Part shown: positions 1 through 36,962 of the stretch, one piece after another
How the letters are laid out: the number at the start of each line of letters is the position of its first letter
How positions within the stretch are numbered: the first letter of the stretch is position 1
From: a virus
Lineage: Duplodnaviria; Heunggongvirae; Uroviricota; Caudoviricetes
IMG/VR virus record: IMGVR_UViG_2534681703_000017
Length of the DNA: 36,962 bases
Reading direction: 5' to 3' (one strand)
Made by a program: the position numbers and the translations under genes
The notes under the pieces: generated by a model
The model's input: the letters and a program-made list of their open reading frames with translations, nothing else
Database searches by the model: none
Told to the model about the DNA's origin: nothing

Positions 1-172
1 TTTTTTGCGCTCAAATCTGGACGGTTTTAATCATTAATGGCAGATAATTGATCGCGTTTTAAATGCTTTTAAAACGGGCTTTATCCAGTACCCGTTCCCT
101 CTTCTCATTTCTTAGTTTTGATGTGGTTGTTGCTGATTAGTTAGCAGTATGCGCCCCGCCAAAACGAGGCGC

Positions 173-850
173 TCATGCTAATTTTTTGCTTACAGGCTTC
201 GTTTCTTGCTCCGGCGTGGCAACGGTCTGACCACCAGGCGACCCAGCCCGTGCACGAGATTCGATGCGTCGCAAAATCTCTTTGTCAGTTTCTTCATTAC
301 CAGCCAATGCCATGCAAATAGCGTCTTTAAGCGATTCCCTGATGTTTAGGCTTCTGATGGCAGTCTCTTGTTCGTCCAGGTCGCTGTCGGCCTGCATAGC
401 TTGCCTGGTGGGTTGTTGTAAGCGTTCCAAGACTCCTTTGATACCGATGTTGTAAAAAACATCAAGCAAAACATCTAAATCTTGAGCATTCATGCGCTGT
501 AATAGGAGATTTAATTCTGTTCTTTCGGTCGGATTTTGTTGCGGATTATTGTTTTCTGTAGCGGATTTTCCTGAAATTAACCACTCTACGGGAACATTGC
601 ATGCATGAGCCACCAAAGCTGCGCTGTCTATACCTGGGTAGATCTTCCCCTGCACGTACTTTCGTATTGTGGCTTCAGATAACCCACTCAGTTTTGACAG
701 TGTCATGTAATTTAATCCGCTGCCTTCCATAGCTGATTTAAGGCGCTCGCCGAAGCGGATTATATCCATAGCCTCAATAATCCGTTCTTTCTCGGTTTGC
801 TTGCTTGCGGTTTTATCTGCGTAACCGTTTCTTTTTAAAGAGTTTTTCAT
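173..850 (-). CDS. Prophage repressor (Mu c-like position), XRE-type helix-turn-helix
   Basis: 225-aa ORF on minus strand, divergent from ner/A/B; N-terminal HTH-like segment (LSKLSGLSEATIRKYVQGK...VPVEWL); operator repeats lie between it and ner. Family assignment from memory only. Confidence 0.65.
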   Translation of the reverse strand: MKNSLKRNGYADKTASKQTEKERIIEAMDIIRFGERLKSAMEGSGLNYMTLSKLSGLSEATIRKYVQGKIYPGIDSAALVAHACNVPVEWLISGKSATENNNPQQNPTERTELNLLLQRMNAQDLDVLLDVFYNIGIKGVLERLQQPTRQAMQADSDLDEQETAIRSLNIRESLKDAICMALAGNEETDKEILRRIESRARAGSPGGQTVATPEQETKPVSKKLA

Positions 851-867
851 ATTGCACCTGTGGCATA

Positions 868-916
868 CAAAAATCCGTCAAGACAAATACAAAAATCCGT
901 TGACAGCGGATTTTTG
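868..916. promoter_or_regulatory. Operator-like repeats: CAAAAATCCGT direct repeat at 868-878 and 890-900 plus inverted copy CGGATTTTTG at 907-916
   Basis: Seen directly in sequence; sits between the divergent repressor and ner starts and overlaps the putative rightward promoter. Confidence 0.5.
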
Positions 917-928
917 TTTCACTAGGAT
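900..928 (+). promoter_or_regulatory. Putative sigma70 early promoter (Pe-like): -35 TTGACA 900-905, 17-nt spacer, -10 TAGGAT 923-928
   Basis: Hexamers and spacing read from sequence; located about 60 nt upstream of the ner start, with a GGAGAGG RBS just before the ATG at 989. Confidence 0.45.
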
Positions 929-988
929 TTATCACATCAGATAAATGGTTTTGATTATCTGAATCGATAAATTGGAGAGGATCACACA

Positions 989-1261
989 ATGCAGTTATCG
1001 AGACAAGATCTAACTGACTTGTTTGTTCGTCGCGGACAAGACTGGTCTAGCAAAGCAATTGCAGCCGCCCTTGATAATAAAGGGGTTGATATCACTACGA
1101 TGGAGCGTGTACGCGGCTTAAAACCTGGTGCAATGCGTAACGTGTTTTATCGCCGCGTACCTGCATATGAATCAGCAATTGCAGAAGCAATTGGTGTGGA
1201 ACCGGAAGTTATCTGGCCATCACGTTATCGGAATAAAAATCCGCATAGCAACGCTGCATAG
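989..1261 (+). CDS. ner: Ner/Nlp-family DNA-binding regulator
   Basis: 90-aa ORF immediately upstream of the transposase; C-terminal EAIGVEPEVIWPSRY matches the Ner/Nlp signature (..DPWVIWPSRY) as remembered. Confidence 0.7.
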   Translation: MQLSRQDLTDLFVRRGQDWSSKAIAAALDNKGVDITTMERVRGLKPGAMRNVFYRRVPAYESAIAEAIGVEPEVIWPSRYRNKNPHSNAA

Positions 1262-1269
1262 GTGATGTT

Positions 1270-3312
1270 ATGTGGATTACAGCAAAAGAGTGTGCTGGCA
1301 TTGGAGGGCTACCAACACGTGAACACAATGTCAGAGCACGTCTAGATCGTGTAATTGAGAATAAACCTGAATTAAGGCGCAAGCGTGAAGGCACAAAAGC
1401 ATTCGAGTATCACATCGACTGCCTGCCCGCTGAAGCGGAGAAAGTTTTACGTAAGCGCCTGACCCATCAGGTCCTGGAAGATACGCAACTGCCCGCCGTG
1501 GTTGAGCAGAAGGCAGTTAAAAACGTTACCGTTCGCGATGAACTGGAGGTGATGGTCAAATGCCCGGAACTGGCATTACGCGAAGTTCAGGCACTGACTG
1601 ACAAGCAAAAAGCCATCGCAGATGCGCGGATATTGCTGGCTACCGAAGTGCATAAACTGCGTGAATACGCAGGAATGTCCAGGACGGCGGCGATAAAACA
1701 CATCGTTGATGGTATCCGGCAGGAGGCTTTGCCCGAGCGTGTTATTGTGGCAGGTAATACCGCCAATGCCCGACAGGGTAAGCGAACTGGCGTCAGTACA
1801 GGGAGTTTACAGGAATGGTATTCCGCCTGGCTGATGGCGCGCGGTGATGCCAATCAGTTACTGGCGTTACTGGCTCCCGGTCATCATAAGGGGACACCGT
1901 GGGAGCAGGTCTGGTGGTTGAGCGATTTCTTAATGTTCTATCGCTCATGGAAGCGCCCGACCGTTGAATATGCGTATCGCGAGTTTTCAGCCTGGTGGCA
2001 TGAAAAACACGCGAATGATGCGGGAATGCTGGCAGCACTGCCTTCAGTTCATGCAGTAAGACGGGTGTTAAGCAGCGTCCCGGTGATTGTTAAAGAGCGT
2101 TTCCGCTCCACCGGTTCAGCCTGGCGTTCGCTCAATCCCTTTGTGCGGCGCGACTGGACATCATTACCGGTTAATGCGGTATGGGTCGGGGATGGTCACT
2201 GTATGAAAATGACCGCGTTTAACCCCCTGACCGGCAATATTTTCCGGCCAGAAGTAACGCTGGTTATGGATGCGGGACAACGCTTTGTTGTGGGCTGGTC
2301 ACTGTCCCTGTCGGAGAACGTGATAGCCGTTGCTGATGCGTTACGTTACGGCATGGCGCAGCACGGGATACCGCTGGTTTATTACTCCGATAACGGGGGC
2401 GGTGAAAAAAACCGGGTGCTTGATGCCGATATTACCGGGATTCTGCCCCGGCTGGGTGTGGAACATCACACGGGGATACCAGGTAACCCGCAGGGGCGCG
2501 GGGTGATTGAAAGGCTTAATAAGGAAATTCCCCGGGATGTGGCCCTGAGTTTCCAGACGTACTGCTCAAAGGGAGCAGACAAGGAAACCGTAATGATGCA
2601 GCAACGGATTATGCAGTCAGCCATTAAGGCCACCCACAAAGGGAAAGAACTGACAAAACGGCAGGTTAAGGCGAGGGATGAAATCCCCACCTTTGAGCAG
2701 CTGATGGCAGCTATAGAGCTGGAGGTCAGACGCTATAACAACCGACCACACAGCAGCCTTCCCCGCAAAGAGGATGGCGAATATTACAGCCCGGCAGCGT
2801 ATCGCCGGAAACTGATAAAAGAGCAGAATGTTGAAATTGATTTCCTGTCGCCGGAAGAACTGCATGAAATGTTCAGACCGGAAGTGACGCGCAAAACATT
2901 TCGCGGGGAAATTCAGTTATTCAACAATATTTATTACTCGTATGAGCTGGCCGCAGAGCACGGGAATGAAGTCAGGGTCAGTTACGATATTCATGATGCA
3001 AACAGCGTCATTGTCCGGCGGGCTGATGGCTCTTATATCTGCGATGCCATCTGGAACGGTAACAAGGTTGATGCCTTCGCTAAACCAGTTATCGAACAAA
3101 AACTGGAGAAACGCGTCAGAGGCCGCATTGCACGGGCCACGCAGAAAATCGAAGAGGCTAAACGCGAGCTTACCCCGGCTATTACGCAGAAACCTGACTT
3201 TAATTTTGGATTTGGTCTGGAGCGCCCGGAGAAAAAGGATAAAGAAGAACTTTATTTATTTGCATCTGAACGCGAACGCAATTTAAAGAAAAACGGCACA
3301 AACAACCGTTAA
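1270..3312 (+). CDS. A: MuA-like DDE transposase
   Basis: 680 aa, position after ner and before a MuB-like ATPase; candidate DDE residues in VGDGHC, YYSDNGGG and GVIERLNKE contexts; N-terminal ...AKECAGIGGLP resembles the MuA N-terminus. Confidence 0.85.
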   Translation: MWITAKECAGIGGLPTREHNVRARLDRVIENKPELRRKREGTKAFEYHIDCLPAEAEKVLRKRLTHQVLEDTQLPAVVEQKAVKNVTVRDELEVMVKCPELALREVQALTDKQKAIADARILLATEVHKLREYAGMSRTAAIKHIVDGIRQEALPERVIVAGNTANARQGKRTGVSTGSLQEWYSAWLMARGDANQLLALLAPGHHKGTPWEQVWWLSDFLMFYRSWKRPTVEYAYREFSAWWHEKHANDAGMLAALPSVHAVRRVLSSVPVIVKERFRSTGSAWRSLNPFVRRDWTSLPVNAVWVGDGHCMKMTAFNPLTGNIFRPEVTLVMDAGQRFVVGWSLSLSENVIAVADALRYGMAQHGIPLVYYSDNGGGEKNRVLDADITGILPRLGVEHHTGIPGNPQGRGVIERLNKEIPRDVALSFQTYCSKGADKETVMMQQRIMQSAIKATHKGKELTKRQVKARDEIPTFEQLMAAIELEVRRYNNRPHSSLPRKEDGEYYSPAAYRRKLIKEQNVEIDFLSPEELHEMFRPEVTRKTFRGEIQLFNNIYYSYELAAEHGNEVRVSYDIHDANSVIVRRADGSYICDAIWNGNKVDAFAKPVIEQKLEKRVRGRIARATQKIEEAKRELTPAITQKPDFNFGFGLERPEKKDKEELYLFASERERNLKKNGTNNR

Positions 3313-3330
3313 TTTAAAAGGTATTTAATT

Positions 3331-4224
3331 ATGAGTTTAATTACGCAATTAAATGACGTAATGGCCCGTCGCGGCTATACGCAGACCCACGTCGCCCGTG
3401 CTATTGGTCGTAGCAGCGCCGTTATCAACCAGTATTTACAGGGTAAATATCAGGGCGATATGGCTGATATTGAAGAACGCATTTCTGCCTTCGTGACCCG
3501 TGAGCGGGAAAAGGAAAACAGCCGCCGTATTAAAGCAAAGTTTGTGACCACCGGTATGGCTGCCAAAGGACTGGAGGTGCTGGCCTACGCTCACCTGGAA
3601 TGTGAAATCTGTGTGCTGTATGGCGCGGCAGGTCTTGGCAAAACAATGATTCTGCGTGAATACGCCTCCAGAAACCGGGATGCGGTCCTGATTGAGGCTG
3701 ACCCGGGCTATACAGCCAGGACACTGCTTGAGGAGTTGTGCCGCCAGCTGGGGGTAAAGGTTCGCGGCAACATTCACGAACTGATTGATGCCTGTGTGCG
3801 CGAACTGCGTGATTCCGGTCGTCTGCTGATGGTGGACGAGGCTGAACTGCTCCCCTATCGCGCACTGGAGGTTCTGCGCCGTCTGCATGACAAAGCGGGT
3901 ATCGGGGTTGTCCTGGCGGGTATGCCTCGTCTTCTGATTAATCTCAAGGGGCGTCGTGGTGAATTTGCGCAGTTATACAGCCGCGTGGCGCTGGCGCTTA
4001 ACCTGGGCGACATGCTGGCGCAGGAAGATTTTAACCAGATAGCCACCGGGCTGATGCCGGAAGCAGCAGAACGGGAAATCAGCGAGGCGCTTTACGCACG
4101 CTCGCTGGGTAATGCCCGCCGCCTGTTCAAACTGGCGCGTGGTGTGTACCGGATTTGTGATATCAGCGATGCGCCGGTCAGTGTGCAGGCCATTGATAAA
4201 TTCGCAGAAATGTTAATTCACTGA
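3331..4224 (+). CDS. B: MuB-like AAA+ ATPase (transposition target protein)
   Basis: 297 aa directly downstream of the transposase; Walker A GAAGLGKT; Walker B-like LLMVDEAE. Confidence 0.8.
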   Translation: MSLITQLNDVMARRGYTQTHVARAIGRSSAVINQYLQGKYQGDMADIEERISAFVTREREKENSRRIKAKFVTTGMAAKGLEVLAYAHLECEICVLYGAAGLGKTMILREYASRNRDAVLIEADPGYTARTLLEELCRQLGVKVRGNIHELIDACVRELRDSGRLLMVDEAELLPYRALEVLRRLHDKAGIGVVLAGMPRLLINLKGRRGEFAQLYSRVALALNLGDMLAQEDFNQIATGLMPEAAEREISEALYARSLGNARRLFKLARGVYRICDISDAPVSVQAIDKFAEMLIH

Positions 4225-4463
4225 TGGAGAACAAGATGATGGACAAGCAGACCATTAACGCCGTCCGTTCCCGTGCCCGTGTGGCCATCCACACCACCGG
4301 CGGTCGCGTAACTGGGCAACATCACCGTTTACCTGTGGTTTATGCCTGCCCGCCCGTGGGCGGCCCTGTATGGCCGGTAACGGAAATCATCCAGACATTC
4401 AGCGGCCTGCGCCGCGTGGTGAAAACGTCCTGTATCGACGGCTGCACCGTCGTATGGCAATAA
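4224..4463 (+). CDS. Hypothetical early protein (79 aa)
   Basis: ORF in operon context; start overlaps the B stop (ATGA). No recognisable motif. Confidence 0.4.
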   Translation: MENKMMDKQTINAVRSRARVAIHTTGGRVTGQHHRLPVVYACPPVGGPVWPVTEIIQTFSGLRRVVKTSCIDGCTVVWQ

Positions 4464-4475
4464 GAGGAAATCAGA

Positions 4476-4691
4476 ATGGCGGTTAAGTTAGAAGTAATTA
4501 TCTATACCGATGAAAAAGGCTGTGTTTTAACCCAGACCACGGGGAGTTATTCGAAGGACGGAGCTTCCGAAAAGGAGTTTCAGGTGGCAACAAGATTACA
4601 TGATGCTATCAAGGAAACGCTCAGAAATGACTATAACGGCGTGAATCTTTTTTCTGAAAATGTTGCGCCTCGCGCACATAACACACATTAA
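4476..4691 (+). CDS. Hypothetical early protein (71 aa)
   Basis: ORF in operon context; AGGAAA-like RBS a few nt upstream. Confidence 0.4.
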   Translation: MAVKLEVIIYTDEKGCVLTQTTGSYSKDGASEKEFQVATRLHDAIKETLRNDYNGVNLFSENVAPRAHNTH

Positions 4692-4720
4692 TCTGTAAAT
4701 ATCACTGAGGTAATTTAATT

Positions 4721-5365
4721 ATGACGACTGAAAATAAAGTTAAGCAATACACGAAAACTCAAGCGCCTGAAGGTTACTGGGTGGATGCCCGTGGCGTAAT
4801 GACACCTGAAAGCCTTATCAAAGATATTGACCGCGACCGCGAGCAGCTGGTCGGTGAGCTTGTGGAGATGGTGATTACTGCCTCCGCCTCACTGCGGGAA
4901 CTGAAACTGCGTGCGTTTGGTGATATCCAGGCATTTATTGACCTGTCGGCAGAGAAATACGGTGCTGTGAAAGGCGGCAAAAAAGGGAATATCACGCTTT
5001 ACAGCTTTGACGGGCGTTACAAGATTCAGCGCGCCATGCAGGACCGTATCGCGTTTGATGAACGCATTCAGACCGCGAAGGCGCTGATTGACGACTGTCT
5101 GGCTGACTGGACGGAAGGTGCGCGCCCTGAAATTAAAGCCATCATCAGTGAGGCATTCAGCACGGACAAGGAAGGCAACATCAACACCGGGCGCGTTCTG
5201 GCCCTGCGTCGCCTCGAAATTGAGGACGAACGCTGGAATAACGCCATGTCGCTGATTGGTGAAGCCGTCCAGGTGATTGGCAGCAAGAGCTATATTCGTG
5301 TGTATGAGCGCGTTGGTGATTCTGATGAATACCGCGCAATCCCTCTTGATATTGCAGGGGTTTAA
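4721..5365 (+). CDS. DUF3164-like protein of Mu-like phages
   Basis: 214-aa ORF in the early region; overall resemblance to the DUF3164 family seen in Mu-like prophages (recollection, not searched). Confidence 0.5.
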   Translation: MTTENKVKQYTKTQAPEGYWVDARGVMTPESLIKDIDRDREQLVGELVEMVITASASLRELKLRAFGDIQAFIDLSAEKYGAVKGGKKGNITLYSFDGRYKIQRAMQDRIAFDERIQTAKALIDDCLADWTEGARPEIKAIISEAFSTDKEGNINTGRVLALRRLEIEDERWNNAMSLIGEAVQVIGSKSYIRVYERVGDSDEYRAIPLDIAGV

Positions 5366-5366
5366 T

Positions 5367-5600
5367 ATGCATCAGAATATCAAAGAGTACAGAGCCGGAA
5401 ATAGTTGCGCGGCGTATTCGCTGGGCGCGTCCAGAGCAGAACAACGCGGCGATTATGACGAGGCAGAAAAACTGTGGCGCAAGGCAGCGCAAAGCCCGTG
5501 TAGCACCCTGCGCCGCACCTGGGCTGAACATCGTGCGGAGTTCTGCGCTAACGCTCACCTGAAGGGATGGAGGCCACGCCATGAATGCGAAGAACTTTAA
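5367..5600 (+). CDS. Hypothetical protein (78 aa)
   Basis: ATG at 5367 one nt after the stop of the preceding gene; in frame with track ORF 5277..5600, whose upstream part overlaps the DUF3164 gene. Confidence 0.4.
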   Translation: MHQNIKEYRAGNSCAAYSLGASRAEQRGDYDEAEKLWRKAAQSPCSTLRRTWAEHRAEFCANAHLKGWRPRHECEEL

Positions 5601-5772
5601 TAAGTTATATCCGCTTGGTACTCGTTTCATGCACATTGCACATCAGGCGGTGCGTGGTGGGCGGGTGGTAAAAACTGTTGCACCGGCCAGAGATTTTAAA
5701 TGTGGTTGTGTGATTGAAATTAATGTCGAGCCTTATTTCGTAAAAGTCGAAACACTGAAAGCACCGCATTAA
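5581..5772 (+). CDS. Hypothetical protein (63 aa)
   Basis: Track ORF overlapping the end of the preceding gene; operon context only. Confidence 0.3.
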   Translation: MNAKNFNKLYPLGTRFMHIAHQAVRGGRVVKTVAPARDFKCGCVIEINVEPYFVKVETLKAPH

Positions 5773-5780
5773 TTTAATTT

Positions 5781-5848
5781 GTTTTTAATTGTTATTTAAA
5801 ACAGGCGTAAACCCGCCGGGGCTGGCTTACGCCTGAATCTGGAGGATT
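5781..5848 (+). repeat. Leader element copy 1: AT-rich block, hairpin GGCGTAA-N16-TTACGCC (5804-5833), then TGAATCTGGAGGATT carrying the RBS
   Basis: Near-identical ~65-bp element repeated at 6407-6472; each copy ends 6-10 nt before a start codon. Confidence 0.6.
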
Positions 5849-5853
5849 TGTAT

Positions 5854-6399
5854 ATGAAAGATAAAGTCTGGGATTTTATTGTTGCTCCTGAAGGTTTTGC
5901 CACCCGTTCATCTGAGAAGTTAACCAATGTAACGTTATGGGCATCATCATTGCTGGGCCATCTGGGAGCACCTGCCGATTTTATGTATGTGGTACTTGAT
6001 GCGCAGATTGCCGGAAATGCTGTGGCCAGTAATGGGGCTTATATTCAGGGGGATTTGTTCGCCATGATGGCGAATGACACAGCAGCGCTGTATATCGCCA
6101 CACGGAACATACTGACAAGAATATCCATGCTGTCTGACTGTAAGGATATGGAAGACCTCGCATACATCCTTGAAGATGATTTGCTCACTATTTCAGGTGT
6201 GCAGGAATCCCTCTCGCGTCAGTTGCGGTTTATTGAACTGATGGAGTCATATAAAGATAAGCCTGATTTTTTTCAGATTCGATTCAGCGGGATGGAACTG
6301 CTGGATAAATATTATCCGCTGGATTCGATTGCCCGTGATGTGAAGGCGTTCGTTAAGTCTGTTGGCCGCCATTACTGGAAAGCTGAACGTCGTAGTTAA
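5854..6399 (+). CDS. Hypothetical accessory early protein (181 aa)
   Basis: ATG at 5854 lies 8 nt after GGAGG (5841-5845); the track start at 5848 is a TTG in the same frame. No recognised domain. Confidence 0.5.
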   Translation: MKDKVWDFIVAPEGFATRSSEKLTNVTLWASSLLGHLGAPADFMYVVLDAQIAGNAVASNGAYIQGDLFAMMANDTAALYIATRNILTRISMLSDCKDMEDLAYILEDDLLTISGVQESLSRQLRFIELMESYKDKPDFFQIRFSGMELLDKYYPLDSIARDVKAFVKSVGRHYWKAERRS

Positions 6400-6406
6400 T
6401 AAGTCT

Positions 6407-6472
6407 GTTTTTAATTTTATTTGTATATGGCGTAAACCCGCCGGGGCTGGCTTACGCCTGAATCTGAGGGAT
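6407..6472 (+). repeat. Leader element copy 2: hairpin 6429-6458 plus TGAATCTGAGGGATT
   Basis: Second copy of the 5781-5848 element, immediately upstream of the gene at 6478. Confidence 0.6.
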
Positions 6473-6477
6473 TCATT

Positions 6478-7194
6478 ATGGAAAATAAAAGCAAATACAT
6501 CGCCAAAATTAAAAAGCTGTTACGCCTTGCCAGAGGAACATCAAGCCCGGAAGAAGCCGCTAACGCTATTGCAAAAGCCCAGGCTTATATGCGCCAGCAT
6601 GGCATCAGCGAAAACGACGCTGAATTGTTCGACATTCAGGAAGCTGCCAGCGCGGGTGCGCCGAGTGATGCCAGTACACCGCCGCGTTATATGCACATCC
6701 TGTGTGACCTGGTCTGTAAAGCCTTCGGTGTCGAGTGTTACATCTCCGGCGAATACCGGGCTTCTGGTTCACTCAAACGTTACGTTCGTTTTTATGGTCC
6801 TGACAGCCGCCCGGAAATTGCGGCATATGCGTTTGATGTGCTTTCCCGTCAGATGATGGCAGAGCGCAAGAAATATCAGGATAAACACTGCAAACGTTGC
6901 GGCCCGTCCACGCGGGTGGCCCGTGGCGACCAGTTCTGCGAAGGCTGGGTCTTTGGTGCCCGTGATGTCATTGCGGTGTATGACGTCTCCCCGGAAGAAA
7001 AAAGCCGCCTTGAGCTTTACAGAAAGAACCTGCACAGCACTAAGGGACTGCGCGACGGGGATATGCGCACAGCTAAAGCGTGCCGGGGTGCAGAGTTTGC
7101 CGCTACTGCCGGTTTTATCGCCGGGAAAAACGCCAGACTGCATCAGGGGGTTAATGGTCAGAGCAACAAAACGCTGGCACTGGGGAGGGTGTAA
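6478..7194 (+). CDS. DUF2786-like protein
   Basis: N-terminal KIKKLLRLARGTSSPEEAANAIAKAQAYM resembles the DUF2786 signature as remembered; Cys-containing C-terminal half (CKRCG...CEGW). Confidence 0.5.
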   Translation: MENKSKYIAKIKKLLRLARGTSSPEEAANAIAKAQAYMRQHGISENDAELFDIQEAASAGAPSDASTPPRYMHILCDLVCKAFGVECYISGEYRASGSLKRYVRFYGPDSRPEIAAYAFDVLSRQMMAERKKYQDKHCKRCGPSTRVARGDQFCEGWVFGARDVIAVYDVSPEEKSRLELYRKNLHSTKGLRDGDMRTAKACRGAEFAATAGFIAGKNARLHQGVNGQSNKTLALGRV

Positions 7195-7196
7195 CG

Positions 7197-7424
7197 ATGG
7201 CTTTTAAACTTCTCAGTGTTACCGAAGCAATATACCAGCCGCCCGGAGAACGCCACGAATACAGGATGAATGACGGTAGCGCGGCGGTTGAGTTCCCCGG
7301 ATATCCGGGGGCTTCCCGGTGGCGGTTCTATGACAGTGCGGGACGCCGGATTATTAAAAGAATCGTGCACAACGCCATGAAAGCCGCTGTAGAACGTCAC
7401 AAAAGGAGGTTTAACTGCAAATGA
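7197..7424 (+). CDS. Hypothetical small protein (75 aa)
   Basis: Start 3 nt after the previous stop; part of a chain of translationally coupled small ORFs. Confidence 0.4.
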   Translation: MAFKLLSVTEAIYQPPGERHEYRMNDGSAAVEFPGYPGASRWRFYDSAGRRIIKRIVHNAMKAAVERHKRRFNCK

Positions 7425-7645
7425 ATATTGAATTTTATAACTATGGGACTAAAGCAAAAATCATTGTTACCTGCTGGCTCTGGGAGTTTCGCCGCTATAA
7501 CCGGGTTGTGGATGCGGCGCTTTTTGTGGCCCCTGAAGTGCACCATCAGAGCGGTGGCGGTCTTTTAATGAGAACCGTCATCTACGGTAAGACGGTCCCG
7601 ATGTTACGGGCGTTTAAAGTGGCAAAACAGGAGGCTGCACAATGA
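7421..7645 (+). CDS. Hypothetical small protein (74 aa)
   Basis: Start overlaps the previous stop (ATGA-type coupling). Confidence 0.4.
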   Translation: MNIEFYNYGTKAKIIVTCWLWEFRRYNRVVDAALFVAPEVHHQSGGGLLMRTVIYGKTVPMLRAFKVAKQEAAQ

Positions 7646-7833
7646 GTAACGAGCACATCCATCATTATCAGCGTGATGGGTCAATTTTCATATGCCAGCG
7701 TTGCGGCACAGCAAAGCATCGTAATGGTAAATACTGGTGGGCCGGTCGCTATTCAGAATCTGAACCACCATGTGTTGATGATGTTGTGGGGCAGGATGCG
7801 TGGTTTGAAACTGCAAAAAGCGAGGAAGGATGA
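7642..7833 (+). CDS. Small CxxC-containing protein (63 aa), possible zinc ribbon
   Basis: CQRC motif plus a third Cys and several His; start overlaps the previous stop. Confidence 0.4.
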   Translation: MSNEHIHHYQRDGSIFICQRCGTAKHRNGKYWWAGRYSESEPPCVDDVVGQDAWFETAKSEEG

Positions 7834-7834
7834 G

Positions 7835-8023
7835 ATGAAAAACCGTAAGGCAAGACTGCTGATAGCAAAGCCCGGGCAGTGTATCCGTATCTCAAACAGG
7901 CTTGTTATTTACTATAGATATCTGGGTTTTAGGGGGGGTTCCTCTATTCGTTTTTACGGTGTCTGGCGGAGCAGAAGCGCGGCGCAAAACCGCTGGAGGA
8001 ATCACGGAGCAACAACACGATGA
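7835..8023 (+). CDS. Hypothetical small basic protein (62 aa)
   Basis: ATG at 7835 just after the previous stop and preceded by GGAAGGA; in frame with track ORF 7673..8023. Confidence 0.35.
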   Translation: MKNRKARLLIAKPGQCIRISNRLVIYYRYLGFRGGSSIRFYGVWRSRSAAQNRWRNHGATTR

Positions 8024-8205
8024 AAACTATCACTGTAACGGTTGAAATCGACGTTCCTGATAACGCAACGGACAATGATATTGCTGATTTTGTCGATGTC
8101 GAGTATGGGGAGTGCGGAAAAATGGCACTTGATAACCCATGCCGGACAGATGGAACGGAAATACTCGATGCCAGATGGGAACACGGACCTGATTACGCGA
8201 GGTGA
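8020..8205 (+). CDS. Hypothetical small acidic protein (61 aa)
   Basis: Start overlaps the previous stop. Confidence 0.4.
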   Translation: MKTITVTVEIDVPDNATDNDIADFVDVEYGECGKMALDNPCRTDGTEILDARWEHGPDYAR

Positions 8206-8208
8206 AAT

Positions 8209-8466
8209 ATGAGATTGGTTGACCTTTTTATTATCGCTCTGATTATTACGGTTATTGCGCTTTGCGTTACAACGGGCAAGGAACCTGATGTTCCTGGTGA
8301 TACGGGTGGGCATTGCGTGGTAAGGAGAAGTTTCATCAAAACCATTACGCATTGTGATGATGGAAGCGCCACCATGACCAGCGGCGATAAGTTTATATAC
8401 TGCTCTGCCGGGAAAGATGGCACGCCATCCTGTCATGAAGTGACGCTCAGTGATGGTGATAAATAA
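8209..8466 (+). CDS. Small exported or membrane-anchored Cys-rich protein (85 aa)
   Basis: Hydrophobic N-terminus (LVDLFIIALIITVIALCV) followed by a four-Cys soluble part. Confidence 0.4.
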   Translation: MRLVDLFIIALIITVIALCVTTGKEPDVPGDTGGHCVVRRSFIKTITHCDDGSATMTSGDKFIYCSAGKDGTPSCHEVTLSDGDK

Positions 8467-8499
8467 TTCATCATGTTGAGCGGATAATAATCATGCGCA

Positions 8500-8543
8500 G
8501 ACCAAAACATATGTTTTGGTCTGCCAAAAGTGATGTTTTGGTC
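8500..8543. promoter_or_regulatory. Perfect 22-bp palindrome GACCAAAACATATGTTTTGGTC (8500-8521) plus direct copy of half-site ATGTTTTGGTC (8533-8543)
   Basis: Read directly from sequence; candidate dimeric protein-binding site inside the early region. Confidence 0.45.
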
Positions 8544-8546
8544 ATT

Positions 8547-8825
8547 ATGAAAATTGAACAAATCGGAATAGCTGCCTTCAGGCAGCAGGCTGAAAGCGGT
8601 GGTGTGGATGAGTTCGTCGTGCAGCGGTTCGGTGGTGTGTATCACCTCTTCGCTGTGAATCGCCGCGCCGGGGTGTCCTATTTTCTACAGGAACGCCGTG
8701 GCGATTACAAGACGTGGCTGTCTCTTGACCGTGCCGCCGCGTTCCTGTCGGGGATTGGTGTTTCACGTTTTACCGTGCGTTTTGAGGATAACAAACATGC
8801 TGAAAAAGATGATCGGGGCCATTAA
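8547..8825 (+). CDS. Hypothetical protein (92 aa; track ORF starts at 8493)
   Basis: In-frame ATGs at 8493, 8511 and 8547; the first two lie inside the palindrome, so the start is uncertain. 3' end overlaps the GemA-like gene. Confidence 0.3.
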   Translation: MKIEQIGIAAFRQQAESGGVDEFVVQRFGGVYHLFAVNRRAGVSYFLQERRGDYKTWLSLDRAAAFLSGIGVSRFTVRFEDNKHAEKDDRGH

Positions 8826-9192
8826 AGCCGGTCAGGCGTATCTGGGGTGGGATGATGCCCTTTATCGCCAGACGCTGGCCCGCCTGACCGGTAAAACCAG
8901 CACCACACGCTGCAATCTCGATGAACTGCGCATCATCCGGGAATACATGCACGAACAGGGATTCCCGCGCAAGGCACCCGCTGGTAAAGGTCGCCGCCCT
9001 CGTGTTGCAATGAGCAGAAAATCAGTATTATCCAAAATTGAAGCGTTGCTGGCTGATGCCGGTCGTTCCTGGGCGTATGTAGAAGGACTGGCATCTCACA
9101 TGTATAAGCAACATGTGATCGAATGGCTGACGGATGAACAGCTTTTTGGAGTGATGGTGGCGCTGGTTAAAGATTCAAGGAGACGTAAATGA
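8797..9192 (+). CDS. GemA-like (Mu gp16 family) protein
   Basis: ATG at 8797 preceded by GAGGA; LGWDDALYRQTLARLTGKTS...LRIIREYM resembles GemA/DUF1018 as remembered; the track ORF 8698..9192 extends upstream in the same frame. Confidence 0.5.
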   Translation: MLKKMIGAIKAGQAYLGWDDALYRQTLARLTGKTSTTRCNLDELRIIREYMHEQGFPRKAPAGKGRRPRVAMSRKSVLSKIEALLADAGRSWAYVEGLASHMYKQHVIEWLTDEQLFGVMVALVKDSRRRK

Positions 9193-9527
9193 AAAAACTG
9201 TTATTACTTATTCTGACTTTATGTTTTACAGGGATATCCCATGCTTCTGATTCAGAGGAAGATTTGATCAAAAAAACATTACAGGGCGATTATCAGGCAC
9301 AACGTAATCTGGCTTATTCATACATGAATGGCTGGGATGATATTTCAAAGGATACCATCAGAGGATGCGCTCTCAGGAAGGTTATTCTCTTAACACAAGC
9401 CCAAGCTGACATTGGCGATTATGGAAATGAAGCCATAGATTGTCGAAAAGTGCATCCAACAGATAACCAGAAAGTATGGGAGTATGTCAGAGGATACCTG
9501 GTGTTGATAAACGAGAATAAAAAATAA
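9189..9527 (+). CDS. Secreted (signal-peptide) protein, unknown function
   Basis: N-terminus MKKLLLLILTLCFTGISHA is a classic cleavable signal peptide; sits between the GemA-like and Mor/C-like genes. Confidence 0.5.
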   Translation: MKKLLLLILTLCFTGISHASDSEEDLIKKTLQGDYQAQRNLAYSYMNGWDDISKDTIRGCALRKVILLTQAQADIGDYGNEAIDCRKVHPTDNQKVWEYVRGYLVLINENKK

Positions 9528-9539
9528 TATGAATAACAA

Positions 9540-9563
9540 CCTTCGCAAACGCGGAGGTTTTTT
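9540..9563 (+). terminator. Putative intrinsic terminator: CCTTCGC-AAAC-GCGGAGG (one G-U pair) followed by TTTTTT
   Basis: Stem-loop and T-run read from sequence, directly downstream of the gene ending at 9527. Confidence 0.5.
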
Positions 9564-9569
9564 ATGGTC

Positions 9570-9597
9570 TGTACAGGCGATCATGTATGGCTATAAT
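9570..9597 (+). promoter_or_regulatory. Putative promoter with strong -10 (TATAAT 9592-9597) and weak -35 (TGTACA 9570-9575)
   Basis: Hexamers read from sequence, 16-nt spacer; placed between the terminator and the Mor/C-like gene. A poor -35 would fit an activator-dependent promoter. Confidence 0.35.
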
Positions 9598-9626
9598 AAC
9601 AGTAAGTTACTAACGGAGACGCCATC

Positions 9627-10094
9627 ATGCAGACCTTCAGTGAAACAGATCTTCGCGATGCACAGGCACTGCTACCCGATTCCGTACAGCAACTGATTAG
9701 CGTGATTGGCTTCCCCGCCCTGACCCGGTTGATTTGTTCTTTTGGTGGTGTGACGTTAAGTGGTAAAACCGGCGCACACGCCGAACGCACCGGCGGTGTC
9801 CATGCCCTGTTACATGACGTGCTGACCGAAGACGAAATCAACAAACTGATCCGCTTTCTTGGCGGTGCACCGTTTTACATTCCCCGTTGCGATCATGCGT
9901 TACGTGCCCTGCGTAACACCCGTTTTATGGCTGATTTACAGCAGCATGTAAAAGGCGGATGCTCACACCGGCAGGCGCTGGCACTGCTCTGTCCCCGTTA
10001 CGGCATTTCAGACCGGTACGCATGGCAGCTGATACACCGACGACAAAAACAGACTTCGCTGAAAAGCCCCACCCAGGTGGGGCTTTTTGATTAA
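9627..10094 (+). CDS. Mor/C-family transcription activator
   Basis: 155 aa; FLGGAPFYIPR and C-terminal HTH-like ISDRYAWQLIHRR resemble the Mu Mor/C family (..GGQVYIPRG..) as remembered. Confidence 0.6.
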   Translation: MQTFSETDLRDAQALLPDSVQQLISVIGFPALTRLICSFGGVTLSGKTGAHAERTGGVHALLHDVLTEDEINKLIRFLGGAPFYIPRCDHALRALRNTRFMADLQQHVKGGCSHRQALALLCPRYGISDRYAWQLIHRRQKQTSLKSPTQVGLFD

Positions 10095-10121
10095 TGGGCC
10101 TCAGAAAAAAGGAGACACGAA

Positions 10122-10409
10122 ATGATGCGTTCTGACACCGATATCGACTATGCAGTACTCGGTGAATATACCGCATTTTCAGACAAGGCCCGGGATGCAG
10201 CCCGTCGCCGACATGCTGAAATGTGTAATTTATCCAGTTACCTGGCGAAACAGGCCCAAAGCCCGGAATCAGTAACGAATCATGATGAAGTGCTGTCAGC
10301 CGTAAACAGAATGATTGACGCAGAACGGGAAATGCGTAATGCCGTGGAAAGAGCTAACCTGCTGGCGCGGGCATGTTATAAGCCACCATTAAAACTCGCT
10401 TCTCTTTAA
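10122..10409 (+). CDS. Hypothetical protein (95 aa)
   Basis: Track ORF with AAGGAGA-like RBS upstream. Confidence 0.4.
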   Translation: MMRSDTDIDYAVLGEYTAFSDKARDAARRRHAEMCNLSSYLAKQAQSPESVTNHDEVLSAVNRMIDAEREMRNAVERANLLARACYKPPLKLASL

Positions 10410-10432
10410 CCCATCCAGATAATCAACCTGCC

Positions 10433-10461
10433 GGGGGTGCTGAACTCCCCCAGCAGTACCC
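10433..10461. promoter_or_regulatory. Conserved late-region motif, copy A (GGGGGTGCTGAACTCCCCCAGCAGTACCC)
   Basis: Shares GGGTGCTGAAC plus C-rich tract and CAGTACCC with 17855-17883; lies in the ~190-bp gap upstream of the lysis genes. Confidence 0.45.
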
Positions 10462-10596
10462 ACCACACCAGACCGTTTACCCTGTCCACTCAGACCACAA
10501 GGCACCTTAAGGGATAGCGCCCTGCAAAAGGCTTTTGTGCCTTTGACAGGGTGTTATTTACGGGCCGTCAGTGGCTCAGATTTACAGGAGAAACTC

Positions 10597-10989
10597 ATGT
10601 CTGAACCCTTATCAGGCGGCGGAGCTGTGGCAGTCACCATCGGTGGTGCCAGTGTGTTTGGCCTTCTCACCAATACTGATTTCGGGGTCGTGGTGGGCGC
10701 GTTTGCTGGGGCGCTTTTTGTTGTCACGCAGCAGAAAGAAATCCCGGCATGGCGAATGGCTATTCACCTGCTCGTCGCGTTTGTGGTTGGCGTTCTGGGG
10801 GCTGGCGTGGCTGCGTCACTGATGCAGTGGCTGACCCACTATAACGACAAACCGCTTGATGCATTGTGTGCGGTCGGTGTCTCGGCGTTATCCATCAAGA
10901 TACTGACCTTTCTTTATCAACAGGAAATTTCATCGCTGTTCGGCCTGTTTTCCAGACTGCGCGGCGGAGGGGGTGGAAATGGAAAGTAG
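10597..10989 (+). CDS. Multi-pass membrane protein, putative holin
   Basis: ATG 10597 after CAGGAG; three to four hydrophobic segments; first gene of the lysis cassette. Confidence 0.45.
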   Translation: MSEPLSGGGAVAVTIGGASVFGLLTNTDFGVVVGAFAGALFVVTQQKEIPAWRMAIHLLVAFVVGVLGAGVAASLMQWLTHYNDKPLDALCAVGVSALSIKILTFLYQQEISSLFGLFSRLRGGGGGNGK

Positions 10990-11275
10990 CCTTGCCGGTA
11001 TCGTGAACGTCTGGCTGTGTCTCGCCATTGTGCTGGGGTTGTTTGTATATCGCCGACACGGTGCGGCGCATAAACCGATGATTACCTGGCTGGCGTACTG
11101 GCTGATGCTCGGCTACATCATCATCCCGTTCCGCTGGCTGTCCGGTACATACACGCACTCCAGCTGGCTGGTTGTGGCGCTGAATCTGGTTTTCTGTGCG
11201 CTTATCGTGTGGGCGCACGGGAATTTGTCAAAAATCCTTTCGTTACTGAGGCATCCACATGAAATCAAAAGATGA
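10973..11275 (+). CDS. Membrane protein, putative holin/antiholin
   Basis: 100 aa with about three predicted transmembrane helices, immediately upstream of the endolysin. Confidence 0.45.
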   Translation: MEMESSLAGIVNVWLCLAIVLGLFVYRRHGAAHKPMITWLAYWLMLGYIIIPFRWLSGTYTHSSWLVVALNLVFCALIVWAHGNLSKILSLLRHPHEIKR

Positions 11276-11804
11276 CATTTTTGATGAAGTCCTGGGCAAA
11301 GAAGGCGGTTACGTCAATCACCCGGACGATAAGGGCGGTCCGACCAAATGGGGCATTACGGAAAAAGTTGCCCGCGCCCACGGATACCGTGGCGATATGC
11401 GCAATTTAACCCGCGAACAGGCGCTGGACATCCTTGAAGCTGATTACTGGTATGGCCCGCGATTTGACCAGGTTGCGGCATTATCCCCTGATATTGCCGC
11501 AGAGCTGTGTGATACCGGTGTGAATATGGGGCCATCTGTGGCGTCAAGAATGCTTCAGCGCTGGCTGAATGTGTTCAATCTGCGCGGCAGGATGTATCCC
11601 GATATGGATGCAGACGGACGCATCGGGCCTCGCACCATCAGTGCATTGCGCGCCTTCCTGAATAATCGCGGTCAGGACGGTGAACGGGTGATGCTGACGG
11701 CCCTGAACTGCACGCAGGGGGACTGCTATCTGGAACTGGCAGAGAAACGCGAGGCTAACGAATCGTTTGTTTATGGCTGGCTGAAGGAGCGCGTGGCGGT
11801 ATGA
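11259..11804 (+). CDS. Endolysin, GH108-type lysozyme with C-terminal peptidoglycan-binding domain
   Basis: N-terminal GGYVNHPDDKGGPTKWGIT is the GH108 signature as remembered; no N-terminal signal-anchor. Confidence 0.7.
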   Translation: MKSKDDIFDEVLGKEGGYVNHPDDKGGPTKWGITEKVARAHGYRGDMRNLTREQALDILEADYWYGPRFDQVAALSPDIAAELCDTGVNMGPSVASRMLQRWLNVFNLRGRMYPDMDADGRIGPRTISALRAFLNNRGQDGERVMLTALNCTQGDCYLELAEKREANESFVYGWLKERVAV

Positions 11805-11983
11805 CGCGTCAGTACTGGACCCACAGAACGCCACGTAAAGCCGCGCGCTGTGTTCTGGCCCTGTTTCTGGTGATGTTGCTTCCGGTGGGATGCACAGACA
11901 TTAACAGAGCGGGCCAGCTGTTTGACGCGGCGGCGCAGGTCTGCCGGATTATTGACGGTATCCGGCAGTGTTCGCAGAACTGA
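11801..11983 (+). CDS. Small lipoprotein-like or membrane protein (60 aa), possible spanin component
   Basis: Basic N-terminus, hydrophobic stretch ending LPVGC, three Cys; overlaps the endolysin stop. Lipobox is non-canonical. Confidence 0.3.
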   Translation: MTRQYWTHRTPRKAARCVLALFLVMLLPVGCTDINRAGQLFDAAAQVCRIIDGIRQCSQN

Positions 11984-12056
11984 TTTTTTGAGGTCTGACA
12001 TAGTGAGCATTATCAGATTTACAGAATACAGAGGTTCAGGAGGTGCTGGCGCTGTC

Positions 12057-12209
12057 ATGGTGCTCGCTGAACGCATCACCCATTTTTACCGTCAGTACGG
12101 TACACATGATGGCACGGTCATTGAACTGGATACCGGGAAAAACGTGTATGTTCTTGAAAATCCCGACGAAGTTAAATGTCTGATTGAACAGGATCAGAAG
12201 GACACTTAA
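12057..12209 (+). CDS. Hypothetical small protein (50 aa)
   Basis: ATG 12057 about 13 nt after AGGAGG; in frame with the longer track ORF 11922..12209; start uncertain. Confidence 0.25.
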   Translation: MVLAERITHFYRQYGTHDGTVIELDTGKNVYVLENPDEVKCLIEQDQKDT

Positions 12210-12709
12210 TGGCGTGGTCACAGGATATCAGGGACAAAGTCCGTAACGGGTACATCTTTGACCAGCTTCCGCTGGATATCGTCGCCATGAAGTACGCCGT
12301 GCCGCACGACACCGCGCGGCGCTGGAAAACGCAGGCAATGAAGAACGGCGACGACTGGGACAAGCTGCGGGCCGCGCACGCGCTCGCCGGTGACGGGCTG
12401 GAAAGTGTCGCCCGCACCGTGCTTATCAGTCTGGTGGTGAAGTGTCAGACGACGCTTGAGCGGCTGAACCAGAACCCGGACATCCCGCCGCAGGAGTCCG
12501 TCGAACTGCTGGCGAGTCTGTCTGACAGTCTCAGTAAGGCGGTGGCCAGCAGCAAAAAAATCCTGCCGGAAACCGACCGGCTCGCCACGGCACTGGAAGT
12601 GGTGCAGCGGCTCGGCGCGTTCATCAAGGAGCGTCACCCGGCACAGTATGCCCCGTTTCTTGAGGTGCTCGAAGGCTTCGCTAAAGAGCTTGAGGATAAT
12701 TTCAGTTAA
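12209..12709 (+). CDS. Putative terminase small subunit (Mu gp27-like, DUF1804-like)
   Basis: 166-aa ORF immediately upstream of the large terminase; family assignment from memory and synteny. Confidence 0.45.
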   Translation: MAWSQDIRDKVRNGYIFDQLPLDIVAMKYAVPHDTARRWKTQAMKNGDDWDKLRAAHALAGDGLESVARTVLISLVVKCQTTLERLNQNPDIPPQESVELLASLSDSLSKAVASSKKILPETDRLATALEVVQRLGAFIKERHPAQYAPFLEVLEGFAKELEDNFS

Positions 12710-12715
12710 CCACAG

Positions 12716-12735
12716 CGGCCCGGTTTTCCGGGCCG
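12716..12735 (+). other. Stable hairpin CGGCCCGG-TTTT-CCGGGCCG between the two terminase genes
   Basis: Perfect 8-bp GC stem with 4-nt loop read from sequence; the following sequence is only weakly T-rich. Confidence 0.4.
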
Positions 12736-12743
12736 TCTGATAT

Positions 12744-14402
12744 TTGTATACCAGGTGTGACGTGGCAAAACGTAAACTTTCCATTAAAGAGTTTCAGAGA
12801 AGCTTACAGGAATATATCGCCAACCTCCGCCAGACCATTGAGGCTGAATGTCTGGGGTTCGATGTTAACCCGCAGGCCACACAGGCCCGCCGGGCGGCAG
12901 TCTGCGACCCGGTGACGGGCTACGATTATTTTGTCGAAAACTATTTCCCGCACTACGTCCGCAACCCGGCAAAAAGTGAGCTGCATAAATACCTGTTCAG
13001 CCGTCTGCCACAGGTTGTGGCAAGCCCTGACCCGGAGAACGACGCCATCGCCGCGCCCCGTGGTGAAGCAAAATCCACGCTGGTGACGCAGCTGTTTACC
13101 CTGTGGACCATTATCCGGGCCATTAAACATTACCCGGTCATCATTATGGACAGTATCGACCAGGCTTATCCGATGCTGGAAGCCATCAAGGCTGAACTGG
13201 AATTTAACCCCCGTTTAAAAAACGATTTCCCGGAAGTGTGCGGTCAGGGGCGCGTCTGGCGTATGGGGACCATTGTCACGGCTAACAATATCAAGGTGAC
13301 CGTTGCCGGTAGTGGTAAAAAGCTGCGTGGTCTGCGCCACGGTCCGTACCGTCCTGACCTGGTCATCCTCGACGACATCGAGAACGACGAGATGGTGCGT
13401 AACCCGGAGCAGCGCGACAAGCTGCATGACTGGCTCACTAAAGCCGTGATGCCGCTGGGTGAGGCTGGCGGTAAAACCGATATTATTTATATCGGGACCA
13501 TCCTGCATTACGACTCCGTACTGTCGCGCACGCTGAATAACCCGATGTGGAAAACGGCCCGCTTTAAGGCAGTTATTCAGTGGCCTGCCAATATGAAGCT
13601 GTGGGACGAGTGGGAAGAACTCATCCGCAACAAACAGCCGGAAGCAGCAGAGGCACTTTACCGACAGAACGAAGCTGACATGCTCGCCGGGTCGGTGGTG
13701 TCATGGGCGGCGCGTCCCCTGCTGGCACTGATGAAAATCCGTGTCCGTGACGGTCATGACACCTTTGATTCTGAATACCAGAACGACCCGGTCAGCGGTG
13801 AAGATGCGCTGTTTGCGGGCTGCATTAAGTTCTGGGTTAACCGTCTTGATGAATGGGTGTTTTATGGTGCGGTTGACCCCAGTCTCGGGAAGAAAAACAA
13901 AAACCGTGACCCGTCGGCCATTCTCGTGGGGGGCTTTAACCGCTTTACCGGCATTCTGGATGTGGTTGAAGCCGATATCCGCCGACGACTGCCAAACAAA
14001 CTTATCGAGGACGTGATTAAGTATCAGCGGGAATATCACTGCCTGTGCTGGTCGTTTGAGTCCGTTCAGTTTCAGGAGTTTCTGCGTACCGTGCTGGTTG
14101 AGCGTTCGGCGGCGCTGGGCGTTCCGGTTCCGGCGCTGCCGGTCATCCCGCTGGAGGATAAGGCGCTGCGTATCGAATCCCTTCAGCCGCATATGGCCAA
14201 CGGCCTGATTCGTATCAGTCACACACATCAGACACTGATTGACCAGCTGCGCCACTACCCCAAAGCCGACCACGATGATGGCCCGGACTGTCTGCACATG
14301 CTGTGGACGCTGGCGGTATCGCGTAGCGCAAAATTTCAGATACACACCCCACGCAGCACCGGGCGTGACCGTGGCGGGCGTTTTGGTTCAGGAGGATGGT
14401 AA
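12744..14402 (+). CDS. Terminase large subunit (Mu gp28-like)
   Basis: 552 aa; Walker A-like motif around PRGEAKST; position before the portal. Start uncertain (TTG 12744 or in-frame GTG 12762). Confidence 0.75.
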   Translation: MYTRCDVAKRKLSIKEFQRSLQEYIANLRQTIEAECLGFDVNPQATQARRAAVCDPVTGYDYFVENYFPHYVRNPAKSELHKYLFSRLPQVVASPDPENDAIAAPRGEAKSTLVTQLFTLWTIIRAIKHYPVIIMDSIDQAYPMLEAIKAELEFNPRLKNDFPEVCGQGRVWRMGTIVTANNIKVTVAGSGKKLRGLRHGPYRPDLVILDDIENDEMVRNPEQRDKLHDWLTKAVMPLGEAGGKTDIIYIGTILHYDSVLSRTLNNPMWKTARFKAVIQWPANMKLWDEWEELIRNKQPEAAEALYRQNEADMLAGSVVSWAARPLLALMKIRVRDGHDTFDSEYQNDPVSGEDALFAGCIKFWVNRLDEWVFYGAVDPSLGKKNKNRDPSAILVGGFNRFTGILDVVEADIRRRLPNKLIEDVIKYQREYHCLCWSFESVQFQEFLRTVLVERSAALGVPVPALPVIPLEDKALRIESLQPHMANGLIRISHTHQTLIDQLRHYPKADHDDGPDCLHMLWTLAVSRSAKFQIHTPRSTGRDRGGRFGSGGW

Positions 14403-14405
14403 TTA

Positions 14406-16001
14406 ATGGCACAGCTTGTTGATATTTGCGGACGCCCGCTGAAACGTGAGGCACTCAAAACCACGCAGTCGGTCAGAGTGGCGGAACGGCTGCGCATTTA
14501 TCCAGACCACCCGTCGCGTGGTCTGAACATCAGAAAACTGCCGCGCATTCTGGAAGCTGCCGAACGCGGTTATCTTCCGGCGCAGGCGATGCTGTTTGCG
14601 GATATGGAAGAGCGTGATGGTCATCTGTTCGCCGAGATGGAAAAGCGCAAAAAAGCGTTGCTGACGCTGGACTGGTCGGTGGAGCCGCCCCGCAATGCCT
14701 CGAAGGCAGAAAAGGAGCTGACTGCCGCCGTGGATGAGTGGCTGCACGGCATCCCGGACATGGAGGACATCATCCTCAACGGGATGACCAGTGTCGGTTA
14801 TGGCTTCAGTTGTCAGGAAATCAGCTGGGCGTTCGTGGATAAAACGTGGTTACCGGATGCGGTGACGCTGCGCCCGCATAACTGGTTTATTACCCTGCCG
14901 GAACACAATGACGAACTCCGGCTGGATGACGGCAACCGTGGGGAAGATGGTAAGGACGGCTCTGCACTGTGGCCGTTCGGCTGGCTGGTTCATCGTTACA
15001 ACGCCAGGTCGGGATTTCTGGGTTCATCCGGCCTGTTCCGCGTACTGGTCTGGCCGTATCTGTTTAAAAACTTCGCGCTGCGTGATATGGCGGAGTTTCT
15101 GGAGATTTACGGCCTTCCGGCGCGCATTGCGTACTATGCACAGGGCACCAGTGACGAGGACCGGGACAACATTCTTGAGGCGCTGGTCAATCTGGGTCAT
15201 GAAGCGGTGGCAGCCCTGCCGCAGGGTAACGAAATTGAGTTCAAGGAGGCCGCGTCCGGCGGACCGGAGGCGTTCATGTCGATGGTGGAATGGGCAGAGC
15301 GCACCACCTCAAAAGTGATTCTGGGCAGTACGCTGACCAGCCAGGCCGACGGTAAAACCTCCACCAACGCACTGGGTAATGTCCATAACGAGGTCAGGCA
15401 CGACATTCTGGCCGCCGATGCGCGCCAGCTGTCCGGCATGTTCAGCAGCCTGATACAGATGATGTCCAGCCTCAACGGCTGGCAGGATATCCCGCCACGC
15501 CGTCTGCCGCGACTGGTGTTTGATGTGCAGCAGGAAGCCGACATTAAGGGCGTGGCGGAAGCCGTCAGCGTGCTGGTCAACAATGTGGGAATGAAGGATA
15601 TCCCGGTGTCGTGGGTACGCAAAAAAACCGGTATCCCCACCCCGAAAGACGGCGAAGAGGTACTGGTGCCGGTGGCACAGCGTCTCCCTGTGCAGGCGGG
15701 CCTCAGCCAGTTGCGTGAGCGGCTGAATGTCGTCGCACTCAGTCAGCAGGACAACGGGGAGGACGACCCGGCACAACGCGCCATCGACCGGGCAGAACTT
15801 CCGGCAGAGGCCATCGCGCAGGGGATGAACGAACTGGTGGCCCCGCTGGTGCAGGCCATACAGGAAGGCCGGGATGCAGACGAGGCTATGAACGTACTGG
15901 CGGAAGCATGGCCGGAACTGCCGGATGAAACGCTGCGGCAGTTGCTGACACAGGCATTCTTTGTGGCGGATATCTGGGGGCGACTGAATGCCGAAAGCTG
16001 A
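14406..16001 (+). CDS. Portal protein (Mu gp29-like, DUF935)
   Basis: 531 aa following the large terminase; synteny and size. Confidence 0.75.
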   Translation: MAQLVDICGRPLKREALKTTQSVRVAERLRIYPDHPSRGLNIRKLPRILEAAERGYLPAQAMLFADMEERDGHLFAEMEKRKKALLTLDWSVEPPRNASKAEKELTAAVDEWLHGIPDMEDIILNGMTSVGYGFSCQEISWAFVDKTWLPDAVTLRPHNWFITLPEHNDELRLDDGNRGEDGKDGSALWPFGWLVHRYNARSGFLGSSGLFRVLVWPYLFKNFALRDMAEFLEIYGLPARIAYYAQGTSDEDRDNILEALVNLGHEAVAALPQGNEIEFKEAASGGPEAFMSMVEWAERTTSKVILGSTLTSQADGKTSTNALGNVHNEVRHDILAADARQLSGMFSSLIQMMSSLNGWQDIPPRRLPRLVFDVQQEADIKGVAEAVSVLVNNVGMKDIPVSWVRKKTGIPTPKDGEEVLVPVAQRLPVQAGLSQLRERLNVVALSQQDNGEDDPAQRAIDRAELPAEAIAQGMNELVAPLVQAIQEGRDADEAMNVLAEAWPELPDETLRQLLTQAFFVADIWGRLNAES

Positions 16002-17154
16002 CGATGTTGACCTGGGGTATGCGTACACCCTGAAACCGGAAGAAGCGATTAAGTATTTCGAAAGCAAGGGATACGTTATCGGCTTCCGCTGGCACGATGT
16101 GAAGGACATCGCCAGTGCCCGGGCGTTCACGGTGGCGGGCGTGCTGAAACTGGATGTGCTGAAGGATATCCGTGATGGACTGACGGCGGCACTGGCTGAC
16201 GGCGGGACGTTCCGGGAGTTTGCTGCACAACTGGAACCACTGCTGGAATCAAAAGGCTGGCTGGGTAAAAAACTGATTGTGGACGAGGACACCGGCGAAC
16301 TGCATGGCAGGCAGCTGACGCCGCGCCGGTTGCGTACGCTATTCGATACCAATATTCAGTCGTCATATAACGCCGGGCGTTATCAGCAACAGATGGCGAA
16401 CGTGGCTGACCGGCCTTATTTTGAGCGCGTGGCGGTGATGGACCTTCACACGCGCCCGAAACACGCCGCCCTGAACGGTTTTACCGCCCGGGCGGATGAC
16501 CCTGTCTGGGAGTATTTCTACGCGCCGGACGGATACGGATGCCGCTGCCGTATCCGTGCGCGTTCGGCGTCTGATGTGGAGAAATACGGCCTGACGGTGC
16601 AGAGCAGCGAGGGGCGACTGGTTGAGGTTGAACAGGAATATGGCCAGCCGGGCCAGACCATCAGAACGATGGGTCTGAAGATGCCGGATGGCTCCGTGTA
16701 TACCGCCGACCCGGGCTTCGGATTTAATCCCGGTCGGGTGGCATGGCAGCCGGAACTGGAAAAATATGATTACCGTAGCGCCCGCCAGTATGTCACCGGC
16801 ACCCTGACCGGGCCGGATTTTGCCCGGGGACTGGCGAACGTCAGCAAACTGGATGCGCGCCAGCGATATCCGCTGGCCATCCGTTCACCGGAACAGGTCG
16901 CTGCCACGGGCGCTGCACGGCAGACGGTAAACCTGACGGCTGACGTCATGAAGCGCCTCAGTGCAACAGACACGCCCCCGACCGCCGCCGACTATGTGCT
17001 GATGCAGCAGACCATCGAACGGGCGGAGCATGTCACGCAGGACGGCAACGCGTGGCGGTATGCGTTACAGTCAGGCGACCGCTGGTCGGTGGTGACGGTT
17101 GAGGATGACGTGCTGACAGACTGGGTTATGCAGGACACACCGGAGGCATCATGA
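15988..17154 (+). CDS. Head morphogenesis protein (Mu F / gp30-like)
   Basis: 388 aa after the portal, start overlapping the portal stop; Mu F position. Confidence 0.7.
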   Translation: MPKADDVDLGYAYTLKPEEAIKYFESKGYVIGFRWHDVKDIASARAFTVAGVLKLDVLKDIRDGLTAALADGGTFREFAAQLEPLLESKGWLGKKLIVDEDTGELHGRQLTPRRLRTLFDTNIQSSYNAGRYQQQMANVADRPYFERVAVMDLHTRPKHAALNGFTARADDPVWEYFYAPDGYGCRCRIRARSASDVEKYGLTVQSSEGRLVEVEQEYGQPGQTIRTMGLKMPDGSVYTADPGFGFNPGRVAWQPELEKYDYRSARQYVTGTLTGPDFARGLANVSKLDARQRYPLAIRSPEQVAATGAARQTVNLTADVMKRLSATDTPPTAADYVLMQQTIERAEHVTQDGNAWRYALQSGDRWSVVTVEDDVLTDWVMQDTPEAS

Positions 17155-24334: not shown

Positions 24335-26603
24335 TTTCAAAGTTGGCATGACCCTGACTGCGAAGGACGAAGCCTCGCAGGTTCTGGAAAAGGGGCAAAA
24401 ACAGGTTATCAAAGCCACCGAAGGTGTAACAAAGGCGACACGGAAGGCAGGCGCAGAGCAGAAGCGTACCGAGCAGGAAAGCATTAACAGCACGAAAAAG
24501 GCCGCAAAAGAGATACAGCGTGCCGCTCGTGCCCGGGAAACGCTCGGTATTCGTGCAGAGCGTGAGATCCAGCGTGAAATTTATCTGACGGTTGCCAGTT
24601 ATAACCGTCTGGCTCGTGCCGGTTTTGAATCTGCGCAGGAGCAGGAGCGCGCCATGCAGGCCACCCGGGAAAAAGCCCGGGCACTCAAGCGCGAACTGGA
24701 TGGCGTTACTCAGGCTCAGATGAAGATGGCGAAAACGCCTGTTATCCCTGAACCGGGTCGTTTTGCCCGTGCAGCTGCATTTGGCGGGAATGCCGTGACA
24801 ATAGGTGGTGGTATTGCAGCAGGTGCTGCCATTATGGCGCAGCCGGTCAAAAAGCAGATGAGCTACGAACGCCAGCTGGCAATGATGGCCAATACCGCCT
24901 TCAGTGATGGCGGGCTGGAGGGGCGCAGGGCTGGTCTTGAGCAGATGAAAAGCAGCATCCGTAACGCGGTGACCTATGGCGGCGGTACGAAAGAAGACGC
25001 AGCCGAAACGCTGGATGCCCTGCTGAAAGACGGCATTTCATTTGAAACAGCCAACAAGTGGCTGCCCGAACTGATGAAATACGCCACTGCTTCAGGCGCA
25101 TCTGCAACAGACCTGGCCAAGGTGATGATTAAGGGCAAAAAGACCTTTGGATTCAGGGATGAAGATATTTCCACCGTTCTGAATATGGCGATTGCAGCGG
25201 GCAAAGAAGGCAGCTTTGAACTGAACGACATGGCCCGCTGGTTATCCCAGCAAATGGGCGCTGCGTCAGCTGCGGGGATGAAAGGCAAGGATGATTTCGT
25301 CAAGATTCTGGCGCTGAATGAAGCTTCCGCCATCACGGCTGGCAGTAGTGATGAAGCTGGAAATAACGTGGTTAACCTGCTGGCAAAACTGACCAGTAAG
25401 GATATTGAAACAGCGGCTGCGGGGATAAAATACAACGGTAAGGGAATCGACTTTTCCGGCACGCTGACTGAAGCACGCGAGAATGGACTTAATCCGATAG
25501 ACGCGCTGTCCAGCCTGATAGACAAAATTGTTGCCAGTGATAAACGCTATCAGGAGCTGCAAAAGAAACTGGCATCCGCCCGGGACAAAGGCGAGCAGAC
25601 GGCTGTTTATGATTCGATGGCAAAACTCCTTGAAGGCTTTGGTGTCGGAAAGCTGGTTGCAGACCGTCAGGCGTTGATGGCGTTGTTAGCCTACCGTAAC
25701 AACCCGGAATACCGGAAAAAAGTTGAAGACGCGATTAATCAGCAGCGCACCCTGCCAGAAGGTCAGCGCGCCGGGGATGTGGATTTTAAATTCATATCAG
25801 ACACGAATGATTTTAAAACCGGGCAGGCTAAAAACACGCTTGAATTTTCACAAATGGATGGTGTGAAAAAACTGGCGGATGCATCCGGTACTGTGGCCGA
25901 TGCCATAAGCTGGGCGGGTGAAAAATTTCCGGGGCTGACCACAGCAGTGGTGGGTGCCACGACCGCCATTGAAGCGATGACCGCAGCGGCTCTGACATGG
26001 GCCGGGATCAAAATCCTGACCGGAGGTAAACCCGGTGGCAAGGCTGGCGAGGTTGTCGGTGATGTAATTGAAAACACGGTCAAAAAAGGCAAAGGATTTA
26101 AATTCCCCGGTATTGCCGGTGGCCTGCTTTCTTTAGGTGGCACTGTTACGGCACTGGCCACCGCAACCAGTCCGGAAGAAGATGCCGCCGTCGAAGGAAG
26201 CGAGGAGCGCTGGAAAAATATACGGGCTAAATATCCTCAGTGGCTGATTGATGCTGCCCGTGAAAAATATCAGCCGTGGTGGCAGTTTGGCGAAGGTTAC
26301 TCAACAGAAAACGAGAAATGGATCCAGCAGTATCTTGACGAACTGAAAAAAACTGGGGTTATCGCCGGTGATTCTCTGCCGACACCAGAACAAGTCCGAC
26401 AGCAAGCCGGAATGGCAGCGTCTGAAACGGCATCAAAGCAACCCGGACGCATCACCCAGCCGGAATACCTCACGCACTGGGGACCACCTGCCAGCCCCAT
26501 TAATTTCACCACACAACTGGTGCTCGATGGTCAGGTCGTGGCGGAAGCGGTGAATAAATACAACCTTCAGGACGGCAACAGAGGCACGGGAGGAACTTAC
26601 TGA
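24324..26603 (+). CDS. Tail tape measure protein
   Basis: 759 aa, Ala/Gly/Lys-rich, positioned after tube and chaperone. Confidence 0.75.
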   Translation: MAGNFKVGMTLTAKDEASQVLEKGQKQVIKATEGVTKATRKAGAEQKRTEQESINSTKKAAKEIQRAARARETLGIRAEREIQREIYLTVASYNRLARAGFESAQEQERAMQATREKARALKRELDGVTQAQMKMAKTPVIPEPGRFARAAAFGGNAVTIGGGIAAGAAIMAQPVKKQMSYERQLAMMANTAFSDGGLEGRRAGLEQMKSSIRNAVTYGGGTKEDAAETLDALLKDGISFETANKWLPELMKYATASGASATDLAKVMIKGKKTFGFRDEDISTVLNMAIAAGKEGSFELNDMARWLSQQMGAASAAGMKGKDDFVKILALNEASAITAGSSDEAGNNVVNLLAKLTSKDIETAAAGIKYNGKGIDFSGTLTEARENGLNPIDALSSLIDKIVASDKRYQELQKKLASARDKGEQTAVYDSMAKLLEGFGVGKLVADRQALMALLAYRNNPEYRKKVEDAINQQRTLPEGQRAGDVDFKFISDTNDFKTGQAKNTLEFSQMDGVKKLADASGTVADAISWAGEKFPGLTTAVVGATTAIEAMTAAALTWAGIKILTGGKPGGKAGEVVGDVIENTVKKGKGFKFPGIAGGLLSLGGTVTALATATSPEEDAAVEGSEERWKNIRAKYPQWLIDAAREKYQPWWQFGEGYSTENEKWIQQYLDELKKTGVIAGDSLPTPEQVRQQAGMAASETASKQPGRITQPEYLTHWGPPASPINFTTQLVLDGQVVAEAVNKYNLQDGNRGTGGTY

Positions 26604-27952
26604 TGGGCTGGGCTGAAAACCTGCAAAACGCCTCCTTTCGTGGCGTTCAGTTTGATGTACTGAACACGGATGAACAAATCAGCCGCGACCATGCGGTCTA
26701 TGAATACCCGTTTGTTGACGGGGCGGATTTGCACGACCTCGGGCGCAAGGCGCGACCGTTCCGCATGACGGCGTTCCTGTGGGGGGAGTATTACGAATAT
26801 AAACTCGAAAAGCTGATCGCCGCCCTGGACGAAGGCGGCGATGGTGAGCTGATTCACCCGGTTTATGGCTCCGTTCCGTCGGTGATTGTGACCGGCTACA
26901 GCATTCGCCATGACGCAGAAAGCCCGGACAGCTGCACCATCGACATGAGCTTTCTGGAGAATCGCACCGGCAGCGCGTTGTTCAGCACCCCGTTACCGGA
27001 GCTGTTTGCACAGCAGTTATTTGAAGAACTGGATAAGTTACTGGCACAGTTAAGCGAATTATTTGACGCTGTTACGGCCCCTTTAAAGACCATTAACAGC
27101 GTGATTAAAAAAATCCAGACGGTGCGTGCCACGCTGGTAAATACCCTGCTGACGTTCAAAAGTGATTCATTCTCCACAGTCGATAATGTTGTGTCACTGG
27201 CCAGCGAACCCGGAAAGTTTATCGGCGGGCTGGCAGAGGTGCTGGAAATCCACACGTCAGATGTCGGGCACGCGGTGCCGGTGCTGGAACGTACTGATTC
27301 CGCCACCACGACCGGGCTGACCGGAGAAGACAGCGTCGCCAGTTCTGCGACCGTGATGACCTGCTGGAATGAGGTGATGGCAGATATGGATGAGCTGGTC
27401 GCGCTGCCGGTCGCGCTGGTCAGCGGTGATAAAACGCCGTCTGTGGCACTTCCGCCGGATGCGTCCGTGGAAGACGTGCAGGATGTGAAAGCGGCTTATG
27501 CGGTTCTGGCGGCCTCAGAGCTGGCCAGCGTGGCGACGGCGATACTGTCCGATGAGGCCCAGTCAGAACAACTTATACCGGCGGATATCGGGCGACTGGT
27601 CGGGGATGTGCGCACCCGCTTACAGGCCGCCATCACGCTGTTCCGTGAACGCTATGAAGGCGAACGCGAACGGATAACCGAAACCGCATCACCACTGGGG
27701 CTGATGTACCCGGAAATCATTCAGAGCATGAAGAACGTGGCGGCATCCGTGCAGGATGTCGGCCTGCTGGTTCTGTCACGCCGCCCACCGCTGACGCAGA
27801 AACAGGTGCAGGCGGACAGCTGTCTGCTGTTGCTGGCGTGGCAGTGGTACGGTGATTACAGCCGTGCGGCAGAGCTGCAACGTCTGAACCCGCAGCTGCG
27901 TGCCCCGAACAACATAACCGCCGGGATGGTGATTAATGCCTACGCAAAATAA
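26603..27952 (+). CDS. DNA circularization protein (Mu N-like)
   Basis: N-terminus MGWAENLQNASFRGVQFDV matches the conserved W..L..ASFRGV.F start of the family as remembered; start overlaps the tape measure stop. Confidence 0.65.
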   Translation: MGWAENLQNASFRGVQFDVLNTDEQISRDHAVYEYPFVDGADLHDLGRKARPFRMTAFLWGEYYEYKLEKLIAALDEGGDGELIHPVYGSVPSVIVTGYSIRHDAESPDSCTIDMSFLENRTGSALFSTPLPELFAQQLFEELDKLLAQLSELFDAVTAPLKTINSVIKKIQTVRATLVNTLLTFKSDSFSTVDNVVSLASEPGKFIGGLAEVLEIHTSDVGHAVPVLERTDSATTTGLTGEDSVASSATVMTCWNEVMADMDELVALPVALVSGDKTPSVALPPDASVEDVQDVKAAYAVLAASELASVATAILSDEAQSEQLIPADIGRLVGDVRTRLQAAITLFRERYEGERERITETASPLGLMYPEIIQSMKNVAASVQDVGLLVLSRRPPLTQKQVQADSCLLLLAWQWYGDYSRAAELQRLNPQLRAPNNITAGMVINAYAK

Positions 27953-29138
27953 CGACGACAAAATCAGACTGGTCATTGCCGGAAGGTCGCATTCTGACTG
28001 GAGCAGTTATCGTATTGACAGCGATTTCCTGAAAGCCGCCGACGGCTGGCAGCTTCAGCTGGGACTGCCTGAAAAGGTGTTCCCGGCGGATATCGTCCGG
28101 GGCGCGCCGGTCCGGTTGCAGGTGGGAGACGAGACGGTGCTCAGTGGTCGCGTGGACAGCGTGCGCCGCAGTGTATCCCGTCAGAGCTGCACGCTGACCC
28201 TGTCCGGGCGTGATGATGCCGCCATCCTGGTGGACTGTGCCGCACCGGTGTTCAGCGCCAACCAGCTGACACTTGATGAGGTCATCGACAGGATAGTCAG
28301 ACCGCTGGGGATACAGCGCATCCGTATTCAGGCGTCCGGTGTGTCACGTAATGACAAGGTCGTTATAGAGCCGGGGATGCGTGCGTGGGATGCACTGGCT
28401 AAAGCTGCCGCCGGTCGCGGCTTATGGCCGTGGTTTGAGCCTGACGGGACGCTGGTTGTGGGTGGCCCTGACTACACCACCACGCCGGTGGATACACTGA
28501 TTCTGAAGCTGGATGGCACCGGGAACAACGTGATGGAGCTGGACGATACCCGGTCCATTAACGGCTGTTTCTCCGAGCTGACGGTGCTGGCCCAGAGCCA
28601 CGCCCGCCGCGCAGACAGCAAGAAACAGGTGGCCGTGGTGCCGCTGGATATCTGGAACGAGGACGGCAGCGTGCGCACGTTATCCAGGCAGGGCAGCGGT
28701 AATACAGGCAGTGGTCAGACAGGCATTCATAACATGAAAGCCGTGGCCACCGACCCCACCGTGGATTATTACCGCCCGCAGATTATCACCCAGGGCGACA
28801 CCAGTAACATGGAGCAGGTGAACTGGCGCGCAAAAAAAATGATGAGTGATGCCCGCCTGTCGGGGCTGGATATCGTCGCACTGGTTGCAGGTCATCGCAC
28901 GGCGGATGGTGTTCTGTGGCAGCCCGGCCAGCGGGTGCGGATTGTCAGCGAACTCCACGGCATTGATGCCATCTTTTTCCTGATGGGGCGTGAGTTCAGC
29001 GGAGGCCGGAACGGGCAGACAACCCGGCTTCGCTTTAAGGAGGACGGCGTGTGGATACCTGACGCCTTCCCGCGCGAGAAGAAACGCCATCGCAAAAAGA
29101 AAAAAGAGGTCGCCATTGTTAAGGTCTGGGAGAAATGA
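27936..29138 (+). CDS. Baseplate hub protein (Mu gp44 / P2 gpD-like)
   Basis: 400 aa in the baseplate block; synteny. Confidence 0.6.
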   Translation: MPTQNNDDKIRLVIAGRSHSDWSSYRIDSDFLKAADGWQLQLGLPEKVFPADIVRGAPVRLQVGDETVLSGRVDSVRRSVSRQSCTLTLSGRDDAAILVDCAAPVFSANQLTLDEVIDRIVRPLGIQRIRIQASGVSRNDKVVIEPGMRAWDALAKAAAGRGLWPWFEPDGTLVVGGPDYTTTPVDTLILKLDGTGNNVMELDDTRSINGCFSELTVLAQSHARRADSKKQVAVVPLDIWNEDGSVRTLSRQGSGNTGSGQTGIHNMKAVATDPTVDYYRPQIITQGDTSNMEQVNWRAKKMMSDARLSGLDIVALVAGHRTADGVLWQPGQRVRIVSELHGIDAIFFLMGREFSGGRNGQTTRLRFKEDGVWIPDAFPREKKRHRKKKKEVAIVKVWEK

Positions 29139-29788
29139 TGTGGGACAAGGTTAATCAGCGCGTACAGCAGGCACTGGCCGCCGTTCGCCAGGCATTCAGG
29201 GTGGTGACCGGTACGGTGGATAGTTCGACCAAAGTACAGCTACTTCAGCTGAGCGGGCTGGCAGGCGAACAGCTGGACGGTGCGGAGTATTTTCAGCATT
29301 ACGGCCTCACCACATCCCCGCCGCCCGGCTCAATGGGTATTGCCGTTCCGCTGAACGGTAATACCTCCCATACCGTCGTCGTGGCCACCGAGCACGGCGC
29401 ATATCGCCTGACGGAACTGAAACCCGGCGAGGTGGCCCTGTATACCGACGAAGGCGCGAAAATTGTGCTGAAGCGCGGACGGGTTATTGAGCATGAATGT
29501 GATATTTTTCGCGTGAAATGCAAACGCTATGAGGTTGAGGCAGAGGAAAGCGCCGCATTCACGACACCGTTACTGACGGCCTGCGATAAGCTGACGGTGG
29601 AAGGTAAAATCACCGGCAACGGTGGCATGGCCATCAGTGGGGGCAAGAAATACGCCGCCACCTTTGAAGGCAACATCAACCATGTGGGTGGTGTGATTAC
29701 CTCCGTTGACGTCACCATTAATGGCGTTAAAATCGGAACGCACAAACACCCGACCCCACACGGCATGTCTGACACGCCGGTTAATTAA
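29135..29788 (+). CDS. Baseplate spike/assembly protein (Mu gp45 / gpV-like)
   Basis: 217 aa, overlapping start; synteny. Confidence 0.55.
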   Translation: MMWDKVNQRVQQALAAVRQAFRVVTGTVDSSTKVQLLQLSGLAGEQLDGAEYFQHYGLTTSPPPGSMGIAVPLNGNTSHTVVVATEHGAYRLTELKPGEVALYTDEGAKIVLKRGRVIEHECDIFRVKCKRYEVEAEESAAFTTPLLTACDKLTVEGKITGNGGMAISGGKKYAATFEGNINHVGGVITSVDVTINGVKIGTHKHPTPHGMSDTPVN

Positions 29789-29803
29789 GTGCTGAACACC
29801 CTC
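29789..29803. promoter_or_regulatory. Conserved late-region motif, copy C (GTGCTGAACACCCTC)
   Basis: Exact 15-mer shared with 17858-17872; sits in the 53-nt gap starting right after the gp45-like stop, 38 nt before the next ATG. Confidence 0.4.
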
Positions 29804-29841
29804 ACCTGATTCTGACCTGTCCATGCTGCCAGACTGGCGGC

Positions 29842-30192
29842 ATGGACCAGACGATTTCACCTGCAACCGGCGACTACGAACGCCGCCGGATTTATACACT
29901 CCATAACTCGGTTTATCTGCGACTGGCGACACCGCTTGGCAGTTACTGGGCGGATACGTCGCTGGGGTCACGCCTGCACGAACTGAAGCGGGAAAAAGAC
30001 GTTTCCCGTGTTCACAGGCTGGCGGCGCAGTATGCCAGCCAGGCACTTCAGCCCCTGCTTGATGACGAGCGGGCAAAATCCATTACCGTTGACACGAAAG
30101 CGGGCCAGCGCGGCTGGCTGTTGCTGTTAATCACCGTCACGGATAACGCGGGCACACCGCAGACGTTTGAACACCCTGTGAGGATTATGTAA
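29842..30192 (+). CDS. Baseplate protein (Mu gp46 / GPW-like)
   Basis: 116 aa before the baseplate J-like gene. Confidence 0.55.
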   Translation: MDQTISPATGDYERRRIYTLHNSVYLRLATPLGSYWADTSLGSRLHELKREKDVSRVHRLAAQYASQALQPLLDDERAKSITVDTKAGQRGWLLLLITVTDNAGTPQTFEHPVRIM

Positions 30193-31271
30193 TGCCGTTT
30201 CCTGTTCCGGGCGTTGCTGAAAACACAGAACGCCAGCTACGTGATATCGCTAACGCTCTGCCGGGAGAAACCATAGATACCAGCGCAGACAGCGATTACC
30301 GCATTCGTGCCAATGCCGTATCCGGCGTGGCTGACGGGCTTTATATGCATCAGGGGTGGATACTCCGTCAGGTGTTTCCTGACACGGCAGACCCTGAATA
30401 TCTGGAGCTGCACTGCCGCACACGCAATGTTTTTCGTAAAAAAGCAACTGCCTCATCCGGTCAGGTGGTGATTACCGGCGCACCCGGTAAGACACTGCCA
30501 GCCGGTGCGGAAATTCGTGGTGAAGGTGTCAGCGTGGCCACCACAGCAGACTGCACCATCGGTGATGAAGGCAGCGCAGAGGTGACGGTAAAAAGCACCG
30601 CCACAGGTGCACAGACGAATGCATCCACGACGCAGACGGCAATGCTGGTCAGTCCGCCGGAAGGCATCAACAGCACGGTGACGATTAAATCCCTGACCGG
30701 CGGAACGGACAGGGAAAGCGACGCCGACCTGCTGGCGCGTTATCTGGATATTCTGCGCAGGCCGCCCGCTGGCGGTAACAAATATGATTACAAACGCTGG
30801 GCGCTGGAAGTGGATGGCGTTACGTCTGCGTATGTGGAGCCGTTGCGCCGTGGTCTGGGGACGGTTGATGTGGCCATTACGTCAGCCAATGACCTTCCCT
30901 CGCAGGAACTGATTAATGCCGTGCTGGCTCATATTGAGGAAGTCCGCCCGGTGACAGCGAAGGACATGATGGTACTGGCCCCGACGAAAAAAGCCGTTGA
31001 TTTCGTTGTCCGGGTAAAAACCAGCGGCCTGACCGTTGAGCAGATAAAACCGCAGATAACTGACGTTATCACGGATTTTATGAACCGACTGGAGCCGGGG
31101 CAGGAATTAATTATTTCACAACTGGAAACCCAGATTTCATTAATTTCCGGTGTCAGTGACCGGCGAATCATTACGCCAGCAGACAACGTAAAAGCCATTA
31201 TTAACGCGTCAACGTGGGAATGGCTGCGCCCCGGAAATATTGATATTCAGCCTTTTCCGCGTGAGGGGTGA
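30192..31271 (+). CDS. Baseplate wedge protein (Mu gp47 / gpJ-like)
   Basis: 359 aa; synteny. Confidence 0.65.
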   Translation: MPFPVPGVAENTERQLRDIANALPGETIDTSADSDYRIRANAVSGVADGLYMHQGWILRQVFPDTADPEYLELHCRTRNVFRKKATASSGQVVITGAPGKTLPAGAEIRGEGVSVATTADCTIGDEGSAEVTVKSTATGAQTNASTTQTAMLVSPPEGINSTVTIKSLTGGTDRESDADLLARYLDILRRPPAGGNKYDYKRWALEVDGVTSAYVEPLRRGLGTVDVAITSANDLPSQELINAVLAHIEEVRPVTAKDMMVLAPTKKAVDFVVRVKTSGLTVEQIKPQITDVITDFMNRLEPGQELIISQLETQISLISGVSDRRIITPADNVKAIINASTWEWLRPGNIDIQPFPREG

Positions 31272-31274
31272 TTC

Positions 31275-31847
31275 ATGAATATGGTCGATTTATTTCGCGC
31301 CATGCTGCCACCTGTCAGTTATGACCCGAACGGGAAATATATTTCCGCAGAACTGACCGCCGAGGCTGACGTCATGGAGGCCGTGAAGGCCTCAGCGGCG
31401 CGCGTTCTGGCACAAATCACCCCGTTGCAGGCATCGATGACGCTGTCCGACTGGGAGCGCGTGTACGGTGTTGTCCCCCGTGAAGGGGCAACACAACAGG
31501 AGCGGCGGCAGAATATTCTGGTAAAAATGGCAGCCACGGGCGGGCTGTCAATCCCTTACTTTAAGAGCCTTGCCGCCAGTCTGGGCTATACCATCACCAT
31601 TACGGAGCCGCGACCGTTCCGGGTGGGGATAAACCGCTGTGGTGACCATCTGCTGATACCGGAAATCCGCTGGGCGTGGCAGGTCAACGTTATCGGGACA
31701 AAAACACCGGTCTACCGGTTCAGAACGGGTGCATCGGCAACCGGTGAACCGCTGACGGCCTTCGGGGAATCCATTTTAGAAAACACGTTTAAAGACCTTA
31801 AACCGGCTTTTACAGACTGTTATTTCACGTATGAGGTGGAGGAATAA
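31275..31847 (+). CDS. Tail protein (Mu gp48 / P2 gpI-like, DUF2313-like)
   Basis: 190 aa between baseplate J and the tail fiber. Confidence 0.55.
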   Translation: MNMVDLFRAMLPPVSYDPNGKYISAELTAEADVMEAVKASAARVLAQITPLQASMTLSDWERVYGVVPREGATQQERRQNILVKMAATGGLSIPYFKSLAASLGYTITITEPRPFRVGINRCGDHLLIPEIRWAWQVNVIGTKTPVYRFRTGASATGEPLTAFGESILENTFKDLKPAFTDCYFTYEVEE

Positions 31848-32650
31848 TGCGGAATTTAATGCTCCCGGTGAATACGCCGGATAAGTTATTTCATGACGGT
31901 GACCCGACTCAGGGAATTGAGGGAACCATCGTTACTGCTGAATTTATGAATAATCATCAGGCGGCAACGCGTGATTTGCAGCAGGAGGTGATTAACGTCC
32001 TTAAAGAGGCCGGCGTCACCCCTGACCCGGAAAAACAAAACCAGCTGGTTGAGGCGCTGACCTCGTTTATTGGTCAGAAAGTCCCGGATGCATCACTGAC
32101 GCAAAAAGGCGTGGTGCAGCTTAACAGTGCTGTTAACAGTGAATCAGAAACAGAAGCAGCTACGCCAAAAGCGGTCAAGATTGCGATGGATAACGCAAAC
32201 GCCAGACTGGCAAAAGACCGTAACGGCGCAGACATCCCGAATAAACAATTGTTTCTGGATAACATCGGCGGTGCGCCGAAAACGCGCAAAATTAACAATA
32301 TGCCCCTGACGTCGGATATCACCATCAACAACATCGGCGGCAACGCCGGAACGGCAACCCGACTTCAGACGGCCCGCAGGATTAACAATGTGCTGTTTGA
32401 TGGCACCAGGGATATCACCATCAGTACCACCGATTCCGGCGCGGTGCGTAATTTTCAGTACACCAATGAGGTGTTTCACAACCCGGGTGGTAACGAAATC
32501 ACCTGGACGTTCCGCGCGCCTTCAGGCTGTCAGTTGTCGGGAATTTATGTCCAGGATACAGGAAGAGGTTCTGCGGATAACATCGGAGGTGTGTATTACA
32601 AACAAGCCCAGATTTATATCAATGGCGGATGGCGCGCGGTATCCGGCTAA
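31847..32650 (+). CDS. Tail fiber protein (short)
   Basis: Contains the conserved fiber motif KGVVQLNSAVNSESETEAATPKAVKIAMD; followed by a Tfa-type chaperone. Confidence 0.65.
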   Translation: MRNLMLPVNTPDKLFHDGDPTQGIEGTIVTAEFMNNHQAATRDLQQEVINVLKEAGVTPDPEKQNQLVEALTSFIGQKVPDASLTQKGVVQLNSAVNSESETEAATPKAVKIAMDNANARLAKDRNGADIPNKQLFLDNIGGAPKTRKINNMPLTSDITINNIGGNAGTATRLQTARRINNVLFDGTRDITISTTDSGAVRNFQYTNEVFHNPGGNEITWTFRAPSGCQLSGIYVQDTGRGSADNIGGVYYKQAQIYINGGWRAVSG

Positions 32651-32664
32651 TTAAGGAGAAAATA

Positions 32665-33189
32665 ATGGAACTCAGAAACGTTTCGCGTTATTACCCGGAA
32701 GAGATGCCTTATGGTGAAAACATTCAGTATTTTCGCAGTGAAGACGGACAGGATTTTTATGAATCACTGGATAAATTCACGAAGAAATACAAATTGTGTA
32801 TTCACCCTGAAAGCGGCGTGATTTATTCAATGGCGGAAGACGTGTCCCGTCTTTATCCGGCTGGCTTCACCATTGTGGAAGTGGATGAACTGCCGGAAGA
32901 TTTTGGCATTGAAGCCAGCTGGTATTACAAAGACGGCGAAGTGCTGCCGGTTCCTGTTGATTACTCGCGACTGGCAGAAAAAAAACGCCAGAGCCTGCTG
33001 AATGAAGCGAAGGACATCACCTCAGACTGGAAAACCGAGCTGGAGCTGGGCACCATCAGCGACGATGACAAAGCCCGTCTTACGCAGTGGATGGCATATA
33101 TCAAAGCGGTAAAGGCGCTGGATTTAAGTCAGGTCAGTGACGAATCCTCCTTTTATTTAATTCAGTGGCCTGAAAAACCTGACGTGTAA
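32665..33189 (+). CDS. Tail fiber assembly chaperone (Tfa/U-like)
   Basis: ATG 32665 is 6 nt after AAGGAG (32653-32658); C-terminal region resembles the lambda Tfa C-terminus. Confidence 0.65.
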   Translation: MELRNVSRYYPEEMPYGENIQYFRSEDGQDFYESLDKFTKKYKLCIHPESGVIYSMAEDVSRLYPAGFTIVEVDELPEDFGIEASWYYKDGEVLPVPVDYSRLAEKKRQSLLNEAKDITSDWKTELELGTISDDDKARLTQWMAYIKAVKALDLSQVSDESSFYLIQWPEKPDV

Positions 33190-33197
33190 AACAATAA

Positions 33198-33223
33198 CGG
33201 TCGCTGTCTGGCGACCGTTTTCA
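33198..33223 (+). terminator. Intrinsic terminator: CGGTCGC-TGTCTG-GCGACCG followed by TTTTCAGTT
   Basis: Perfect 7-bp stem and T-rich tail, between the first fiber/chaperone pair and the second fiber gene. Confidence 0.55.
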
Positions 33224-33236
33224 GTTCAGAGGCTTT

Positions 33237-36221
33237 ATGTCTGTATTAATTTCAGGTGCGCTGATTAATGGCGCTGGCGTTCCGATGGCGGAATGCAAAA
33301 TTTATTTAGATGCACTGGTTAATACCAGTGAAGTGGTTATTGAATCATTTGCGGTTATTGAAACCGATGCGGCGGGACAGTATGCCTTTGAAGCACAAAA
33401 AGGCAAATACACCGTACACATCAAGCAAAAGAACGGCCCTAAGTGCTGTGTGGGTGACATTTCGGTTTACGAAGATTCAAAGCCCGGCACGCTGAACGAC
33501 TTTCTGACTGCCCTTGATGAAGGCGATTTAAAGCCGGATGTAGTGAAACGCTTTGAGGAAATGGTGGCGCAGGCGCAGCAGAGCGCGGAAGCGGCAGCGA
33601 AAAGCGAACAACTGGCCGGGCAACACGTCGCTGATGCGCAGAAGATAAAGGCAGACTGTCAGACGCTGGCGGATAACGTAGCGCAGAACGCAGAAGACGT
33701 TGCTGAAGACAAAAAGCAGGTGGCGCTGCTGGCATCATCTGCCACACAGGATGCGGCCCGCGCAGAGCAGGCGGTCAAAGATGCCGACACGATAGTCCAG
33801 AAAGCGGTCGATAAACTCGGTGAAGCCGCAACGCTGAGCGGCGAGGCAAAGGCCAGTGCAGAAGCGGCAGCAAAAAGCGAGCAGGGCGCAAAACAGCACA
33901 GGGACGAGGCGCAACGGATAGTTGATGACCTGAAGGGAAGCAGTGCTTCCACGACAGAAAAAGGCCTGGTGCAACTCTGTAGTGATACGGACAACGACAG
34001 CGAAGAACTGGCAGCCACACCGAAGGCCGTCAAAACCGTCATGGACGAGACGAAAACAAAAGCGCCGCTGGACAGCCCGGCATTCACCGGCACGCCCACC
34101 ACACCAACCCCACCGGACGATGCTGCCGGTCTGGAAACAGCGAACGCGGCATTTGTCCGCAAACTGCTCGCTGCACTGGTTGACTCGTCACCGGAAGCCC
34201 TGGACACGCTGAACGAGCTGGCAGCGGCGCTGGGAAATGACCCGAATTTTGCGACGACAGTCACCAAAGCACTGGCAGGTAAACAGCCACTCAGTGACGT
34301 GTTAACCGCAATCAGTAATCTGGAAGAACGGGCAGATAATCTTCTGTGCTTTAATCAGGACGGAAATGCTTCACTGTCTCCACTGTCAGAAAAAGCCCGG
34401 TCACTGCTGGCACAGGCCACAGTGGAAGCTATGCGCAATGAGCTTGAGCTGAAAAGCGCAGCGGTAATGGATATTCAGACAGACATTCACGACAGCACGA
34501 AAGGCCGCATTGCGCTTCCCGGTGCGTATGGTTACGGAATGACGGACGCCGGAGCGCGTTCAATTATTGCCAGCGATATGGTGACTGTAGCCAGAACTGC
34601 GCACAACGTACATCCGGGACGGTATTACACCTTTTCCACGCAAACGGAAGAAACAACCGGGATAACAGAAATTATCTGGCTGGATAATGGCCGGGCCGAC
34701 AAAACCAGCCAGACAGCAACAAAGCTGGTTCTGTTTTTTGGAAAAGACGGACGGATTCTTATGACCGTTCGTGGCGATAATATCTCCGCCCCGGTCACCT
34801 GGACGAATCTGACGCCACAACTTGGCAATGCAGCACAGAAGGATGCGCAGGAGAATATTTACGACCGCACCGAAGGCCGTCTGGCGATTCCCGGCATGTT
34901 TGGATTCGGGAAAGTATTTTCCAGCGGCGACAGGACCGAGTTTAAAACAGAGGCCGATTTTCTCCGCTGGGTAAAAACGGCAAATCCCGGACGCTATGCC
35001 GTTTATGCAGATACAAATGCGGTAATACAGGGCGTGCTGTTCAAGGGTACCGTTGAAATTATCTGGCCGGAATCTCAACCCAGTCCCAATCCGGAATATG
35101 TGGCCAAAATCATTATTTTTTACGGTATTAACGGTCATATTTATTACAATCGCTACTGGACTACCGGAGATGGTTATCTGGTTGGCTGGGAAAACCTGAA
35201 GGTTGATGAGGCTTCACTCCGGGCACTGATTGAAACCCGCGCGCCACTGAACAGCCCGGCACTGACCGGAACGCCGTCCACGCCAACACCACAGGATGAT
35301 GCAGCAGGCACTGAAATAGCCAATGCGGCGTTTGTGCGCAAACTGCTCGCCGCACTGGTTGGCTCATCACCGGAAGCCCTGGACACGCTGAACGAGCTGG
35401 CAGCGGCACTGGGCAATGACCCGAACTTTGCGACAACCGTCACTAATGCACTGGCAGGTAAACAGCCGCTTAACGATACGTTAACCAGTATCAGCAAGGC
35501 AGGGGTGGGACAAAACTCTCTCCTTTATTTTGGTGATAACTTTAAAGCAAAAGCAATTCCATGCAGCAACAAGGCTCGCTCATTACTGGCACGAAACACG
35601 CCTGAATCCATGCGCGCGGAGCTTGAACTGAAAGCGGCTGCGACGATGGAACCCCAGACCGATATCCGTGACCGTACACCCGGCAGGCTGTCGCTACCGG
35701 GCGCTTTTGGCTTTGGTAAGGCATTCAGTAACACAGAAGCCCTGACATTTAACGGGCAGGCTGATTTTGCTGAATGGCTGAAGGAAGCCATGCCGGGGCG
35801 TTATGCGGTCAGTATTGCGGACTCTTCCACGCTGCTGGCTGGCACAACGAAATTTAACGGCATCATTGATGTGATGTGGTCACCCTTTGATAACGACGAG
35901 TCAGACACAGTGCGTAAATTCAAAACGCTGCTGTGTTTTAACCAGTATTACGAAGGTGAGCACAGTATTCATCGCCTGACTTACCGCTGGAGTGGAAACA
36001 ACTGGAATGCAACAGTAAGCCCCATTATTTACGACGGCGATTCGCTGGCCTTCCTGCTGTCCAGGACGGCGGGCTCAGGCTCATATTTCAAATACCCGGC
36101 AGTGGGTGTTCCAGTGCTGGCTGTTTATCGCGGAACAACTTTCGGGGATAAAGAAATCAATATTGGCCTGGGTGATGTGGTGCAGGGGTCACAACTGGGC
36201 GGAGTTAATCTTCGTGCTTAA
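33237..36221 (+). CDS. Side tail fiber protein, lambda Stf-like, with duplicated internal module
   Basis: N-terminus (ISGALINGAGVP...YEDSKPGTLNDFL) and the KGLVQL...LAATPKAVK...APLDSPA..GTP...LNELAAALGNDPNFATT..ALAGKQP block resemble lambdoid Stf as remembered; the block occurs twice. Confidence 0.75.
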   Translation: MSVLISGALINGAGVPMAECKIYLDALVNTSEVVIESFAVIETDAAGQYAFEAQKGKYTVHIKQKNGPKCCVGDISVYEDSKPGTLNDFLTALDEGDLKPDVVKRFEEMVAQAQQSAEAAAKSEQLAGQHVADAQKIKADCQTLADNVAQNAEDVAEDKKQVALLASSATQDAARAEQAVKDADTIVQKAVDKLGEAATLSGEAKASAEAAAKSEQGAKQHRDEAQRIVDDLKGSSASTTEKGLVQLCSDTDNDSEELAATPKAVKTVMDETKTKAPLDSPAFTGTPTTPTPPDDAAGLETANAAFVRKLLAALVDSSPEALDTLNELAAALGNDPNFATTVTKALAGKQPLSDVLTAISNLEERADNLLCFNQDGNASLSPLSEKARSLLAQATVEAMRNELELKSAAVMDIQTDIHDSTKGRIALPGAYGYGMTDAGARSIIASDMVTVARTAHNVHPGRYYTFSTQTEETTGITEIIWLDNGRADKTSQTATKLVLFFGKDGRILMTVRGDNISAPVTWTNLTPQLGNAAQKDAQENIYDRTEGRLAIPGMFGFGKVFSSGDRTEFKTEADFLRWVKTANPGRYAVYADTNAVIQGVLFKGTVEIIWPESQPSPNPEYVAKIIIFYGINGHIYYNRYWTTGDGYLVGWENLKVDEASLRALIETRAPLNSPALTGTPSTPTPQDDAAGTEIANAAFVRKLLAALVGSSPEALDTLNELAAALGNDPNFATTVTNALAGKQPLNDTLTSISKAGVGQNSLLYFGDNFKAKAIPCSNKARSLLARNTPESMRAELELKAAATMEPQTDIRDRTPGRLSLPGAFGFGKAFSNTEALTFNGQADFAEWLKEAMPGRYAVSIADSSTLLAGTTKFNGIIDVMWSPFDNDESDTVRKFKTLLCFNQYYEGEHSIHRLTYRWSGNNWNATVSPIIYDGDSLAFLLSRTAGSGSYFKYPAVGVPVLAVYRGTTFGDKEINIGLGDVVQGSQLGGVNLRA

Positions 36222-36383
36222 TATCTTCTCCTGGGGTTGGCTCCTACAATTCCGCACCGAGTGCAGGAGCTACAGGGTACACTTTCCCGGGGCGTTATAT
36301 GGCGCTATCCGGGGTCAGGGACTCTAAAGGAATAACCGGTCGTATCTGCCTGTTTGTGCGCATCGAGTAACGGGGAATAAAAC

Positions 36384-36962
36384 ATGAAAATCAGAGCGGT
36401 AAAGGGCATCAGAAACGCCCATTATCTTGAAAATGGTGCGGTTGACTGCGAGGTGTTATTTGAAGGTGAAACGGAATTCGTCCCGTATACCGCCATGCAG
36501 GATGATACCGCACCGACAGGCCAGCGCATCTGGGAAGAGTTGCAGAACGGCAAATGGGGCGAAATCGCCCCTTTCACTGTCACGCCGGAACTTATCGCCG
36601 CGGCGAAGGATGCCAAAAAGCAGGAAATCGAGGCATGGCGCACAGAACAGGAAGCACTGCCGTTCACCTTTGAATGGAACGGTCGCACCTGGAACGCTGG
36701 CCCCGACTCAATGGCCCGTCTTTATCCGGTAGTAATGGCGGCGAAATCCGATACGGCACGAACCGCCCTTGCATGGGGTGATGCCGATAATCAACAGGTG
36801 AAACTGTCAATGCCGGAACTGGAAGAACTGGCGACAGCAATGGCGCAGGCGCAGGTCGATCGCAATGACGAGATTTATCAGCGCCAGCGTGAAATGAAGG
36901 AAGAACTGAATAACCTGAATGATTTACGCTCAGTCAGAGCGATGCTGATTAGCAGTAATTAG
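36384..36962 (+). CDS. Putative tail fiber assembly/chaperone-like protein (DUF4376-like)
   Basis: 192-aa ORF after the Stf-like fiber with AACGGGGAATAAAAC upstream; family assignment uncertain. Confidence 0.4.
   Translation: MKIRAVKGIRNAHYLENGAVDCEVLFEGETEFVPYTAMQDDTAPTGQRIWEELQNGKWGEIAPFTVTPELIAAAKDAKKQEIEAWRTEQEALPFTFEWNGRTWNAGPDSMARLYPVVMAAKSDTARTALAWGDADNQQVKLSMPELEELATAMAQAQVDRNDEIYQRQREMKEELNNLNDLRSVRAMLISSN

Follow-up and report, generated by a model that had tools for sequence, protein, structure and literature searches.

The stretch of DNA analysed here (36,962 nucleotides, hereafter the window) carries, at positions 4224-8466 between its MuB-like and GemA-like genes, a dense run of small open reading frames, which raises the question of whether these frames are genuine genes and whether they act in host takeover, in counter-defence or in other early functions. 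In our reading, the block is probably a semi-essential-type early accessory segment, made of a scaffold and cassette hot spots, in a transposable Mu-like prophage of E. coli and related bacteria, with roles that can be proposed for O1, O3 and O4; as such it is a real yet fairly ordinary early accessory operon segment. Of 5426 complete E. coli genomes, 82 carry a prophage of this type.

A six-frame ORF listing with re-translation returned 13 ORFs in the block, all on the plus strand and filling 94.8% of it (coding fraction 0.948), matching the original prediction of about 13 small, translationally coupled ORFs. Four of the 12 internal junctions are overlaps (three of 4 nt of the ATGA type and one of 20 nt, between O4 and O5) and the other eight are gaps, four of 1-3 nt, two of 12 and 29 nt and two of about 80 nt. 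GGAG-like ribosome-binding sites precede most of the starts. The features of the region are:

900-928, plus strand: Pe-like early promoter, TTGACA-17-TAGGAT, a consensus match only, 5' of the ner-like gene
4236-4463, plus strand: O1, 75 aa, basic, predicted Kil homologue (PHROG 2679, E 7e-36)
4476-4691, plus strand: O2, 71 aa, scaffold gene (PHROG 7438, E 1e-52)
4721-5365, plus strand: O3, 214 aa, DUF3164, scaffold gene (Pfam PF11363, E 2.5e-81)
5367-5600, plus strand: O4, 77 aa, 8.9 kDa, ANR family (NCBIfam NF033650)
5581-5772, plus strand: O5, 63 aa, scaffold gene (PHROG 5591, E 2e-41)
5783-5848, plus strand: cassette-leader repeat, copy 1, with an AT-rich run, an imperfect hairpin and the O6 ribosome-binding site
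5854-6399, plus strand: O6, 181 aa, acidic, orphan cassette of slot 1, E. coli-only
6408-6473, plus strand: cassette-leader repeat, copy 2, with the O7 ribosome-binding site
6478-7194, plus strand: O7, 238 aa, DUF2786 plus DUF7168, scaffold gene
7197-7424, plus strand: O8, 75 aa, basic, scaffold gene (PHROG 9400, E 2e-40)
7421-7645, plus strand: O9, 74 aa, scaffold gene that bounds slot 2 on the left (PHROG 1001, E 2.5e-36)
7642-7833, plus strand: O10, 63 aa, CxxC and His-rich, slot 2 cassette (PHROG 7369)
7835-8023, plus strand: O11, 62 aa, pI 12.0, slot 2 cassette (PHROG 1380, E 2e-9)
8020-8205, plus strand: O12, 61 aa, pI 4.05, slot 2 cassette (PHROG 8773)
8209-8466, plus strand: O13, 85 aa, slot 2 cassette, predicted N-terminal membrane anchor followed by a 4-Cys domain (PHROG 8391)
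8497-8543, no strand: double palindrome with three GACCAAAACAT half-sites, right border of slot 2
8547-8825, plus strand: O14, 92 aa (110 aa if the ATG at 8493 is used), scaffold gene (PHROG 7844, E 2e-62)
8797-9192, plus strand: GemA homologue (Pfam PF06252, E 3.8e-18)
9189-9527, plus strand: O16, 112 aa, signal-peptide-like N-terminus, weak Sel1-like repeat
9538-9559, plus strand: terminator-like hairpin plus T run, where the early operon probably ends

Profile searches of each ORF, which the original prediction had suggested, placed all 13 in PHROG families, mostly over their full length (E values between 1e-28 and 1e-127; O11 is the weaker case, at 2e-9). Comparison with five related E. 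coli prophages gave pN/pS values of 0.00-0.45 for the 11 measurable ORFs (O10 had no synonymous differences and O13 no usable pair), which shows purifying selection on every one of them, and the exact proteins of the six ORFs looked up (O2, O4 and O10-O13) are recorded in E. coli assemblies. The ORFs of the block are real genes, the cassettes O6 and O10-O13 as well as O2, O5, O7, O8 and O9 included. The block is flanked by a repressor, a ner-like gene, MuA and MuB upstream and by GemA and Mor downstream, in agreement with the proposed equivalence to the Mu semi-essential region. The expected host-interaction genes are represented by O1 and O4, and the DUF3164-like and DUF2786-like proteins were correctly recognized. 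The observation on which the original prediction was built is thus confirmed and its interpretation partly supported; its view that no function could be assigned from sequence gives way to the assignments of O1 and O4 made below. We note that O14, which overlaps gemA, lies just beyond the range 4224-8466 that was first singled out.

The block is predicted to lie within one transcription unit running from the Pe-like promoter at 900-928, where the early operon likely starts, to the terminator-like hairpin at 9538-9559, both limits resting on promoter and terminator consensus scans that were not enriched over shuffled sequences. Scanning the interval between them revealed no convincing terminator. 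Upon derepression, the block would be transcribed together with the transposition genes.

O1 is the first gene 3' of MuB, the position that kil holds in Mu. Outside its PHROG profile, which Mu Kil itself matches weakly, O1 shows just a short, weak BLAST resemblance to Mu Kil (E 3.5e-4, 34% identity across 44 aa); the pN/pS of O1 is 0.03. We assign O1 as a Kil homologue on these sequence grounds, and it therefore probably perturbs the division or viability of the host cell at an early stage of lytic growth. The ATG at 4224, where the block was first taken to begin, is indeed open, but 4236 is the more likely start because the RefSeq relatives start there.

O3, a DUF3164 protein, lies in the same early region as the host-nuclease inhibitor Gam of Mu (PF07352). 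In line with the original failure to find one, no Gam was detected in the whole window, PF07352 having no match and Mu Gam a best tblastn E value of 0.21. Mu carries Gam and lacks DUF3164, and two roseophages carry DUF3164 and lack Gam (PMC5488378). In the near-isogenic Pseudomonas Casadabanvirus genomes D3112 and WX_01, whose flanks are 98% and 96.6% identical, the sole difference is the exact replacement of gam by DUF3164, although a single-locus swap can merely mark a recombination hot spot, and slots 1 and 2 of the present block also exchange unrelated genes. Among 160 loci, skewed to close relatives and not phylogenetically independent, there was no case of both genes together, Gam being found in none of 80 DUF3164 loci and DUF3164 in none of 80 Gam loci. 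Given this swap and mutual exclusion, O3 seems to be a functional stand-in for the missing Gam, and would shield phage DNA from host nuclease through a Gam-unrelated fold.

Alternatively, DUF3164 may be unrelated to Gam, a core accessory factor of replication or transposition in its own right whose exchange with gam reflects a recombination hot spot, a possibility that we take seriously while leaning against it. O3 has no sequence or predicted structural similarity to Mu Gam; no solved structural relative was found, and its predicted model, of moderate quality (pLDDT 75, pTM 0.47), bears no likeness to Ku, Gam or any DNA-binding fold. Consistent with this alternative are also the swapping of unrelated cassettes at fixed slots in the same region and the detection of a DUF3164 protein in roseophage particle proteomes. 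The completeness of the exclusion and the precision of the replacement argue the other way, as does the unusual conservation of both early genes: the Gam proteins of Mu and D3112 share 62% identity, the DUF3164 proteins of E. coli and Pseudomonas share 58-60%, and in 80 genomes DUF3164 is 53-77% identical to O3 where MuA reaches just 21-69% (median 40%). Our literature search found no biochemistry on DUF3164, and the stand-in role for O3 is the reading that we prefer. Separately, JBD67 gp05, which follows DUF3164, owes its label 'Mu Gam-like' to a fusion protein with which PHROG associates it, and no Pfam match to Gam underlies that label.

Directly 3' of DUF3164 lies O4, whose score against NF033650 (57.5 bits, cut-off 32) places it in the ANR family, and which carries a single TPR-like motif at residues 11-42. 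ANR proteins also include Aar and Cnr. O4 is assigned as the orthologue of the ANR anti-activator Rnr (ROD_02851), known from C. rodentium and EPEC E2348/69, with which it shares its size (234 bp, 77 aa, 8.9 kDa) and its neighbors, being preceded by the 3' end of DUF3164 and followed by O5. The arms used for the EPEC rnr knockout map to 5237-5414 (163 of 178 aligned bases identical, 92%) and 5553-5730 (158 of 178, 89%), and the pRnr cloning primers to 5367-5399 (32 of 33) and 5568-5600 (33 of 33). The two are alleles and not identical, the C-terminus of EPEC Rnr differing from that of O4. Rnr has been studied experimentally and represses RegA; an rnr mutant showed a 10- to 12-fold increase in regA and increased colonization of mice (PMC4038620), and a two-hybrid assay showed binding of Rnr to both H-NS and Ler (PMC10148876). 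Rnr is a small protein that acts through direct protein contacts, with AraC-family activators as well as with H-NS and Ler. By analogy, O4 probably reprograms host transcription. The published accounts that we found call rnr phage-encoded without placing it in a Mu-like early operon.

A somewhat doubtful prospect is that of a lysogenic-conversion block, in which O4, and perhaps also O13 and O16 at the envelope, would work chiefly for the lysogen, in virulence tuning and the exclusion of other phages, and not for the lytic programme. The published rnr phenotypes (more than 500 genes changed, type III secretion (T3SS) repressed, colonization altered) all come from C. rodentium and EPEC lysogens, which implies expression from a repressed prophage, and the membrane anchor of O13 and the signal-peptide-like N-terminus of O16 are typical of exclusion proteins. 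Yet the genes sit inside a predicted repressor-controlled early operon, tightly coupled to their neighbors, and a consensus scan found no sigma-70-like promoter just 5' of O4. Moreover, the gene immediately 3' of DUF3164 encodes an ANR protein in 13 of 80 genome loci, which come from several Enterobacterales genera; this fixed position in Mu-like prophages points to a function linked to the phage. O5 travels with DUF3164 and ANR in Enterobacterales and lies just 3' of the DUF3164 gene in 27 of 80 DUF3164 loci.

The early accessory segment that we favor is a mosaic, in which O1-O5 and O7-O9, followed by O14, GemA and Mor, form the scaffold, O6 occupies slot 1 and O10-O13 slot 2; O16, in the gemA to mor interval, is a third variable slot. 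Scaffold genes include O8, which is 95-97% identical in all five related prophages, and O2, whose alleles diverge (51-97% identity) and whose 90% cluster includes a C. rodentium member. The double palindrome at 8497-8543 is conserved in all five with at most three changes. Cassettes are exchanged between related prophages that are otherwise 92-99% identical: O6 occurs in three of the five, O10 in one and O13 in two (about 80% identity). In the window and the five prophages, the leader repeat heads each exchangeable slot 1 gene. A consensus scan gave no promoter within the repeat, and its hairpin is no more stable than shuffled controls; the repeat may act in recombination or RNA processing.

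We read the cassettes as exchangeable accessory genes that may act in host takeover, in exclusion or in counter-defence. That they form an anti-defence island, in which O6, O10-O13 and perhaps O2, O5, O8 and O9 inhibit restriction-modification, CRISPR or abortive infection, appears unlikely to us. They are small, lie within the predicted early operon and turn over quickly; O12, acidic as first described, resembles many DNA-mimic inhibitors in its low pI, and its homologues (43-63% identity) are scattered over Pantoea phage G19, Escherichia phages IME392 and EP_H11 and a Stx1c phage, much as the gene for O11, the very basic protein of the original description, is shared with Escherichia phage HEMP4. 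Searches of 5.8e9 and 1.84e9 proteins returned full-length homologues of O6 from E. coli alone, all at least 82% identical. Such hot-spot turnover is, however, equally typical of superinfection-exclusion genes, toxins and morons, and the two genes of the block with known relatives, Kil and Rnr, are host-physiology genes and not immune inhibitors. O6 and O10-O13 had no match in PADLOC, Pfam, NCBIfam or PDB, and none of the proposed inhibitors resembled a characterized protein in these collections or among PHROG annotations; no ORF of the block fell into a known defence family. O10 has the expected CxxC motif, and its zinc-finger-like Pfam matches are weak and below cut-off. O13 is Cys-rich as anticipated (five Cys), but in place of a cleaved exported protein it looks like a membrane-anchored one, with a hydrophobic N-terminal helix at residues 3-21 (mean hydropathy 2.86). 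That some of the small ORFs are chance reading frames is very improbable: O11 lies inside a longer open frame overlapping O10, its exact sequence appears in few database records and it matches its PHROG family weakly, but its pN/pS is 0.25 and its gene is kept in HEMP4 at 91% DNA identity, and the other measurable ORFs are likewise constrained, with mostly full-length PHROG matches and ribosome-binding sites.

Repeated units at exchangeable genes have precedents. T4-type phages have promoter-stem-loop units in their plastic regions, as repeated regulatory or boundary cassettes, and lambdoid phages have boundary sequences in theirs. The leader repeats resemble these in heading exchangeable genes with an AT-rich run, a hairpin and a ribosome-binding site, and differ in that the scan gave no promoter consensus and the hairpin does not exceed shuffled controls in stability. 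With the Mu semi-essential region (kil to gemA; Mup05-Mup16), the block shares its place between B and gemA/mor on the same strand and its dense small early-operon genes, led by a Kil homologue and followed by GemA and Mor. Sequence similarity to Mu is limited to Kil, GemA and Mor; counterparts of Mup06-Mup14 and Gam are absent, and in their stead come DUF3164, ANR/Rnr, DUF2786/DUF7168 and cassettes particular to the block. B3-like Pseudomonas phages (B3 orf6, JBD67 gp06) have neither ANR nor O5 nor the cassettes seen in E. coli, but their DUF3164 is 60% identical to O3 and they share the order A, B, small genes, DUF3164, small genes, GemA, Mor, the same early-region order being seen in other DUF3164-carrying Mu-like phages.

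The stretch has the layout of a Mu-like transposable phage genome of ~37 kb, in which the 13 ORFs of the block at 4224-8466 (O1 to O13, in order) lie on the same strand, downstream of the B transposition gene and ahead of gemA/mor, an arrangement with which the annotation of related prophages agrees. The genes and signals that frame the block are as follows.

173-850, minus strand: repressor gene
900-928, plus strand: Pe-like promoter (consensus match)
989-1261, plus strand: ner-like gene
1270-3312, plus strand: gene for MuA, the Mu-type transposase
3331-4224, plus strand: gene for a MuB-like AAA ATPase
8797-9192, plus strand: GemA gene (Pfam E 3.8e-18)
9538-9559, plus strand: terminator-like hairpin with a T run (consensus match)
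9627-10094, plus strand: Mor gene

Read from the sequence, the Pe-like promoter at 900-928 and the hairpin at 9538-9559, which are consensus-scan matches without enrichment over shuffled sequence, likely frame an early operon of 8.6 kb whose genes are tightly coupled. [quoted passage not shown]

All 13 of the small, coupled ORFs previously proposed are present at their predicted positions, and the segment is 94.8% coding. The 12 internal junctions include four overlaps (three of 4 nt and one of 20 nt) and four gaps of 1-3 nt, gaps of ~80 nt being found at just two junctions, those on either side of O6. Every ORF of the block matches a PHROG family, full-length for most, and pN/pS ratios relative to five related prophages range from 0.00 to 0.45 for the 11 measurable ORFs, with the lowest values displayed by O12 (0.00, from six differences only) and O1 (0.03); on the strength of these matches and ratios, the 13 ORFs are therefore real genes. 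Related prophage DNA at 80-99% identity occurs in 82 of 5426 complete E. coli genomes, where the RefSeq annotation gives the same gene order, and E. coli assemblies contain the exact protein sequences of all eight window ORFs looked up, six of which are from the block. Among the isolated phages of a 50,697-record collection, the block is not shared beyond a stretch of 167-175 bp; the search of this collection for a phage with the same genome returned none, just short matches to the tail fibre and to O11/O12.

Profile and structure searches of each ORF had been put forward as the means of assigning functions. The profile searches gave PHROG matches throughout and named O1 as Kil and O4 as an ANR protein, while on the structural side no informative PDB relative emerged for O3, O5-O7, O12 or O13; PDB sequence searches with O3-O7, O12 and O13 yielded nothing informative besides TPR-motif matches for O4. 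The expectation that no function could be assigned from sequence consequently fails for two genes, O1 (Kil) and O4 (ANR/Rnr). O1, a protein of 75 aa, falls in the Kil-annotated PHROG 2679 (E 7e-36), shares 34% identity with Mu Kil over 44 residues and directly follows the B gene, as kil does in Mu. O4 (77 aa, 8935 Da) scores 57.5 bits (E 9e-16) against the NCBIfam ANR model NF033650, whose curated cut-off is 32 bits, and single TPR helix-turn-helix motifs are matched by its residues 11-42. For the deletion of rnr in EPEC E2348/69, lambda-red recombination was directed by homology arms (PMC10148876) that map to 5237-5414 and 5553-5730 of the window, one in the last part of the DUF3164 gene and the other in the first part of O5. 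The Rnr cloning primers match O4 at both ends, over its first 33 bases (32/33) and its last 33 (33/33). Judged by these sequence correspondences, O4 is the orthologue of Rnr (ROD_02851 of Citrobacter rodentium; EPEC rnr), and the flanking genes are the same.

Loss of Rnr was found to raise regA expression 10- to 12-fold and to increase mouse colonisation (PMC4038620), and more than 500 EPEC genes are under the control of this protein, for which a two-hybrid assay showed contact with both H-NS and Ler (PMC10148876). Binding to AraC/XylS regulators and H-NS family proteins has been shown for Rnr and Aar, in each case with alleles other than O4 (PMC10148876, PMC4038620, PMC4983702). The two Rnr studies cited (PMC10148876, PMC4038620) make no mention of the gene belonging to a Mu-like early operon. 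In 13 of 80 DUF3164 loci from other species, all 80 having been found by DUF3164 alignment, an ANR gene directly follows DUF3164; the pair comes from several genera of Enterobacterales, among them Xenorhabdus, Photorhabdus, Mixta, Pantoea, Trabulsiella, Kosakonia, Edwardsiella, Morganella, Erwinia and Citrobacter. The recurrence of the pair in 13 loci and several genera argues that the ANR gene has long been part of this phage lineage. A protein studied for its part in EPEC and Citrobacter virulence is thereby placed in the likely early operon of a transposable phage integrated in E. coli, which alters the question of what the gene is for and of when its product is made.

Comparison with five E. 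coli prophages revealed a scaffold (O1, O2, O3, O4, O5, O7, O8, O9, O14, GemA and Mor) that is present in all of them, with protein identities mostly of 80-100% (down to 51% for O2 in one prophage), and that is interrupted by three variable slots.

Slot 1, between O5 and O7: O6 here; DUF7448 and O6 in two prophages; a reverse-strand ORF in two others
Slot 2, between O9 and O14: O10-O13 here
Slot 3, between GemA and Mor: O16

In searches of 5.8 billion and 1.84 billion proteins, full-length relatives of O6 (82% identity or more) came from E. coli alone; more distant relatives were sought among the 1.84 billion representative proteins, the phage collection and the PDB, and none was found. The O10-O13 combination of slot 2 is found in no complete E. 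coli genome; O11 is common to the window and phage HEMP4, and relatives of O12 at 43-63% identity are scattered among other phages. We note that one of the related prophages (L004, 4946-5134) harbors a 98% identical copy of O10 that is unannotated in RefSeq, an overlapping ORF of 336 nt being called instead. O16 (9189-9527, 112 aa) has a signal peptide-like N-terminus and a weak Sel1-like repeat, and is followed by the terminator-like hairpin at 9538-9559 and then by a promoter-like site at 9570-9597 before mor.

O6 is flanked by a 66-nt direct repeat (5783-5848 and 6408-6473) comprising an AT-rich run, an imperfect hairpin and a ribosome-binding site, with a 38-nt core that is identical at 5804-5841 and 6429-6466, and a copy of this element precedes each of the slot 1 genes of the five related prophages. 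The element could provide the homology for cassette exchange, as an exchange junction, or else act on RNA; as a stable RNA element the hairpin found no support, its fold z-scores (-1.1 and -0.7) being non-significant. In four related prophages, the 277-nt "gap" before the DUF2786 gene contains, behind a copy of the slot 1 leader, a small unannotated ORF whose product begins MNIAKQ (from ~7243 in L001, ~6619 in L002, and ~3579 in L003 and L005); it is absent from the window. The right edge of slot 2 is marked by a double palindrome in the O13-O14 interval (8497-8543), in which a perfect 28-bp palindrome and a second inverted repeat make up three GACCAAAACAT half-sites, and which is kept in all five related prophages. 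This could be an operator or form alternative RNA hairpins close to O14, whose start (8493 or 8547) is uncertain.

Two scaffold proteins had been recognised earlier as resembling domains of unknown function, and both identifications stand. O7 matches PF10979 (DUF2786) over residues 6-45 (E 5e-13) and carries a second domain, PF23771 (DUF7168), at residues 62-189 (E 2e-29), the two being in the expected order; its structure model is confident and its fold matches are partial only. O3 belongs to PF11363 (DUF3164, the phage B3 orf6 family; E 2.5e-81), its residues 19-212 covering positions 1-193 of the 194 of the profile. Our literature searches turned up no study of what DUF3164 or DUF2786 does.

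The failure to identify a Gam homologue was borne out: no ORF of the window matches PF07352, and a tblastn search with Mu Gam over the whole window gave a non-significant best E of 0.21, Mu Gam itself scoring E 4e-42 against the Gam profile with the same tool. A link between this absence and DUF3164 is suggested by the Pseudomonas phages D3112 and WX_01 (Casadabanvirus), which are 98% and 96.6% identical on the two flanks of one locus; between these flanks, the gam gene of D3112 (801 bp, 3995-4795) is exactly replaced by a DUF3164 gene in WX_01 (618 bp, 3983-4600). Gam was found in none of the 80 DUF3164 loci, most of which include MuA or MuB and GemA, nor in a Pfam scan of 97 neighboring ORFs from 14 of them; conversely, DUF3164 is missing from all 80 Gam loci taken from viral contigs, GemA lying within 68 of these. 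The two families thus occur together in none of 160 loci. Mu has Gam and lacks DUF3164, whereas roseophages were reported to have DUF3164 and to lack Gam (PMC5488378). Because of this swap, the lack of co-occurrence, and the situation in Mu and roseophages, DUF3164 may be a non-homologous replacement of Gam, a reading to which we give slightly less than even credence. A swap at a fixed site can also involve unrelated functions; moreover, the predicted structure of O3 (pLDDT 75) is like nothing solved, Gam included, and the sampled loci are non-independent. An apparent co-occurrence of the two families in phage JBD67, where RefSeq labels gp05 (6611-7006) as "Mu Gam-like end protection", was discarded, as neither the Pfam Gam profile nor a BLAST comparison with Mu Gam gave a match to this protein. 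The label goes back to PHROG 6755 and phrog_18351, a family fusing the domain of gp05 to Gam, and is probably misleading; the gp05 domain may partner with either Gam or DUF3164.

O3 is 53-77% identical to its counterparts in 80 gamma- and beta-proteobacterial genomes and the MuA proteins of the same loci 21-69% (median 40%), a comparison to be read with the caveat that the loci were picked by DUF3164 score. DUF3164 is far better kept than the transposase across these loci (e.g. L007, 7001-7621), a Photorhabdus example showing 77% versus 25%, which points to strong constraint or else to exchange of the DUF3164 gene between Mu-like lineages. For this widespread, highly conserved and uncharacterised family, the proposed replacement of Gam is a new and cheaply testable hypothesis.

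With regard to anti-defence functions, PADLOC defence models gave no match beyond chance level with ten ORFs (sole score E 0.0046, 14.8 bits), Pfam, NCBIfam and PDB sequence searches revealed no homologue of a characterised inhibitor (Ocr, Ard, Acr, Tad, Gad and others), and we found no paper tying Mu-like early regions to anti-defence. A phage DNA methyltransferase, considered as an anti-restriction function, is absent from the window, though some related prophages carry one; at 12209-14402, the DUF1804 gene is followed directly by that of the large terminase, several related prophages having the methyltransferase gene between the two. That the cassettes are anti-defence genes is a possibility, and the exchangeable small genes, with their defined slot borders, make a short list of candidates for host takeover or counter-defence. 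We consider it rather unlikely that all parts of a broader scheme hold together, in which O3 would represent a new family, structurally unlike Gam, that shields transposable-phage DNA from host nucleases, O6 and O10-O13 in their slots would be new inhibitors of host defence or physiology, and Rnr, foremost, would serve a Mu-like phage in host takeover, with H-NS as its target.

Set against known systems, the semi-essential early region of Mu contains gam and the block here is without it. The block as such is of the sort expected in a Mu-like phage, and its assignment as a Mu-type accessory early region with host-interaction genes is supported; within it, one gene, Rnr, is already characterised in the literature, and the new hypothesis is that of DUF3164 in place of Gam.

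Follow-up and report, generated by a model that had tools for sequence, protein, structure and literature searches.

A conserved stem-loop between genes of the early operon of Mu-family transposable phages, and its repetition at accessory-gene cassettes

Why should a phage that packs its early genes end to end keep two almost identical noncoding stretches, one in front of each of two neighbouring genes? The question is raised by a 36,962-nucleotide stretch of viral DNA (hereafter the window), which gene order together with PHROG and Pfam matches identifies as a Mu-like transposable prophage. After a repressor gene on the minus strand (173-850) come ner (989-1261), the transposase gene A (1270-3312), the AAA ATPase gene B (3331-4224), a kil-like gene (4224-4463), the genes for a DUF3164 protein (4721-5365) and an ANR-family protein (5367-5600), and a 63-aa gene on the plus strand (5581-5772 in the list of open reading frames; phrog_5591, E=2e-41). 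From ner to position 7833 the genes abut or overlap save at two gaps, of 81 and 78 nt, and the element that concerns us here is found in both.

Two copies of one leader in the window

The first gap opens, directly after the stop codon of the 63-aa gene, with an AT-rich tract (5773-5803, the TTTTTAATTGTTATTT block) that runs up to a hairpin, GGCGTAA-ACCCGCCGGGGCTGGC-TTACGCC (5804-5833; 62.6 bits with the covariance model introduced below). The rest of the gap (5834-5853) holds the pentamer TGAAT (5834-5838), the Shine-Dalgarno (SD) sequence GGAGGA (5841-5846) and the spacer of an accessory cassette gene (5854-6399), whose 181-aa product is assigned to phrog_7741 and has no Pfam family. The second gap repeats this layout: a diverged copy of the AT-rich tract (6400-6428) is followed by a hairpin identical to the first (6429-6458; 66.3 bits) and by a stretch (6459-6477) with TGAAT (6459-6463) and the SD sequence GAGGGA (6466-6471) of a DUF2786/DUF7168 gene of 238 aa (6478-7194; phrog_421; PF10979, E=5e-13; PF23771, E=2e-29), which in the window is the first gene past the cassette array. 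All of these features lie on the plus strand, and in both copies about 20 nt separate the 3' end of the hairpin from the start codon.

A first-pass annotation had reported a duplicated leader at this place, and the duplication is real: a 38-nt exact repeat (5804-5841 and 6429-6466) is nested inside a pair of about 66 nt, which the repeat finder returns as a single 66-nt family (5783-5848 and 6408-6473, 85% identical, 625 nt apart). The start codons that it gave (5854 and 6478), the size of 181 aa and the DUF2786 assignment, to which DUF7168 can be added, are all correct as well. When the two copies are aligned, identity is complete (38/38) over the hairpin and TGAATCTG and about 75% in the AT-rich 5' tract, and the SD regions are divergent. 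The window contains the 30-mer GGCGTAAACCCGCCGGGGCTGGCTTACGCC at two places and no more (5804-5833 and 6429-6458, both on the plus strand), and 100 dinucleotide shuffles of the window give an expectation of zero occurrences. Folding of the leaders, a check that had been suggested for them, predicts the hairpin in both contexts with a probability near 1.

Could the repeat be a terminator-promoter unit, as was also suggested? Our scans speak against it. The promoter scan finds no sigma-70-like site in the two element-bearing gaps of the window or at the element of Mu and of a diverged relative (L190), and the terminator scan of these three calls no intrinsic terminator there; the plus strand of the element has essentially no U tract, and a T run of at least three within 8 nt 3' of the hairpin is present on that strand in only 4 of 75 distinct elements. 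In Rfam 15, the best matches to window positions 5600-6600 reach 13-26 bits, compared with gathering thresholds of 40-105, and a comparison with REP, 16S and 4.5S RNA sequences yields only short, chance-level identities. Two further candidates were rejected. A CsrA site, with GGA in the loop and at the SD, would fit Mu and a few variants, whereas the window-type loop (CCGGGGCU) and many others contain no GGA; a candidate site of -1 frameshifting, the TTTAAAC that follows the stop codon, lies in the wrong frame and at too great a distance from the hairpin, and the window does not have it. In the open-access literature, a scope that leaves out the older Mu literature, we found no description of the hairpin in Mu or Mu-like phages.

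One hairpin at one site across the Mu family

How widely is the element shared, and which of its parts are kept? Relatives were found via E. coli genomes, IMG/VR and protein anchors; most matches to an initial loose DNA pattern, TTTTTAATT-N-CGCCTGAAT, were chance ones. The 1.8-kb region matches 58 of 5,426 complete E. coli genomes and none of 50,697 phage records in near and distant DNA searches, and within the same set of E. coli genomes the 73-nt element matches only in those 58, all prophage-bearing, at 88 places. Lysogens of the window type include E. coli tcmA_3 and E2348/69, the latter with the element at 2721823-2721887 of NC_011601.1. A sample blind to the hairpin consists of 80 loci taken through the neighbouring DUF3164 protein. 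In nearly every diverged locus (61-75% protein identity) GGCGTAA...TTACGCC stands in the first gap after DUF3164-(ANR)-63aa, and the genes on its 3' side are mutually unrelated. With a covariance model built from 22 hairpin variants, each diverged locus yields exactly one copy, which always occupies the syntenic site, and several copies are found, among the loci sampled through DUF3164, only in the clade of the window. The element occupies the syntenic site in genomes of Morganella morganii, Citrobacter murliniae and Cedecea neteri, and it is also present in Klebsiella phage Kp4852-3. Homologs of the 63-aa gene form 48 clusters in Enterobacteriaceae; in the family of the window this gene closes the series of conserved early genes 5' of the element, and in DUF3164-type relatives it always lies immediately 5' of the first element. 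Hairpin copy 1 of the window (5804-5833) is the ancestral, syntenic copy.

In phage Mu the element, at positions 6326-6423, sits in the 98-nt gap between gam and gp11, where it reads ...TTCTTTTAATTAT GGCGCGA TACGTCAGGAGATTGC TCGCGCC TGAAAC...GAGGA...ATG. Where Gam is at least 73% identical to that of Mu, every one of the 31 distinct sequences that follow gam carries a hairpin of this family, in front of differing next genes. More distant gam phages have other hairpins at the same spot, some of them with a real U tract (L416, L419), or none at all, and in BcepMu a different GC hairpin lies about 20 nt before the next start codon.

Across 67 distinct loci the mean pairwise identity of the stem arms is 0.91-1.00 and the conservation of positions +3 to +5 (AAU) is 0.97, 0.83 and 0.81, while the sequence 3' of the element decays to a random 0.27. 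On the 5' side a homologous AT-rich tract precedes the hairpin in all relatives, with a mean pairwise identity of 0.63 over its last 10 nt. A conserved stem followed by random sequence implies that the element marks the border between a conserved and a variable part of the early operon, with ner, A, B, kil, DUF3164 or gam and others on the conserved side and variable accessory genes on the other. Among 138 distinct instances the next ORF starts a median of 20 nt downstream of the hairpin (IQR 18-22), and the element is always in sense orientation relative to that start codon. The general layout is an AT-rich tract, a stem-loop GGCG-YRR...YYR-CGCC, a 3' NNAAU, and then the SD and start codon of the next gene; the hairpin takes the form GGCGUAA-N14-17-UUACGCC with an apical loop that is usually YCRGGG. 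An AU-rich YTTTWAA box lies directly 5' of the hairpin.

The members of the family thus have in common their synteny, a GGCG/CGCC helix with compensatory changes, the 3' NNAAU, and a sense orientation about 20 nt before a start codon, and we conclude from sequence comparison that the element is a conserved structured intergenic module of the early operon of Mu-family transposable phages. The first-pass annotation had named absence from related phages as the outcome that would count against it; the opposite is found, the element being nearly universal among the relatives.

The evidence that the hairpin matters is comparative, not thermodynamic, and its stability relative to shuffles is unremarkable (z = -1.4 to -2.4). 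In 35 distinct hairpins, pairs 1-4 (GGCG/CGCC) are almost invariant, the basal pairs 5, 6 and 7 undergo double switches between hairpin types (UA to CG, AU to GC and AU to GC, respectively), and the pairing of the basal stem comprises 238 Watson-Crick cells, 4 G.U and at most 2 A.C. When 28 sequences, the Mu clade among them, are aligned without gaps, pairing holds in 97% of cells and both partners have changed in 4 pairs; the covariation score is 0.29, a value reached by 0/500 shuffles (0.157+/-0.017), and slid controls score no higher than 0.10. In the DUF3164 clade alone the covariation signal is weak, since the stem hardly varies there. The compensatory changes support the helix, with few independent events that fall mainly between the Mu clade and the rest. 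Moreover, the length of the loop ranges from 10 to 17 nt, and such variability points to a hairpin in single-stranded nucleic acid rather than to a dimer site on duplex DNA.

Might an element of this kind nevertheless have no function of its own, being either a passively duplicated remnant or a sequence that is similar only through repeated recombination between phages? The unexceptional thermodynamic stability, the small number of independent compensatory events and the mosaic junctions that map to the element (see below) would all be in keeping with this idea. However, the same site is kept across genera, from Mu to Morganella and Klebsiella, despite an identity of only 60-75% between the flanking proteins; the stem is far better conserved than its flanks; the helix is preserved by double compensatory changes; and a gap of about 80 nt is always kept within operons that are otherwise overlapping and tightly packed. 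We regard the absence of any function as improbable.

On which strand would the hairpin fold? The minus-strand RNA hairpin is predicted to be the more stable one in 25 of 34 variants, an advantage owed to conserved A.C and C.A mismatches that turn into G.U pairs there. The plus strand is favoured by the wobble variants of the basal stem (4 G.U versus at most 2 A.C) and by several loop variants, and the hairpins of L182 (with three U.G pairs) and Kp4852-3 and the type-2 hairpins favour it too. Wobble pairs and MFE predictions give conflicting signals, and the folding strand is, on these predictions, ambiguous.

The question of strand bears directly on one alternative, in which the element would be an intrinsic terminator or insulator for leftward, antisense transcription and would shield the transposition genes from transcripts of the accessory region. 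In addition to the predicted stability of the minus-strand hairpin, this alternative can appeal to the T runs of at least four that follow the hairpin on the minus strand in 25 of 75 distinct elements (for example AUUUUUAAAG), window copy 1 among them (UUUUAAAU), and to a minus-strand 72-aa gene, annotated by PGAP, that points at the element in the E2348/69-type variant. However, two thirds of the elements, including window copy 2 and Mu, have no usable U tract on the minus strand, and the terminator scan calls none; the neighbouring genes are almost all on the plus strand; the basal-stem G.U variants, L182, Kp4852-3 and the type-2 hairpins become A.C mismatches on the minus strand; and the orientation of the element to the downstream start codon is invariant. 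A leftward terminator would thus seem to have only a slim chance of being the explanation.

Cassettes joined at the hairpin

Why, then, does the window have two copies where most relatives have one? Annotated relatives differ by whole genes in the interval from the 63-aa gene to the DUF2786 gene. In strain 08-00022 (L004) a single element and no gene lie between the two; in the window one gene is flanked by two elements; in RM9088 (L001) three elements accompany two genes, for DUF7448 and the 181-aa protein; and in TUM1881 (L002) the 177-aa homolog is followed by an unrelated 121-aa gene. The gap of the cassette-free L004 starts with exactly the 5' half of window copy 1, passes through the shared core and finishes with the 3' half of copy 2, which brings the TGAAT and SD region of that copy, and L004 is therefore equal to the window minus one repeat unit. 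Altogether the 25 loci of the E. coli clade display nine architectures composed from four cassettes, with 0-2 cassettes each. The 181-aa gene is absent from L004, L135, L136 and L138, and it is present with other partners in L001, L002, L125 and L132-134.

The joints between cassettes can be placed by asking what travels with what. In the E. coli clade the AT tract and the hairpin always travel with the upstream gene: the copy-2-type AT tract is always found after the 181-aa gene, and a second type of hairpin, GGCGCAG-N10-CTGCGCC, is always found after DUF7448, irrespective of the next gene. TGAAT and the SD, in the same clade, travel with the downstream gene. The joint therefore lies at the 3' base of the stem. 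In L002 the unrelated 177-aa and 121-aa proteins have the same leader and the same first six codons (MKDKVW), a typical recombination joint.

Arrays that are independent of the one in the window occur at L285, with three copies at a spacing of 459 nt around two other small genes, and at L248 and L328, with two copies each. The array unit is SD-ORF-stop-AT tract-hairpin, and in the lineage of the window and several others each accessory cassette is bracketed by the element. A repeated motif flanks variable genes, and the insertions and deletions between relatives map to that motif. A small cassette boundary had been among the early suggestions for this element, and it is now strongly supported by relatives that differ by whole cassettes joined at the hairpin. 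Thus the element is repeated in the window because it is the junction at which small accessory genes are gained, lost and swapped, and the duplication would be the footprint of acquiring the 181-aa gene.

Could the junction be more than a place of joining, namely a DNA-level site of integron-like cassette capture, at which the hairpin would be extruded in single-stranded DNA and a phage or host recombinase would cut and join at its 3' base? The arrays of promoterless units of ORF and hairpin suggest as much, as do the conserved base and variable loop of the hairpin, the position of the junctions exactly at the 3' base of the stem, and the wobble pairs, which do not clearly favour either strand. 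However, no integrase or recombinase is annotated beside the arrays at the six annotated loci, attC-like R''/R' core sites (RYYYAAC / GTTRRRY) are absent by inspection, and most phages have a single copy. Moreover, ordinary homologous or microhomology recombination over 10-65 nt of identity explains all of the junctions equally well. We consider integron-like capture highly improbable.

Possible roles and known systems

What might the element do? The early operon of Mu is a long early transcript from Pe (PMC3820752), and the element lies inside it. The reading that we favour, with somewhat less than even confidence, is that the element acts as a punctuation mark, an RNA stem-loop, within the polycistronic early mRNA and at the same time as a homology patch for cassette shuffling. 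The stem-loop, formed in the plus-strand mRNA, would delimit segments of the message, either as a barrier to 3'-to-5' decay or as a processing boundary, and it would belong to the upstream gene, so that each cassette would bring its own copy. The next ribosome-binding site, about 20 nt downstream, would be held in a constant, insulated context. Finally, the 30-65 nt of near-identical sequence would act as the homology patch through which recombination could insert, delete and exchange cassettes.

Some observations fit this proposal poorly. A simple decay barrier would not need a conserved sequence in the basal stem, a YCRGGG loop or a 3' AAU; the conserved AT-rich tract of 30-45 nt is not accounted for by punctuation of the message; and the high conservation could come in part from frequent recombination rather than from selection on function. 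Since sequence is conserved beyond what the structure would demand (GGCG/CGCC, YCRGGG, AAU and the YTTTWAA box), there is room for a specific binding partner, and this hints at a specific binding factor as the main rival to punctuation. For concreteness, suppose that in all Mu-family phages the hairpin is the recognition site of a putative phage or host factor that acts, where the accessory region begins, as a gate on transcription, processing or translation. The contacts would then be the invariant GGCG/CGCC base, the YCRGGG loop and the 3' NNAAU, and an incoming accessory gene would be expressed only if it brought the site along or took it on. We judge such a recognition site to be unlikely.

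A different possibility is that the hairpin is part of the translation-initiation region and sets the translation of the next gene, either as an operator for a putative phage or host RNA-binding protein or as an organiser of the ribosome-binding site or a standby site. Well-known translational operators to which it may be likened are those of Com, T4 gp43 and the MS2 coat protein. The distance from hairpin to start codon is nearly constant in front of many unrelated downstream genes, and the 18-22 nt spacing keeps open a role linked to translation; sequence as well as structure is kept in the basal stem, the loop and positions +3 to +5; and in copy 2 the segments TGAATCT and GGATTCA can form a 7-bp mini-hairpin that has part of the SD in its loop. 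However, the mini-hairpin is confined to copy 2 and some DUF2786 leaders and absent from most family members, and the start codons are mostly accessible, the predicted probability that the AUG is unpaired being 0.91 for copy 1 and 0.51 for copy 2, with the SD partly in a loop. Moreover, it is the upstream gene, not the downstream one, that the hairpin and AT tract accompany in E. coli-clade loci, and the constant spacing could equally reflect genome compaction together with a common junction.

Nor is there a candidate for the binding protein. Homologs of Com or Mom are absent from the window by tblastn with the Mu proteins (best E 0.5), the window stopping before the right end of the prophage. 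The neighbouring 63-aa protein was considered as an analogue of Com and rejected: Mu, where the hairpin follows gam, does not encode it, no Pfam family matches it, and the Morganella and Klebsiella homologs have not kept its conserved Cys/His residues. Its AlphaFold model is of low confidence (pLDDT 63). The control of the type exerted by Com on mom, which was the mechanism first put forward for this leader, is thus disfavoured, and in our view an action of the hairpin on translation initiation in general is fairly unlikely.

The early operon of Mu is usually drawn as one uninterrupted transcript (PMC3820752), and within it sits a conserved hairpin that borders the genes of transposition and DNA-end protection on one side and the semi-essential accessory genes on the other. 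This hairpin is common to Mu, to prophages of E. coli, Morganella and others, and to a Klebsiella phage. It bears on the separate expression of the two halves of the early operon and on the exchange of accessory genes among transposable phages, and it offers an easily testable handle, given how routinely Mu cts lysogens and mutants are used. Anti-host and anti-defence functions are often looked for in accessory regions of this kind, and the cassette genes found here are without known function; the motif, a candidate new family of RNA/DNA motifs absent from Rfam, could be used as a landmark for accessory-gene cassettes in Mu-like prophages.

To which known systems does the element compare? Repeated stem-loop cassettes have been described in T4-type phages as promoter-early stem-loops, or PeSLs (Arbiol et al. 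2010, PMC2839356; Comeau et al. 2014, PMC4122927). Both PeSLs and the present element are short conserved repeats with a stem-loop that flank small non-essential or ORFan genes in variable regions; in both, the repeats are the places at which close relatives differ by insertions, deletions and replacements; and direct repeats of this sort can delete or circularise the intervening gene. However, a PeSL combines a strong sigma-70 promoter with an effective terminator, whereas the element has no detectable promoter or U tract and its units are promoterless parts of one long operon. Unlike PeSLs, moreover, the element usually stands as a single copy at one fixed site, with repetition confined to some lineages; the sequences are unrelated, and the phage families differ (T4-type as opposed to transposable Mu-like).

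As far as a role in the message is concerned, the closest likeness is to intercistronic stem-loops. REP elements, such as the one between malE and malF, are barriers to 3'-to-5' decay inside operons. Both they and the element are GC-rich hairpins without a U tract that lie between cistrons, downstream of genes that need to be expressed, and if the element is such a barrier, as we suggest, a segmental stability of the mRNA like that conferred by REPs would follow. REPs are host elements, with hundreds of chromosomal copies in both orientations, whereas the element is found only in prophages (58 of 5,426 E. coli genomes) and always in one orientation. Integron cassettes resemble it in another respect: ORFs without promoters of their own stand in arrays, every ORF has behind it an imperfect-palindrome hairpin whose ends are conserved and whose middle varies, and the junction lies at the base of the hairpin. 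In contrast to integrons, the element is accompanied by no IntI integrase, attI, Pc promoter or attC core-site consensus, the cassettes are few (0-2), and most phages have one copy.

With Com and mom the element has in common a hairpin placed just 5' of the ribosome-binding site in a Mu-type phage, and the small stem of copy 2 touches the SD. Nevertheless, Mu's own copy of the element lies in the early operon between gam and gp11, far from com-mom, a stem that occludes the SD is not conserved, and the downstream genes are many and unrelated. Conserved intercistronic hairpins of phage early operons are familiar from the nut sites of lambda (boxA and boxB) and from the RNase III sites of T7 early mRNA, which act on the transcript through antitermination or processing. 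The YTTTWAA box 5' of the hairpin is loosely like boxA; however, by inspection there is no boxA consensus (CGCTCTTA) and no GNRA-like pentaloop on a 5-bp stem, the hairpin having instead a 7-bp stem, an inner helix and a loop of the NGGG type. Compared with the RNase III substrates of T7, the helix (7 + 2-5 bp) is much shorter. If the element should prove to be a recognition site, it would be a portable signal for both expression and capture of accessory genes, like nut sites and attC in role and new in mechanism. Overall, the element is best classed as a combination of known kinds, bringing together the stem-loops found inside operons and the repeated boundary cassettes that serve modular shuffling.

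Further features and repeats within the window

Between the gemA-like and mor-like genes, at 9189-9597, the window holds a 112-aa ORF with a signal-peptide-like N-terminus (MKKLLLLILTLCFTGISHA...), on whose 3' side we find a terminator-like hairpin with a T run (9538-9559) and, after it, a promoter-like site with a 10/12 match (9570-9597). This arrangement could represent a moron-type unit placed between the two genes. The 186-nt stretch at 7834-8019 contains no convincing gene and does not carry the element, that is, the AT-rich tract with its GGCGUAA...UUACGCC hairpin; what it does contain is the G-rich hairpin TAGGGGGGGTTCCTCTA with TTCGTTTTTA on its 3' side, an arrangement that is terminator-like on the + strand.

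Two repeats lie in coding regions. A direct repeat of 257 nt (34062-34318 and 35241-35497; 83% identity, spacing 1179 nt) is located within the 994-aa tail-fibre-like ORF at 33237-36221; here a segment of the fibre, the SSPEALDTLNELAAALGNDPNFATTVT motif among its contents, has been duplicated internally. At 20541-20666 there are three tandem 42-nt coding repeats, made of ELAAQLDAERQKVS-like heptad-rich units.

Genes beside the element in comparison loci

In the commonest E. coli variant (3066-3440 of L244, the locus from E. coli E2348/69; also L003, L126-L131 and others), a + strand ORF of 60-66 aa with a good Shine-Dalgarno sequence (MNIAKQKKFAREINL...) comes after the element, while PGAP annotates instead an overlapping minus-strand gene of 72 aa (WP_000564495.1) that is directed toward the hairpin. 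Neither codon-position variation nor Pfam and PHROG searches chose between the two. The prophage of E. coli RM9088 (L001) has an IS1A insertion (1445-2142) in its early region, flanked by the small genes after B on one side and by DUF3164 on the other.

On the minus strand of locus L285 (1990-2480), one cassette of an independent three-copy array encodes a protein of ~120 aa with CPMCG...C...C motifs (MKTLTHEQYLALIYSQNVKRQDYAVICPMCGT...), which could be a zinc-binding protein.

Hairpins in distant genomes

The stem-pattern matches in Desulfobacterales MAGs (L149, 3125-3161; L153, 754-790; L160, 3340-3376) look like chance matches. Since all three share a conserved downstream sequence, TTTTTTGATTGTTGGAGTTT, our comparison suggests that these genomes may have a repeated hairpin element of their own, unrelated to the Mu-family one.

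Two IMG/VR contigs whose Gam is ~63% identical to that of Mu (L416 and L419) carry GATGGCGTTAAAYCTAGCGCCATC where the Mu-family hairpin would lie, within 70 nt of the end of gam. It forms part of a longer stem, preceded by an A tract and followed by TTTTTAT. Judged by sequence, this post-gam structure is a canonical, predicted terminator-like one in which GGCG...CGCC and UAAAC are still present. In phage BcepMu (L241, 3113-3175), a GC-rich hairpin, CCGCGAG-CGT-CTCGCGG, lies between gp05 (DUF3164) and gp04 (HU-like), with the next start codon ~20 nt downstream; its architecture is the same as that of the element, but its sequence is unrelated.

Follow-up and report, generated by a model that had tools for sequence, protein, structure and literature searches.

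The stretch of DNA analysed here (36,962 nucleotides; hereafter the window) is a Mu-like transposable prophage of Escherichia coli, and two small open reading frames, of 85 and 112 codons, lie within its early operon. The Mu-like early-region genes of the window encode an HTH repressor, a ner-type protein (HTH_35), a MuA transposase (Mu-transpos_C and HTH_Tnp_Mu_1), a MuB protein (AAA_22) and a DUF3164 protein, and are accompanied by genes for GemA, Mor, holins and a GH108 endolysin; the nearest DNA matches of the window are E. coli chromosomal prophages. The early-region location that a first-pass annotation had assigned to the two small genes is thus borne out, and their coordinates (8209-8466 and 9189-9527, both on the plus strand), lengths and ATG starts are exact. 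Each gene is preceded by a Shine-Dalgarno-like site (gaggtg at 8199-8204 and aaggag at 9177-9182, respectively), and each product is matched from end to end by a PHROG family (phrog_8391, E = 2.7e-60, for the 85-aa protein; phrog_5882, E = 9.9e-58, for the 112-aa protein), although the PHROG matches of both are to families of unknown function only.

The 112-aa gene fills a slot between gemA (8797-9192, plus strand; Mu gp16 family; Pfam GemA, E = 3.8e-18) and its 3' neighbor mor, which encodes a Mor/C-family transcription activator (9627-10094, plus strand; Pfam Mor, E = 1e-06; phrog_836, E = 1.5e-42). Its ATG overlaps the gemA stop codon (ATGA, within the sequence ...cgtaaATGAaaa), and 11 nt past its own stop codon an intrinsic terminator (9538-9566, plus strand; 9-bp stem, 4-nt loop and T run) closes the early transcription unit. 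The position of this terminator is kept in prophages that carry the 112-aa gene, in those that carry another cargo gene and in those where the slot is empty, the stem sequence being different in the last case; since it is also found at the empty slot, the terminator belongs to the phage backbone and not to the cargo. The promoter-like site 5' of mor (TGTACA-16-TATAAT, 9570-9597, plus strand; 10/12 match), invariant in 4/4 aligned prophages, is likewise a backbone element outside the cargo. A crude consensus scan of the plus strand from 8467 to 9570 found no sigma-70-like promoter. Given the overlap with the gemA stop codon, the negative promoter scan 5' of the gene and the backbone terminator, the 112-aa gene looks like the last gene of a repressor-controlled early lytic operon, and its insertion between gemA and the terminator, together with that overlap and the lack of a detected promoter of its own, suggests that it is probably expressed early in lytic growth, and not as a classic lysogen-expressed moron. 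It does share with morons a deviant base composition (GC of 38-42% versus about 54-59% in the flanks), a presence/absence distribution and a 3' terminator, though the terminator is that of the backbone; the autonomous promoter typical of morons is what the overlapping start and the crude scan fail to reveal. The 85-aa gene, for its part, starts 4 nt past the open reading frame before it, and is overlapped by a 144-aa antisense open reading frame (8002-8436).

The N-terminus of the 112-aa protein, which had been described as a cleavable signal peptide in the first-pass annotation, does read as one. The predicted Sec-type signal (MKKLLLLILTLCFTGISHA, codons 1-19, 9189-9245, plus strand) consists of an n-region (MKK), an h-region (LLLLILTLCF, with a Kyte-Doolittle value of 3.2 over 10 residues) and a c-region (TGISHA), with the small residues at -3 and -1 that characterize SPase I substrates and a predicted cleavage site after Ala 19 (SHA), ahead of SD. 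Equivalent signals align in 9/9 close relatives, and an N-terminal hydrophobic export or anchor segment is kept in 226 of 253 relatives (about 89%), 69 of which also match a loose lipobox-like pattern. A lipoprotein reading of the protein itself can be discarded, as there is no lipobox and Cys 12 is preceded by LTL, placing a Leu before it. Structure prediction, a check that the first-pass annotation had proposed, gives an AlphaFold model with Sel1-like hairpins (pLDDT 85.1 overall), in which residues 1-19 are unstructured (pLDDT <50) and residues 21-110 have pLDDT values of about 87-98 per 10-residue block. The predicted mature protein (codons 20-112, 9246-9524, plus strand) is a 10.7-kDa five-helix domain, modeled as a capping helix and two alpha/alpha hairpins arranged in tandem as in a right-handed repeat solenoid, with a conserved motif (LQGDYQAQRNLAYSY) and two conserved cysteines. 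Of these, Cys 60 is invariant and Cys 85 is at least 90% conserved in a 106-sequence alignment, and a motif-anchored 75-residue segment, assignable in 242 relatives, contains exactly two cysteines in 210 of them (30 have four and 2 have three). A Cys 60-Cys 85 disulfide probably locks the mature module.

Assignment of this domain to the Sel1-like repeat (SLR) class is made from the model, the corresponding sequence signal being weak. The Sel1 Pfam profile (PF08238) scores 15.5 bits against a gathering cut-off of 30.7 (E = 0.026) and covers residues 36-59 only, and weak Sel1 matches occur in only 6/106 relatives (best E = 0.0016). Sequence and profile searches of the PDB returned nothing significant for either protein family: a Sel1 repeat protein appears for the 112-aa family at E values of 0.13-0.8, and matches to chymase and a dynein light chain (E = 0.4-0.9) were rejected as chance. 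A Foldseek search against BFVD, a set of viral structures, yielded nothing at E ≤ 0.001, PADLOC and NCBIfam have no match for either protein, and across PHROG, PADLOC, NCBIfam and BFVD no similarity to characterized exclusion or defense proteins was detected by sequence, profile or fold. The nearest known systems are the SLR proteins of the TPR clan, among them E. coli c5321/EsiB (4bwr), Legionella LpnE (6deh) and EnhC, the periplasmic domain of Vibrio SflA (6if6) and Helicobacter Hcp, with c5321 among the nearest structural matches of the model. Compared with these proteins, which contain from 4 to more than 20 repeats, the 112-aa protein is minimal, with two hairpins and a cap in about 93 residues. 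Judging by the helix boundaries of the model, its cysteine pair would connect hairpin 1 (helix B) with hairpin 2 (helix A), and not fall inside a single repeat as in SLR proteins. Unlike the known SLR proteins, the 112-aa family is found preferentially on Mu-like phages.

The 85-aa protein is built differently, and its earlier description as Cys-rich with a hydrophobic N-terminus proves accurate. The hydrophobic segment (codons 3-21, 8215-8271, plus strand) has a mean hydropathy of 2.86 in the best 19-residue window and coincides with an AlphaFold helix (residues 3-21); in relatives its sequence varies while its hydrophobicity is kept. The flank past the helix is net acidic, and the helix is probably an uncleaved signal anchor with the N-terminus inside and the C-terminus outside, although cleavage may take place after TTG. 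A lipoprotein reading was rejected here too, with a Leu before Cys 19 and Cys 19 itself not conserved. The conserved ectodomain (codons 35-85, 8311-8463, plus strand) has five predicted beta strands (pLDDT about 70) and contains four of the five cysteines of the protein (Cys 36, 49, 65 and 75), which are invariant in 7/7 family members; two disulfides in this small beta domain are probable. Identity among relatives amounts to 73-94% in the ectodomain versus 6-82% in the anchor and linker, and pairwise dN/dS values for the gene range from 0.28 to 0.64, the closest pair having the fairly high value of 0.64. Confidence in the whole-protein model is only moderate (pLDDT 64.6), and nothing informative came from its fold matches. 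Relatives form only 6 clusters, all from Mu-like prophages of enteric bacteria, and the homologue in one related prophage (P0014 in L013) occupies the same slot, two genes 5' of gemA. From hydropathy, the -3/-1 rule, the conserved cysteine pairs and family-wide conservation, both proteins are very probably exported, one as an anchored Cys-rich ectodomain and the other as a cleaved, secreted protein.

Both genes are optional accessory cargo, and not core replication genes. Among the 82 complete E. coli genomes that match window positions 7600-10200, the stretch that holds both small genes, gemA and mor, the 112-aa gene is present in 13 and the 85-aa gene in 7. The slot between gemA and the terminator is empty in one related prophage (L011), holds the 112-aa gene in the window and in two others (L001 and L002), and in a further two (L012 and L013) is taken by a different protein of 159 residues, also with a signal peptide. 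The general plan follows that of phage Mu (semi-essential early region and middle genes gp18-20), where gemA and mor end the early region and are followed by membrane proteins and the endolysin; in Mu, however, gemA and mor overlap and leave no slot between them. No member of the 112-aa family was found by profile in positions 7000-12500 of the Mu record (L019), which rejects homology to gp18 or to any other Mu gene in that interval; gp18 (72 aa), as read from its sequence, has no hydrophobic N-terminal segment. The proposal of the first-pass annotation that the two genes serve lysogenic conversion or exclusion rather than replication is upheld as far as accessory cargo is concerned, and is not upheld for lysogenic conversion, in view of the gemA overlap, the absence of a detected promoter and the backbone terminator. 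Taken together, the claims of export, fold class and cargo status are ones in which we place high confidence.

The family of the 112-aa domain is large, with at least 409 clusters at 50% identity (representatives at E ≤ 1e-3), and no Pfam, NCBIfam or PADLOC entry was found for it; its named members are all 'hypothetical', with two exceptions in UniRef, one labeled as a Sel1-repeat protein and one as 'beta/gamma crystallin'. Relatives of about 40% identity sit in the gemA-X-mor slot of uncultured Mu-like phage contigs whose nearest named relatives are from Pasteurellaceae (Rodentibacter and Mannheimia). The hosts of the family as a whole range from Pasteurellaceae to members of the Zetaproteobacteria and Acidobacteria. 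Large contigs with distant homologues (Sideroxydans, Herbaspirillum, Mariprofundus, Undibacterium and one metagenome contig) place the gene in a Mu-like prophage in 5/5 cases, one or two genes 5' of the lysis cassette. Among deposited phage genomes, a relative could be detected in just two, those of Mannheimia phage 3927AP2 (gp15) and Rhizobium phage RR1-A, and is annotated as hypothetical in both; in the Mannheimia phage (L067) and a related contig (L003) a terminator stands on either side of the gene and no promoter could be detected. Mu-like markers occur within 10 kb at 20 of 47 species-representative loci, where the gene either adjoins gemA/mor or ends the repressor operon; the latter arrangement is that of B3-like (divergent) layouts, in which it is on the same strand as an HTH or S24 repressor gene and follows it at an overlapping or short junction. 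The remaining 27/47 loci have no Mu-like marker as judged with home-made profiles, and their sampled neighbors include hypB-like and hypF genes, a tape-measure/DNA-circulation tail module, restriction systems and a subtilase. Restriction of the family to Mu-like phages is thereby rejected and, because of the housekeeping-type neighbors at such loci, it is not strictly a phage function. Two loci outside Mu-like prophages have restriction genes nearby: at L048 the family gene lies 12 nt past a Type IIG restriction-modification gene, and at L053 about 1.7 kb downstream of a Type III restriction enzyme. A few other relatives have a different architecture, with a cytoplasmic zinc-ribbon-like CxxC segment followed by a hydrophobic segment and then the domain. 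Literature searches combining Sel1 with prophage and exclusion, or Sel1 with Mu-like, found nothing on this family.

SLR/TPR modules act by binding other proteins, and their partners are very diverse, so that the repeat fold does not specify a target. Following export by the Sec pathway and removal of the 19-residue signal peptide, the 10.7-kDa protein would fold in the periplasm into a minimal two-hairpin, SLR/TPR-type module with a probable Cys 60-Cys 85 disulfide, and its most likely role would be to bind a periplasmic or envelope target and so neutralize or occupy it. Such binding might protect the infected or lysogenic cell, either by exclusion of superinfecting phages or as immunity to an envelope-acting enzyme or toxin, and an exclusion or immunity-type binding role is plausible; the family's place as last gene of the repressor operon where the layout is B3-like, and the restriction neighbors at two loci, are hints in its favor. 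Made from the last part of the early lytic transcript and with its translation coupled to that of gemA, the protein would in its timing be closer, by analogy, to T4 Spackle (Sp) than to a lysogen-expressed moron. Spackle is an early periplasmic superinfection-exclusion protein that binds and inhibits the gp5 tail lysozyme of the incoming phage (PMC7677548), and the 112-aa protein resembles it in being small, in having a signal peptide and a predicted periplasmic location, and in being encoded on an early phage transcript. Other small SLR proteins bind and neutralize toxins, as do K. pneumoniae Sel1E, an immunity protein against the T6SS toxin VgrG4 (PMC7108748), and the P. aeruginosa PA5087 family; the likeness to these is at the level of the repeat fold only, and T6SS genes were not seen among the sampled neighbors of the 112-aa family. 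By the same logic, the 85-aa product would be a candidate envelope-acting accessory factor, anchored in the inner membrane (N inside, C outside) with its small beta domain, which probably contains two disulfides, exposed to the periplasm.

The genetic setting also invites comparison with phage morons and the exclusion genes of immunity operons, which the 112-aa gene resembles as optional, compositionally deviant cargo at a transcription-unit junction. In lambda, rexAB follows cI, and in the B3-like relatives the 112-aa family follows the repressor gene in comparable fashion. HK97 gp15 and T5 Llp are tiny envelope-anchored proteins, as the 85-aa protein is predicted to be. (Llp is described in PMC9586334.) However, no homology of either protein to lambda rexAB, HK97 gp15, T5 Llp or Cor was detected in PHROG or PADLOC and, in distinction to these systems, the 112-aa gene appears translationally coupled to gemA, has no autonomous promoter that could be found and is closed by a backbone terminator. 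The explanation as a whole, exported early-operon cargo together with a protective function, is one that we hold tentatively and at slightly less than an even chance.

Proximity to the lysis genes accords equally well with a lysis-related role, in which the 112-aa protein would act in the periplasm to regulate or inhibit either a murein hydrolase or the lysis machinery, for instance by restraining the endolysin or a host lytic transglycosylase until the proper time. In Mu-like prophages of both layouts the usual downstream neighbor, at most two genes away, is a lysis cassette (holin with SLT, GH19, GH108 or amidase); there is an SLR precedent in EnhC, which inhibits a Legionella peptidoglycan transglycosylase (reviewed in PMC9867486), and unusual regulators, releasin among them, are known from Mu-type lysis (PMC9239132). 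However, the endolysin type varies among the carrier phages (GH108, Amidase_2, SLT and GH19), so that the family has no constant enzyme partner and a dedicated pairing with a single endolysin class is rejected; the 112-aa gene is missing, its slot being empty or otherwise filled, from most of the related E. coli prophages that have the same lysis genes; in the window, a terminator, a promoter, mor and a 95-aa gene come between it and the holins; and some members lie outside Mu-like prophages or away from a lysis cassette. On this balance we consider a lysis-associated function unlikely. Conversion of the resting lysogen is somewhat more doubtful still. Here both proteins would alter the lysogen surface or periplasm, either as orphan immunity proteins against T6SS- or colicin-type toxins or as host-interaction antigens like c5321/EsiB, a reading with which the repressor-linked position in B3-like relatives, the deviant GC and polymorphic presence of the 112-aa gene, the existence of SLR immunity proteins and the structural match to c5321 all agree. 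Yet both genes are inside an early operon expected to be shut off by the prophage repressor, with the tight upstream junctions described above (the gemA overlap and the 4-nt spacing), and neither the region 5' of the 112-aa gene in the window nor its counterparts between two terminators in the Mannheimia phage and L003 have a promoter that could be detected. The protective reading is affected as well: as the 112-aa gene is without its own promoter here, no benefit to the lysogen would be expected, barring read-through or an undetected promoter.

ExoR, SflA and AlgK-type SLR/TPR proteins bind the periplasmic domains of sensor kinases or envelope machines, and the 112-aa protein might act in the same manner, modulating host envelope signaling or assembly to tune the host for phage development and not to block other phages. 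This we regard as improbable: apart from the generic repeat fold the protein shows no specific similarity, most sister prophages do without the gene and, because the hosts extend from Pasteurellaceae to Zetaproteobacteria and Acidobacteria, the host target would have to be very widely conserved. As for the notion that one or both genes are chance open reading frames or decaying remnants, their short length, the antisense frame over the 85-aa gene and the dN/dS of the closest 85-aa pair could be cited for it, but it is effectively refuted by conservation. Against it stand the full-length PHROG matches of both proteins, intact homologues of 40-55% identity in the same slot of distant phages, the invariant cysteines and motifs, the confident model of the 112-aa protein and the good ribosome-binding sites of both genes.

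Few parts of prophage genomes are as sparsely annotated as the small exported proteins, among which functions in exclusion, immunity and host modification are found time and again. It is conceivable, although on the whole rather unlikely, that the 112-aa protein is, as far as annotation goes, the first member of a new class of periplasmic factors widespread among phages, in which a disulfide-locked two-hairpin SLR module at the regulatory/lysis boundary of Mu-like phages across Proteobacteria would serve an undescribed exclusion or immunity mechanism, such as the capture of an incoming tail component or of an envelope-degrading enzyme, with the 85-aa protein as a second, independent factor of like kind. 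Two 'hypothetical proteins' are now defined, one as a secreted minimal Sel1-like binding module with a conserved Mu-like address and the other as a narrow family of probably anchored, disulfide-rich ectodomains; even without a protective role, the 112-aa family merits a curated domain model. A protective role, if true, would add a periplasmic mechanism to the transposable phages, as well as a compact protein-binding scaffold with a findable target.

The window is a transposable, Mu-like prophage, with a gene order running from an HTH repressor gene (173-850, minus strand) through a ner-like gene, MuA (Mu-transpos_C and HTH_Tnp_Mu_1 domains), MuB (AAA_22), DUF3164 and DUF2786 genes, gemA (8797-9192, plus strand) and mor (9627-10094, plus strand) to two holin-family genes and a GH108 endolysin gene, after which more large ORFs follow. 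Its nearest DNA matches are E. coli chromosomal prophages, and part of the segment 7600-10200 is matched, in mosaic fashion, in 82 of 5,426 complete genomes. Between mor and the holin genes, at the place held in Mu by gp18, the first gene of the middle operon, lies a 95-aa ORF (10122-10409) with an end-to-end match to phrog_7152, a family of unknown function; no second activator of the C type was seen among the genes scanned from mor to the endolysin.

Two small plus-strand genes of the early region, at 8209-8466 and 9189-9527, had been described in the first-pass annotation as encoding exported proteins of 85 and 112 residues, respectively, and as candidates for superinfection exclusion or lysogenic conversion. 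Both ORFs are present at these coordinates, each with a Shine-Dalgarno-like sequence upstream and a full-length match to a PHROG family of unknown function. The 112-aa protein begins with the textbook signal peptide that had been claimed for it (MKK-LLLLILTLCF-TGISHA/SD), with n, h and c regions, Ser and Ala at positions -3 and -1, respectively, and no lipobox, and its mature product has a computed mass of 10.7 kDa. AlphaFold prediction, a step suggested in the same annotation, leaves residues 1-19 unstructured and models residues 21-110 with pLDDT values of ca. 87-98 per 10-residue block.

The first search with the 112-aa protein returned nine clusters only (from E. coli, from Citrobacter and, at ca. 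40% identity, from Rodentibacter and uncultured phages), and every one of them has a signal peptide, a LQGDYQAQRNLAYSY-type motif and two invariant cysteines. A profile derived from these clusters, searched against 1.84 billion cluster representatives, found at least 409 proteins at E ≤ 1e-3, of which 122 reach E ≤ 1e-10. What they share is a unit of ca. 85 residues that is often the entire mature protein, sometimes the C-terminal domain of proteins of 250-330 residues; Y35, R39, C60 and D77 are invariant in an alignment of 106 sequences, where G33, Q36, N40, A42, N80 and C85 are among the positions conserved at 90% or more. A hydrophobic segment lies within the N-terminal 45 residues of 226 of 253 relatives (69 of the 226 fit a loose lipobox-like pattern), the others being mostly apparent truncated calls or proteins in which a zinc-ribbon-like CxxC segment is followed by a hydrophobic segment and then the domain. 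The motif was locatable in 242 relatives, and in 210 of these the 75-residue window from it contains exactly two cysteines. On the strength of these hydrophobic N-termini and of the two-cysteine pattern across relatives, the 112-aa protein is read as an extracytoplasmic, probably disulfide-stabilized, minimal module of the Sel1-like repeat (SLR) type.

The family has no entry in Pfam, NCBIfam or PADLOC, and its members are named ‘hypothetical protein’ in the databases, except for one ‘Sel1 domain protein’ and one ‘beta/gamma crystallin’ label in UniRef. The Pfam Sel1 profile gives weak, sub-threshold matches only, and the 112-aa protein is therefore classified as SLR-like in fold rather than as a curated Sel1 member. 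Among the longer members (P0034, P0038, P0051 and P0129, of ca. 255-260 residues; P0043, P0191 and P0215, of ca. 320-330 residues), some have a hydrophobic or lipobox-like N-terminus followed by an extra N-terminal domain of ca. 150 residues in which further cysteines are conserved, and in others a zinc-ribbon-like CxxC segment, predicted to be cytoplasmic, and then a hydrophobic segment precede the Sel1-like domain. P0129, the 254-aa form, occupies the same mor-to-lysis slot in locus L017.

Alignment of four sister prophages shows the 112-aa gene to be cargo, inserted precisely between the stop codon of gemA and an intrinsic terminator that is conserved (9538-9559 plus a T run, plus strand). 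The slot is empty in prophage L011, holds the 112-aa gene in the window, L001 and L002, and in two E. coli Mu-like prophages (L012, 3448-3927; L013, 4990-5469) holds a gene for an unrelated 159-aa protein that has a clear signal peptide (MMKKWLFCLVGVIFSCSALA) and matches nothing in Pfam; the slot seems to collect exported proteins. The terminator and a promoter-like site, TGTACA-16-TATAAT (9570-9597, plus strand), belong to the backbone and keep their position in all slot variants (window, L001, L002, L011 and L012), the terminator of the empty-slot prophage having a different stem sequence. With this terminator, and behind it a promoter-like site whose TATAAT is perfect, lying ahead of mor, transcription of mor in the window may be separate from that of the early operon, unlike in Mu, where gemA and mor overlap.

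The 112-aa gene has a GC content of 38-42%, against ca. 54-59% for its flanks; of the 82 E. coli genomes matching the 7600-10200 segment, just 13 carry it. Its ATG overlaps the gemA stop codon (ATGA) and no promoter-like site was found upstream of it in a plus-strand scan of 8467-9570; it is therefore read as the final cistron of the early operon, which, judging from the layout, would be driven by the repressor-controlled early promoter and expressed early in lytic growth. In L067 (2382-2836; gp15 of Mannheimia phage vB_MhM_3927AP2, annotated as hypothetical) and in the related contig L003 (4963-5387), the family gene has an intrinsic terminator on either side and no sigma-70 promoter is detectable in between, which suggests expression by terminator read-through or from an unrecognized promoter. 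This bracketing, together with a terminator-like hairpin shortly 3' of the gene at about half of the Mu-context loci, fits a terminal position of the gene in its transcription unit.

Relatives of ca. 40% identity occupy the same slot between gemA and mor in uncultured Mu-like phage contigs and in the Mannheimia phage. Five far more distant homologues, inspected on long contigs (Sideroxydans, Herbaspirillum, Mariprofundus, Undibacterium and a metagenome bin), are without exception in Mu-like prophages. Each follows either gemA-mor or the repressor and lies one or two genes ahead of holin/SLT or GH19 lysis genes. In the Sideroxydans lithotrophicus prophage (L014), genes for a bAvd-like protein and a reverse transcriptase (RVT_1) are also present (296-2064), ca. 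3 kb upstream of gemA, which suggests an unusually placed diversity-generating retroelement.

When one genome was scanned for each species, 47 loci were obtained, from Alpha-, Beta- and Gammaproteobacteria and a few Acidobacteria, Armatimonadaceae and Longimicrobium bins, and a Mu-like prophage was detected within 10 kb of the family gene, by home-made profiles of eight Mu markers, at 20 of them. Two layouts recur: a colinear one (gemA, mor, family gene, lysis genes) and a divergent, B3-like one, in which the early genes are reversed and the family gene is the last of a short operon headed by an HTH or S24 repressor gene (L015, L022, L042, L046 and L037), often with overlapping junctions. Located between the HTH repressor gene and the family gene in L015 (4937-6348), L022 (8578-10300), L042 (8950-10339) and L046 (8859-10279) is a gene for an uncharacterized protein of ca. 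175-275 residues, again with overlapping junctions and lacking significant Pfam domains, which is possibly a functional partner. The remaining 27 loci are mixed, with hypB-like/hypF genes, DUF6035/DUF7830 proteins and a tape-measure/DNA-circulation tail module among the sampled neighbors. At three loci of this non-Mu-like kind, a Type IIG restriction-modification gene ends 12 nt before the family gene (L048, 6336-10333), a Type III restriction enzyme lies ca. 1.7 kb upstream of it (L053, 5554-10285), or a subtilase matching a PADLOC candidate model directly follows it (L039, 9914-11911); in this small sample, these neighborhoods may reflect an association with defense islands. Given two Mu-like layouts and such mixed other loci, the family is a mobile and autonomous accessory gene that strongly favors Mu-like phages and is tied to no single machine as a fixed part.

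The 85-aa protein is Cys-rich with a hydrophobic N-terminus, as had been described: residues 3-21 (mean hydropathy 2.86) are modeled as a helix, followed by an acidic, low-confidence linker and a C-terminal part of ca. 50 residues, for which five strands are predicted. Of the five cysteines of the protein, Cys19, which lies in the helix, is not conserved, and the other four are invariant across the seven family members. Identity is 73-94% in the ectodomain versus 6-82% in the anchor and linker, and pairwise dN/dS is 0.28-0.64. Export of both proteins is predicted from these sequence and model features and from their conservation. The 85-aa family is small (six clusters, the named ones from Salmonella, the others unnamed assemblies, and six IMG/VR contigs of 11-40 kb), and no functional lead emerged among profile, structure or defense-library matches. 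The gene is carried by seven of the 82 matching E. coli genomes, and in L013 a divergent homologue is likewise found two genes upstream of gemA. A 144-aa antisense ORF (8002-8436, minus strand) that overlaps the 61-aa and 85-aa genes is probably spurious, since the plus-strand genes have full-length family matches.

The 85-aa gene belongs to a hypervariable cargo zone that ends at a palindromic element (8497-8546), directly before the ATG (8547) of a conserved 92-aa gene upstream of gemA. The element consists of a perfect 14+14 palindrome, GCAGACCAAAACAT/ATGTTTTGGTCTGC, and behind it a third copy of ATGTTTTGGTC, and is nearly invariant across five prophages, whether the 85-aa gene is present or absent. 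It resembles an operator or processing site at the border between the cargo zone and the conserved 92aa-gemA block, in the position of the Mu ‘semi-early’ promoter upstream of gemA.

SLR/TPR modules generally bind another protein, and the mature form of the 112-aa protein would act in this way in the periplasm. A protective role, either exclusion of superinfecting phages or immunity to an envelope-acting enzyme or toxin, is favored, since the gene is mobile and optional, has an exported product, belongs to the immunity operon in one layout and twice neighbors restriction systems. T4 Spackle, an early periplasmic protein that blocks incoming gp5 lysozyme (PMC7677548), and the SLR immunity protein Sel1E (PMC7108748) are precedents for just this logic. 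The main rival, a lysis-related regulator, is suggested by the usual closeness of the gene to lysis cassettes and has a precedent in EnhC, which inhibits a peptidoglycan transglycosylase (PMC9867486), but endolysin types vary among the phages that carry the gene, and it is dispensable in sister prophages sharing the same lysis genes. Strict lysogenic conversion, as the first-pass annotation had envisaged, is disfavored in the window's phage by the operon layout; its interpretation holds as regards exported accessory proteins, but we found neither evidence of expression in the lysogen nor a link to a known exclusion family. The new result is the membership of the 112-aa protein in a sizeable and uncurated family of secreted SLR-like proteins with a conserved address in Mu-like phages.

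Follow-up and report, generated by a model that had tools for sequence, protein, structure and literature searches.

The early region of the Mu-like prophage analysed here contains a 40-nt element, CCA-N12-TGG-N4-CCA-N12-TGG (8502-8541), whose four half-sites are retained at fixed spacing upstream of the small gene ORF92 in divergent lineages. All positions refer to the window, i.e. the whole stretch of DNA that was analysed (36,962 nt). Based on sequence comparison, we consider this four-box site a putative protein recognition site controlling the ORF92-gemA module and assign a probability of roughly 45% to this reading. The element is located in the 80-nt gap between the phrog_8391 ORF and ORF92, in a run of small early ORFs, and the 3' end of ORF92 overlaps gemA by 29 nt (Table 1). 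No earlier description of the four-box element was found in the searchable literature.

Table 1 The four-box element and its genomic setting in the window.
Feature	Position	Strand	Remarks
Mu-like transposable prophage	the 36,962-nt window		early region holds the four-box site
HTH repressor	173-850	minus	
Ner-like winged-helix gene	989-1261		
A-like ORF	1270-3312		long
B-like ORF	3331-4224		long
Small ORF, phrog_8391	8209-8466		5' neighbour of the gap bearing the site
Left edge of module	8484-8497		homology breakpoints of relatives; weakly conserved -10-like NNTAAT at 8486-8491
Perfect 28-bp palindrome, arms GCAGACCAAAACAT and ATGTTTTGGTCTGC	8497-8524	plus	14-nt arms; contains dyad site 1
Dyad site 1, box A CCA(AAA) and box B (TTT)TGG	8502-8519		CCA-N12-TGG; triplets (almost) invariant across 10 divergent lineages
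Spacer TCTG	8520-8523		4 nt; symmetry centre of the 40-bp element; tetraloop in the alternative long-hairpin fold
Dyad site 2, box B' CCA(AAA) and box C (TTT)TGG	8524-8541		variable centre
ORF92, phrog_7844	8547-8825	plus	92 aa; always 3' of the four-box element
GemA-family gene	8797-9192	plus	Pfam PF06252, E = 3.8e-18; second gene of the ORF92-gemA module
Mor-family activator	9627-10094		

The element consists of two tandem dyad sites

The original prediction had described a perfect 22-bp palindrome with 11-bp arms, followed by a direct copy of its half-site. Both were confirmed: the palindrome, GACCAAAACATATGTTTTGGTC, occupies 8500-8521, and ATGTTTTGGTC recurs as a third exact copy at 8533-8543. 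The true arms are longer, however, with 14 nt each (8497-8524). This is the longest perfect hairpin of the entire window; in 100 shuffled versions of the window the longest stem had a mean of 9.0 and was never above 11, compared to 14 observed. The stem is A/T-rich (G-C pairs at 5 of 14 positions) and stable.

The proposed layout of one inverted plus one direct half-site, however, gives way to a different one. What had been taken for a direct half-site is better seen as the 3' arm of another dyad, CCAAAA-GTGATG-TTTTGG, which is weaker and imperfect, so that a 22-nt unit occurs twice and yields four half-sites, named A, B, B' and C, which are arranged as two tandem 18-bp dyads with a 22-bp period. 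The pattern CCAWWW-N6-WWWTGG matches the window three times (0.16 expected). The third match, CCATTATCTTGAAAATGG at 36419-36436, lies inside the tail-fibre-assembly-like last ORF (36384-36962) and is probably due to chance; the stop codon of this ORF forms the right end of the window, and the right end of the prophage is thus not included. We found no further copies of the element in the window, and a search of the window for the half-site with up to two mismatches revealed no copy above chance. Likewise, the suggested likeness to the operator repeats at 868-916 (ACAAAAATCCG) is limited to an A-run common to both. A copy of the repressor/Ner operators (ACAAAAATCCG(T), 868-916) was rejected as an explanation, with no related half-site nearby at up to two mismatches.

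The palindrome had also been proposed to overlap possible start codons of the next ORF. In-frame ATGs at 8493 and 8511 do precede or overlap it, but these are not conserved in relatives, and the real start lies elsewhere. The conserved start of ORF92 is the ATG at 8547, 5 nt past the end of the element, which PGAP calls in four of five annotated relatives and which agrees with the MK.E N-terminus of distant homologues called from that codon. No Shine-Dalgarno sequence precedes this ATG. A programmed frameshift or leader peptide was rejected because two stop codons (TAA TAA, 8485-8490) close the upstream frame. Similarly, a coding explanation does not apply, as the boxes encode the 'FGxPK' C-terminus of an upstream gene only in L023 and L059 and are non-coding elsewhere. 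A mini-ORF of five codons, (A/G)TG TTT TGG TCA TTA TGA (8533-8550), ends with a stop codon that overlaps the ORF92 start (ATGA); its own start is ATG or GTG in 6/6 centre variants of the E. coli group, to which it is restricted, being absent from the distant lineages.

Conservation of the arms in E. coli relatives

The conservation in related prophages, by which the original prediction was to be judged, is found in every E. coli genome that carries the module. Using a 1.3-kb query, the ORF92-gemA module was detected in 58 of 5,426 complete E. coli genomes, and the element is present in all 58. A 53-nt query comprising the element only retrieved 58 genomes as well, each with at least 80% query cover, and gave no other occurrence in the 5,426 genomes. 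The original prediction had suggested a search of prophage and host genome with the half-site; with the 53-nt query, the element occurs solely at the module locus of these E. coli genomes. A dispersed host palindrome of the REP/BIME type was rejected on the basis of this distribution.

We counted variation within the arms in 20 distinct E. coli-group sequences with intact ORF92. Only 2 of 32 arm positions are variable, compared to 51 of 92 third-codon positions (Fisher p = 3e-7), while the diversity of the two 6-nt centres is at least that of synonymous sites. Site 1 contains the centres CATATG, TATATG, AGTATT, CATGTT, CATGTG, CATGTA or CATATA, and site 2 GTGATG, GTAGTG, GTAATG, GCAATG, GCGATG or ATGATG. 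As judged from these sequences, the arms are under purifying selection or functional constraint and the centres are not. In two E. coli genomes (L066, L067), ORF92 is frameshifted and apparently pseudogenised; L066 has kept all four boxes and shows a 1-nt deletion in the palindrome centre.

The four boxes persist in distant lineages

DNA encoding more distant homologues (ORF92 protein 52-87% identical) was obtained from IMG/VR, GTDB genomes, metagenomes and Logan assemblies. In most of these lineages the ORF92 homologue precedes gemA in a Mu-like context. In the L062-L065 group it is located before the small terminase gene of a non-Mu phage, with the same boxes upstream. The upstream regions of 10 divergent lineages, with downstream proteins 52-73% identical to that of the window, could be aligned ungapped, with 0 indels across 43 nt. 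Identities per column (out of 10) were 10/10/10 for the first CCA, 9/10/8 for the first TGG, 9/10/10 for the second CCA and 10/10/10 for the second TGG, compared to 4-6 for the interior columns. The distance between the element and the start codon varies from 2 to 14 nt among the divergent lineages.

A scan of IMG/VR with the 40-nt four-box pattern gave 33 loci, of which 21 adjoin an ORF92-type gene; the other 12 are mostly other repeats and correspond approximately to the chance expectation. Scans of metagenomes and GTDB added few lineages, and the alignment of remote homologues was too divergent to be used for a locus scan. A homologue in a Pseudomonas phage overlaps the preceding gene and has no such element, and no close homologue was found in GenBank phages. 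In a prophage of Leminorella grimontii (L059), the ORF92 homologue and gemA are separated by an inserted HNH endonuclease gene together with a small ORF (positions 1762-2576 of L059, not of the window); the overlap of the two genes is therefore not universal.

Protein recognition or RNA structure

Symmetric half-sites at fixed spacing around a variable centre are the pattern of a dyad-symmetric operator, and this is what the element presents. Across distant lineages it is the dyad-symmetric triplets and their fixed spacing that are conserved, which points to recognition by a symmetric protein rather than to a hairpin acting on its own. The site for a dimeric DNA-binding protein suggested in the original prediction is therefore in line with the conservation pattern, but a binder with a recognisable DNA-binding fold did not emerge. 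The perfect palindrome with 14-nt arms, in turn, does not share this deep conservation; it is specific to the E. coli group, where site 1 has been sharpened, possibly via quasi-palindrome correction.

An alternative explanation, which we regard as somewhat unlikely, is an RNA structure within the polycistronic early transcript. Here, the ORF92 leader would fold into one or two hairpins or a single long one and modulate translation, as a fold switch, or mRNA stability and processing, with no sequence-specific protein involved. The location 5 nt before an AUG that lacks a Shine-Dalgarno sequence suits such a role, and as RNA the hairpin of the window reaches approximately -20 kcal/mol (z = -6 for the 65-nt leader). 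Leaders of the E. coli group have z-scores between -3.8 and -6.1, with hairpins as stable as -24.4 kcal/mol (z = -6.1). This stability is not conserved, however, as the leaders of distant lineages show folding z-scores from +0.7 to -2.2. In these lineages the interior complementarity of the 18-nt sites is no better than in a cross-lineage control, in which the 5' half of one lineage was paired with the 3' half of another, and the closing triplets are invariant instead of covarying. Even in close relatives, the top of the stem is repeatedly broken (C.U, C.A). No Rfam family accounts for the element either, with the best overlapping match reaching 19.5 bits compared to a gathering score of 55.8 (E = 0.94).

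Two folds have to be distinguished with regard to base pairing. The model with two hairpins was rejected, since its paired counts on the alignment are not above those of shuffles. The model symmetric about the 4-nt spacer, with A pairing C and B pairing B', gave 78.9% paired cells compared to 72.3 +/- 1.5 in shuffles (0/500) and also more double changes, although these comprise few independent events in related sequences, where kinship alone can exceed shuffles without any structure. For example, both inner half-sites flip jointly from UA to AU in the L062-L065 group. Dyad symmetry about the spacer is thus maintained, which also speaks for the protein recognition site. The two arm substitutions of the E. 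coli group (C->T at 8498 and A->G at 8501) both yield a plus-strand G.U, and L005 carries one double change from C-G to A-U, but among all mismatched cells G.U (12) is not above A.C (15), so that there is no sign of selection for plus-strand RNA pairing. The two folds are nearly isoenergetic for the 46-nt core of the window (-19.4 kcal/mol with two hairpins and -21.6 kcal/mol with the long hairpin). The winning fold differs among variants, and with the GC flanks included the two-hairpin fold wins for the window.

A possible mode of action

If the four boxes are a protein recognition site, the two adjacent 18-bp sites CCA(W)3-N6-(W)3TGG would form a 40-bp dyad-symmetric cis-regulatory element of ORF92. 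Since the site centres are 22 bp, or about two helical turns, apart, both sites would face the same side of the helix. A symmetric protein may occupy sites 1 and 2 with one dimer per site, and this occupancy would set the expression of ORF92 and the overlapping gemA. With site 2 ending 5 nt short of a start codon that has no Shine-Dalgarno sequence, and with ORF92 overlapping gemA, the output of the whole module could be controlled in this way. Separate control of the ORF92-gemA module is plausible. The site may act on the DNA, as operator or roadblock, and in those lineages whose element embeds a promoter this would amount to a classical operator; alternatively, it may be a translational operator on the leader RNA. 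The position of the element 5 nt before the start codon fits a role at the RNA level equally well.

A promoter scan revealed no convincing sigma-70 promoter at the element in the window, nor was a consistent one present across most lineages. A DNA operator in the window would thus have to be a roadblock or act on a very weak promoter. The only exception is a possibly related phage (L077), in which the boxes overlap a sigma-70 promoter matching at 11/12 positions with an extended -10 (TTGACC-16-TGgTATAAT); homology of its protein to ORF92 was not established (hhalign probability 5%). Inspection of the window by eye gave no convincing sigma-54 promoter. The weak NNTAAT at 8486-8491 is partly conserved across upstream contexts and has no -35 element; it would set the transcription start at the foot of the palindrome. 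A site for a Mor/C-type activator was rejected, as its spacing to any usable -10 would place the transcription start inside the ORF.

Module boundary and the unlikely host-factor and terminator readings

The element also marks the left edge of the conserved module. Matches of relatives to the 1.3-kb query often start at 8484, 8488 or 8497, and at least five upstream contexts, unrelated to each other, abut the element. Furthermore, the same palindrome-centre variants are found behind different upstream modules. That mosaic junctions can carry conserved boundary sequences is well established (PMC3029335), and the element, as a short conserved segment located exactly where the homology of relatives begins, resembles such phage mosaic linkers. 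It might thus be a crossover linker or neutral by-product, with a palindrome generated by quasi-palindrome template switching and no regulatory role. We consider this explanation improbable. Unlike the linkers described (PMC3029335), the element is under strong selection, has internal dyads and is always accompanied by the downstream gene. The arms are far more conserved than the synonymous sites of the adjacent gene, and boxes and spacing persist at 52-73% protein identity, where neighbouring nucleotides have diverged. A crossover role would, in addition, be compatible with a regulatory one.

It is very unlikely that the element serves a host transcription factor of the GntR/FadR type as operator and thereby links the module to the physiology of the host. 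The UxuR/ExuR box AAATTGGTATACCAATTT (PMC8092373) is similar to the inner dyad, TTGGT-N2-(A/G)CCAA, in half-sites and 2-bp spacer. In a hand alignment, counted without a statistical model, 13/16 positions agree in L062, L064 and L065, but only 10/16 in the window, and the site of the E. coli group is the poorest match. The best-conserved outer boxes, A and C, are left unexplained by this operator, and no promoter is evident in the window.

An intrinsic or factor-dependent terminator or attenuator within the early operon has a very low probability despite the strong stem-loop in an intergenic gap. The original prediction had already argued that the palindrome is not a terminator because a T-run is missing, which stands for both strands: the stem is followed by CAAAAG on the plus strand and by GCATGATT on the minus strand. 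The terminator scan lists 7930-7946 and 9538-9559 as terminator-like but not 8497-8524. In addition, the genes located downstream, gemA and ORF112, are part of the same early block, which probably terminates at 9538-9559.

The ORF92 family as candidate binder

The leading and most economical candidate for the binder of the four-box site is the ORF92-family protein itself. As site and gene travel together through unrelated contexts, autoregulation by the ORF92 product would be the most parsimonious arrangement; this linkage is suggestive, but not proof. The family has many invariant arginines. Structure and family searches gave no recognisable HTH or RHH DNA-binding fold in ORF92, and PADLOC no match. 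A full-length match to the NCBIfam model NF041544 (ParC family partition-associated protein) reached 17.1 bits (E = 0.0033), which is below the cut-off of 95 bits, and five of ten divergent ORF92 relatives match the same model weakly (best E = 2.9e-4). The function of the ParC protein of IncP-9 plasmids is uncharacterised (PMC12421886).

Homologues of ORF92 are also encoded on plasmids of Yersinia and Pseudomonas, including one of 4.5 kb. In Yersinia (L103, L104 and L106; two plasmid records and one Logan contig), TCCAAAATATTTGGA is located 30 nt upstream of the homologue, and a sequence of this type is degraded upstream of the homologue on a Y. ruckeri plasmid (L107). The 4.5-kb Pseudomonas plasmid carries GTGTGGTC-GCCA-GACCACAC upstream of its homologue, and a Y. 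frederiksenii plasmid an unrelated palindrome over a promoter-like sequence. Such palindromes next to remote homologues are in line with protein recognition, and their recurrence favours the product of the family itself as binder. It is conceivable, although we regard it as unlikely, that ORF92/phrog_7844 and its remote relatives, including IncP-9 ParC, are new small nucleic-acid-binding regulators with an eL38-like fold and a specificity for CCA(W)3/(W)3TGG dyads. In that case, the four-box site would be an autoregulatory operator, either on the DNA or as a translational operator on the leader RNA, gating the gemA module. The gemA function of Mu is reportedly expressed constitutively in lysogens and alters host physiology.

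Comparison with known systems

Tandem dyad operators and leader elements are a well-known type, to which the four-box element, with its putative function, can be assigned. Tandem operators of temperate phages (OR and OL of lambda, P22 and 434), as well as the tandem 18-bp ARG boxes and the TyrR boxes of E. coli, are dyad-symmetric. The element resembles these operators, in which the sites measure 14-18 bp, the outer half-sites are conserved and the centre varies, and in which two adjacent sites, spaced by about two helical turns from centre to centre, directly precede the regulated gene. The element differs from them in its half-site, as CCAWWW matches none of these systems, in the lack of an evident promoter in the window and of an assigned HTH protein, and in its position, since it abuts a start codon inside an operon. 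A second comparison is offered by the sites of the activators Ogr of P2 and Delta of P4, TGT-N12-ACA, which are found at about -55 of P2 late promoters. Their geometry is the same, with invariant inverted triplets of 3 bp located 12 bp apart; in contrast, the four-box element has other triplets and two tandem copies, with no promoter between element and ATG.

Translational operators, on the other hand, are known for the MS2 coat protein, RegA and gp32 of T4, Com/mom of Mu and the mRNAs of ribosomal proteins. As in these cases, a structured element is located immediately 5' of the start codon, and the eL38-like fold of ORF92 is of a kind found in RNA-binding proteins, although RNA binding by ORF92 itself would be hypothetical. 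Unlike those operators, the element shows no conserved hairpin and no clear covariation, and its boxes are symmetric as DNA.

If protein recognition of the four boxes holds true, it would provide the first functional handle on a widespread, unannotated family of small phage and plasmid proteins, as well as insight into the control of the gemA module in Mu-like prophages. It would also be a clean case of a regulatory site doubling as a junction for the exchange of early-region modules between prophages. The defined 40-bp site and the 92-aa candidate binder form a directly testable pair. The finding would be more notable if ORF92 proves to represent a new class of small regulators that bind nucleic acids, and ordinary if the element is merely a structural or mutational by-product.

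Further hairpins and palindromes of the window

Several other inverted repeats were observed. The terminator-like hairpin at 7930-7946 lies within the early region and is followed by a T-run (TTCGTTTTT). In relatives of the E2348/69 type (L003, L005) its homologue is located about 100 nt upstream of the four-box element, from which it follows that the window has an insertion of about 520 bp between hairpin and element. This insertion carries two small ORFs, 8020-8205 (phrog_8773) and the phrog_8391 ORF.

A palindrome with 11-nt arms near the middle of the window (CGTTTTTAAAA-GGG-TTTTAAAAACG, 17794-17819) and a related one near its left end (CGTTTTAAA-TGCT-TTTAAAACG, 54-76) raise the question of whether they belong to a gyrase-site region at the centre or are bound by end-binding proteins. 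Shortly before the Mor-family gene, the terminator-like hairpin at 9538-9559 is followed by TTTTAT and, directly 3', by a promoter-like sequence matching at 10/12 positions (TGTACA-16-TATAAT, 9570-9597); the early transcript probably ends here, and the activator gene is probably transcribed from this promoter. A further perfect palindrome, AAAAGCCCCACC-CA-GGTGGGGCTTTT (10061-10087; arms of 12 nt), is located between A and T runs where the Mor-family ORF has its 3' end and looks like a bidirectional terminator.

Follow-up and report, generated by a model that had tools for sequence, protein, structure and literature searches.

Textbooks illustrate the three-stage phage cascade with Mu, which uses two paralogous activators. 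In this two-activator scheme the Mor-dependent promoter Pm drives the gene for the second activator, C. The locus described here, part of a stretch of 36,962 nucleotides (the window), raises the question of how late genes are switched on where a single gene of this family is recognisable, lying behind a terminator and a promoter of its own. The initial annotation had left two answers side by side, a cascade shortened to one activator or a second member too diverged to be seen; our analysis supports the first and goes against the second. We read the window as an E. coli prophage, Mu-like and transposable, whose late switch has one activator, at a probability of about 0.6. The novelty is in the wiring of a known phage regulator, no new kind of system is involved, and single-activator Mu-like phages have been described before. 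Among close Mu relatives this one activator family occurs in three interchangeable wirings: its gene is joined to the early operon, two activators act in series, or a single one stands alone with an ordinary promoter. The insulated version raises the testable question of how a late activator is timed, and silenced in the lysogen, without the early promoter or a Mor-type protein. A megablast search of 8600-11000 against a 50,697-record phage collection gave no match, and no named close relative among isolated phages; no known RNA families were found in the window.

One Mor/C-family gene in the window

The plus-strand gene at 9627-10094 encodes a 155-residue, C-like late transcription activator of the Mor/C family, the assignment first made by eye being upheld by several labels. 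Its product scores 29.1 bits against Pfam Mor (PF08765, cutoff 24.9) and matches PHROG 836, 'late transcriptional activator', at E=1.5e-42, and PGAP calls a 98%-identical E. coli copy a 'Mor transcription activator family protein'. A profile HMM made from Mu Mor and Mu C alone finds it at E=5e-6, the next ORF following at E=2.

That this is the only such gene in the window, as had been noticed at the outset, is borne out by profile searches, which turned up no second family member. Run against all 687 six-frame ORFs of at least 30 residues, the family HMM gave a single match (E=2e-67; next best E=0.58), and the sensitivity control, an HMM built without the Mu proteins and run on Mu DNA, found both Mu C (2e-7) and Mu Mor (2e-5). 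None of the 41 plus-strand ORFs in 900-12800 rose above 12% probability in hhalign, and among ten further early ORFs searched with Pfam the DNA binders were confined to the HTH_3 repressor and a Ner-like protein of type HTH_35. The absence is real rather than a matter of divergence, because in two-activator relatives the second Mor-family gene is easily found with the same profile (E ~1e-45), and any relative of that paralogue would therefore have shown up here. At the level of sequence, this genome does not carry the two paralogous Mor/C activators of the Mu-type two-step cascade.

Both places proposed for a hidden second member are otherwise accounted for. The plus-strand gene at 10122-10409, downstream of the activator, conserved and 95 residues long, reaches 0.2% in hhalign, and its AlphaFold model (pLDDT 80) is a predicted two-helix hairpin (helices 10-46 and 54-85) for which Foldseek returns generic coiled-coil matches only; its homologue search gives only close proteins, all 'hypothetical', and we reject it as an activator on these grounds. 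In the neighbourhood of gemA, the candidate at 9189-9527 is an exchangeable cargo gene, rich in AT, whose product bears a signal peptide. A second, highly diverged Mor/C activator among the early ORFs, at 10122-10409 or near gemA, is an idea drawn by analogy with Mu alone, nothing in its favour having been found, and given the negative HMM and hhalign searches with their positive control, the nature of these two genes and the ease with which the paralogue of related phages is detected, it can practically be discounted.

Relationship of the activator to Mu C

Within its family, the protein is nearer to Mu C than to Mu Mor by profile comparison. The profile of its clade matches Mu C (PDB 9l0x) at E=2.8e-5, in an alignment reaching the QPDLF of C, and Mu Mor (1rr7) at E=0.003; scores from the clade HMM are 26.0 bits for Mu C and 19.9 bits for Mu Mor. 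The single-sequence PDB search found Mu C only at E=0.58, and fold comparison recovered neither Mor nor C. The segment FLGGAPFYIPRC aligns with FLGGRQFYIPCG of Mu C, the GGxxxYIP linker and beta strand between the dimerisation and DNA-binding domains, and across 18 clade members its G, Y and P vary little or not at all.

Clamp-binding motifs are reported to be general to the Mor/MuC family and are needed for Mu C function, with the consensus QPDLF at the C-terminus and Qx[DE][LM]F at the N-terminus (PMC12867686). The window protein ends in ...SPTQVGLFD, in which QVGLF aligns with QPDLF of Mu C and has its Q and L at least 90% conserved within the clade; the N-terminal Qx[DE][LM]F motif is absent. 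The C-terminal QVGLF is thereby a clamp-binding-like motif of the family type and, placed as the QPDLF of Mu C is, it probably couples the activity of the activator to replicating phage DNA.

Putative late promoters

Three sites in the window could serve as targets. The pattern GTGCTGAACNCC occurs three times, against 0.02 matches expected, each time on the plus strand and in an intergenic region (boxes at 10437, 17858 and 29789), and each box has a -10-like hexamer exactly 38 nt downstream and no -35. The first putative late promoter (10437-10483) precedes the holin, endolysin and packaging genes, with box GTGCTGAACTCC at 10437-10448 and TACCCT at 10478-10483; the second (17858-17904) precedes the head protease and capsid genes, with box GTGCTGAACACC, CATCAT at 17899-17904 and the annotated ATG at 17912; the third (29789-29835) precedes the baseplate and tail genes, with the same box GTGCTGAACACC, CAGACT at 29830-29835 and an ATG at 29842. 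These hexamers (TACCCT, CATCAT, CAGACT) are weak. In relatives the same box stands upstream of the lysis genes with its -10 at the fixed 38-nt offset, where the hexamer consensus is (T/A)ATACT. This geometry is that of Mor/C-dependent promoters, with the box at about -50 to -39, and in their geometry the three sites fit -35-less sigma-70 promoters with an activator site around -43.5. Promoter geometry and conservation together suggest that the activator would bind at all three boxes.

The early operon, its cargo slot and the upstream terminator

The last conserved gene of the early operon is a gemA-like gene at 8698-9192 on the plus strand (Pfam GemA PF06252, E=7e-18; its homologue is a 'gp16 family protein' in PGAP), which in about 40 of 80 relatives directly overlaps the Mor-family gene. 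In the window a variable cargo gene follows (9189-9527, plus strand, 112 residues), whose translation begins with the signal peptide MKKLLLLILTLCFTGISHA and which matches PHROG 5882, a family of unknown function. Its GC content is 38-42%, against 54-59% in the flanks, and the slot between gemA and the terminator holds in relatives unrelated ORFs of 93, 158/159, 167 or 174/175 residues, or is empty. The cargo gene occupies the position of mor in Mu.

Downstream lies a predicted plus-strand intrinsic terminator that would close the early operon (9538-9563). It was described initially as a terminator-like hairpin with a T-run ahead of the activator, and this description holds: the hairpin AACCTTCGC-AAAC-GCGGAGGTT (9538-9559) has its stem at 9538-9546/9551-9559, with one G-U pair, and its loop at 9547-9550, and is followed by six T (9558-9563). 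It ranks second among terminator-like sites in a scan of 1-14000 and folds at -13.1 kcal/mol (z=-3.8), none of 200 shuffles doing as well. A hairpin with T-run is present at this position in 20 of 20 window-type IMG/VR loci and in L008, L009 and L013, in at least six different stem sequences, each followed by 5-7 T, and the terminators of relatives at the corresponding place are stronger (-15 to -18 kcal/mol). Having a hairpin, a U-tract and a structure maintained in relatives, 9538-9563 is an intrinsic terminator by sequence features, and early transcription would, as in Mu, end just upstream of the late activator's promoter. The terminator was not brought by the cargo gene, since the hairpin is also present in loci without one, at least seven cargo-less relatives keeping the order gemA, hairpin, promoter. 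Nor is the hairpin a Mu-like activator dyad, because its stem sequence is unconserved while structure and T-run are kept, and because its centre is near -55.

The activator promoter

Between this terminator and the gene lies a predicted sigma-70-type promoter, C-TGTACA/16 bp/TATAAT (9569-9597, plus strand). The good -10 and poor -35 reported at 9570-9597 are present as described: the -35 TGTACA (9570-9575) matches the consensus at 4 of 6 positions and the -10 TATAAT (9592-9597) is perfect, giving 10 of 12 matches across a 16-bp spacer. Transcription would start near 9604, leaving a 23-nt leader in which the ribosome-binding site GGAG (9615-9618) stands 8 nt before the activator ATG, and a T-tract lies at about -46 to -41. 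Counts from the scans are not significant by themselves, either for promoters (10 sites against 15.3 +/- 4.1 expected) or for terminators (27 against 16.3 +/- 4.0), and we judge both elements real because of their position and their conservation in relatives. In the window, L008, L060, L062/L009 and Edwardsiella L013 the blocks CTGTACA, GATCA, TG and TATAAT are invariant and eight other spacer positions vary, so that five diverged lineages, across which protein identity falls to 54%, have almost the identical promoter sequence. In IMG/VR, 17 of 17 matches to the exact promoter pattern lie directly upstream of the mor ATG.

The initial annotation took this architecture to be that of an activator-dependent promoter, which in the Mu sense it is not. 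A -35 is missing from Mu Pm and from the late promoters of Mu, which have an activator site centred near -43.5 (PMC4287176, PMC4390567; published coordinates were used for the position of the Mor site), whereas here a 4/6 -35 stands 16 bp from a consensus -10 and no late box is in register. Its hexamers, at a spacing within 16-18 bp and invariant in five lineages, are those of a sigma-70 housekeeping promoter in sequence, and the dyad or box near -43.5 of a Mu-type late activator's promoter is missing: the only dyad or repeat upstream of the -35 is the terminator stem, with its centre near -55 and its unconserved sequence. Further forms of control were considered and rejected. Autoregulation through a late box was suggested by CTGTACA, one base from CTGAACA, yet it lies 23 nt from the -10 and not 38, and no -10-like hexamer is found 38 nt downstream of it. 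An extended -10 does not apply, the invariant TG being one base too far upstream. The repressor operator motif ACAAAAATCCGT, which has three copies at Pe, has no copy with up to three mismatches in 9150-11216, which speaks against repressor control, and no second copy of the 15-mer CTGTACAGGCGATCA exists in the window, which argues against a repeated operator.

A terminator within the activator gene

A second intrinsic terminator is predicted on the plus strand in the last nine codons of the activator gene (10061-10088), from folding and conservation. Its core stem is 10066-10072/10077-10083 and its U-tract 10084-10088, with the stop codon (10092-10094) just beyond, and the hairpin also encodes the QVGLF motif. 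It folds at -20.6 kcal/mol (z=-4.5). L008, L060 and L062 have almost exactly this sequence, and in Edwardsiella L013 it has one compensatory A-U to G-C change, which also alters two amino acids; across the alignment 93.8% of cells are paired with one compensatory pair, covariation statistics being weak with four distinct sequences. Transcripts stopping here would end before the stop codon, and it is a possibility that only read-through or tightly translated messages give untagged protein.

The locus is thus a four-part insulated cassette, made up of early-operon terminator, sigma-70-type promoter, activator gene and a second terminator within the gene's last codons, and it is conserved among prophages of one clade, which come from E. 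coli, Salmonella and Edwardsiella. The conserved order of terminator, promoter, gene and terminator with a CTGTACA..GATCA..TATAAT promoter is, by sequence comparison, specific to this enterobacterial clade, and the defined parts (promoter, two terminators, activator and box) are usable for annotating Mu-like prophages in enterobacterial genomes. In the assembly that we propose, early transcription from Pe would end at 9538-9563, the activator would then be made from its own promoter on a message of about 490 nt starting near 9604, and by binding the three boxes it would turn on the lysis/packaging, head and tail operons directly, with no Mor-like intermediate.

Wiring in Mu and other relatives

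Three wirings are seen among 80 relatives: an activator joined to the early operon, a pair of activators in series, and the insulated single cassette. The in-gene terminator is absent from the first two. In the tree the window protein groups with the downstream paralogue of the two-activator phages.

The closest known counterpart is Mu C, which belongs to the same protein family, with the FLGGxxFYIP linker and the C-terminal Q..LF motif in common. In both phages the lysis genes closely follow the activator gene, which itself comes after a terminator that stops transcription arriving from upstream; the targets are promoters with a -10 but without a -35, whose box falls between -50 and -39, and three or four late operons (lysis, head, tail) are served. 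Identity is nevertheless just ~20-25%, the Mu C box is TTAT-N5-6-ATAA (PMC12867686) where that of the window is GTGCTGAACNCC, the window protein has no N-terminal QxDLF motif, and its gene differs in having a terminator embedded in the last codons. Mu C is expressed from the strictly Mor-dependent Pm, whereas the window promoter has a -35-like hexamer and no activator box. The order gemA, early terminator, promoter, late-gene activator parallels that of Mu Mor and Pm, Mor being of the same family as the window protein. The window has no mor, however; a secreted cargo protein, in relatives sometimes nothing, fills its position. Pm lacks a recognisable -35, and its Mor dyad spans -51 to -36 (PMC4287176); the window promoter differs in having TGTACA at 16 bp and no dyad except the non-conserved terminator stem.

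Haemophilus SuMu, Mannheimia 3927AP2, the Pseudomonas D3112/MP22 group and Pseudomonas VW-6B likewise have one Mor-family gene between gemA and the lysis genes. The missing C gene has already been pointed out for SuMu, 3927AP2 and phiMhaMu2 (PMC4553209), and in the Pseudomonas group the core genes include GemA and a single Mor (PMC4378225). The activators of these single-activator phages (SuMu, 3927AP2, D3112/MP22, VW-6B) differ in being only 30-41% identical to the window protein, and the gene of MP22 and VW-6B, which overlaps gemA, lacks a separate promoter. Closer in sequence are the two-activator relatives (Xenorhabdus L016, Photorhabdus L017 and ~20 IMG/VR contigs), whose downstream paralogue is 44-57% identical to the window protein and whose late-promoter box is the same. 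They differ in having an extra upstream Mor-family gene, before the downstream paralogue a box of the late type whose -10 stands at the 38-nt offset, a hairpin with T-run in the leader, and no CTGTACA/TATAAT promoter.

Control of the activator promoter

A freely active promoter would give lysis-gene expression in the lysogen, and some further control must therefore exist. Our best guess is that 9570-9597 is a weak-to-moderate sigma-70 promoter gated by a factor other than a Mor/C protein, the leading candidate being the invariant Dam site in its spacer. GATC is five-fold depleted in the genome (27 sites against about 141-151 expected), and the GATC at 9579-9582, at about -25 to -22, is the sole one kept in every lineage of the clade. 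The promoter might accordingly act as a replication sensor whose activity is set by the Dam methylation state of this site, a speculative and rather improbable proposal. Activity would be low in the fully methylated lysogen and high on hemimethylated or unmethylated DNA after replication, such that replicative transposition would turn the activator on. The IS10 transposase promoter has methylation-dependent activity of this kind, higher when hemimethylated or unmethylated. If this were true, a Dam switch and a clamp-binding motif would together let replication coupling take the place of the Mor step of Mu. The short, highly conserved promoter and its recognisable targets make the phage convenient for testing replication-coupled control, by Dam methylation and by the beta clamp.

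The gating factor could instead be an early phage protein outside the Mor/C family, which keeps the idea of the initial annotation but with a different activator; the cascade would then still have two steps, the first of them served by an activator from another family. The conserved strong terminator directly upstream suggests selection to uncouple the gene from Pe, and such uncoupling is best understood if the promoter is turned on by something at a later time. TGTACA, at 4 of 6 positions, is without the two best-conserved bases of TTGACA, the extra invariant bases (the C before TGTACA, and GATCA) could form a protein binding site, and the lysogen must hold the promoter off, yet no repressor operator is nearby. 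Against such a protein, no early ORF stands out, the Pfam DNA binders among the ORFs tested being only the HTH_3 repressor and the HTH_35 Ner-like protein, no dyad or repeat besides the non-conserved terminator lies upstream of the -35, and the perfect TATAAT and the T-tract at about -46 to -41 favour unaided activity. We regard this as possible but doubtful.

The resemblance to an ordinary sigma-70 promoter would fit constitutive, low-level expression, lysogens included, with timing set downstream by an activator that works only on replicating DNA through the beta clamp; both terminators, which bracket the gene, would then mainly cap the dose of an activator toxic in excess. The alignment of QVGLF with QPDLF of Mu C points this way, as does the report that transcription by Mu C depends on the clamp and that its overproduction is lethal (PMC12867686). 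Host forks, though, load clamps on the prophage each generation, so that leakage of holin and endolysin expression would be expected, Mu lysogens do not make C, and clamp binding by the window protein is a prediction from its motif; we think this explanation unlikely.

Finally, the promoter-like sequence might be unused and the gene expressed solely by early-promoter transcription that passes a leaky terminator, as the moderate window hairpin (-13 kcal/mol, one G-U pair) and the roughly half of relatives that express the gene as the last early-operon cistron might suggest, but this is very unlikely, in that TGTACA and TATAAT are invariant while most neighbouring positions differ, at protein identities of 54-66%, and that the stronger terminators of relatives (-15 to -18 kcal/mol) are hard to square with a need for read-through.

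The activator and the search for a second one

The plus-strand ORF at 9627-10094 encodes a 155-residue protein, with GGAG at 9615-9618 ahead of an ATG at 9627, and matches both the Pfam Mor family (29.1 bits, threshold 24.9) and, over its full length, PHROG 836 'late transcriptional activator' (E=1.5e-42). A family profile of 18 diverse members, including Mu Mor and Mu C, was searched with filters off against all stop-to-stop ORFs of at least 30 residues in six frames (n=687); it returned only this gene (E=2e-67), the runner-up being in the B ATPase (E=0.58). A profile from Mu Mor and Mu C alone gave the same sole match (5e-6; next E=2), and in a sensitivity control at equal database size a Mu-free profile recovered both Mu C (2e-7) and Mu Mor (2e-5) from Mu DNA. 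The single Mor/C-family gene of the initial annotation is thus borne out, and neither of the hiding places proposed for a second activator contains one. When 41 plus-strand ORFs within 900-12800 were compared by hhalign no probability exceeded 12%. The candidate at 10122-10409 reaches 0.2%, matches only generic coiled coils and is predicted to be a two-helix hairpin (pLDDT 80), and that near the gemA-like gene (9189-9527), at the position of Mu mor, reaches 0.4%, is AT-rich and begins with a signal peptide, MKKLLLLILTLCFTGISHA.

The activator resembles Mu C more closely than Mor. A profile of its clade finds Mu C (PDB 9l0x) at E=2.8e-5, aligned as far as the C-terminal QPDLF of C, and Mu Mor (1rr7) at E=0.003; HMM scores favour the same direction (26.0 vs 19.9 bits). 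Late transcription by Mu C requires clamp-binding motifs, general across the family, and the beta clamp, and a surplus of Mu C is lethal (Ho and Harshey, PMC12867686). In the activator the motif reads QVGLF, its Q and L at least 90% conserved within the clade. Fold searches with an AlphaFold monomer listed neither Mor nor C among the matches, an outcome we judge uninformative for a family whose fold is a domain-swapped oligomer.

A conserved terminator and promoter ahead of the gene

Upstream of the activator a plus-strand hairpin at 9538-9559, AACCTTCGC-AAAC-GCGGAGGTT, runs into six T at 9558-9563 (-13.1 kcal/mol, z=-3.8), and is followed at 9570-9597 by a plus-strand promoter, TGTACA-16-TATAAT. 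Raw scans of the window gave 27 terminator-like sites (16.3 expected) and 10 promoter-like sites (15.3 expected), neither significant alone, and the case for both elements therefore rests on comparative evidence. In relatives with 81% (L008) and 66% (L009, Salmonella) activator identity the terminator is built from different GC-rich stems still ended by a T-run, which upholds the terminator-like hairpin described initially. The ORF between gemA and the hairpin varies among relatives (93, 112, 158/159, 167 or 174/175 residues) and is missing in at least seven loci, where gemA directly adjoins hairpin and promoter; the terminator therefore belongs to the conserved design, and its import with the cargo gene is ruled out by those loci.

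Unrelated small genes replace one another in this slot, as seen in the window (9189-9527) and in the relatives' loci L008, L009, L016 and L027-L043. The window ORF has a GC content of 38-42% vs 54-59% in its flanks and, in this AT-rich copy, a weak Sel1-like match; window and Xenorhabdus copies both carry signal peptides. Such genes resemble cargo for lysogenic conversion that is expressed last in the early operon. An antisense promoter-like site within the window copy (9446-9418, minus strand, TCGACA-17-CATAAT, 10/12 matches) may be due to chance in such AT-rich sequence.

Alignment with L008 and L009 shows CTGTACA, CGATCA and GGCTATAAT unaltered. The exact pattern CTGTACA-NN-CGATCA-N5-GGCTATAAT occurs in 17 IMG/VR contigs, in all 17 directly 5' of the activator ATG and directly 3' of a hairpin and T-run. 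An unbiased protein-based scan added lineages with variant promoters, L060 (92% identity; CTGTACAGATGATCATTGCTGACTATAAT) and Edwardsiella L013 (54%; CTGTACAGGTGATCAGTGCTGGTTATAAT). Over the five lineages C-TGTACA, GATCA, TG at -16/-15 and TATAAT are invariant, and eight further spacer positions vary. Judged by this conservation, the promoter is part of the activator module.

A terminator within the activator gene

A second plus-strand hairpin, AAAAGCCCCAC-CCAG-GTGGGGCTTTTT, lies at 10061-10088 (-20.6 kcal/mol, z=-4.5), inside the 3' end of the gene, which is thus bracketed by terminators. It was not picked up by the terminator-like-site scan. Its sequence, which encodes ...KSPTQVGLF, is almost unchanged across all window-type lineages; Edwardsiella shows a compensatory A-U to G-C change by which two residues are altered as well, T to A and V to A, covariation statistics being weak with four distinct sequences only. 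The hairpin is absent from the other wiring classes described below. Transcripts ended here would probably lack the stop codon (10092-10094), which lies four bases past the U-tract, and translating ribosomes are expected to break up the hairpin. The position of the stop codon suggests either translation-coupled read-through into 10122-10409 or tmRNA tagging.

Three wirings among relatives

A census of 80 IMG/VR loci gave three classes. In class A, the window type, 20 loci encode one activator each, with 66-99% protein identity to that of the window; the gene is found 96-600 nt past gemA, behind the TGTACA/TATAAT promoter and a hairpin and T-run near -78. Class B (about 20 loci, 44-57% identity) has two Mor-family genes, in one case three; the downstream paralogue is preceded at about 100 nt by a late-type box and carries a hairpin and T-run in its leader. 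Class C, with about 40 loci, has one activator gene that overlaps the end of gemA and lacks a separate promoter. Genome contigs agree, Serratia, Trabulsiella, Intestinirhabdus and Buttiauxella being class C, Xenorhabdus and Photorhabdus class B. A rough neighbour-joining tree clusters the window protein with the class B downstream paralogue and some class C proteins, and places upstream paralogues in a separate clade. For class B the predicted start is located in the 5' arm of the leader's hairpin, which would therefore stop upstream read-through and not transcripts from the activated promoter: the same logic as in Mu and the window, built from different parts.

Two late-box copies precede the downstream paralogue in the two-Mor relatives (L016 2912-3000, L017 and about 20 IMG/VR loci), the second overlapping the predicted -10 (AATACT). 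In Edwardsiella hoshinae (L013, 165-215) a tandem late-type box, CTGAACCCTGAACCCT, lies between the gemA stop and the terminator before the window-type promoter; no -10 follows at the 38-nt offset, and the box may be left over from an arrangement like that of class B.

Proposed late promoters and likely repressor operators

The late box GTGCTGAACNCC occurs three times in the window (0.02 expected), always intergenic and on the plus strand, at 10437 ahead of the holins, 17858 ahead of the head protease and 29789 ahead of the baseplate genes; a relaxed scan of the window added no intergenic site. Relatives carry the same box, CTGAAC(C/A)CC(T)TC, upstream of lysis genes. In 59 non-redundant instances, a set that includes coding-sequence noise, the hexamer that starts at a distance of exactly 38 nt from the C of CTGAAC has consensus (T/A)ATACT (A at the second position in 41 and T at the sixth in 42). 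The box thus falls at about -50 to -39, and a -35 is lacking. Mor/C-dependent promoters in Mu have this geometry (PMC4287176, PMC4390567, PMC2582627); the box differs in sequence from the TTAT-N5-6-ATAA of Mu C (PMC12867686).

At late promoters 2 (17899-17914) and 3 (29830-29844) the annotated ATGs at 17912 and 29842 begin 7-8 and 6-7 nt past the -10-like hexamer, with no Shine-Dalgarno sequence, so that the head and tail operons may give leaderless messages. The motif ACAAAAATCCG(T/C) is present three times at 867-917, twice in direct and once in inverted orientation, overlapping the early promoter TTGACA-17-TAGGAT (900-928); these copies are likely repressor operators.

Control of the activator promoter

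The elements and their conservation are established from the sequences compared. Early transcripts would end at 9538-9563, activator transcription would begin at about 9604, and the protein would directly turn on the three late operons. The initial annotation viewed the promoter as activator-dependent; its observation of a promoter directly 5' of the gene is confirmed, and its interpretation as a whole is partly supported; the reading of the promoter as one of the Mor/C-dependent type is not supported, since the late box is absent and the -35 is partial rather than missing. CTGTACA is one base from CTGAACA, but its distance to the -10 is 23 nt instead of 38 nt, and it is rejected as a late box. 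Intrinsic activity is favoured by the perfect -10, partial -35 and upstream T-tract; regulation is favoured by the conserved insulation from the early promoter Pe and the extra invariant promoter bases. A stable lysogen rules out free activity of the promoter. No repressor operator was found near it, and among the early genes no candidate activator for it stands out.

The best lead to promoter control is the invariant spacer GATC, a Dam site and the only one kept in all clade lineages. GATC is depleted five-fold in the window (27 vs about 141-151 expected), with zero sites within 1346-8810, 12193-18988 and 26816-36857, and clusters at 50-1345 and 8811-9891. Five sites fall in the repressor/Pe/ner control region, and 7/27 lie in 8811-9891, around gemA, cargo gene, activator promoter and activator gene. 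The stretch of Mu examined shows no such depletion. We hypothesise that a methylation-sensitive promoter and a clamp-dependent activator would link late transcription with replicative transposition and dispense with a Mor step.

Work on the Pseudomonas D3112 group (PMC4378225) likewise implies a single activator; single-activator Mu-like phages are already known and this feature is therefore not itself new. We found no literature description of the conserved terminator-promoter-gene-terminator cassette and its promoter. The system is a regulatory variant of a well-known one, of relevance mainly to the study of phage developmental timing.

Identity and layout of the prophage

Prophages in 58 of 5,426 complete E. 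coli genomes match the region 8600-11000 at 95-99% identity; no close match turned up among the 50,697 deposited phage genomes. The annotated copy in NZ_CP082831 carries Mu-like early genes (repressor, Ner-like gene, Mu-type transposase, AAA ATPase and small early genes), then a gp16/GemA-family gene, a Mor-family gene, holins, endolysin, terminase and portal, and lastly Mu F/G/I/T-type head genes and a contractile tail; the window ORFs are consistent with this layout. The 98%-identical NZ_CP082831 has a DNA methyltransferase gene between the DUF1804 gene and terL that is missing from the window at 12710-12745, and in a Salmonella relative this gene is placed differently. The junction without it holds a strong hairpin (12715-12736, -22 kcal/mol).

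Follow-up and report, generated by a model that had tools for sequence, protein, structure and literature searches.

Three motif copies ahead of late genes

The window, which is the whole stretch of 36,962 nucleotides from a tailed virus (Caudoviricetes; IMG/VR record IMGVR_UViG_2534681703_000017) that we analysed, contains exactly three copies of a motif, at 10435-10461, 17856-17882 and 29787-29813. All of them are on the + strand and intergenic, lying in the gaps that precede the holin, protease I and gp46 genes. These copies (A, B and C), the elements next to them and a Mor/C-family activator gene are arranged as follows:

9538-9597, + strand: terminator-like hairpin and near-consensus sigma-70 promoter just upstream of the activator gene, read from the sequence
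9627-10094, + strand: Mor/C-family activator gene, 155 aa (Pfam Mor 29.1 bits, cut-off 24.9)
10435-10461, + strand: copy A, proposed P_lys, GGGTGCTGAACTCCCCCAGCAGTACCC (matrix 25.5 bits; core dyad 10439-10454, GCTGAACTCCCCCAGC)
10478-10483, + strand: -10-like hexamer TACCCT of site A, position conserved in intergenic enterobacterial sites
10490-10596, + strand: predicted 5' leader of the lysis operon, ~107 nt (fold dG -44.5, z -4.6)
17856-17882, + strand: copy B, proposed P_I, GGGTGCTGAACACCCTCCACAGTACCC (matrix 24.0 bits; core dyad 17860-17875, GCTGAACACCCTCCAC)
17899-17904, + strand: -10-like hexamer CATCAT of site B, placed by the hexamer-to-ATG position across I-gene upstream regions
29787-29813, + strand: copy C, proposed promoter for gp46 and genes downstream (core dyad 29791-29806, GCTGAACACCCTCACC)
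29819-29847, + strand: 13-bp hairpin GTCCATGCTGCCA-gac-TGGCGGCATGGAC (fold dG -23.8, z -5.5)
29830-29835, + strand: -10-like hexamer CAGACT of site C (predicted start 29842, the A of the gp46 ATG)

The motif sequences of the preliminary description were all found in place, and its third copy was confirmed. The 15-mer GTGCTGAACACCCTC occurs exactly at 17858-17872 and 29789-29803, and copy A is mismatched to it at 2 of 15 positions. To call this repeat very unlikely by chance was an overstatement, since at least one exact repeat was present in 47% of shuffles; the window itself has six further isolated exact repeated 15-mers. What makes the motif significant is that the full pattern is longer than this, exists in a third copy, keeps to one strand and to intergenic places, and is conserved. 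The 27-nt pattern GGGTGCTGAACNCCCNCNNCAGTACCC had 2 matches in the window and 0 in 100 shuffles, and a weight matrix scan of the window returned three sites only, at 24-30 bits (next best 11.8, shuffle maximum 13.9), which is mildly circular in that the 33 enterobacterial sites used for training included the window's own three. Of the earlier distances to the start codons (about 145, 31 and 38 nt), the 38 nt at C stands if counted from the 15-mer, but the gap from the motif end is 135 nt at A (ATG 10597) and 29 nt at B (ATG 17912). If the motif start is taken instead, B and C are almost equally far from the ATG (56 and 55 nt).

A 16-bp imperfect dyad, GCTGAA-N4-yTCAgC (also written GCTGA-N6-TCAgC), forms the conserved core; it spans motif positions 5-20 and is centred between positions 12 and 13. 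Its family form is GCTGAA-N4-TTCAGC, and its form in the window is GCTGAAC-N-CCC-..., with weak promoter-proximal half-sites that match TTCAGC at 4, 3 and 4 of 6 positions in A, B and C. The perfect dyad AGGGTG-CTGAA-CACCCT noted previously does occur but is limited to the E. coli lineage, while the dyad that is conserved is GCTGA-N6-TCAgC. A weak -10-like hexamer (YAnnnT) occupies motif positions 44-49 (TACCCT, CATCAT and CAGACT, the latter two being poor -10 hexamers), and this position is conserved in relatives. No -35 element could be read from the sequence of the three sites, where positions 21-26 match TTGACA at 2 of 6 positions at most, and none of the three is a full match to a canonical sigma-70 promoter. 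With 31.5 bp from the dyad centre down to the first base of the hexamer, the dyad would be located at -43.5, a value that rests on the predicted +1, whereas the 31.5-bp distance is independent of it.

Conservation of layout and spacing

The same fixed layout recurs in relatives that belong to nine or more further enterobacterial genera and in more distant Mu-like contigs. A motif of the same family is found at three places: between the Mor-family gene and the lysis or first late genes, in the G-I gap, and ahead of gp46. Conservation at equivalent positions in related prophages, on which the reading as promoters had been staked beforehand, thus held across genera: the three places are kept in Salmonella, Xenorhabdus, Photorhabdus, Morganella, Trabulsiella, Buttiauxella, Intestinirhabdus and many metagenomic Mu-like contigs, and the sites hold position while their flanks diverge. 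A Salmonella relative with a 66% identical activator (L038) retains GTGCTGAAC at both gaps, and the other six genera just named retain sYGCTGAACCCCCTCAaC. The place of site B is occupied in L038, Xenorhabdus, Photorhabdus, Morganella and Trabulsiella. Site C begins within the TAA stop codon of gp45 and is the best match to the family matrix (29.9 bits); homologous gaps of ~52-55 nt precede gp46 in enterobacterial relatives and several other lineages. Every lineage reuses a dyad of its own at all late sites of a phage: TGCTGAAGCCCTTCAGCT occurs twice in L197, GCGGAAGCSCTTCCGCCT three times in L166 and L177, GACGAACCSCTTCGTC twice in L202 and AGCGACGnnCGTCGC twice in L193. These dyad classes co-vary with the helix-turn-helix classes of the Mor-family proteins.

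Spacing to the hexamer is similarly constant. Among 95 unique matches to a loose pattern, 59 have A and T at hexamer positions 2 and 6 (motif positions 44-49), and a hexamer is found only after a shift of +1 in three others and of -1 in another three. These 65 hexamer-bearing matches cover all identified intergenic late-gene sites except one in L055, and matches that we read as chance, mostly on the opposite strand or deep within genes, have no hexamer. Relative to the A of the ATG, the dyad symmetry profile of 43 unique I-gene and 46 unique gp46 upstream regions peaks at -43.5/-44.5, and the -10 signal of many lineages has its only peak 6-7 nt ahead of the I and gp46 ATG. A -10 score above 2 was found solely 6 (56%) or 7 (37%) nt before the ATG of I; at gp46, it was found at 6-8 nt in 79% and at other offsets in at most 7% each, though part of this signal could be hairpin-derived because A(-11) and T(-7) are the closing pair of the hairpin described below. 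At A-type sites, the ATG follows 78-162 nt after the motif start, and the predicted transcription start of site A itself is ~10488-10492.

RNA structures beside the motif

Two RNA structures are found near the motif copies. The predicted lysis leader, which is strongly structured and ends with the Shine-Dalgarno sequence AGGAG ahead of the holin ATG, has two compensatory changes among relatives and lacks 64 nt in one of them (L140). The loop of the gp46 hairpin and its immediate surroundings contain the -10 hexamer, and the 3' arm of the hairpin contains the gp46 AUG together with the second codon. In 18 in-register homologues, 88.8% of cells pair compared to ~30% with the partner slid, both sides have changed in 5 of 13 pairs, and G.U wobbles fall on the + strand. 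Judging from this covariation, the gp46 ATG is locked in an RNA hairpin that would be formable only by read-through transcripts starting upstream. A point against activator-dependent promoters is a sigma-70-like match inside gp45 (29706-29733), although of the 11 sequences compared just the window, L078 and L083 retain it.

It is improbable, in our view, that the motif itself is an RNA hairpin or protein-binding element of polycistronic late transcripts that would control processing, stability or translation of the downstream gene, on the model of the Com target before Mu mom. The structures nearby are genuine, read-through from upstream would transcribe sites B and C, and a DNA dyad and an RNA hairpin resemble each other in sequence; a 6-bp hairpin is possible for copy B and an interrupted stem of ~10 bp for copy A. 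Yet the motif regions fold no better than shuffles (z -1.7, -1.0 and -0.9), and inner-dyad position 12 switches between T, A and C among close relatives, which makes or breaks the inner pair. The halves GCTGAA/CTCAAC of Xenorhabdus and Photorhabdus pair at 4 of 6 positions only and this asymmetric sequence is kept at every site, so that sequence appears to be read rather than structure, and motif spacing is fixed to the -10-like hexamer and not to the start codon with its variable distance at A-type sites. Rfam covariance models gave no gathering-score match anywhere in the window. The RNA-level role that the preliminary description had left open is therefore unlikely for the motif, even if a hairpin does adjoin it at gp46.

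A candidate activator and the resemblance to Mu late promoters

A single ORF of the window matches the Mor profile, 9627-10094, in agreement with the one Mor/C-family protein seen previously. A profile of its homologues matches Mu C (solved structure 9L0X, E 9e-4) over a region that takes in the FYIP strand, the helix-turn-helix and the C-terminal Q..LF, and fits Mu C better than Mor (E 0.78). The protein ends with ...PTQVGLFD and thus carries, at sequence level, a clamp-binding-type motif like that of the Mor/MuC family (C-terminal consensus QPDLF, in general QL[SD]LF; PMC12867686); its Q..LF is nearly invariant in an alignment of 15 sequences.

We consider it likely that the three sites are activator-dependent sigma-70 late promoters bound by a dimer of this protein, which is the most likely candidate binder. 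Like Mor/C promoters, they come with an activator of the family in the same phage, a -10 without a -35, and the spacing of a 16-bp dyad. The original idea of a late promoter/activator site is supported by position conservation, the fixed hexamer spacing, the Mu C geometry and the single Mor ORF. Each motif copy would form the upstream half of such a promoter, with an activator dimer occupying the dyad and, by analogy to Mu C, letting host RNA polymerase open promoters that are otherwise silent. Promoter A would serve lysis, terminase, portal and head-assembly genes through a structured leader of ~107 nt with a normal ribosome-binding site, promoter B would serve protease/scaffold I, the major head protein and tail genes, and promoter C would serve gp46 and the remaining baseplate and tail-fibre genes.

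Slightly less probable than an RNA element is a different reader, either an ECF-type sigma with GAAC as its -35 or another DNA-binding protein of phage or host. The GAAC of the motif does resemble the core of the -35 in ECF-type promoters, other small putative regulators (an ANR-family and a gp16/GemA-type protein) are annotated in a close relative, and the Mor-family protein is a binder that we infer; however, an ECF-type -10 would need motif positions 28-35, the least conserved stretch, and would leave the conserved hexamer at 44-49 unexplained. The same annotation contains no sigma-factor gene, the geometry is specifically of Mor/C type, and the motif class shifts with the helix-turn-helix class of the Mor-family protein. 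Least probable, by a narrow margin, are relics of recombination or module junctions (short conserved borders where Mu-like phages swap blocks of genes) or of a duplicated segment, which by themselves would regulate nothing: chance does produce isolated repeated 15-mers, all three copies are at borders of functional modules, and in an E. coli clade of 86% identity the DNA 5' of site A is unrelated and homology restarts exactly at the motif's 5' edge, but motif, hexamer and spacing persist across genera with flanking genes only 40-60% identical, the same layout exists in lineages with wholly different dyads, relics would explain neither the 31.5-bp spacing nor the helix-turn-helix co-variation, and the roles of promoter and module boundary are mutually compatible.

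If the sites are activator-dependent promoters, B and C probably start on the A of the ATG and would produce leaderless I and gp46 mRNAs, a reading based on the hexamer-to-ATG gap of 6-7 nt, the dyad at -43.5 from the ATG, and the missing Shine-Dalgarno sequence of I. For site B, the predicted start (17911-17912) coincides with the A of the protease I ATG at 17912, the start codon used in the annotation of a close E. coli relative. I is the only late gene without anti-Shine-Dalgarno pairing (dG +0.7), and gp46 has a weak GGCGG right before its ATG (dG -4.8). The inefficiency of leaderless translation in E. coli is an odd fit with structural genes. Among temperate phages, lambda cI transcribed from PRM has a leaderless mRNA, and the present case resembles it in that transcription is predicted to begin at the A of the AUG and no Shine-Dalgarno sequence is present. 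Here, in contrast, late structural and assembly genes behind activator-dependent promoters are concerned, the leaderless state is a prediction, and the same AUG would be internal in read-through transcripts and hairpin-sequestered at gp46.

In Mu, the binding site of C is a 16-bp imperfect dyad with its centre at -43.5 of the late promoters lys, I, P and mom, which have a -10 element and no -35 (PMC2582627), and the site consensus is TTAT-N5-6-ATAA (PMC12867686). The phage studied here, a Mu-like E. coli prophage, shares with Mu a Mor/C-family activator encoded just upstream of the lysis genes, sigma-70 promoters as predicted with a -10 hexamer, no -35 and such a dyad at -43.5, and the C-terminal Q..LF of clamp-binding type (PMC12867686). 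Promoters likewise precede the lysis block and occupy the G-I gap, as the preliminary description had it when equating the first two copies with Plys and PI. In our own reading of the Mu Plys and PI sequences, the ATAA half-sites fit the same spacing to TAGACT and CAAACT; this proximal half is the better conserved one in Mu, as opposed to the distal half-site here. Recognition is of a GCTGAA-N4-TTCAGC-like sequence and not of TTAT-N5-6-ATAA, and since TTAT and ATAA halves are absent from all three window sites, these have a different specificity and are not Mu C sites. The third promoter is also placed differently, before gp46 and two genes downstream of the P homologue (27936) rather than at the position of Mu PP; gp45 and gp46 overlap in the annotation of Mu. 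A fourth, mom-type site was not found by the weight-matrix scan of the window, and so the lys and I positions of the Mu C regulon have counterparts here and P and mom do not. At Mu PI, alignment apparently gives a leader of ~26 nt with AGGA before I, whereas the ATG is at the predicted +1 here.

The window has a single activator gene and no cascade of Mor and then C. Mor at Mu Pm is similar in its protein family and in a dyad-symmetry site located directly ahead of a poor -35 region, and in relatives from Xenorhabdus, Photorhabdus and Morganella an additional copy of the motif, CACTGAACCCCTTCAACC, lies between two Mor-family genes and looks like an equivalent of Pm. No such site precedes the activator gene of the window, where the weight-matrix scan found no activator-type motif at 9538-9597; this region instead contains the terminator-like hairpin (9538-9559; a 9-bp stem, then TTTTAT) and the sigma-70 promoter (9570-9597; TGTACA-16-TATAAT, 10 of 12 promoter matches).

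P2 Ogr and P4 Delta are small zinc-finger activators that use a dyad upstream of -35-less late promoters heading several late operons. The small phage activator, the dyad and the -35-less promoters at the heads of late operons are alike in our case, but the activator family is unrelated, sequence and position of the dyad differ, and no Ogr/Delta homologue was seen in the annotation of the window. On our best reading, the kind of control proposed here is an expected and already known one, and its recognition sequence is new.

Three motif copies in a Mu-like prophage

The late region in question belongs to a complete-looking Mu-like prophage of E. coli, for which gene order was derived from the annotation of a close relative together with Pfam. 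Repressor and ner come first, followed by transposase A and B, the early genes, the Mor-family gene (9627-10094) and a 95-codon ORF; the genes after these run from two holins over endolysin, terminase, portal, F, G, protease I and the major head protein to the tail genes.

Features of the late promoter analysis (window positions; strand where assigned)
9627-10094, + strand: gene of the single Mor/C-family protein (the activator, 155 aa)
10435-10461, + strand: motif copy A (site A), before the holin genes
10478-10483: -10-like hexamer of site A, TACCCT
17856-17882, + strand: motif copy B (site B), before I
17899-17904: -10-like hexamer of site B, CATCAT
17912-19027: protease I gene
29135-29788: gp45
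29787-29813, + strand: motif copy C (site C), before gp46
29830-29835: -10-like hexamer of site C, CAGACT
29842-30192: gp46, followed by gp47 and tail fibres

Relatives were drawn from E. coli genomes, viral contigs and GTDB genomes (L-numbers below designate these related sequences). Of 5,426 complete E. coli genomes, 87 contain DNA at least 80% identical to window 9000-13000, a part of the late region. The E. coli relatives fall into two clades of around 97% and 86% identity; EPEC E2348/69 carries one related prophage copy. A megablast search of window 9000-19000 against deposited phages gave no matches. Several other elements were seen along the sequence: a GC-rich terminator-like hairpin (12715-12736) between the DUF1804 gene and terL, a spot at which an additional DNA methyltransferase gene is present in many relatives; an exact direct repeat of 38 bp (5804-5841 and 6429-6466), set in a similar element of around 65 nt in front of two early-region genes, whose sequence includes a hairpin (GGCGTAA...TTACGCC) with a Shine-Dalgarno sequence and ATG behind it; and two exact direct repeats of 41 bp (34188-34228/35367-35407) and 20 bp (34269-34288/35448-35467), both at 1179-nt spacing within the 994-codon ORF 33237-36221, which suggest an internal duplication of around 393 codons in a tail-fibre-like gene.

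The preliminary description had placed a motif before three late gene blocks, and the sequences are indeed found at these coordinates. A 27-nt pattern occurs twice in the window and never in shuffles, and a 15-mer is repeated exactly at 17858 and 29789, with two mismatches to it in copy A. The accompanying argument that such a repeated 15-mer would be very unlikely by chance was too strong, given that an exact repeat appears in 47% of shuffles and that the window holds six other isolated repeated 15-mers. The significance of the motif is carried by features other than this repetition. A weight matrix built from 33 enterobacterial sites picks out exactly three sites in the window, all intergenic and on the + strand, at 24-30 bits (next best 11.8 bits; shuffle maximum 13.9).

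Geometry of the proposed promoters and its conservation

With motif positions counted from the first G of GGGTGCTG (position 1), the intergenic late-gene sites of the window and its relatives display at positions 44-49, or shifted by one nucleotide, a -10-like hexamer whose second base is A and whose sixth is T; the single exception is in L055. Core matches that we read as chance, mostly on the opposite strand or deep in genes, do not have the hexamer, which makes them an internal control. A good -10 score is found 6-7 nt before the ATG in 93% of I upstream regions (43 unique sequences from many lineages) and 6-8 nt before it in 79% of gp46 upstream regions (46 unique sequences), compared to at most 7% at other offsets, and the symmetry profile of these regions peaks at -43.5/-44.5 if the A of ATG is taken as +1. 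Positions 5-20 make up the conserved core, an imperfect dyad of 16 bp that is most symmetric as GCTGAA-N4-TTCAGC (e.g., in L197) and is centred 31.5 bp upstream of the hexamer. The Mu C site is also a 16-bp imperfect dyad, centred at -43.5, and Mu late promoters have -10 but no -35 hexamers, with a footprint from about -30 to -55 (PMC2582627).

All three sites are kept in close relatives, but this says little on its own because their flanks are conserved as well. The 86% clade is an informative exception: up to copy A its DNA has no relation to the window on the 5' side, and homology restarts at the motif. More distant homologues of the activator (44-66% identity) were found in Salmonella, Xenorhabdus, Photorhabdus, Morganella, Trabulsiella, Buttiauxella, Intestinirhabdus, Tenebrionibacter and Edwardsiella, and in most of the genera with long enough contigs the motif, in the form sYGCTGAAC-CCCC-TCAaC-CGCTCCC, lies 3' of the activator gene and its small neighbour and 5' of the lysis genes, with a second copy in the G-I gap. 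Homologues of gp46 in viral contigs span several lineages at 53-97% identity, and the gap after the gp45 stop codon, in enterobacterial relatives and several other lineages, measures 52-55 nt and opens with a lineage-specific motif. The "perfect dyad" AGGGTG-CTGAA-CACCCT of the preliminary description did not hold up as the conserved dyad: it is confined to the E. coli lineage, and position 12 is T, A or C among close relatives so that the inner pair is formed or broken, and this inner dyad is therefore not under selection. An outer dyad of GGGTGCTG and CAGTACCC was also considered and is restricted to the E. coli lineage.

We regard it as very improbable that the motif itself acts at the RNA level, because the motif regions fold no better than shuffles (z -1.7, -1.0 and -0.9), non-complementary motif positions are conserved, and Rfam gave no family matches. 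Readings of GAAC and GGCA as ECF-sigma or sigma-54 elements fit neither in spacing nor in conservation. The 3' end of gp45 contains a sigma-70-like match (29706-29733; TTGACG-16-TAAAAT, 10/12). Out of eleven sequences compared, only L078, L083 and the window itself have it, and it probably arose in the coding sequence by coincidence.

The Mor-family protein and its co-variation with the dyad

The window contains exactly one Mor-family ORF. A profile of its homologues matches the solved Mu C with an E-value of 9e-4 across the FYIP strand, the helix-turn-helix and the C-terminal Q..LF, compared to a poorer match with Mor (E 0.78); a single-sequence PDB search with the activator reached Mu C at only E 0.58. 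The protein ends in QVGLFD, a type of ending reported as clamp-binding motif in the Mor/MuC family (PMC12867686). Searching the PDB by Foldseek with the predicted monomer model (pLDDT 81.6) returned only weak hits to oestrogen receptor helices, all with E >0.5, that we judged meaningless; with Mor being an intertwined dimer, a monomer may not be a suitable query.

The late sites of each lineage are seen to share a candidate dyad of its own: an identical 18-mer stands at two sites in L197, L166 and L177 carry GCGGAAGCSCTTCCGCCT in three copies, and L202, L193, L181 and L190/L192 have their own dyads in two copies each. Dyad class and helix-turn-helix class of the Mor-family proteins go together: LCPxYGISDRxxW occurs with GCTGAA, LALRYEVTDRQVLNIL with CCGAAT, and LRRQYRLSQPQIYQII of Mu C with TTAT...ATAA. 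Such co-variation is the strongest computational argument that a Mor-family protein would read the motif as DNA. By this comparison, the promoter geometry of Mu C/Mor (dyad at -43.5 and no -35 hexamer) is maintained across many lineages while the recognised sequence varies with the activator's helix-turn-helix. The late-promoter reading of the preliminary description is essentially right: sites A, B and C are best read as three activator-dependent late promoters of the known Mu C type with a new recognition sequence.

The predicted system differs from that of Mu in several respects. Its recognition sequence is of the GCTGAA-N4-TTCAGC type rather than TTAT-N5-6-ATAA as for Mu C (PMC12867686), its third promoter precedes gp46 and not the P homologue, and, unlike in Mu, no fourth site was found when the whole window was scanned with the weight matrix. 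In our reading of the Mu sequence, Plys and PI fit the spacing seen in the window once TAGACT and CAAACT are taken as the partners of their ATAA half-sites, and alignment suggests that around 26 extra nucleotides, including AGGA, separate the -10 element of Mu PI from the I ATG. In the G-I gap (17780-17850), an AT-rich stretch TTTTTAAAAGGGTTTTAAAAACGGTTTTATTT aligns with Xenorhabdus and with the surroundings of the gyrase cut site annotated in Mu (Mu 17879), and may be the equivalent of a strong gyrase site beside the I promoter.

Instead of a Mor-then-C cascade of the Mu type, the window has a single activator gene. A motif-type site was looked for before this gene and none was found; in place of a Mor-type site, a terminator-like hairpin and a near-consensus sigma-70 promoter (TGTACA-16-TATAAT) lie at 9538-9597. 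The same arrangement is present in the Edwardsiella contigs L041 and L042, while Tenebrionibacter L049 has a motif copy directly before its single Mor-family gene. Two Mor-family genes, around 0.6 kb upstream of the lysis-side site, are found in L044, L047, L051, L052, L159, L186 and L194 (Xenorhabdus, Photorhabdus and Morganella), of which L159, L186 and L194 have a variant motif, CACTGAACCCCTTCAACC, between the two; these two-gene relatives with an extra motif look like the Mor-Pm-C cascade of Mu.

Predicted starts on the ATG and structured RNA

For I and gp46, the hexamer and the dyad centre as two independent markers both point to the A of the ATG as +1, and at the I site of the window the predicted +1 falls within one nucleotide of this A. 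I is the sole late gene without anti-Shine-Dalgarno pairing (dG +0.7, compared to -4.0 to -11.5 for the others, with gp46 at -4.8). An in-frame ATG at 17903 (inside the -10 hexamer) and a GTG at 17858 (inside the motif) were rejected as I starts in view of frame loss in other genera, where the equivalent GTG stands 53 nt from the I ATG and the equivalent upstream ATG, in Trabulsiella/L162, 8 nt from it. Gene callers may consequently over-extend I, given that the in-frame GTG opens the ORF to 17858 and no ribosome-binding site serves as a guide.

The start of gp46 is covered by a 13-bp hairpin (29819-29847; GTCCATGCTGCCA-gac-TGGCGGCATGGAC; dG -23.8, z -5.5) whose 3' arm consists of the ATG and second codon and whose loop region holds the -10-like hexamer. 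Across 18 homologues, which were picked for being in register (a selection to be kept in mind), 88.8% of cells pair as compared to around 30% with the partner slid, and 5 of the 13 pairs are changed on both sides. In several cases the change yields a G.U pair on the + strand alone, such as GTCTGTG opposite CATGGAC, which points to RNA rather than a DNA palindrome. The -10 reading calls for caution at gp46, where the hairpin is closed by the same A and T that mark the hexamer. The orientation of this pair is invariant, however, which suits a -10 element better than it suits a stem, and where I sites have larger loops, it is the ATG and not the hairpin that the A/T spacing follows. Shorter hairpins adjoin or include the I-gene ATG in many lineages.

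The gp46 hairpin can form only in transcripts that start upstream. In the simplest reading, AUGs without a Shine-Dalgarno sequence would be kept closed in read-through mRNA and exposed in promoter-proximal leaderless mRNA. We therefore put forward, at slightly less than an even chance, a model in which the I and gp46 promoters of this and many other Mu-like phages start on the A of the AUG and leave the first gene leaderless, while the same AUG in read-through transcripts lacks a Shine-Dalgarno sequence and is buried in a covarying hairpin whose loop region is the -10 element at the DNA level, so that promoter choice would set translatability. No mention of such a coupling, or of leaderless late genes, in Mu or Mu-like phages was found in the literature searched.

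The predicted leader of the lysis operon (10490-10596) is also strongly structured (dG -44.5, z -4.6). It contains two interleaved helices with one compensatory change each among E. coli relatives (AAGGCAC/GTGCCTT to AAGACAC/TTGTCTT and CCCTG/CAGGG to CCCGG/CCGGG), which could form a pseudoknot or alternative folds; 64 nt of this leader are absent in L140.

Our analysis yields a concrete recognition sequence (GCTGAA-N4-TTCAGC type) and maps of three proposed promoters for a Mu-like prophage. The pairs of dyad and activator in different lineages constitute a natural data set for how this protein family reads DNA, given the existing structures of Mor and C transcription complexes. The predicted leaderless starts and the promoter-overlapping hairpin are the parts most deserving of experiments: if true, they would be a compact way to tie translation to the promoter of origin, and late structural genes with leaderless mRNA would be unusual for an enterobacterial phage.

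Follow-up and report, generated by a model that had tools for sequence, protein, structure and literature searches.

The question raised by this locus is how a phage whose lysis genes appear to lack an Rz/Rz1-type spanin pair deals with the outer membrane of its host. Within the window, i.e. the whole 36,962-nucleotide stretch analyzed here, positions 10597-11983 hold the late lysis genes of an E. coli prophage that is Mu-like, a cassette of four overlapping genes on the + strand (Table 1). From comparative sequence analysis we infer that the 60-aa product of the fourth gene is most likely an o-spanin-derived, partner-less outer-membrane lysis factor. Successive genes of the cassette overlap, 5' to 3', by 11, 17 and 4 nt, the last overlap having the form ATGA, and are probably translationally coupled. 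The cassette was matched in 87 of 5426 complete E. coli genomes, its close relatives being prophages, and megablast with the same query found no match in the phage collection. All the ORFs delineated in a first-pass annotation of this DNA were recovered.

Table 1. Features of the lysis cassette and of the ORF downstream of it (positions in the window)
Feature	Position	Strand	Remarks
130-aa multi-pass membrane protein, Phage_holin_8 / PHROG 198 (putative holin or antiholin)	10597..10989	+	Pfam E 1.8e-25, PHROG E 1e-41
98-aa 3-TMD membrane protein, Phage_holin_3_7 / PHROG 217 (putative holin)	10979..11275	+	Pfam E 6e-17, PHROG E 2e-31
181-aa endolysin, predicted cytoplasmic, GH108 catalytic domain + PG_binding_3	11259..11804	+	Pfam E 4e-27, 1e-26
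AAGGAG Shine-Dalgarno of the 60-aa gene	11784..11789	+	read from sequence; 11 nt 5' of the ATG, within the endolysin gene
60-aa lipoprotein precursor, PHROG 7528, in spanin slot	11801..11983	+	PHROG E 1e-43, full length
Basic n-region of the leader, codons 1-16, MTRQYWTHRTPRKAAR	11801..11848	+	conserved; homologous to LysC/Rz1-like o-spanin leader
h-region + lipobox L-P-V-G-C	11849..11893	+	Cys31 codon 11891-11893; G30 and C31 invariant in all homologues
Mature peptide, 29 residues after the lipid Cys	11894..11980	+	predicted helical, moderately amphipathic, Pro-free; invariant Cys48/Cys57 flanking D52-G53
Small ORF, PHROG 7691, outside the lysis cassette	12003..12209	+	68 aa from GTG 12003; 50 aa from ATG 12057

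The two membrane proteins that the first-pass annotation had placed 5' of the endolysin gene can now be assigned to families: the first scores 89.9 bits against Pfam Phage_holin_8 and the second 61.8 bits against Phage_holin_3_7, both above the model cut-offs. The former has four hydrophobic segments, with an AGGAG 5-6 nt 5' of its ATG; the start of the latter, which creates the 11-nt overlap, is that chosen by PGAP in E2348/69. With their family models, multiple TMDs and position upstream of an endolysin, both have the features of phage holins. The third product has matches above the cut-offs to Glyco_hydro_108 (94.9 bits) and PG_binding_3 (93.1 bits), contains the EGGY-motif sequence KEGGYVNHPDDKGG, and hits the NCBIfam model for holin-associated N-acetylmuramidases with E 8e-21, under the cut-off of that model. 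A hydrophobicity scan of this protein detected no hydrophobic N-terminal segment, TMD or secretion signal. Together with the Pfam matches, this agrees with its earlier description as a GH108 endolysin without a signal anchor that would depend on a holin.

Scanning all frames in and near the window cassette recovered no i-spanin-like ORF, i.e. one with an N-terminal TMD followed by a periplasmic domain, and none adjoins or overlaps the 60-aa gene in any frame in the distant loci. Likewise, a search with six Rz types across the window and the loci carrying the 60-aa gene (99 sequences) yielded no homologue. Closer analysis thus uncovered no embedded or overlapping pair, which upholds the initial impression that this cassette has no Rz/Rz1, and the i-spanin subunit of a two-component spanin is missing from it. 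In the hol8/hol3_7 cassettes of other species the endolysin is followed by an i-spanin/o-spanin pair (22 loci by homology and 7 by generic TMD/lipobox detection); the 60-aa gene is present in only one such locus, and none has both. Hence, the 60-aa gene and Rz/Rz1-type pairs are mutually exclusive. Some Klebsiella GH108 sister cassettes have nothing recognizable 3' of the endolysin.

Several other proteins were considered as partners and set aside. The ORF at 8209-8466 (PHROG 8391), the only type II membrane ORF of the window and hence a candidate for an unlinked i-spanin, is absent from P27-type phages and has only weak Klebsiella phage matches. A STEC_57-type small TMD protein (PHROG 4493/1115) is missing from the window and from all but about 30 of the 85 loci. 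The holins are not obligatory partners either: the distant homologues use a different, single holin, Phage_holin_3_1.

The 60-aa protein, MTRQYWTHRTPRKAARCVLALFLVMLLPVGC followed by TDINRAGQLFDAAAQVCRIIDGIRQCSQN, belongs to a PHROG family labelled as being of unknown function, and its gene is the single credible lipoprotein ORF of the whole 37-kb window. Its ATG (11801-11803) overlaps the endolysin stop codon TGA (11802-11804). No sigma-70-like promoter or terminator was detected between the two genes, and a potential hairpin masking the start codon (11792-11835) scores no better than shuffled sequences (z-score -0.37). The h-region comprises 14 residues and leads into the lipobox, the unusual LPVGC form of which had been recognized earlier: the window protein has Pro at -3, outside the consensus [LVI][ASTVI][GAS]C, and its homologues have a canonical LVGC. 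No PVGC or PLGC lipobox was found in the portion of the spanin tables of Kongari et al. (PMC6139136) that was covered. The consensus disallows Pro at -3, which counts against lipidation at LPVGC; nevertheless, the exported precursor is most likely lipidated at Cys31. The residue at +2 after this Cys is Thr rather than Asp, which predicts that the protein is sorted to the outer membrane and resides in its inner leaflet. The predicted signal peptide, a lipobox Cys, albeit in a non-canonical context, the residue at +2 and the place in a lysis cassette are those expected of an o-spanin subunit.

Profile comparisons point in the same direction for the leader. Residues 2-35 align with the leader of the LysC/Rz1-like o-spanins (PF23793, PHROG 456; e.g. 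that of Salmonella phage 118970_sal3) with an hhalign probability of 97% (E 9e-11), the two families having in common the pattern [ST]R.HW[ST]HR.PR..[AS]K[WC], the h-region and a GC lipobox. LysC o-spanins also occupy the same post-endolysin slot in the sister hol8/hol3_7 cassettes. However, LysC proteins are longer, at about 107 aa, of which some 70 residues form a Pro-rich mature domain, and their gene overlaps the Rz/LysB i-spanin gene, whereas the 60-aa protein has a Pro-free mature part of 29 residues, no i-spanin and no PF23793 match. The mature domains of the two families are not detectably related (hhalign probability 0.1%), a value that also disposes of a likeness seen by eye to the LysC C-terminal 'SLDLNVSLLSALGQC', and comparing the mature peptide with every reading frame of the Rz/LysC region revealed no similarity either (shuffle p > 0.2). 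None of 19 members of the family gives a Pfam match at E <= 10; the homology to PF23793 is confined to the leader. The leader of the 60-aa protein, at least, appears to derive from an o-spanin. A simple lipoprotein model gives no account of a conserved n-region in a signal peptide that is supposedly cleaved, and this counts against the reading favoured here.

About 95 homologous loci were recovered, in which the gene always lies 3' of the endolysin and its length is fixed at 60 aa, with identity going down to 30%; three cysteines, Cys31, Cys48 and Cys57, are invariant. Over the whole gene dN/dS is 0.28, with dS reaching 1.2-1.8. It is 0.08-0.23 in the mature part and 0.13-0.43 in the n-region, where dS is saturated. 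The h-region has a value of about 1, which would follow if hydrophobicity were the sole constraint there. The 60-aa ORF is therefore a genuine gene under purifying selection. The endolysin and the 60-aa gene adjoin each other in 51 of the 81 loci with a visible endolysin, at -4 nt behind GH108 and at 13-14 nt behind M15 enzymes; other small genes are inserted between them in about 30 of 85 loci. The surroundings of the 60-aa gene vary: there are two kinds of holin, the endolysin is GH108, M15 or other, and the phage backbone differs. The distant members keep the slot behind a single Phage_holin_3_1 holin and an endolysin that is M15, GH108 or unclassified; the position after the endolysin is thus independent of the partners. 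Searching 1.84 billion representative proteins with a profile returned only 21 matches, all of about 60 aa or fragments or fusions thereof, with no longer ancestral form among them. The gene occurs in a prophage of EPEC E2348/69, in the Stx2e phage P27 and in Stx2k phages; it is frequently unannotated, e.g. in phage pPE4. Cargo such as Stx, LT-II, KilA-N and small ORFs accumulates at the module boundary on which it lies. That the lysis/packaging boundary is a frequent site for accessory genes counts against a lysis role for the 60-aa gene, as do the small genes that in some loci part it from the endolysin.

One member of the family has been classified before. In SpaninDB (Kongari et al., 2018; PMC6139136) the phiP27 homologue is entered as the o-spanin of a separated two-component system and as a singleton family, and its assigned i-spanin is a 64-aa ORF with a TTG start at 20348-20542. 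The survey gives a range of 62-300 periplasmic residues for spanins, with P27 the shortest at 62 (PMC6139136), a minimum that holds only if this doubtful i-spanin is counted. The phiP27 protein, also of 60 aa, is 55% identical to the window protein, and its gene likewise follows the endolysin within the same type of cassette, hol8/hol3_7; its lipobox is LVGC versus LPVGC in the window. The 64-aa ORF lies in a P27-specific insertion (one of 85 loci), is lacking in the window and in the other 84 loci, has no PHROG match and is antisense to a gene supported by PHROG 36812 (E 5e-20). Its occurrence in P27 only and its antisense placement render the i-spanin call doubtful, and the ORF is probably spurious. 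Hence, while the o-spanin entry for phiP27 was already available, what is new is that its assigned i-spanin appears to fail, leaving PHROG 7528 an orphan.

The mature peptide offers few hints of its own. It has a hydrophobic moment of 0.45-0.62 (shuffle fraction 0.002-0.11) and is nearly neutral, the two main subtypes having a net charge of 0 or -1; the near-zero charge and the only moderate amphipathicity count against its being a membrane disruptor. An AlphaFold2 model from 19 sequences has one long helix, with low confidence (pLDDT 64). Searches of Pfam (19 members, E <= 10), NCBIfam, PADLOC and PDB sequences with the family gave nothing meaningful, the sole PDB match being a designed helical repeat. 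With a reach of about 4 nm if helical and of about 10 nm when extended, the 29-residue peptide is too short to bridge the periplasm and falls below spanin length. The only hydrophobic segment of the protein comprises residues 13-35; the C-terminus is polar, with no TMD.

This combination sets the protein apart from the known single-component systems. Like the unimolecular spanins of the T1 gp11 type, it is the product of a single gene in a lysis cassette with an N-terminal lipobox, but u-spanins have in addition a C-terminal TMD and a membrane-bridging periplasmic domain, both of which it lacks; it is not a u-spanin. Colicin lysis proteins have mature peptides of about 30 residues, LVGC-type lipoboxes occur among them, and their signal peptide is functionally important; a signal peptide of this kind would fit the conserved n-region of the 60-aa family. 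They are a precedent for partner-less small lytic lipoproteins, although the likeness is one of size and kind only: they are encoded on colicin plasmids rather than in phage cassettes and lack the two extra cysteines, and the 60-aa family has no match to Pfam Lysis_col even at E <= 10. The colicin lysis proteins are small lipoprotein precursors that give rise to short mature lipopeptides that cause quasi-lysis and activate the outer-membrane phospholipase A with no inner-membrane partner (PMC9517006). The disruptin phiKT gp28, which as a single small helical component stands in for spanins in a coliphage that has none, is described as a cationic antimicrobial peptide (bioRxiv 10.1101/515445). 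The 60-aa protein, in contrast, has a signal peptide and a lipobox and a mature net charge of 0 or -1, and is thus no disruptin.

The suggestion in the first-pass annotation that a single small protein may handle the outer membrane fits this comparative evidence, namely the spanin slot, the mutual exclusivity with Rz/Rz1 and the o-spanin-homologous leader. In such a scenario, the Phage_holin_8 and Phage_holin_3_7 proteins, as holin and antiholin or co-holin, would permeabilize the inner membrane, and the GH108 endolysin released through it would degrade the peptidoglycan. The 60-aa precursor would be exported, lipidated at Cys31 and delivered to the outer membrane (inner leaflet), giving a 30-residue lipopeptide whose helical segment is amphipathic and contains two cysteines. 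After loss of the wall, turgor would press the inner membrane on the outer, and the tethered helix could destabilize or fuse the two membranes; alternatively, the lipopeptide might perturb the outer membrane in the manner of the colicin lysis lipoproteins.

We consider the chances about even that the 60-aa lipoprotein is the outer-membrane factor of this cassette and acts without a periplasm-spanning complex. More specifically, and only tentatively, PHROG 7528 could represent a new class of single-component outer-membrane disruptors, in which an o-spanin has lost its periplasm-spanning linker and its i-spanin and been reduced to a lipopeptide of about 30 residues, tethered to the outer membrane, that completes lysis alone, by membrane destabilization or fusion upon turgor-driven apposition of the membranes or in the way of colicin lysis proteins (e.g. 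PldA activation), the unusually conserved n-region being functional itself. An accessory lipoprotein dispensable for envelope disruption (a vestigial o-spanin, a modulator of lysis timing or a superinfection-exclusion or host-interaction factor) is a weaker candidate, and would leave these phages without a dedicated outer-membrane step. The cargo-collecting module boundary speaks for it, as do Bor, Cor and Llp, small phage lipoproteins with non-lysis roles, and the Klebsiella sister cassettes mentioned above, which suggest that spanin-less cassettes are viable. Moreover, shear removes the need for spanins, and a phage could therefore do without any outer-membrane factor. Against such an accessory role stand the shared strand and 4-nt overlap with the endolysin gene, uninterrupted by a promoter or terminator, and the retention of the gene beside the endolysin over unrelated backbones; purifying selection is not what a decaying remnant would display, PADLOC gave no match, and mutual exclusivity with Rz/Rz1 is the pattern of a functional substitute.

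Alternatively, the protein might be an ordinary o-spanin subunit whose inner-membrane partner was missed, being unlinked, atypical (tail-anchored, or multi-pass like a holin) or host-encoded. This we regard as unlikely, even though the leader is homologous to those of LysC-type o-spanins, nested spanins have been missed previously (LambdaSo), and in about 30 loci the stop codon of the small C-terminal-TMD protein (PHROG 4493/1115) abuts the lipoprotein start. Kongari et al. list an i-spanin for P27, and the conserved periplasmic cysteines recall the disulfide-dependent spanins in their survey (PMC6139136). But the P27 ORF is confined to that phage, an Rz homologue occurs in no locus, and the 8209-8466 ORF is missing in P27-type phages. 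With holin, endolysin and backbone all varying, no phage protein is constantly linked to the gene. Furthermore, as its 29 residues span at most 4-10 nm, any partner would have to possess a periplasmic domain of unusual length, and no such domain was seen. A chance open frame is a hardly credible reading of the 60-aa ORF: it is short, belongs to no family in Pfam or NCBIfam and frequently goes unannotated, but its length is fixed in about 95 loci, and the invariant cysteines, the dN/dS, the PHROG family and the Shine-Dalgarno sequence with ATGA coupling all speak against chance.

Around 13% of the phages of Gram-negative hosts have no recognizable spanin in the survey of Kongari et al., and 31 genomes in it have a lipoprotein without a nearby i-spanin (PMC6139136). 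The main solved case of outer-membrane opening in spanin-less phages is the phiKT disruptin, and the 60-aa family offers a genetically tractable E. coli example, in which a 30-residue lipopeptide takes the place of Rz/Rz1 in the sister cassettes. If it suffices for outer-membrane disruption, it would constitute a minimal mechanism, relevant to the release of toxin and phage from Stx lysogens, and the 'shortest spanin' entry of the catalogue would be revised; if not, these phages would join the truly spanin-less class. Either way, the published P27 i-spanin call deserves revisiting.

The further small ORF downstream, which the first-pass annotation had counted in the lysis module from ATG 12057, has to be removed from it. 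It belongs to the Mu-type packaging module: it travels with DUF1804/TerL rather than with the lysis genes, co-occurs solely with the former in Mu-like loci and is missing where the locus is P27-like. Read from ATG 12057, it matches positions 19-68 of the 68 in the PHROG 7691 profile, and since the match begins only at position 19, the start is probably GTG 12003.

The window is a Mu-like prophage whose lysis cassette comprises four plus-strand genes, successively overlapping by 11, 17 and 4 nt. The first-pass annotation had placed this cassette at 10597-12209, and its four open reading frames at 10597-11983 are borne out; as far as the endolysin the cassette is ordinary. No sigma-70-like promoter or terminator-like site was found between the four genes, which, together with the overlaps, suggests a single late transcript. 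Prophages of 33 complete E. coli genomes, EPEC E2348/69 among them, share 96-98% identity with the window over 10400-12400, and some match to the cassette region exists in 87 of 5426 genomes. The E2348/69 prophage (L001) carries a DNA methyltransferase gene between the DUF1804 and terL genes (5329-6069), which the window lacks (12709-12744). A further small ORF that had been counted with the cassette is to be removed from it: this ORF occurs alongside Mu-type DUF1804/TerL genes only and is thus not a lysis gene. Since it matches the PHROG 7691 profile (68 positions) from position 19 onward, it probably starts at the GTG at 12003 rather than at 12057.

Features of the lysis cassette and its surroundings in the window
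Feature	Position	Strand	Family or remark
85-aa ORF	8209-8466		PHROG 8391, unknown function
112-aa ORF	9189-9527		PHROG 5882, unknown function
Mor activator	9627-10094		
Holin (hol8)	10597-10989	+	Phage_holin_8 / PHROG 198; four hydrophobic segments
Holin (hol3_7)	10979-11275	+	Phage_holin_3_7 / PHROG 217
Endolysin	11259-11804	+	Glyco_hydro_108 + PG_binding_3; N-terminus without hydrophobic segment
60-aa ORF	11801-11983	+	PHROG 7528 ('unknown function'), full-length match
Small ORF	12003-12209 (probable start)		PHROG 7691
DUF1804 protein	12209-12709		
Large terminase (TerL)	12744-14402		

The 60-aa ORF, the only credible lipoprotein ORF in a scan of every start codon of the window, has no family in Pfam, NCBIfam or PADLOC. 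By tblastn, homologues with 52-55% identity are found in phiP27, phiSTEC1575-Stx2k and phage pPE4; a pattern scan of viral contigs gave 254 relatives, from which 80 loci were retained. Of 5.8 billion proteins searched with a profile, 183 matched, those with a named source being from E. coli, Salmonella, Citrobacter, Cronobacter and Yersinia; among 1.84 billion representatives searched exhaustively by HMM only 21 did so, the intact ones of 55-71 aa and the others fragments or fusions. PHROG 7528 is a compact family of Enterobacterales phages. Its length is constant at 60 aa with invariant G30, C31 and C48; C57 is invariant among closer homologues and shifted by one residue in the most distant ones. 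By the Nei-Gojobori method, the mature peptide has a dN/dS of 0.08-0.23, against about 1 in the hydrophobic core; the basic n-region, 16 residues long, has 0.13-0.43, with synonymous sites saturated between subtypes. These conservation data exclude a chance ORF and indicate a genuine conserved gene. The non-canonical lipobox noted earlier, with proline at -3 (L-P-V-G-C), is indeed seen here; since most homologues have the canonical LVGC, the family is one of lipoproteins, of which the window subtype is a variant.

In the 60-aa protein, residues 2-35, from the n-region through the h-region to the lipobox, can be aligned with the leader of an o-spanin family, the 'Rz1-like lysis system protein LysC' (Pfam PF23793, PHROG 456), with 45% identity over 38 residues in BLASTP and a probability of 97% (E 9e-11) in hhalign; the PHROG 7528 profile also matches the o-spanin of Salmonella phage 118970_sal3 (E 1.4e-4). 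Both families share a motif in the cytoplasmic n-region of their signal peptides, [ST]R.HW[ST]HR.PR..AK[WC], found at 11801-11848 of the window and, for example, at 3977-4050 of L088 in a LysC-type o-spanin. The Rz frame overlaps this segment in LysC genes, whereas in the 60-aa gene nothing overlaps it; the n-region is under purifying selection nonetheless. The mature domains have no detectable kinship with LysC (hhalign 0.1%), and the mature peptide resembles no frame of the Rz/LysC region. The gene therefore shares ancestry with o-spanins at least in its leader, with a different and much shorter mature peptide.

The absence of an Rz/Rz1-type pair, remarked on from the sequence, holds under closer tblastn and ORF analysis: six i-spanin queries found no Rz in the window or in any lipoprotein-bearing locus, and the sole matches of three o-spanin queries fell on the 60-aa gene's own leader. 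The window's only type II membrane ORF is the 85-aa one, 2.3 kb upstream and before Mor; it combines an N-terminal TMD with a Cys-rich domain of ~60 residues and was rejected as an i-spanin, P27-type phages having no homologue. In its account of phiP27, the spanin survey of Kongari et al. (2018; PMC6139136) describes a 'separated' two-component spanin, the shortest of the survey with 62 periplasmic residues, pairing an i-spanin of 64 aa (20348-20542) with an o-spanin (20706-20861) that we find to be a homologue of the 60-aa gene. The i-spanin ORF (2670-2864 of L002, the phiP27 locus) has a TTG start, lies in a 485-nt insertion unique to P27 among 85 loci, has no match in PHROG and is antisense to a 90-aa ORF matching PHROG 36812 (E 5e-20). 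It was accordingly rejected as a partner; these features make the call probably spurious, and we conclude from the comparison that the family is an orphan, without an i-spanin. The same survey gives 31 genomes in which a lipoprotein is present with no linked i-spanin (PMC6139136). One family member had already been filed as an o-spanin with a partner, and what is new is the comparative evidence removing that partner.

Across loci, the 60-aa gene abuts the endolysin in 51 of the 81 with an endolysin in view, with a spacing of -4 nt where the endolysin is GH108 and of 13-14 nt where it is an M15 peptidase, so the endolysin is exchangeable while the lipoprotein gene stays. Both Mu-like transposable phages and lambdoid Stx phages are among the backbones, the constant linkage being to 'an endolysin' and to no other phage protein. 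The most divergent members (30-40% identity) hold the identical slot behind a single lambda-S-type holin (Phage_holin_3_1), beside an M15, GH108 or unclassified endolysin; the ORF lists of two divergent loci contain no gene embedded in or overlapping the lipoprotein gene. [quoted passage not shown] The insertions are not present in the window. An element at L004 3326-3499, likewise missing from the window, recurs in ~30 other loci (e.g. L052, L039).

The hol8/hol3_7 pair is also found in other phages and species. In sal3 and Cronobacter phage ENT39118 an Rz-like i-spanin directly follows the endolysin, with the o-spanin overlapping or embedded. Among 45 species-representative genome loci, the slot holds Rz and an o-spanin by homology in 22, an N-TMD/lipobox pair by generic detection in a further seven and the 60-aa gene in one; none has both the 60-aa gene and an Rz/Rz1-type pair, so these are positional alternatives. 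In five Klebsiella loci (L126, L127, L129-L131; about 3000-5600), the 900 nt downstream of the hol8/hol3_7/GH108 cassette contain neither an i-spanin nor an o-spanin nor a small lipoprotein; these cassettes may be another spanin-less type. The only one whose ORFs were read, L126, continues with a gene for a 384-aa protein. In phage Rac-SA53 (L085 3798-4938), which has a hol8/hol3_7 cassette, LT-IIa enterotoxin genes lie directly 3' of the GH108 endolysin, in the lipoprotein's slot; the 60-aa protein as tblastn query gave no match to this phage in the phage collection.

The predicted mature product comprises an acylated Cys and a further 29 residues free of proline; it is helical in a low-confidence AF2 model (pLDDT 64), with a hydrophobic moment of 0.45-0.62, a net charge of 0 or -1 in the two main subtypes and a conserved D-G flanked by Cys48 and Cys57. 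Its reach, ~4 nm as a helix and ~10 nm extended, is far below the width of the periplasm, so a canonical spanning complex would need a long partner. An unrecognised inner-membrane partner is one rival reading, and the o-spanin-like leader sits well with it; no such partner is encoded, and the P27 candidate falls away. Alternatively, the protein might be an accessory or non-lysis lipoprotein, a reading to be set against its constant linkage to an endolysin in the slot otherwise held by spanins. We rate the fourth gene as encoding an o-spanin-derived orphan lipoprotein, most likely a partner-less candidate outer-membrane factor. It would act after wall degradation, when turgor presses the inner membrane onto the outer membrane, or else in the manner of colicin lysis lipoproteins, small lipoproteins which bring about quasi-lysis and outer-membrane phospholipase A activation (PMC9517006), though they have no sequence relationship to it. 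Its role is directly testable in E. coli by existing lambda complementation assays.

The coding sequence also contains a perfect 9-bp inverted repeat (11941-11949/11960-11968) across the Cys48-Cys57 codons, with 9/9 pairs preserved in all 16 window-type sequences, one by a G-U change, and 5-8/9 in P27-type sequences; it may merely reflect the near-palindromic codons of C-R-I...I-R-Q-C. Just upstream of Mor, the 112-aa ORF has a cleavable-looking signal peptide (cleavage between MKKLLLLILTLCFTGISHA and SD), and its product is possibly a secreted accessory (cargo) protein.

Follow-up and report, generated by a model that had tools for sequence, protein, structure and literature searches.

The window analysed here, the whole stretch of 36,962 nucleotides, belongs to a Mu-type transposable prophage of E. 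coli, and all four genes of its fibre locus lie within the element. Profile matches in the window identify a MuA-type transposase (Mu-transpos_C 61.5 bits, HTH_Tnp_Mu_1 34 bits) and a MuB-type ATPase (AAA_22 81.5 bits), and its structural genes include Gp36, Gp37 and Gp48. A megablast search with the structural backbone (positions 8000-31000) against sequenced phages returned no match and no named nearest backbone relative, and an Rfam scan of the whole window was likewise without a match. The right-hand part of the window contains the following features:

31275-31847, + strand: baseplate wedge protein of the Mu gp48/YmfQ family (Pfam Phage_Mu_Gp48, 107.9 bits)
31847-32650, + strand: fibre 1, Mu S homologue, 267 aa (Phage_fiber_2; Mu S 5yvq_A, E = 1.3e-25)
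32665-33189, + strand: Tfa, Mu U-type assembly chaperone for fibre 1, 174 aa (Caudo_TAP, 78 bits; Mu U 5yvq_B, E = 6.4e-16)
33196-33223, + strand: GC-rich hairpin followed by UUUU; stem 33196-33205 / 33210-33219 (10 bp), loop GUCU
33237-36221, + strand: Stf-type fibre 2, truncated allele, 994 aa (phage_tail_N, Phage_fiber_2)
Fibre 2, N-terminal part (residues): collar domain 1-95; coiled coil ~95-235; Phage_fiber_2 238-277
Fibre 2, distal part (residues): module A 273-392; knobs 400-535 and 540-660; module A' 666-785; knob 795-920; start of the tip
36210-36214, + strand: frameshift site, CTTCG in the window versus CTTTCG in siblings, one T lost
36212-36370, + strand: orphaned last ~50 fibre-2 codons in another frame, ...PGRYMALSG...GRICLFVRIE, stop at 36368-36370 (from three-frame translation and the 1044-aa homologue)
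36384-36962, + strand: DUF4376 protein, 192 aa (Pfam DUF4376, 62 bits, cutoff 25; phrog_1141)

The gp48 gene is the last constant baseplate gene ahead of the fibre locus, and its stop codon overlaps the ATG of fibre 1. Within fibre 1, the N-terminal ~52-70 residues constitute the constant baseplate anchor of the family, while the distal part varies among its members. The relatives E2348/69, Ec55 and UMNF18 all conserve this N-terminus; for the E2348/69 prophage, collinearity with the window (91.6%) extends to fibre-1 codon ~52 and breaks off at position 32002. The tfa gene most likely starts at 32665 rather than at the mechanical ORF start at 32629, given the AAGGAG ahead of that ATG and the 174-aa gene calls in relatives. 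The first fibre and Tfa that the initial annotation had placed at 31847-33189 are thereby borne out as plus-strand homologues of Mu S and Mu U.

Fibre 2 opens with a phage_tail_N domain (PF08400) that scores 163.8 bits against a cutoff of 26.6 and covers profile positions 1-133 of 134. Its residues 1-93 match the Ur-lambda gpStfN structure (9e7m, E = 9e-18, 43% identity), and residues 2-187 bear a weak resemblance to XM1 gp40 (7kjk, E = 4e-6). The N-terminal domain of Ur-lambda Stf forms a collar around the tail, touching tail ring proteins (PMC12617516), and XM1 is a myovirus whose related anchor domain mounts trimers on the neck (PMC10457771). Searches of PDB sequences for a link to the XM1 neck returned only Mu gpJ for Gp36 and nothing for Gp37. 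The modules of fibre 2 are seen as internal repeats.

The second gene described earlier as chaperone-like is confirmed as a 192-aa ORF, but it belongs to the DUF4376 family instead of the Tfa family. A comparison of DUF4376 with Tfa proteins by hhalign gave a probability of 0.2 and no similarity, both alignments being shallow; these alignments did not bear out the published proposal that DUF4376 corresponds to the C-terminus of Mu Tfa. An AlphaFold2 model of the protein reached a pLDDT of 79.5 on an alignment of sequences at least 89% identical; Foldseek searches of the PDB with this model found nothing below E = 0.18, and a search of BFVD returned other DUF4376 proteins only. As the model matched no solved structure in these searches, the chaperone role gains no structural support beyond family membership. 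In other phages that role has been shown: Alteromonas V22 gp27 and the Campylobacter CJIE1 gene are experimentally required for active fibres, and the fibre of Alteromonas phage A5 is functional without its chaperone gp9 (PMC10579305, PMC7289586, PMC7882524). By analogy, the DUF4376 protein probably assists the assembly of fibre 2 as a chaperone or caps it.

The 994-aa Stf-like fibre of the initial annotation stands as an ORF with phage_tail_N and Phage_fiber_2 domains but not as a full-length gene, siblings encoding 1044 aa. In the intact siblings the stop codon ends at 36370, so that the DUF4376 ATG follows 13 nt after the restored stop, immediately 3' of the fibre gene. As the intact frame runs to 36370, the apparent intergenic gap of 162 nt is coding sequence orphaned by the frameshift. 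Most of the divergent fibre tips conserve the C-terminal motif PG.Y.ALSG...LF.RI[AE]. The closely related L011 differs from the window by one gap and zero mismatches over 10,578 nt; the 994-aa allele was found in one assembly only, and all six other full-length prophages with an identical DUF4376 (L005, L007-L011) carry the intact 1044-aa gene. Programmed frameshifting at 36210 was rejected, as the site has neither a slippery heptamer nor a long homopolymer. The assembly is a draft and the deletion of one base falls within a short T run; it may be an artefact of assembly, and this copy would then be intact. A frameshift was also observed in the RM9088 copy.

The second set was compared between Mu-like and phiP27-like backbones. 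From Stf codon ~70 onwards and through DUF4376, the window shares 85-89% DNA identity with the contractile-tailed phiP27-like phages, and the Stf proteins of both backbones are nearly identical from CVGDI on. Over Stf codons 1-70 dS between the backbones is 1.49, as compared to 0.32 over codons 70-280; at the protein level residues 1-70 of the anchor are approximately half identical and residues 1-96 show about 63% identity. Judging from these comparisons, the first ~70 residues of Stf track the phage backbone while the remainder is exchanged between backbones. The dN/dS values of Stf (0.29-0.44) and DUF4376 (0.16-0.31) indicate purifying selection. The layout of fibre, Tfa, Stf and DUF4376 is present in 23 of the 59 complete E. 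coli genomes positive for the Mu-like backbone, and its fixation in part of the Mu-like family argues that the Stf gene is an adapted virion gene and no recent add-on. The locus is an ordinary mosaic. The mosaic acquisition of a lambdoid cassette that had been suggested is therefore right as to mosaicism but too simple, in view of the DNA identity to phiP27-like phages, the backbone-specific N-terminus and the frequency of the layout. Literature searches on Mu-like prophages with side tail fibres, Rac-SA53, phiP27 fibres and PF08400 did not find this locus type as a study subject.

Between the two sets lies the hairpin, for which folding of a 61-nt stretch gives -20 kcal/mol (z = -3.8, none of 200 shuffles equally stable). 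Nine relatives conserve it; in L002 one G-C pair has become G-U. The tail after the full stem is UUCAGUUC, with four consecutive U's of which two are able to pair with the stem, and a shorter stem of 8 bp would leave UUUUCAGU as the tail; in a terminator scan the site fails the plus-strand rule and is listed on the minus strand only. What had been called a clean intrinsic terminator is in consequence a conserved hairpin with a short U-run and, at best, a weak or partial intrinsic terminator. With 13 nt from the U-run to the Stf ATG and no promoter-like site found by scanning ahead of Stf, read-through is by anatomy the sole option for expression of fibre 2, as the initial annotation had expected. 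It is conceivable, if less probable, that the hairpin is not a terminator at all but an mRNA-stabilising or processing element, or the scar of a former operon end carried along with each Tfa module. The short U-tract would agree with this, as would the observation that each Tfa type has its own hairpin, the shared sequence starting only past it, at TCAGAGG; moreover, the phiP27-like phages, in which the gap between Tfa and Stf is only 23 nt, manage without a hairpin, and attenuation is thus not needed for the system. However, in L015 and L016, two relatives with another Tfa, this spot is taken by a different hairpin that makes a textbook canonical terminator, a 7-bp GC stem followed by TTTTTATCATT, and the maintenance of two unrelated hairpins at one position argues for a function there. 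A weak terminator remains the more probable reading.

The last base of the window is the last base of the DUF4376 stop codon, and the right end of the prophage lies outside it. The contig L006, which matches the final 10,579 nt of the window without a difference, reaches a Mu-type right end, ...CGCGAAGTTACA, 82 nt past the DUF4376 gene, followed by host genes. The same right end, 82 nt after DUF4376, is found in 13 further related prophages at other chromosomal loci, which amounts to 14 different flanks with one common 82-nt right end. A target duplication of 4-5 bp was found at eutC and at yjfJ/yjfK, the exact length of 4 versus 5 bp being ambiguous. What the co-oriented Stf-type fibre and DUF4376 genes occupy here is the variable slot at the right end of this Mu-type E. 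coli element.

A search for a serine invertase by tblastn with a Gin probe gave no match below E = 5 in the window and 10 kb of its right flank, the gix/cix core AAACCNNGGTTT occurs in the window at chance level only, and no long inverted repeats were found in the window. The E2348/69 sibling prophage (L017), which has a fibre set in inverted orientation, an invertase remnant and cix-like repeats separated by 1883 nt, served as positive control: the Gin probe matched it at E = 4e-12, demonstrating that the search is able to find an inversion system. That the second fibre stems from an adjacent separate prophage, or that an invertase and inverted repeats just past the window make it a disguised G-segment-type switch, might be entertained since the window, stopping at the DUF4376 stop codon, could not decide the matter alone, and since the E2348/69 sibling truly carries an invertible set. 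Yet the element ends 82 nt further on in L006 and alike in the 13 relatives elsewhere, the Gin search over window and flank was negative, no gix core stands out and both sets are co-oriented, which leaves this explanation with hardly any probability. The tandem, co-oriented sets without an invertible segment proposed for a Mu-like prophage are thus confirmed; the rightward extension that had been called for led to the prophage end without an invertase in 10 kb, and the common end at 14 insertion sites places the second fibre within the same prophage. Of the "two complete sets", co-orientation holds and completeness does not, set 2 being frameshifted in this copy.

Taken together, these observations make it likely that the co-oriented second fibre set in the right-end slot is displayed together with the first, conferring a fixed dual specificity without phase variation. 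The late tail operon would provide the transcript for both sets, with fibre 2 reached solely by read-through of the weak terminator hairpin and its dose lowered. Fibre 1 would sit on the baseplate via its family-constant N-terminus, and fibre 2, by analogy with the ring around the tail in Ur-lambda and the neck in XM1, may be mounted through its N-terminal domain, with DUF4376 folding or capping its tip. An intact phage would then carry both receptor-binding fibres simultaneously, where Mu switches between two. In the window copy fibre 2 has lost its conserved 50 C-terminal residues through the deletion; as read from the sequence, fibre 2 is probably inactive here and only fibre 1 made, comparable to lambda PaPa without Stf, in which stf is likewise frameshifted (PMC12617516). 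This is the practical point for the present prophage.

Two further readings of the second set have to be weighed. The set might be decaying cargo without a role in infection, frameshifts being normal for a dispensable gene. In its favour, frameshifts occur in both the window copy and RM9088, L004 is reduced to a deleted remnant, and lambda Stf is dispensable for plaque formation (PMC12617516). We regard this as improbable, since L005 and L007-L011, all with identical DUF4376, encode the intact protein, the truncated allele is limited to one assembly, the dN/dS values of both genes are well under 1 and the Stf anchor is adapted to the backbone. L004 was also considered as a functional hybrid of the fibre-1 anchor and the distal part of Stf and rejected, since on translation the deletion junction proves to be out of frame and the copy a heavily deleted remnant. 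Somewhat more credible, but still unlikely, is that both fibres are made and fibre 2 is attached at the baseplate or branches off fibre 1 instead of forming a neck or tail collar; such an attachment is known for the LtfA/LtfB fibres of some T5-like phages. With its 267 aa, fibre 1 is short, and in Mu-like and phiP27-like backbones alike it always stands ahead of Stf, as would fit an adaptor; but it is completely different between the backbones whereas the divergence of the Stf anchor is only moderate (~63% identity over residues 1-96), and lambda mounts the same domain without any fibre 1, contacting tail ring proteins (PMC12617516). Our preferred reading remains the joint display of two sets, each with its own anchor.

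More tentatively, Mu-like and phiP27-like E. coli phages in general might carry lambda-type side fibres as a neck or tail-ring collar away from the baseplate fibres, with an adaptor of ~70 residues and a terminator-tuned dose, as an alternative to Gin-type phase variation. If true, the Stf adaptor would allow a single fibre cassette to pass among siphoviruses and two types of myovirus. How a lambda-type collar docks on a sheathed tail is a concrete structural question. Within one Mu-like family, the slot before the right end thus offers two ways to broaden the host range, an invertible fibre set or a second, fixed fibre that brings its own anchor, and the sharp mosaic boundary at Stf codon ~70 marks a natural site at which engineered fibres could be joined to different tail types.

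The order of fibre, Tfa, Stf and DUF4376 is already known from phiP27, Rac-SA53 and many E. coli prophages: in phiP27 (L54-L57), Rac-SA53 (tail1-tail4) and vB_Apl-pPE4 (gp67-gp70), genes for a fibre, Tfa, an Stf-type fibre and DUF4376 are co-oriented at the right end of the genome, as in the window. The phiP27-like phages, temperate and with a contractile tail, are integrase-type prophages with a different baseplate, whereas the window is transposable; their fibre 1 is unrelated to that of the window, and their backbone has no megablast match to the window's structural genes. DUF4376 also directly follows the fibre gene in V22 (gp27), A5 (gp9) and CJIE1, in distant hosts and at low identity. 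Ur-lambda Stf resembles fibre 2 in its collar domain, coiled-coil shaft, Phage_fiber_2 repeat and downstream helper gene. However, lambda is a siphovirus with the collar on an exposed gpV/gpM junction while the window phage has a contractile tail, the lambda helper is a Tfa (Caudo_TAP) instead of DUF4376, and the lambda Stf tip is T4 gp37-like and binds OmpC, whereas the tip of fibre 2 is unrelated to it and comes with triplicated knobs. The collar spike gp40 of XM1, a Vibrio myovirus that is not Mu-like, shares an N-terminal Ig-like domain and coiled coil with the window's Stf but is unrelated in its distal part. Mu itself carries a G segment with Sc, Sv-U / U'-Sv' and Gin, the E2348/69 sibling has the same type of locus, and both share with the window the backbone family, the constant fibre anchor, an S/U-type first set and the slot before the right end. 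Unlike in Mu, the second set of the window is co-oriented, has its own anchor domain, uses another chaperone family and comes without an invertase, which points to simultaneous and not alternating display.

By its gene content, the window represents a transposable prophage of the Mu type, encoding a MuA-type transposase (Mu-transpos_C and HTH_Tnp_Mu_1 domains), a MuB-like ATPase, Gp36, Gp37, a tail sheath protein and Gp48. The features relevant here are:

173-850, minus strand: repressor
31275-31847: gp48, directly upstream of the fibre locus
31847-32650: fibre 1, 267 aa, matching Mu S (E 1.3e-25)
32665 (likely start, with AAGGAG ahead of it): Tfa, homologous to Mu U (E 6e-16)
33196-33219: hairpin, with UUUU after the stem
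33237-36221: Stf ORF (fibre 2), 994 aa, with a phage_tail_N domain (163.8 bits) and a Phage_fiber_2 repeat
36384-36962: DUF4376 gene, 192 aa, starting 162 nt past the Stf ORF, its stop codon ending on the window's final base

The DUF4376 protein occurs with identical sequence on at least 24 contigs. Contig L006 (GCA_000355295.1) matches the window's final 10,579 nt without a single difference and supplies the rightward extension called for in the initial annotation: it reaches the prophage end after 82 nt more of phage sequence, closing with ...AAAACGCGAAGTTACA, and then passes into host DNA. The same 82-nt end, with unrelated host genes beyond it, is found in L001, L002, L004, L005, L007-L011 and L015-L018, and all 14 insertion sites, L006 included, are different. 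Because this phage end following DUF4376 is common to 14 insertion sites, Stf and DUF4376 are placed by the comparison within the transposable element, and the locus is a genuine part of the prophage. The possibility that the second fibre belongs to an adjacent, separate prophage did not hold up, as no second prophage was found beyond the right end.

The left ends of the relatives in STEC313 and E2348/69 start with TGTGGGGTAGTG and contain repeated TTCTGGGC motifs, which are present in the right end too, and a duplication of 4-5 bp is seen in the flanks. Compared with these relatives, the window stops short of both prophage ends, by about 150 nt on the left and 82 nt on the right; the absent left end begins with TGTGGGGTAGTG and holds two TTCTGGGC repeats, the third forming the window's first bases. 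The right-end junction reads ...GTTAC-A in 14 of 14 loci (L001, L002, L004-L011, L015-L018), and in the two cases with both flanks known the duplication is either 4 bp after ...TTACA or 5 bp starting with A. In E. coli UMNF18 (L016 12519-15656) the end of the Mu-like prophage directly adjoins tail genes of another prophage (hypothetical protein, Tfa, tail sheath), into which, as a resident, it seems to have transposed. A strongly deleted remnant of the same prophage adjoins flhDC (L004 3591-10579): its repressor, ner and truncated transposase now abut the baseplate genes, fibre 1 breaks off at codon ~21 and runs on, in a different frame, into the distal half of Stf, and both DUF4376 and the right end survive.

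The absence of an invertase and an invertible segment, as initially annotated, was confirmed. A Gin sequence, used as a search probe only, found no match in the window or in 10 kb of right flank, which also speaks against an invertase just downstream; no long inverted repeats were found in the window, and the crossover core AAACCNNGGTTT is no more frequent there than by chance. On these searches, the fibre locus of the window does not invert. The sibling prophage of E. coli E2348/69, a Mu-like element inserted in eutC whose fibre set resembles the G segment, served as positive control. It is collinear with window positions 12752-32002 at 91.6% identity and diverges beyond, where its Tfa and fibre-tip set is inverted and cix-like repeats AAACCTTGGTTTGGGAGAA and TTCTCCCAAACCAACGTTT lie 1883 nt apart (L017 8943-8961 and 10845-10863). 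Since its own invertase is reduced to a 31-residue remnant (L017 10925-11017), inversion would require an invertase in trans. As this sibling is collinear up to the slot but carries the inverted set, the alignment indicates one slot with two contents, a Mu-style invertible segment or a tandem Stf cassette. A third family member, Ec55, has a single long fibre. A survey of 5,426 complete E. coli genomes found the backbone in 59 and the Tfa-hairpin-Stf junction in 23.

Elsewhere along this alignment, window stretches 448-1366, 5858-6493, 7637-8484 and 9200-9558, which span the repressor/ner immunity region together with a number of small early genes, are without counterpart in E2348/69 and appear to be swapped as cassettes. 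In the sibling, terL and a DUF1804 gene are separated by a DNA methyltransferase gene (L021 21967-22707), an insert that appears to be absent from the window because the alignment breaks at the matching position, 12744-12752.

The initial annotation counted two complete fibre sets, which is not the case for the window copy, where the Stf frame is broken at 36210-36214 (CTTCG, compared with CTTTCG in siblings). The homologue in the phiP27-like prophage L003 is 50 residues longer and ends in GRICLFVRIE; the missing tail is encoded in another frame of the window, with a stop at 36368-36370, 13 nt ahead of the DUF4376 ATG. This tail carries the motif PG.Y.ALSG...LF.RI[AE], retained in most otherwise differing fibre tips, and fibre 2 is thus probably defective in the window copy. 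An inactive copy and an error in the draft assembly are the two alternatives. The intact-Stf sibling L011 differs from the window over 10,578 nt by one gap, at this very position, and no mismatches, and the 994-aa allele is recorded in a single assembly. Recoding at the frameshift was rejected, as a slippery sequence is absent. Stf further contains three related knob domains and a direct repeat (34062-34318 and 35241-35497; 257 nt, 83% identical) that is part of a duplicated module preceding related knobs. As homologous fibres span 490 to 1061 aa, the repeats suggest that modules are gained and lost through recombination between them.

The "clean intrinsic terminator" described between the two sets stands as a stable hairpin (z = -3.8) that nine relatives share, a single G-C pair having become G-U, but its tail has only four U's and it is absent from the plus-strand sites of the terminator scan. 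L015 and L016, which carry a different fibre 1 and Tfa, have an unrelated hairpin at the same spot (AGCCGCC-CGAA-GGCGGCT, then TTTTTATCATT), by its sequence a canonical terminator, and their homology with the window resumes only past it, from TCAGAGGYTTTATG; phiP27-like phages have a 23-nt gap without a hairpin. Since a sequence scan found no promoter-like site upstream of Stf, read-through, as originally proposed, is the sole visible route to its expression, which we infer the hairpin to attenuate.

The fibre-1 N-terminus is conserved across the Mu-like family, as would fit a baseplate anchor resembling Mu Sc. For the Stf N-domain, a match was found to gpStfN of Ur-lambda, which in 12 copies builds the collar at the gpV/gpM junction that carries four fibres (PMC12617516), and a weaker one to gp40, the collar spike of XM1, present as six trimers on the neck of this myovirus (PMC10457771). 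By analogy, an intact phage of the Mu-like family would, we infer, display both fibres simultaneously, with Stf mounted on an exposed tail or neck ring. In Alteromonas V22 and Campylobacter CJIE1, fibre activity depends on DUF4376 proteins (PMC7289586, PMC7882524), and a transient-cap role has been proposed for them (PMC10579305). The predicted model of the window's protein (pLDDT 79.5) found no relative among solved structures, and no similarity to Tfa was found.

Four other phages or prophages, each with contractile-tail genes, share the order fibre, Tfa, Stf, DUF4376: phiP27 (L54-L57), Rac-SA53 (tail1-4), vB_Apl-pPE4 (gp67-70) and one in strain P13-6. Their DNA is 85-89% identical to the window starting at Stf nucleotide ~206. 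Residues 1-70 of Stf exist in one version in all Mu-like members and another in all phiP27-like members, thus by sequence tracking the backbone, while past CVGDI the two versions are almost identical; synonymous divergence is 1.49 over codons 1-70 and only 0.32 over codons 70-280. Stf has a dN/dS of 0.29-0.44, DUF4376 one of 0.16-0.31. Sequenced phages with the Stf N-terminal domain comprise 286 records, of which four, phiP27-like, show 60-80% identity and the other 282 less than 60%, these being mostly lambdoid among the matches listed; the domain of lambda Stf itself is 43% identical to the window's. The suggested mosaic uptake of a lambdoid cassette needs qualifying: a mosaic boundary lies at about codon 70 of Stf, and the gene order already exists in phiP27-like phages. 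Set beside these phages, the locus is made of known parts in a known order.
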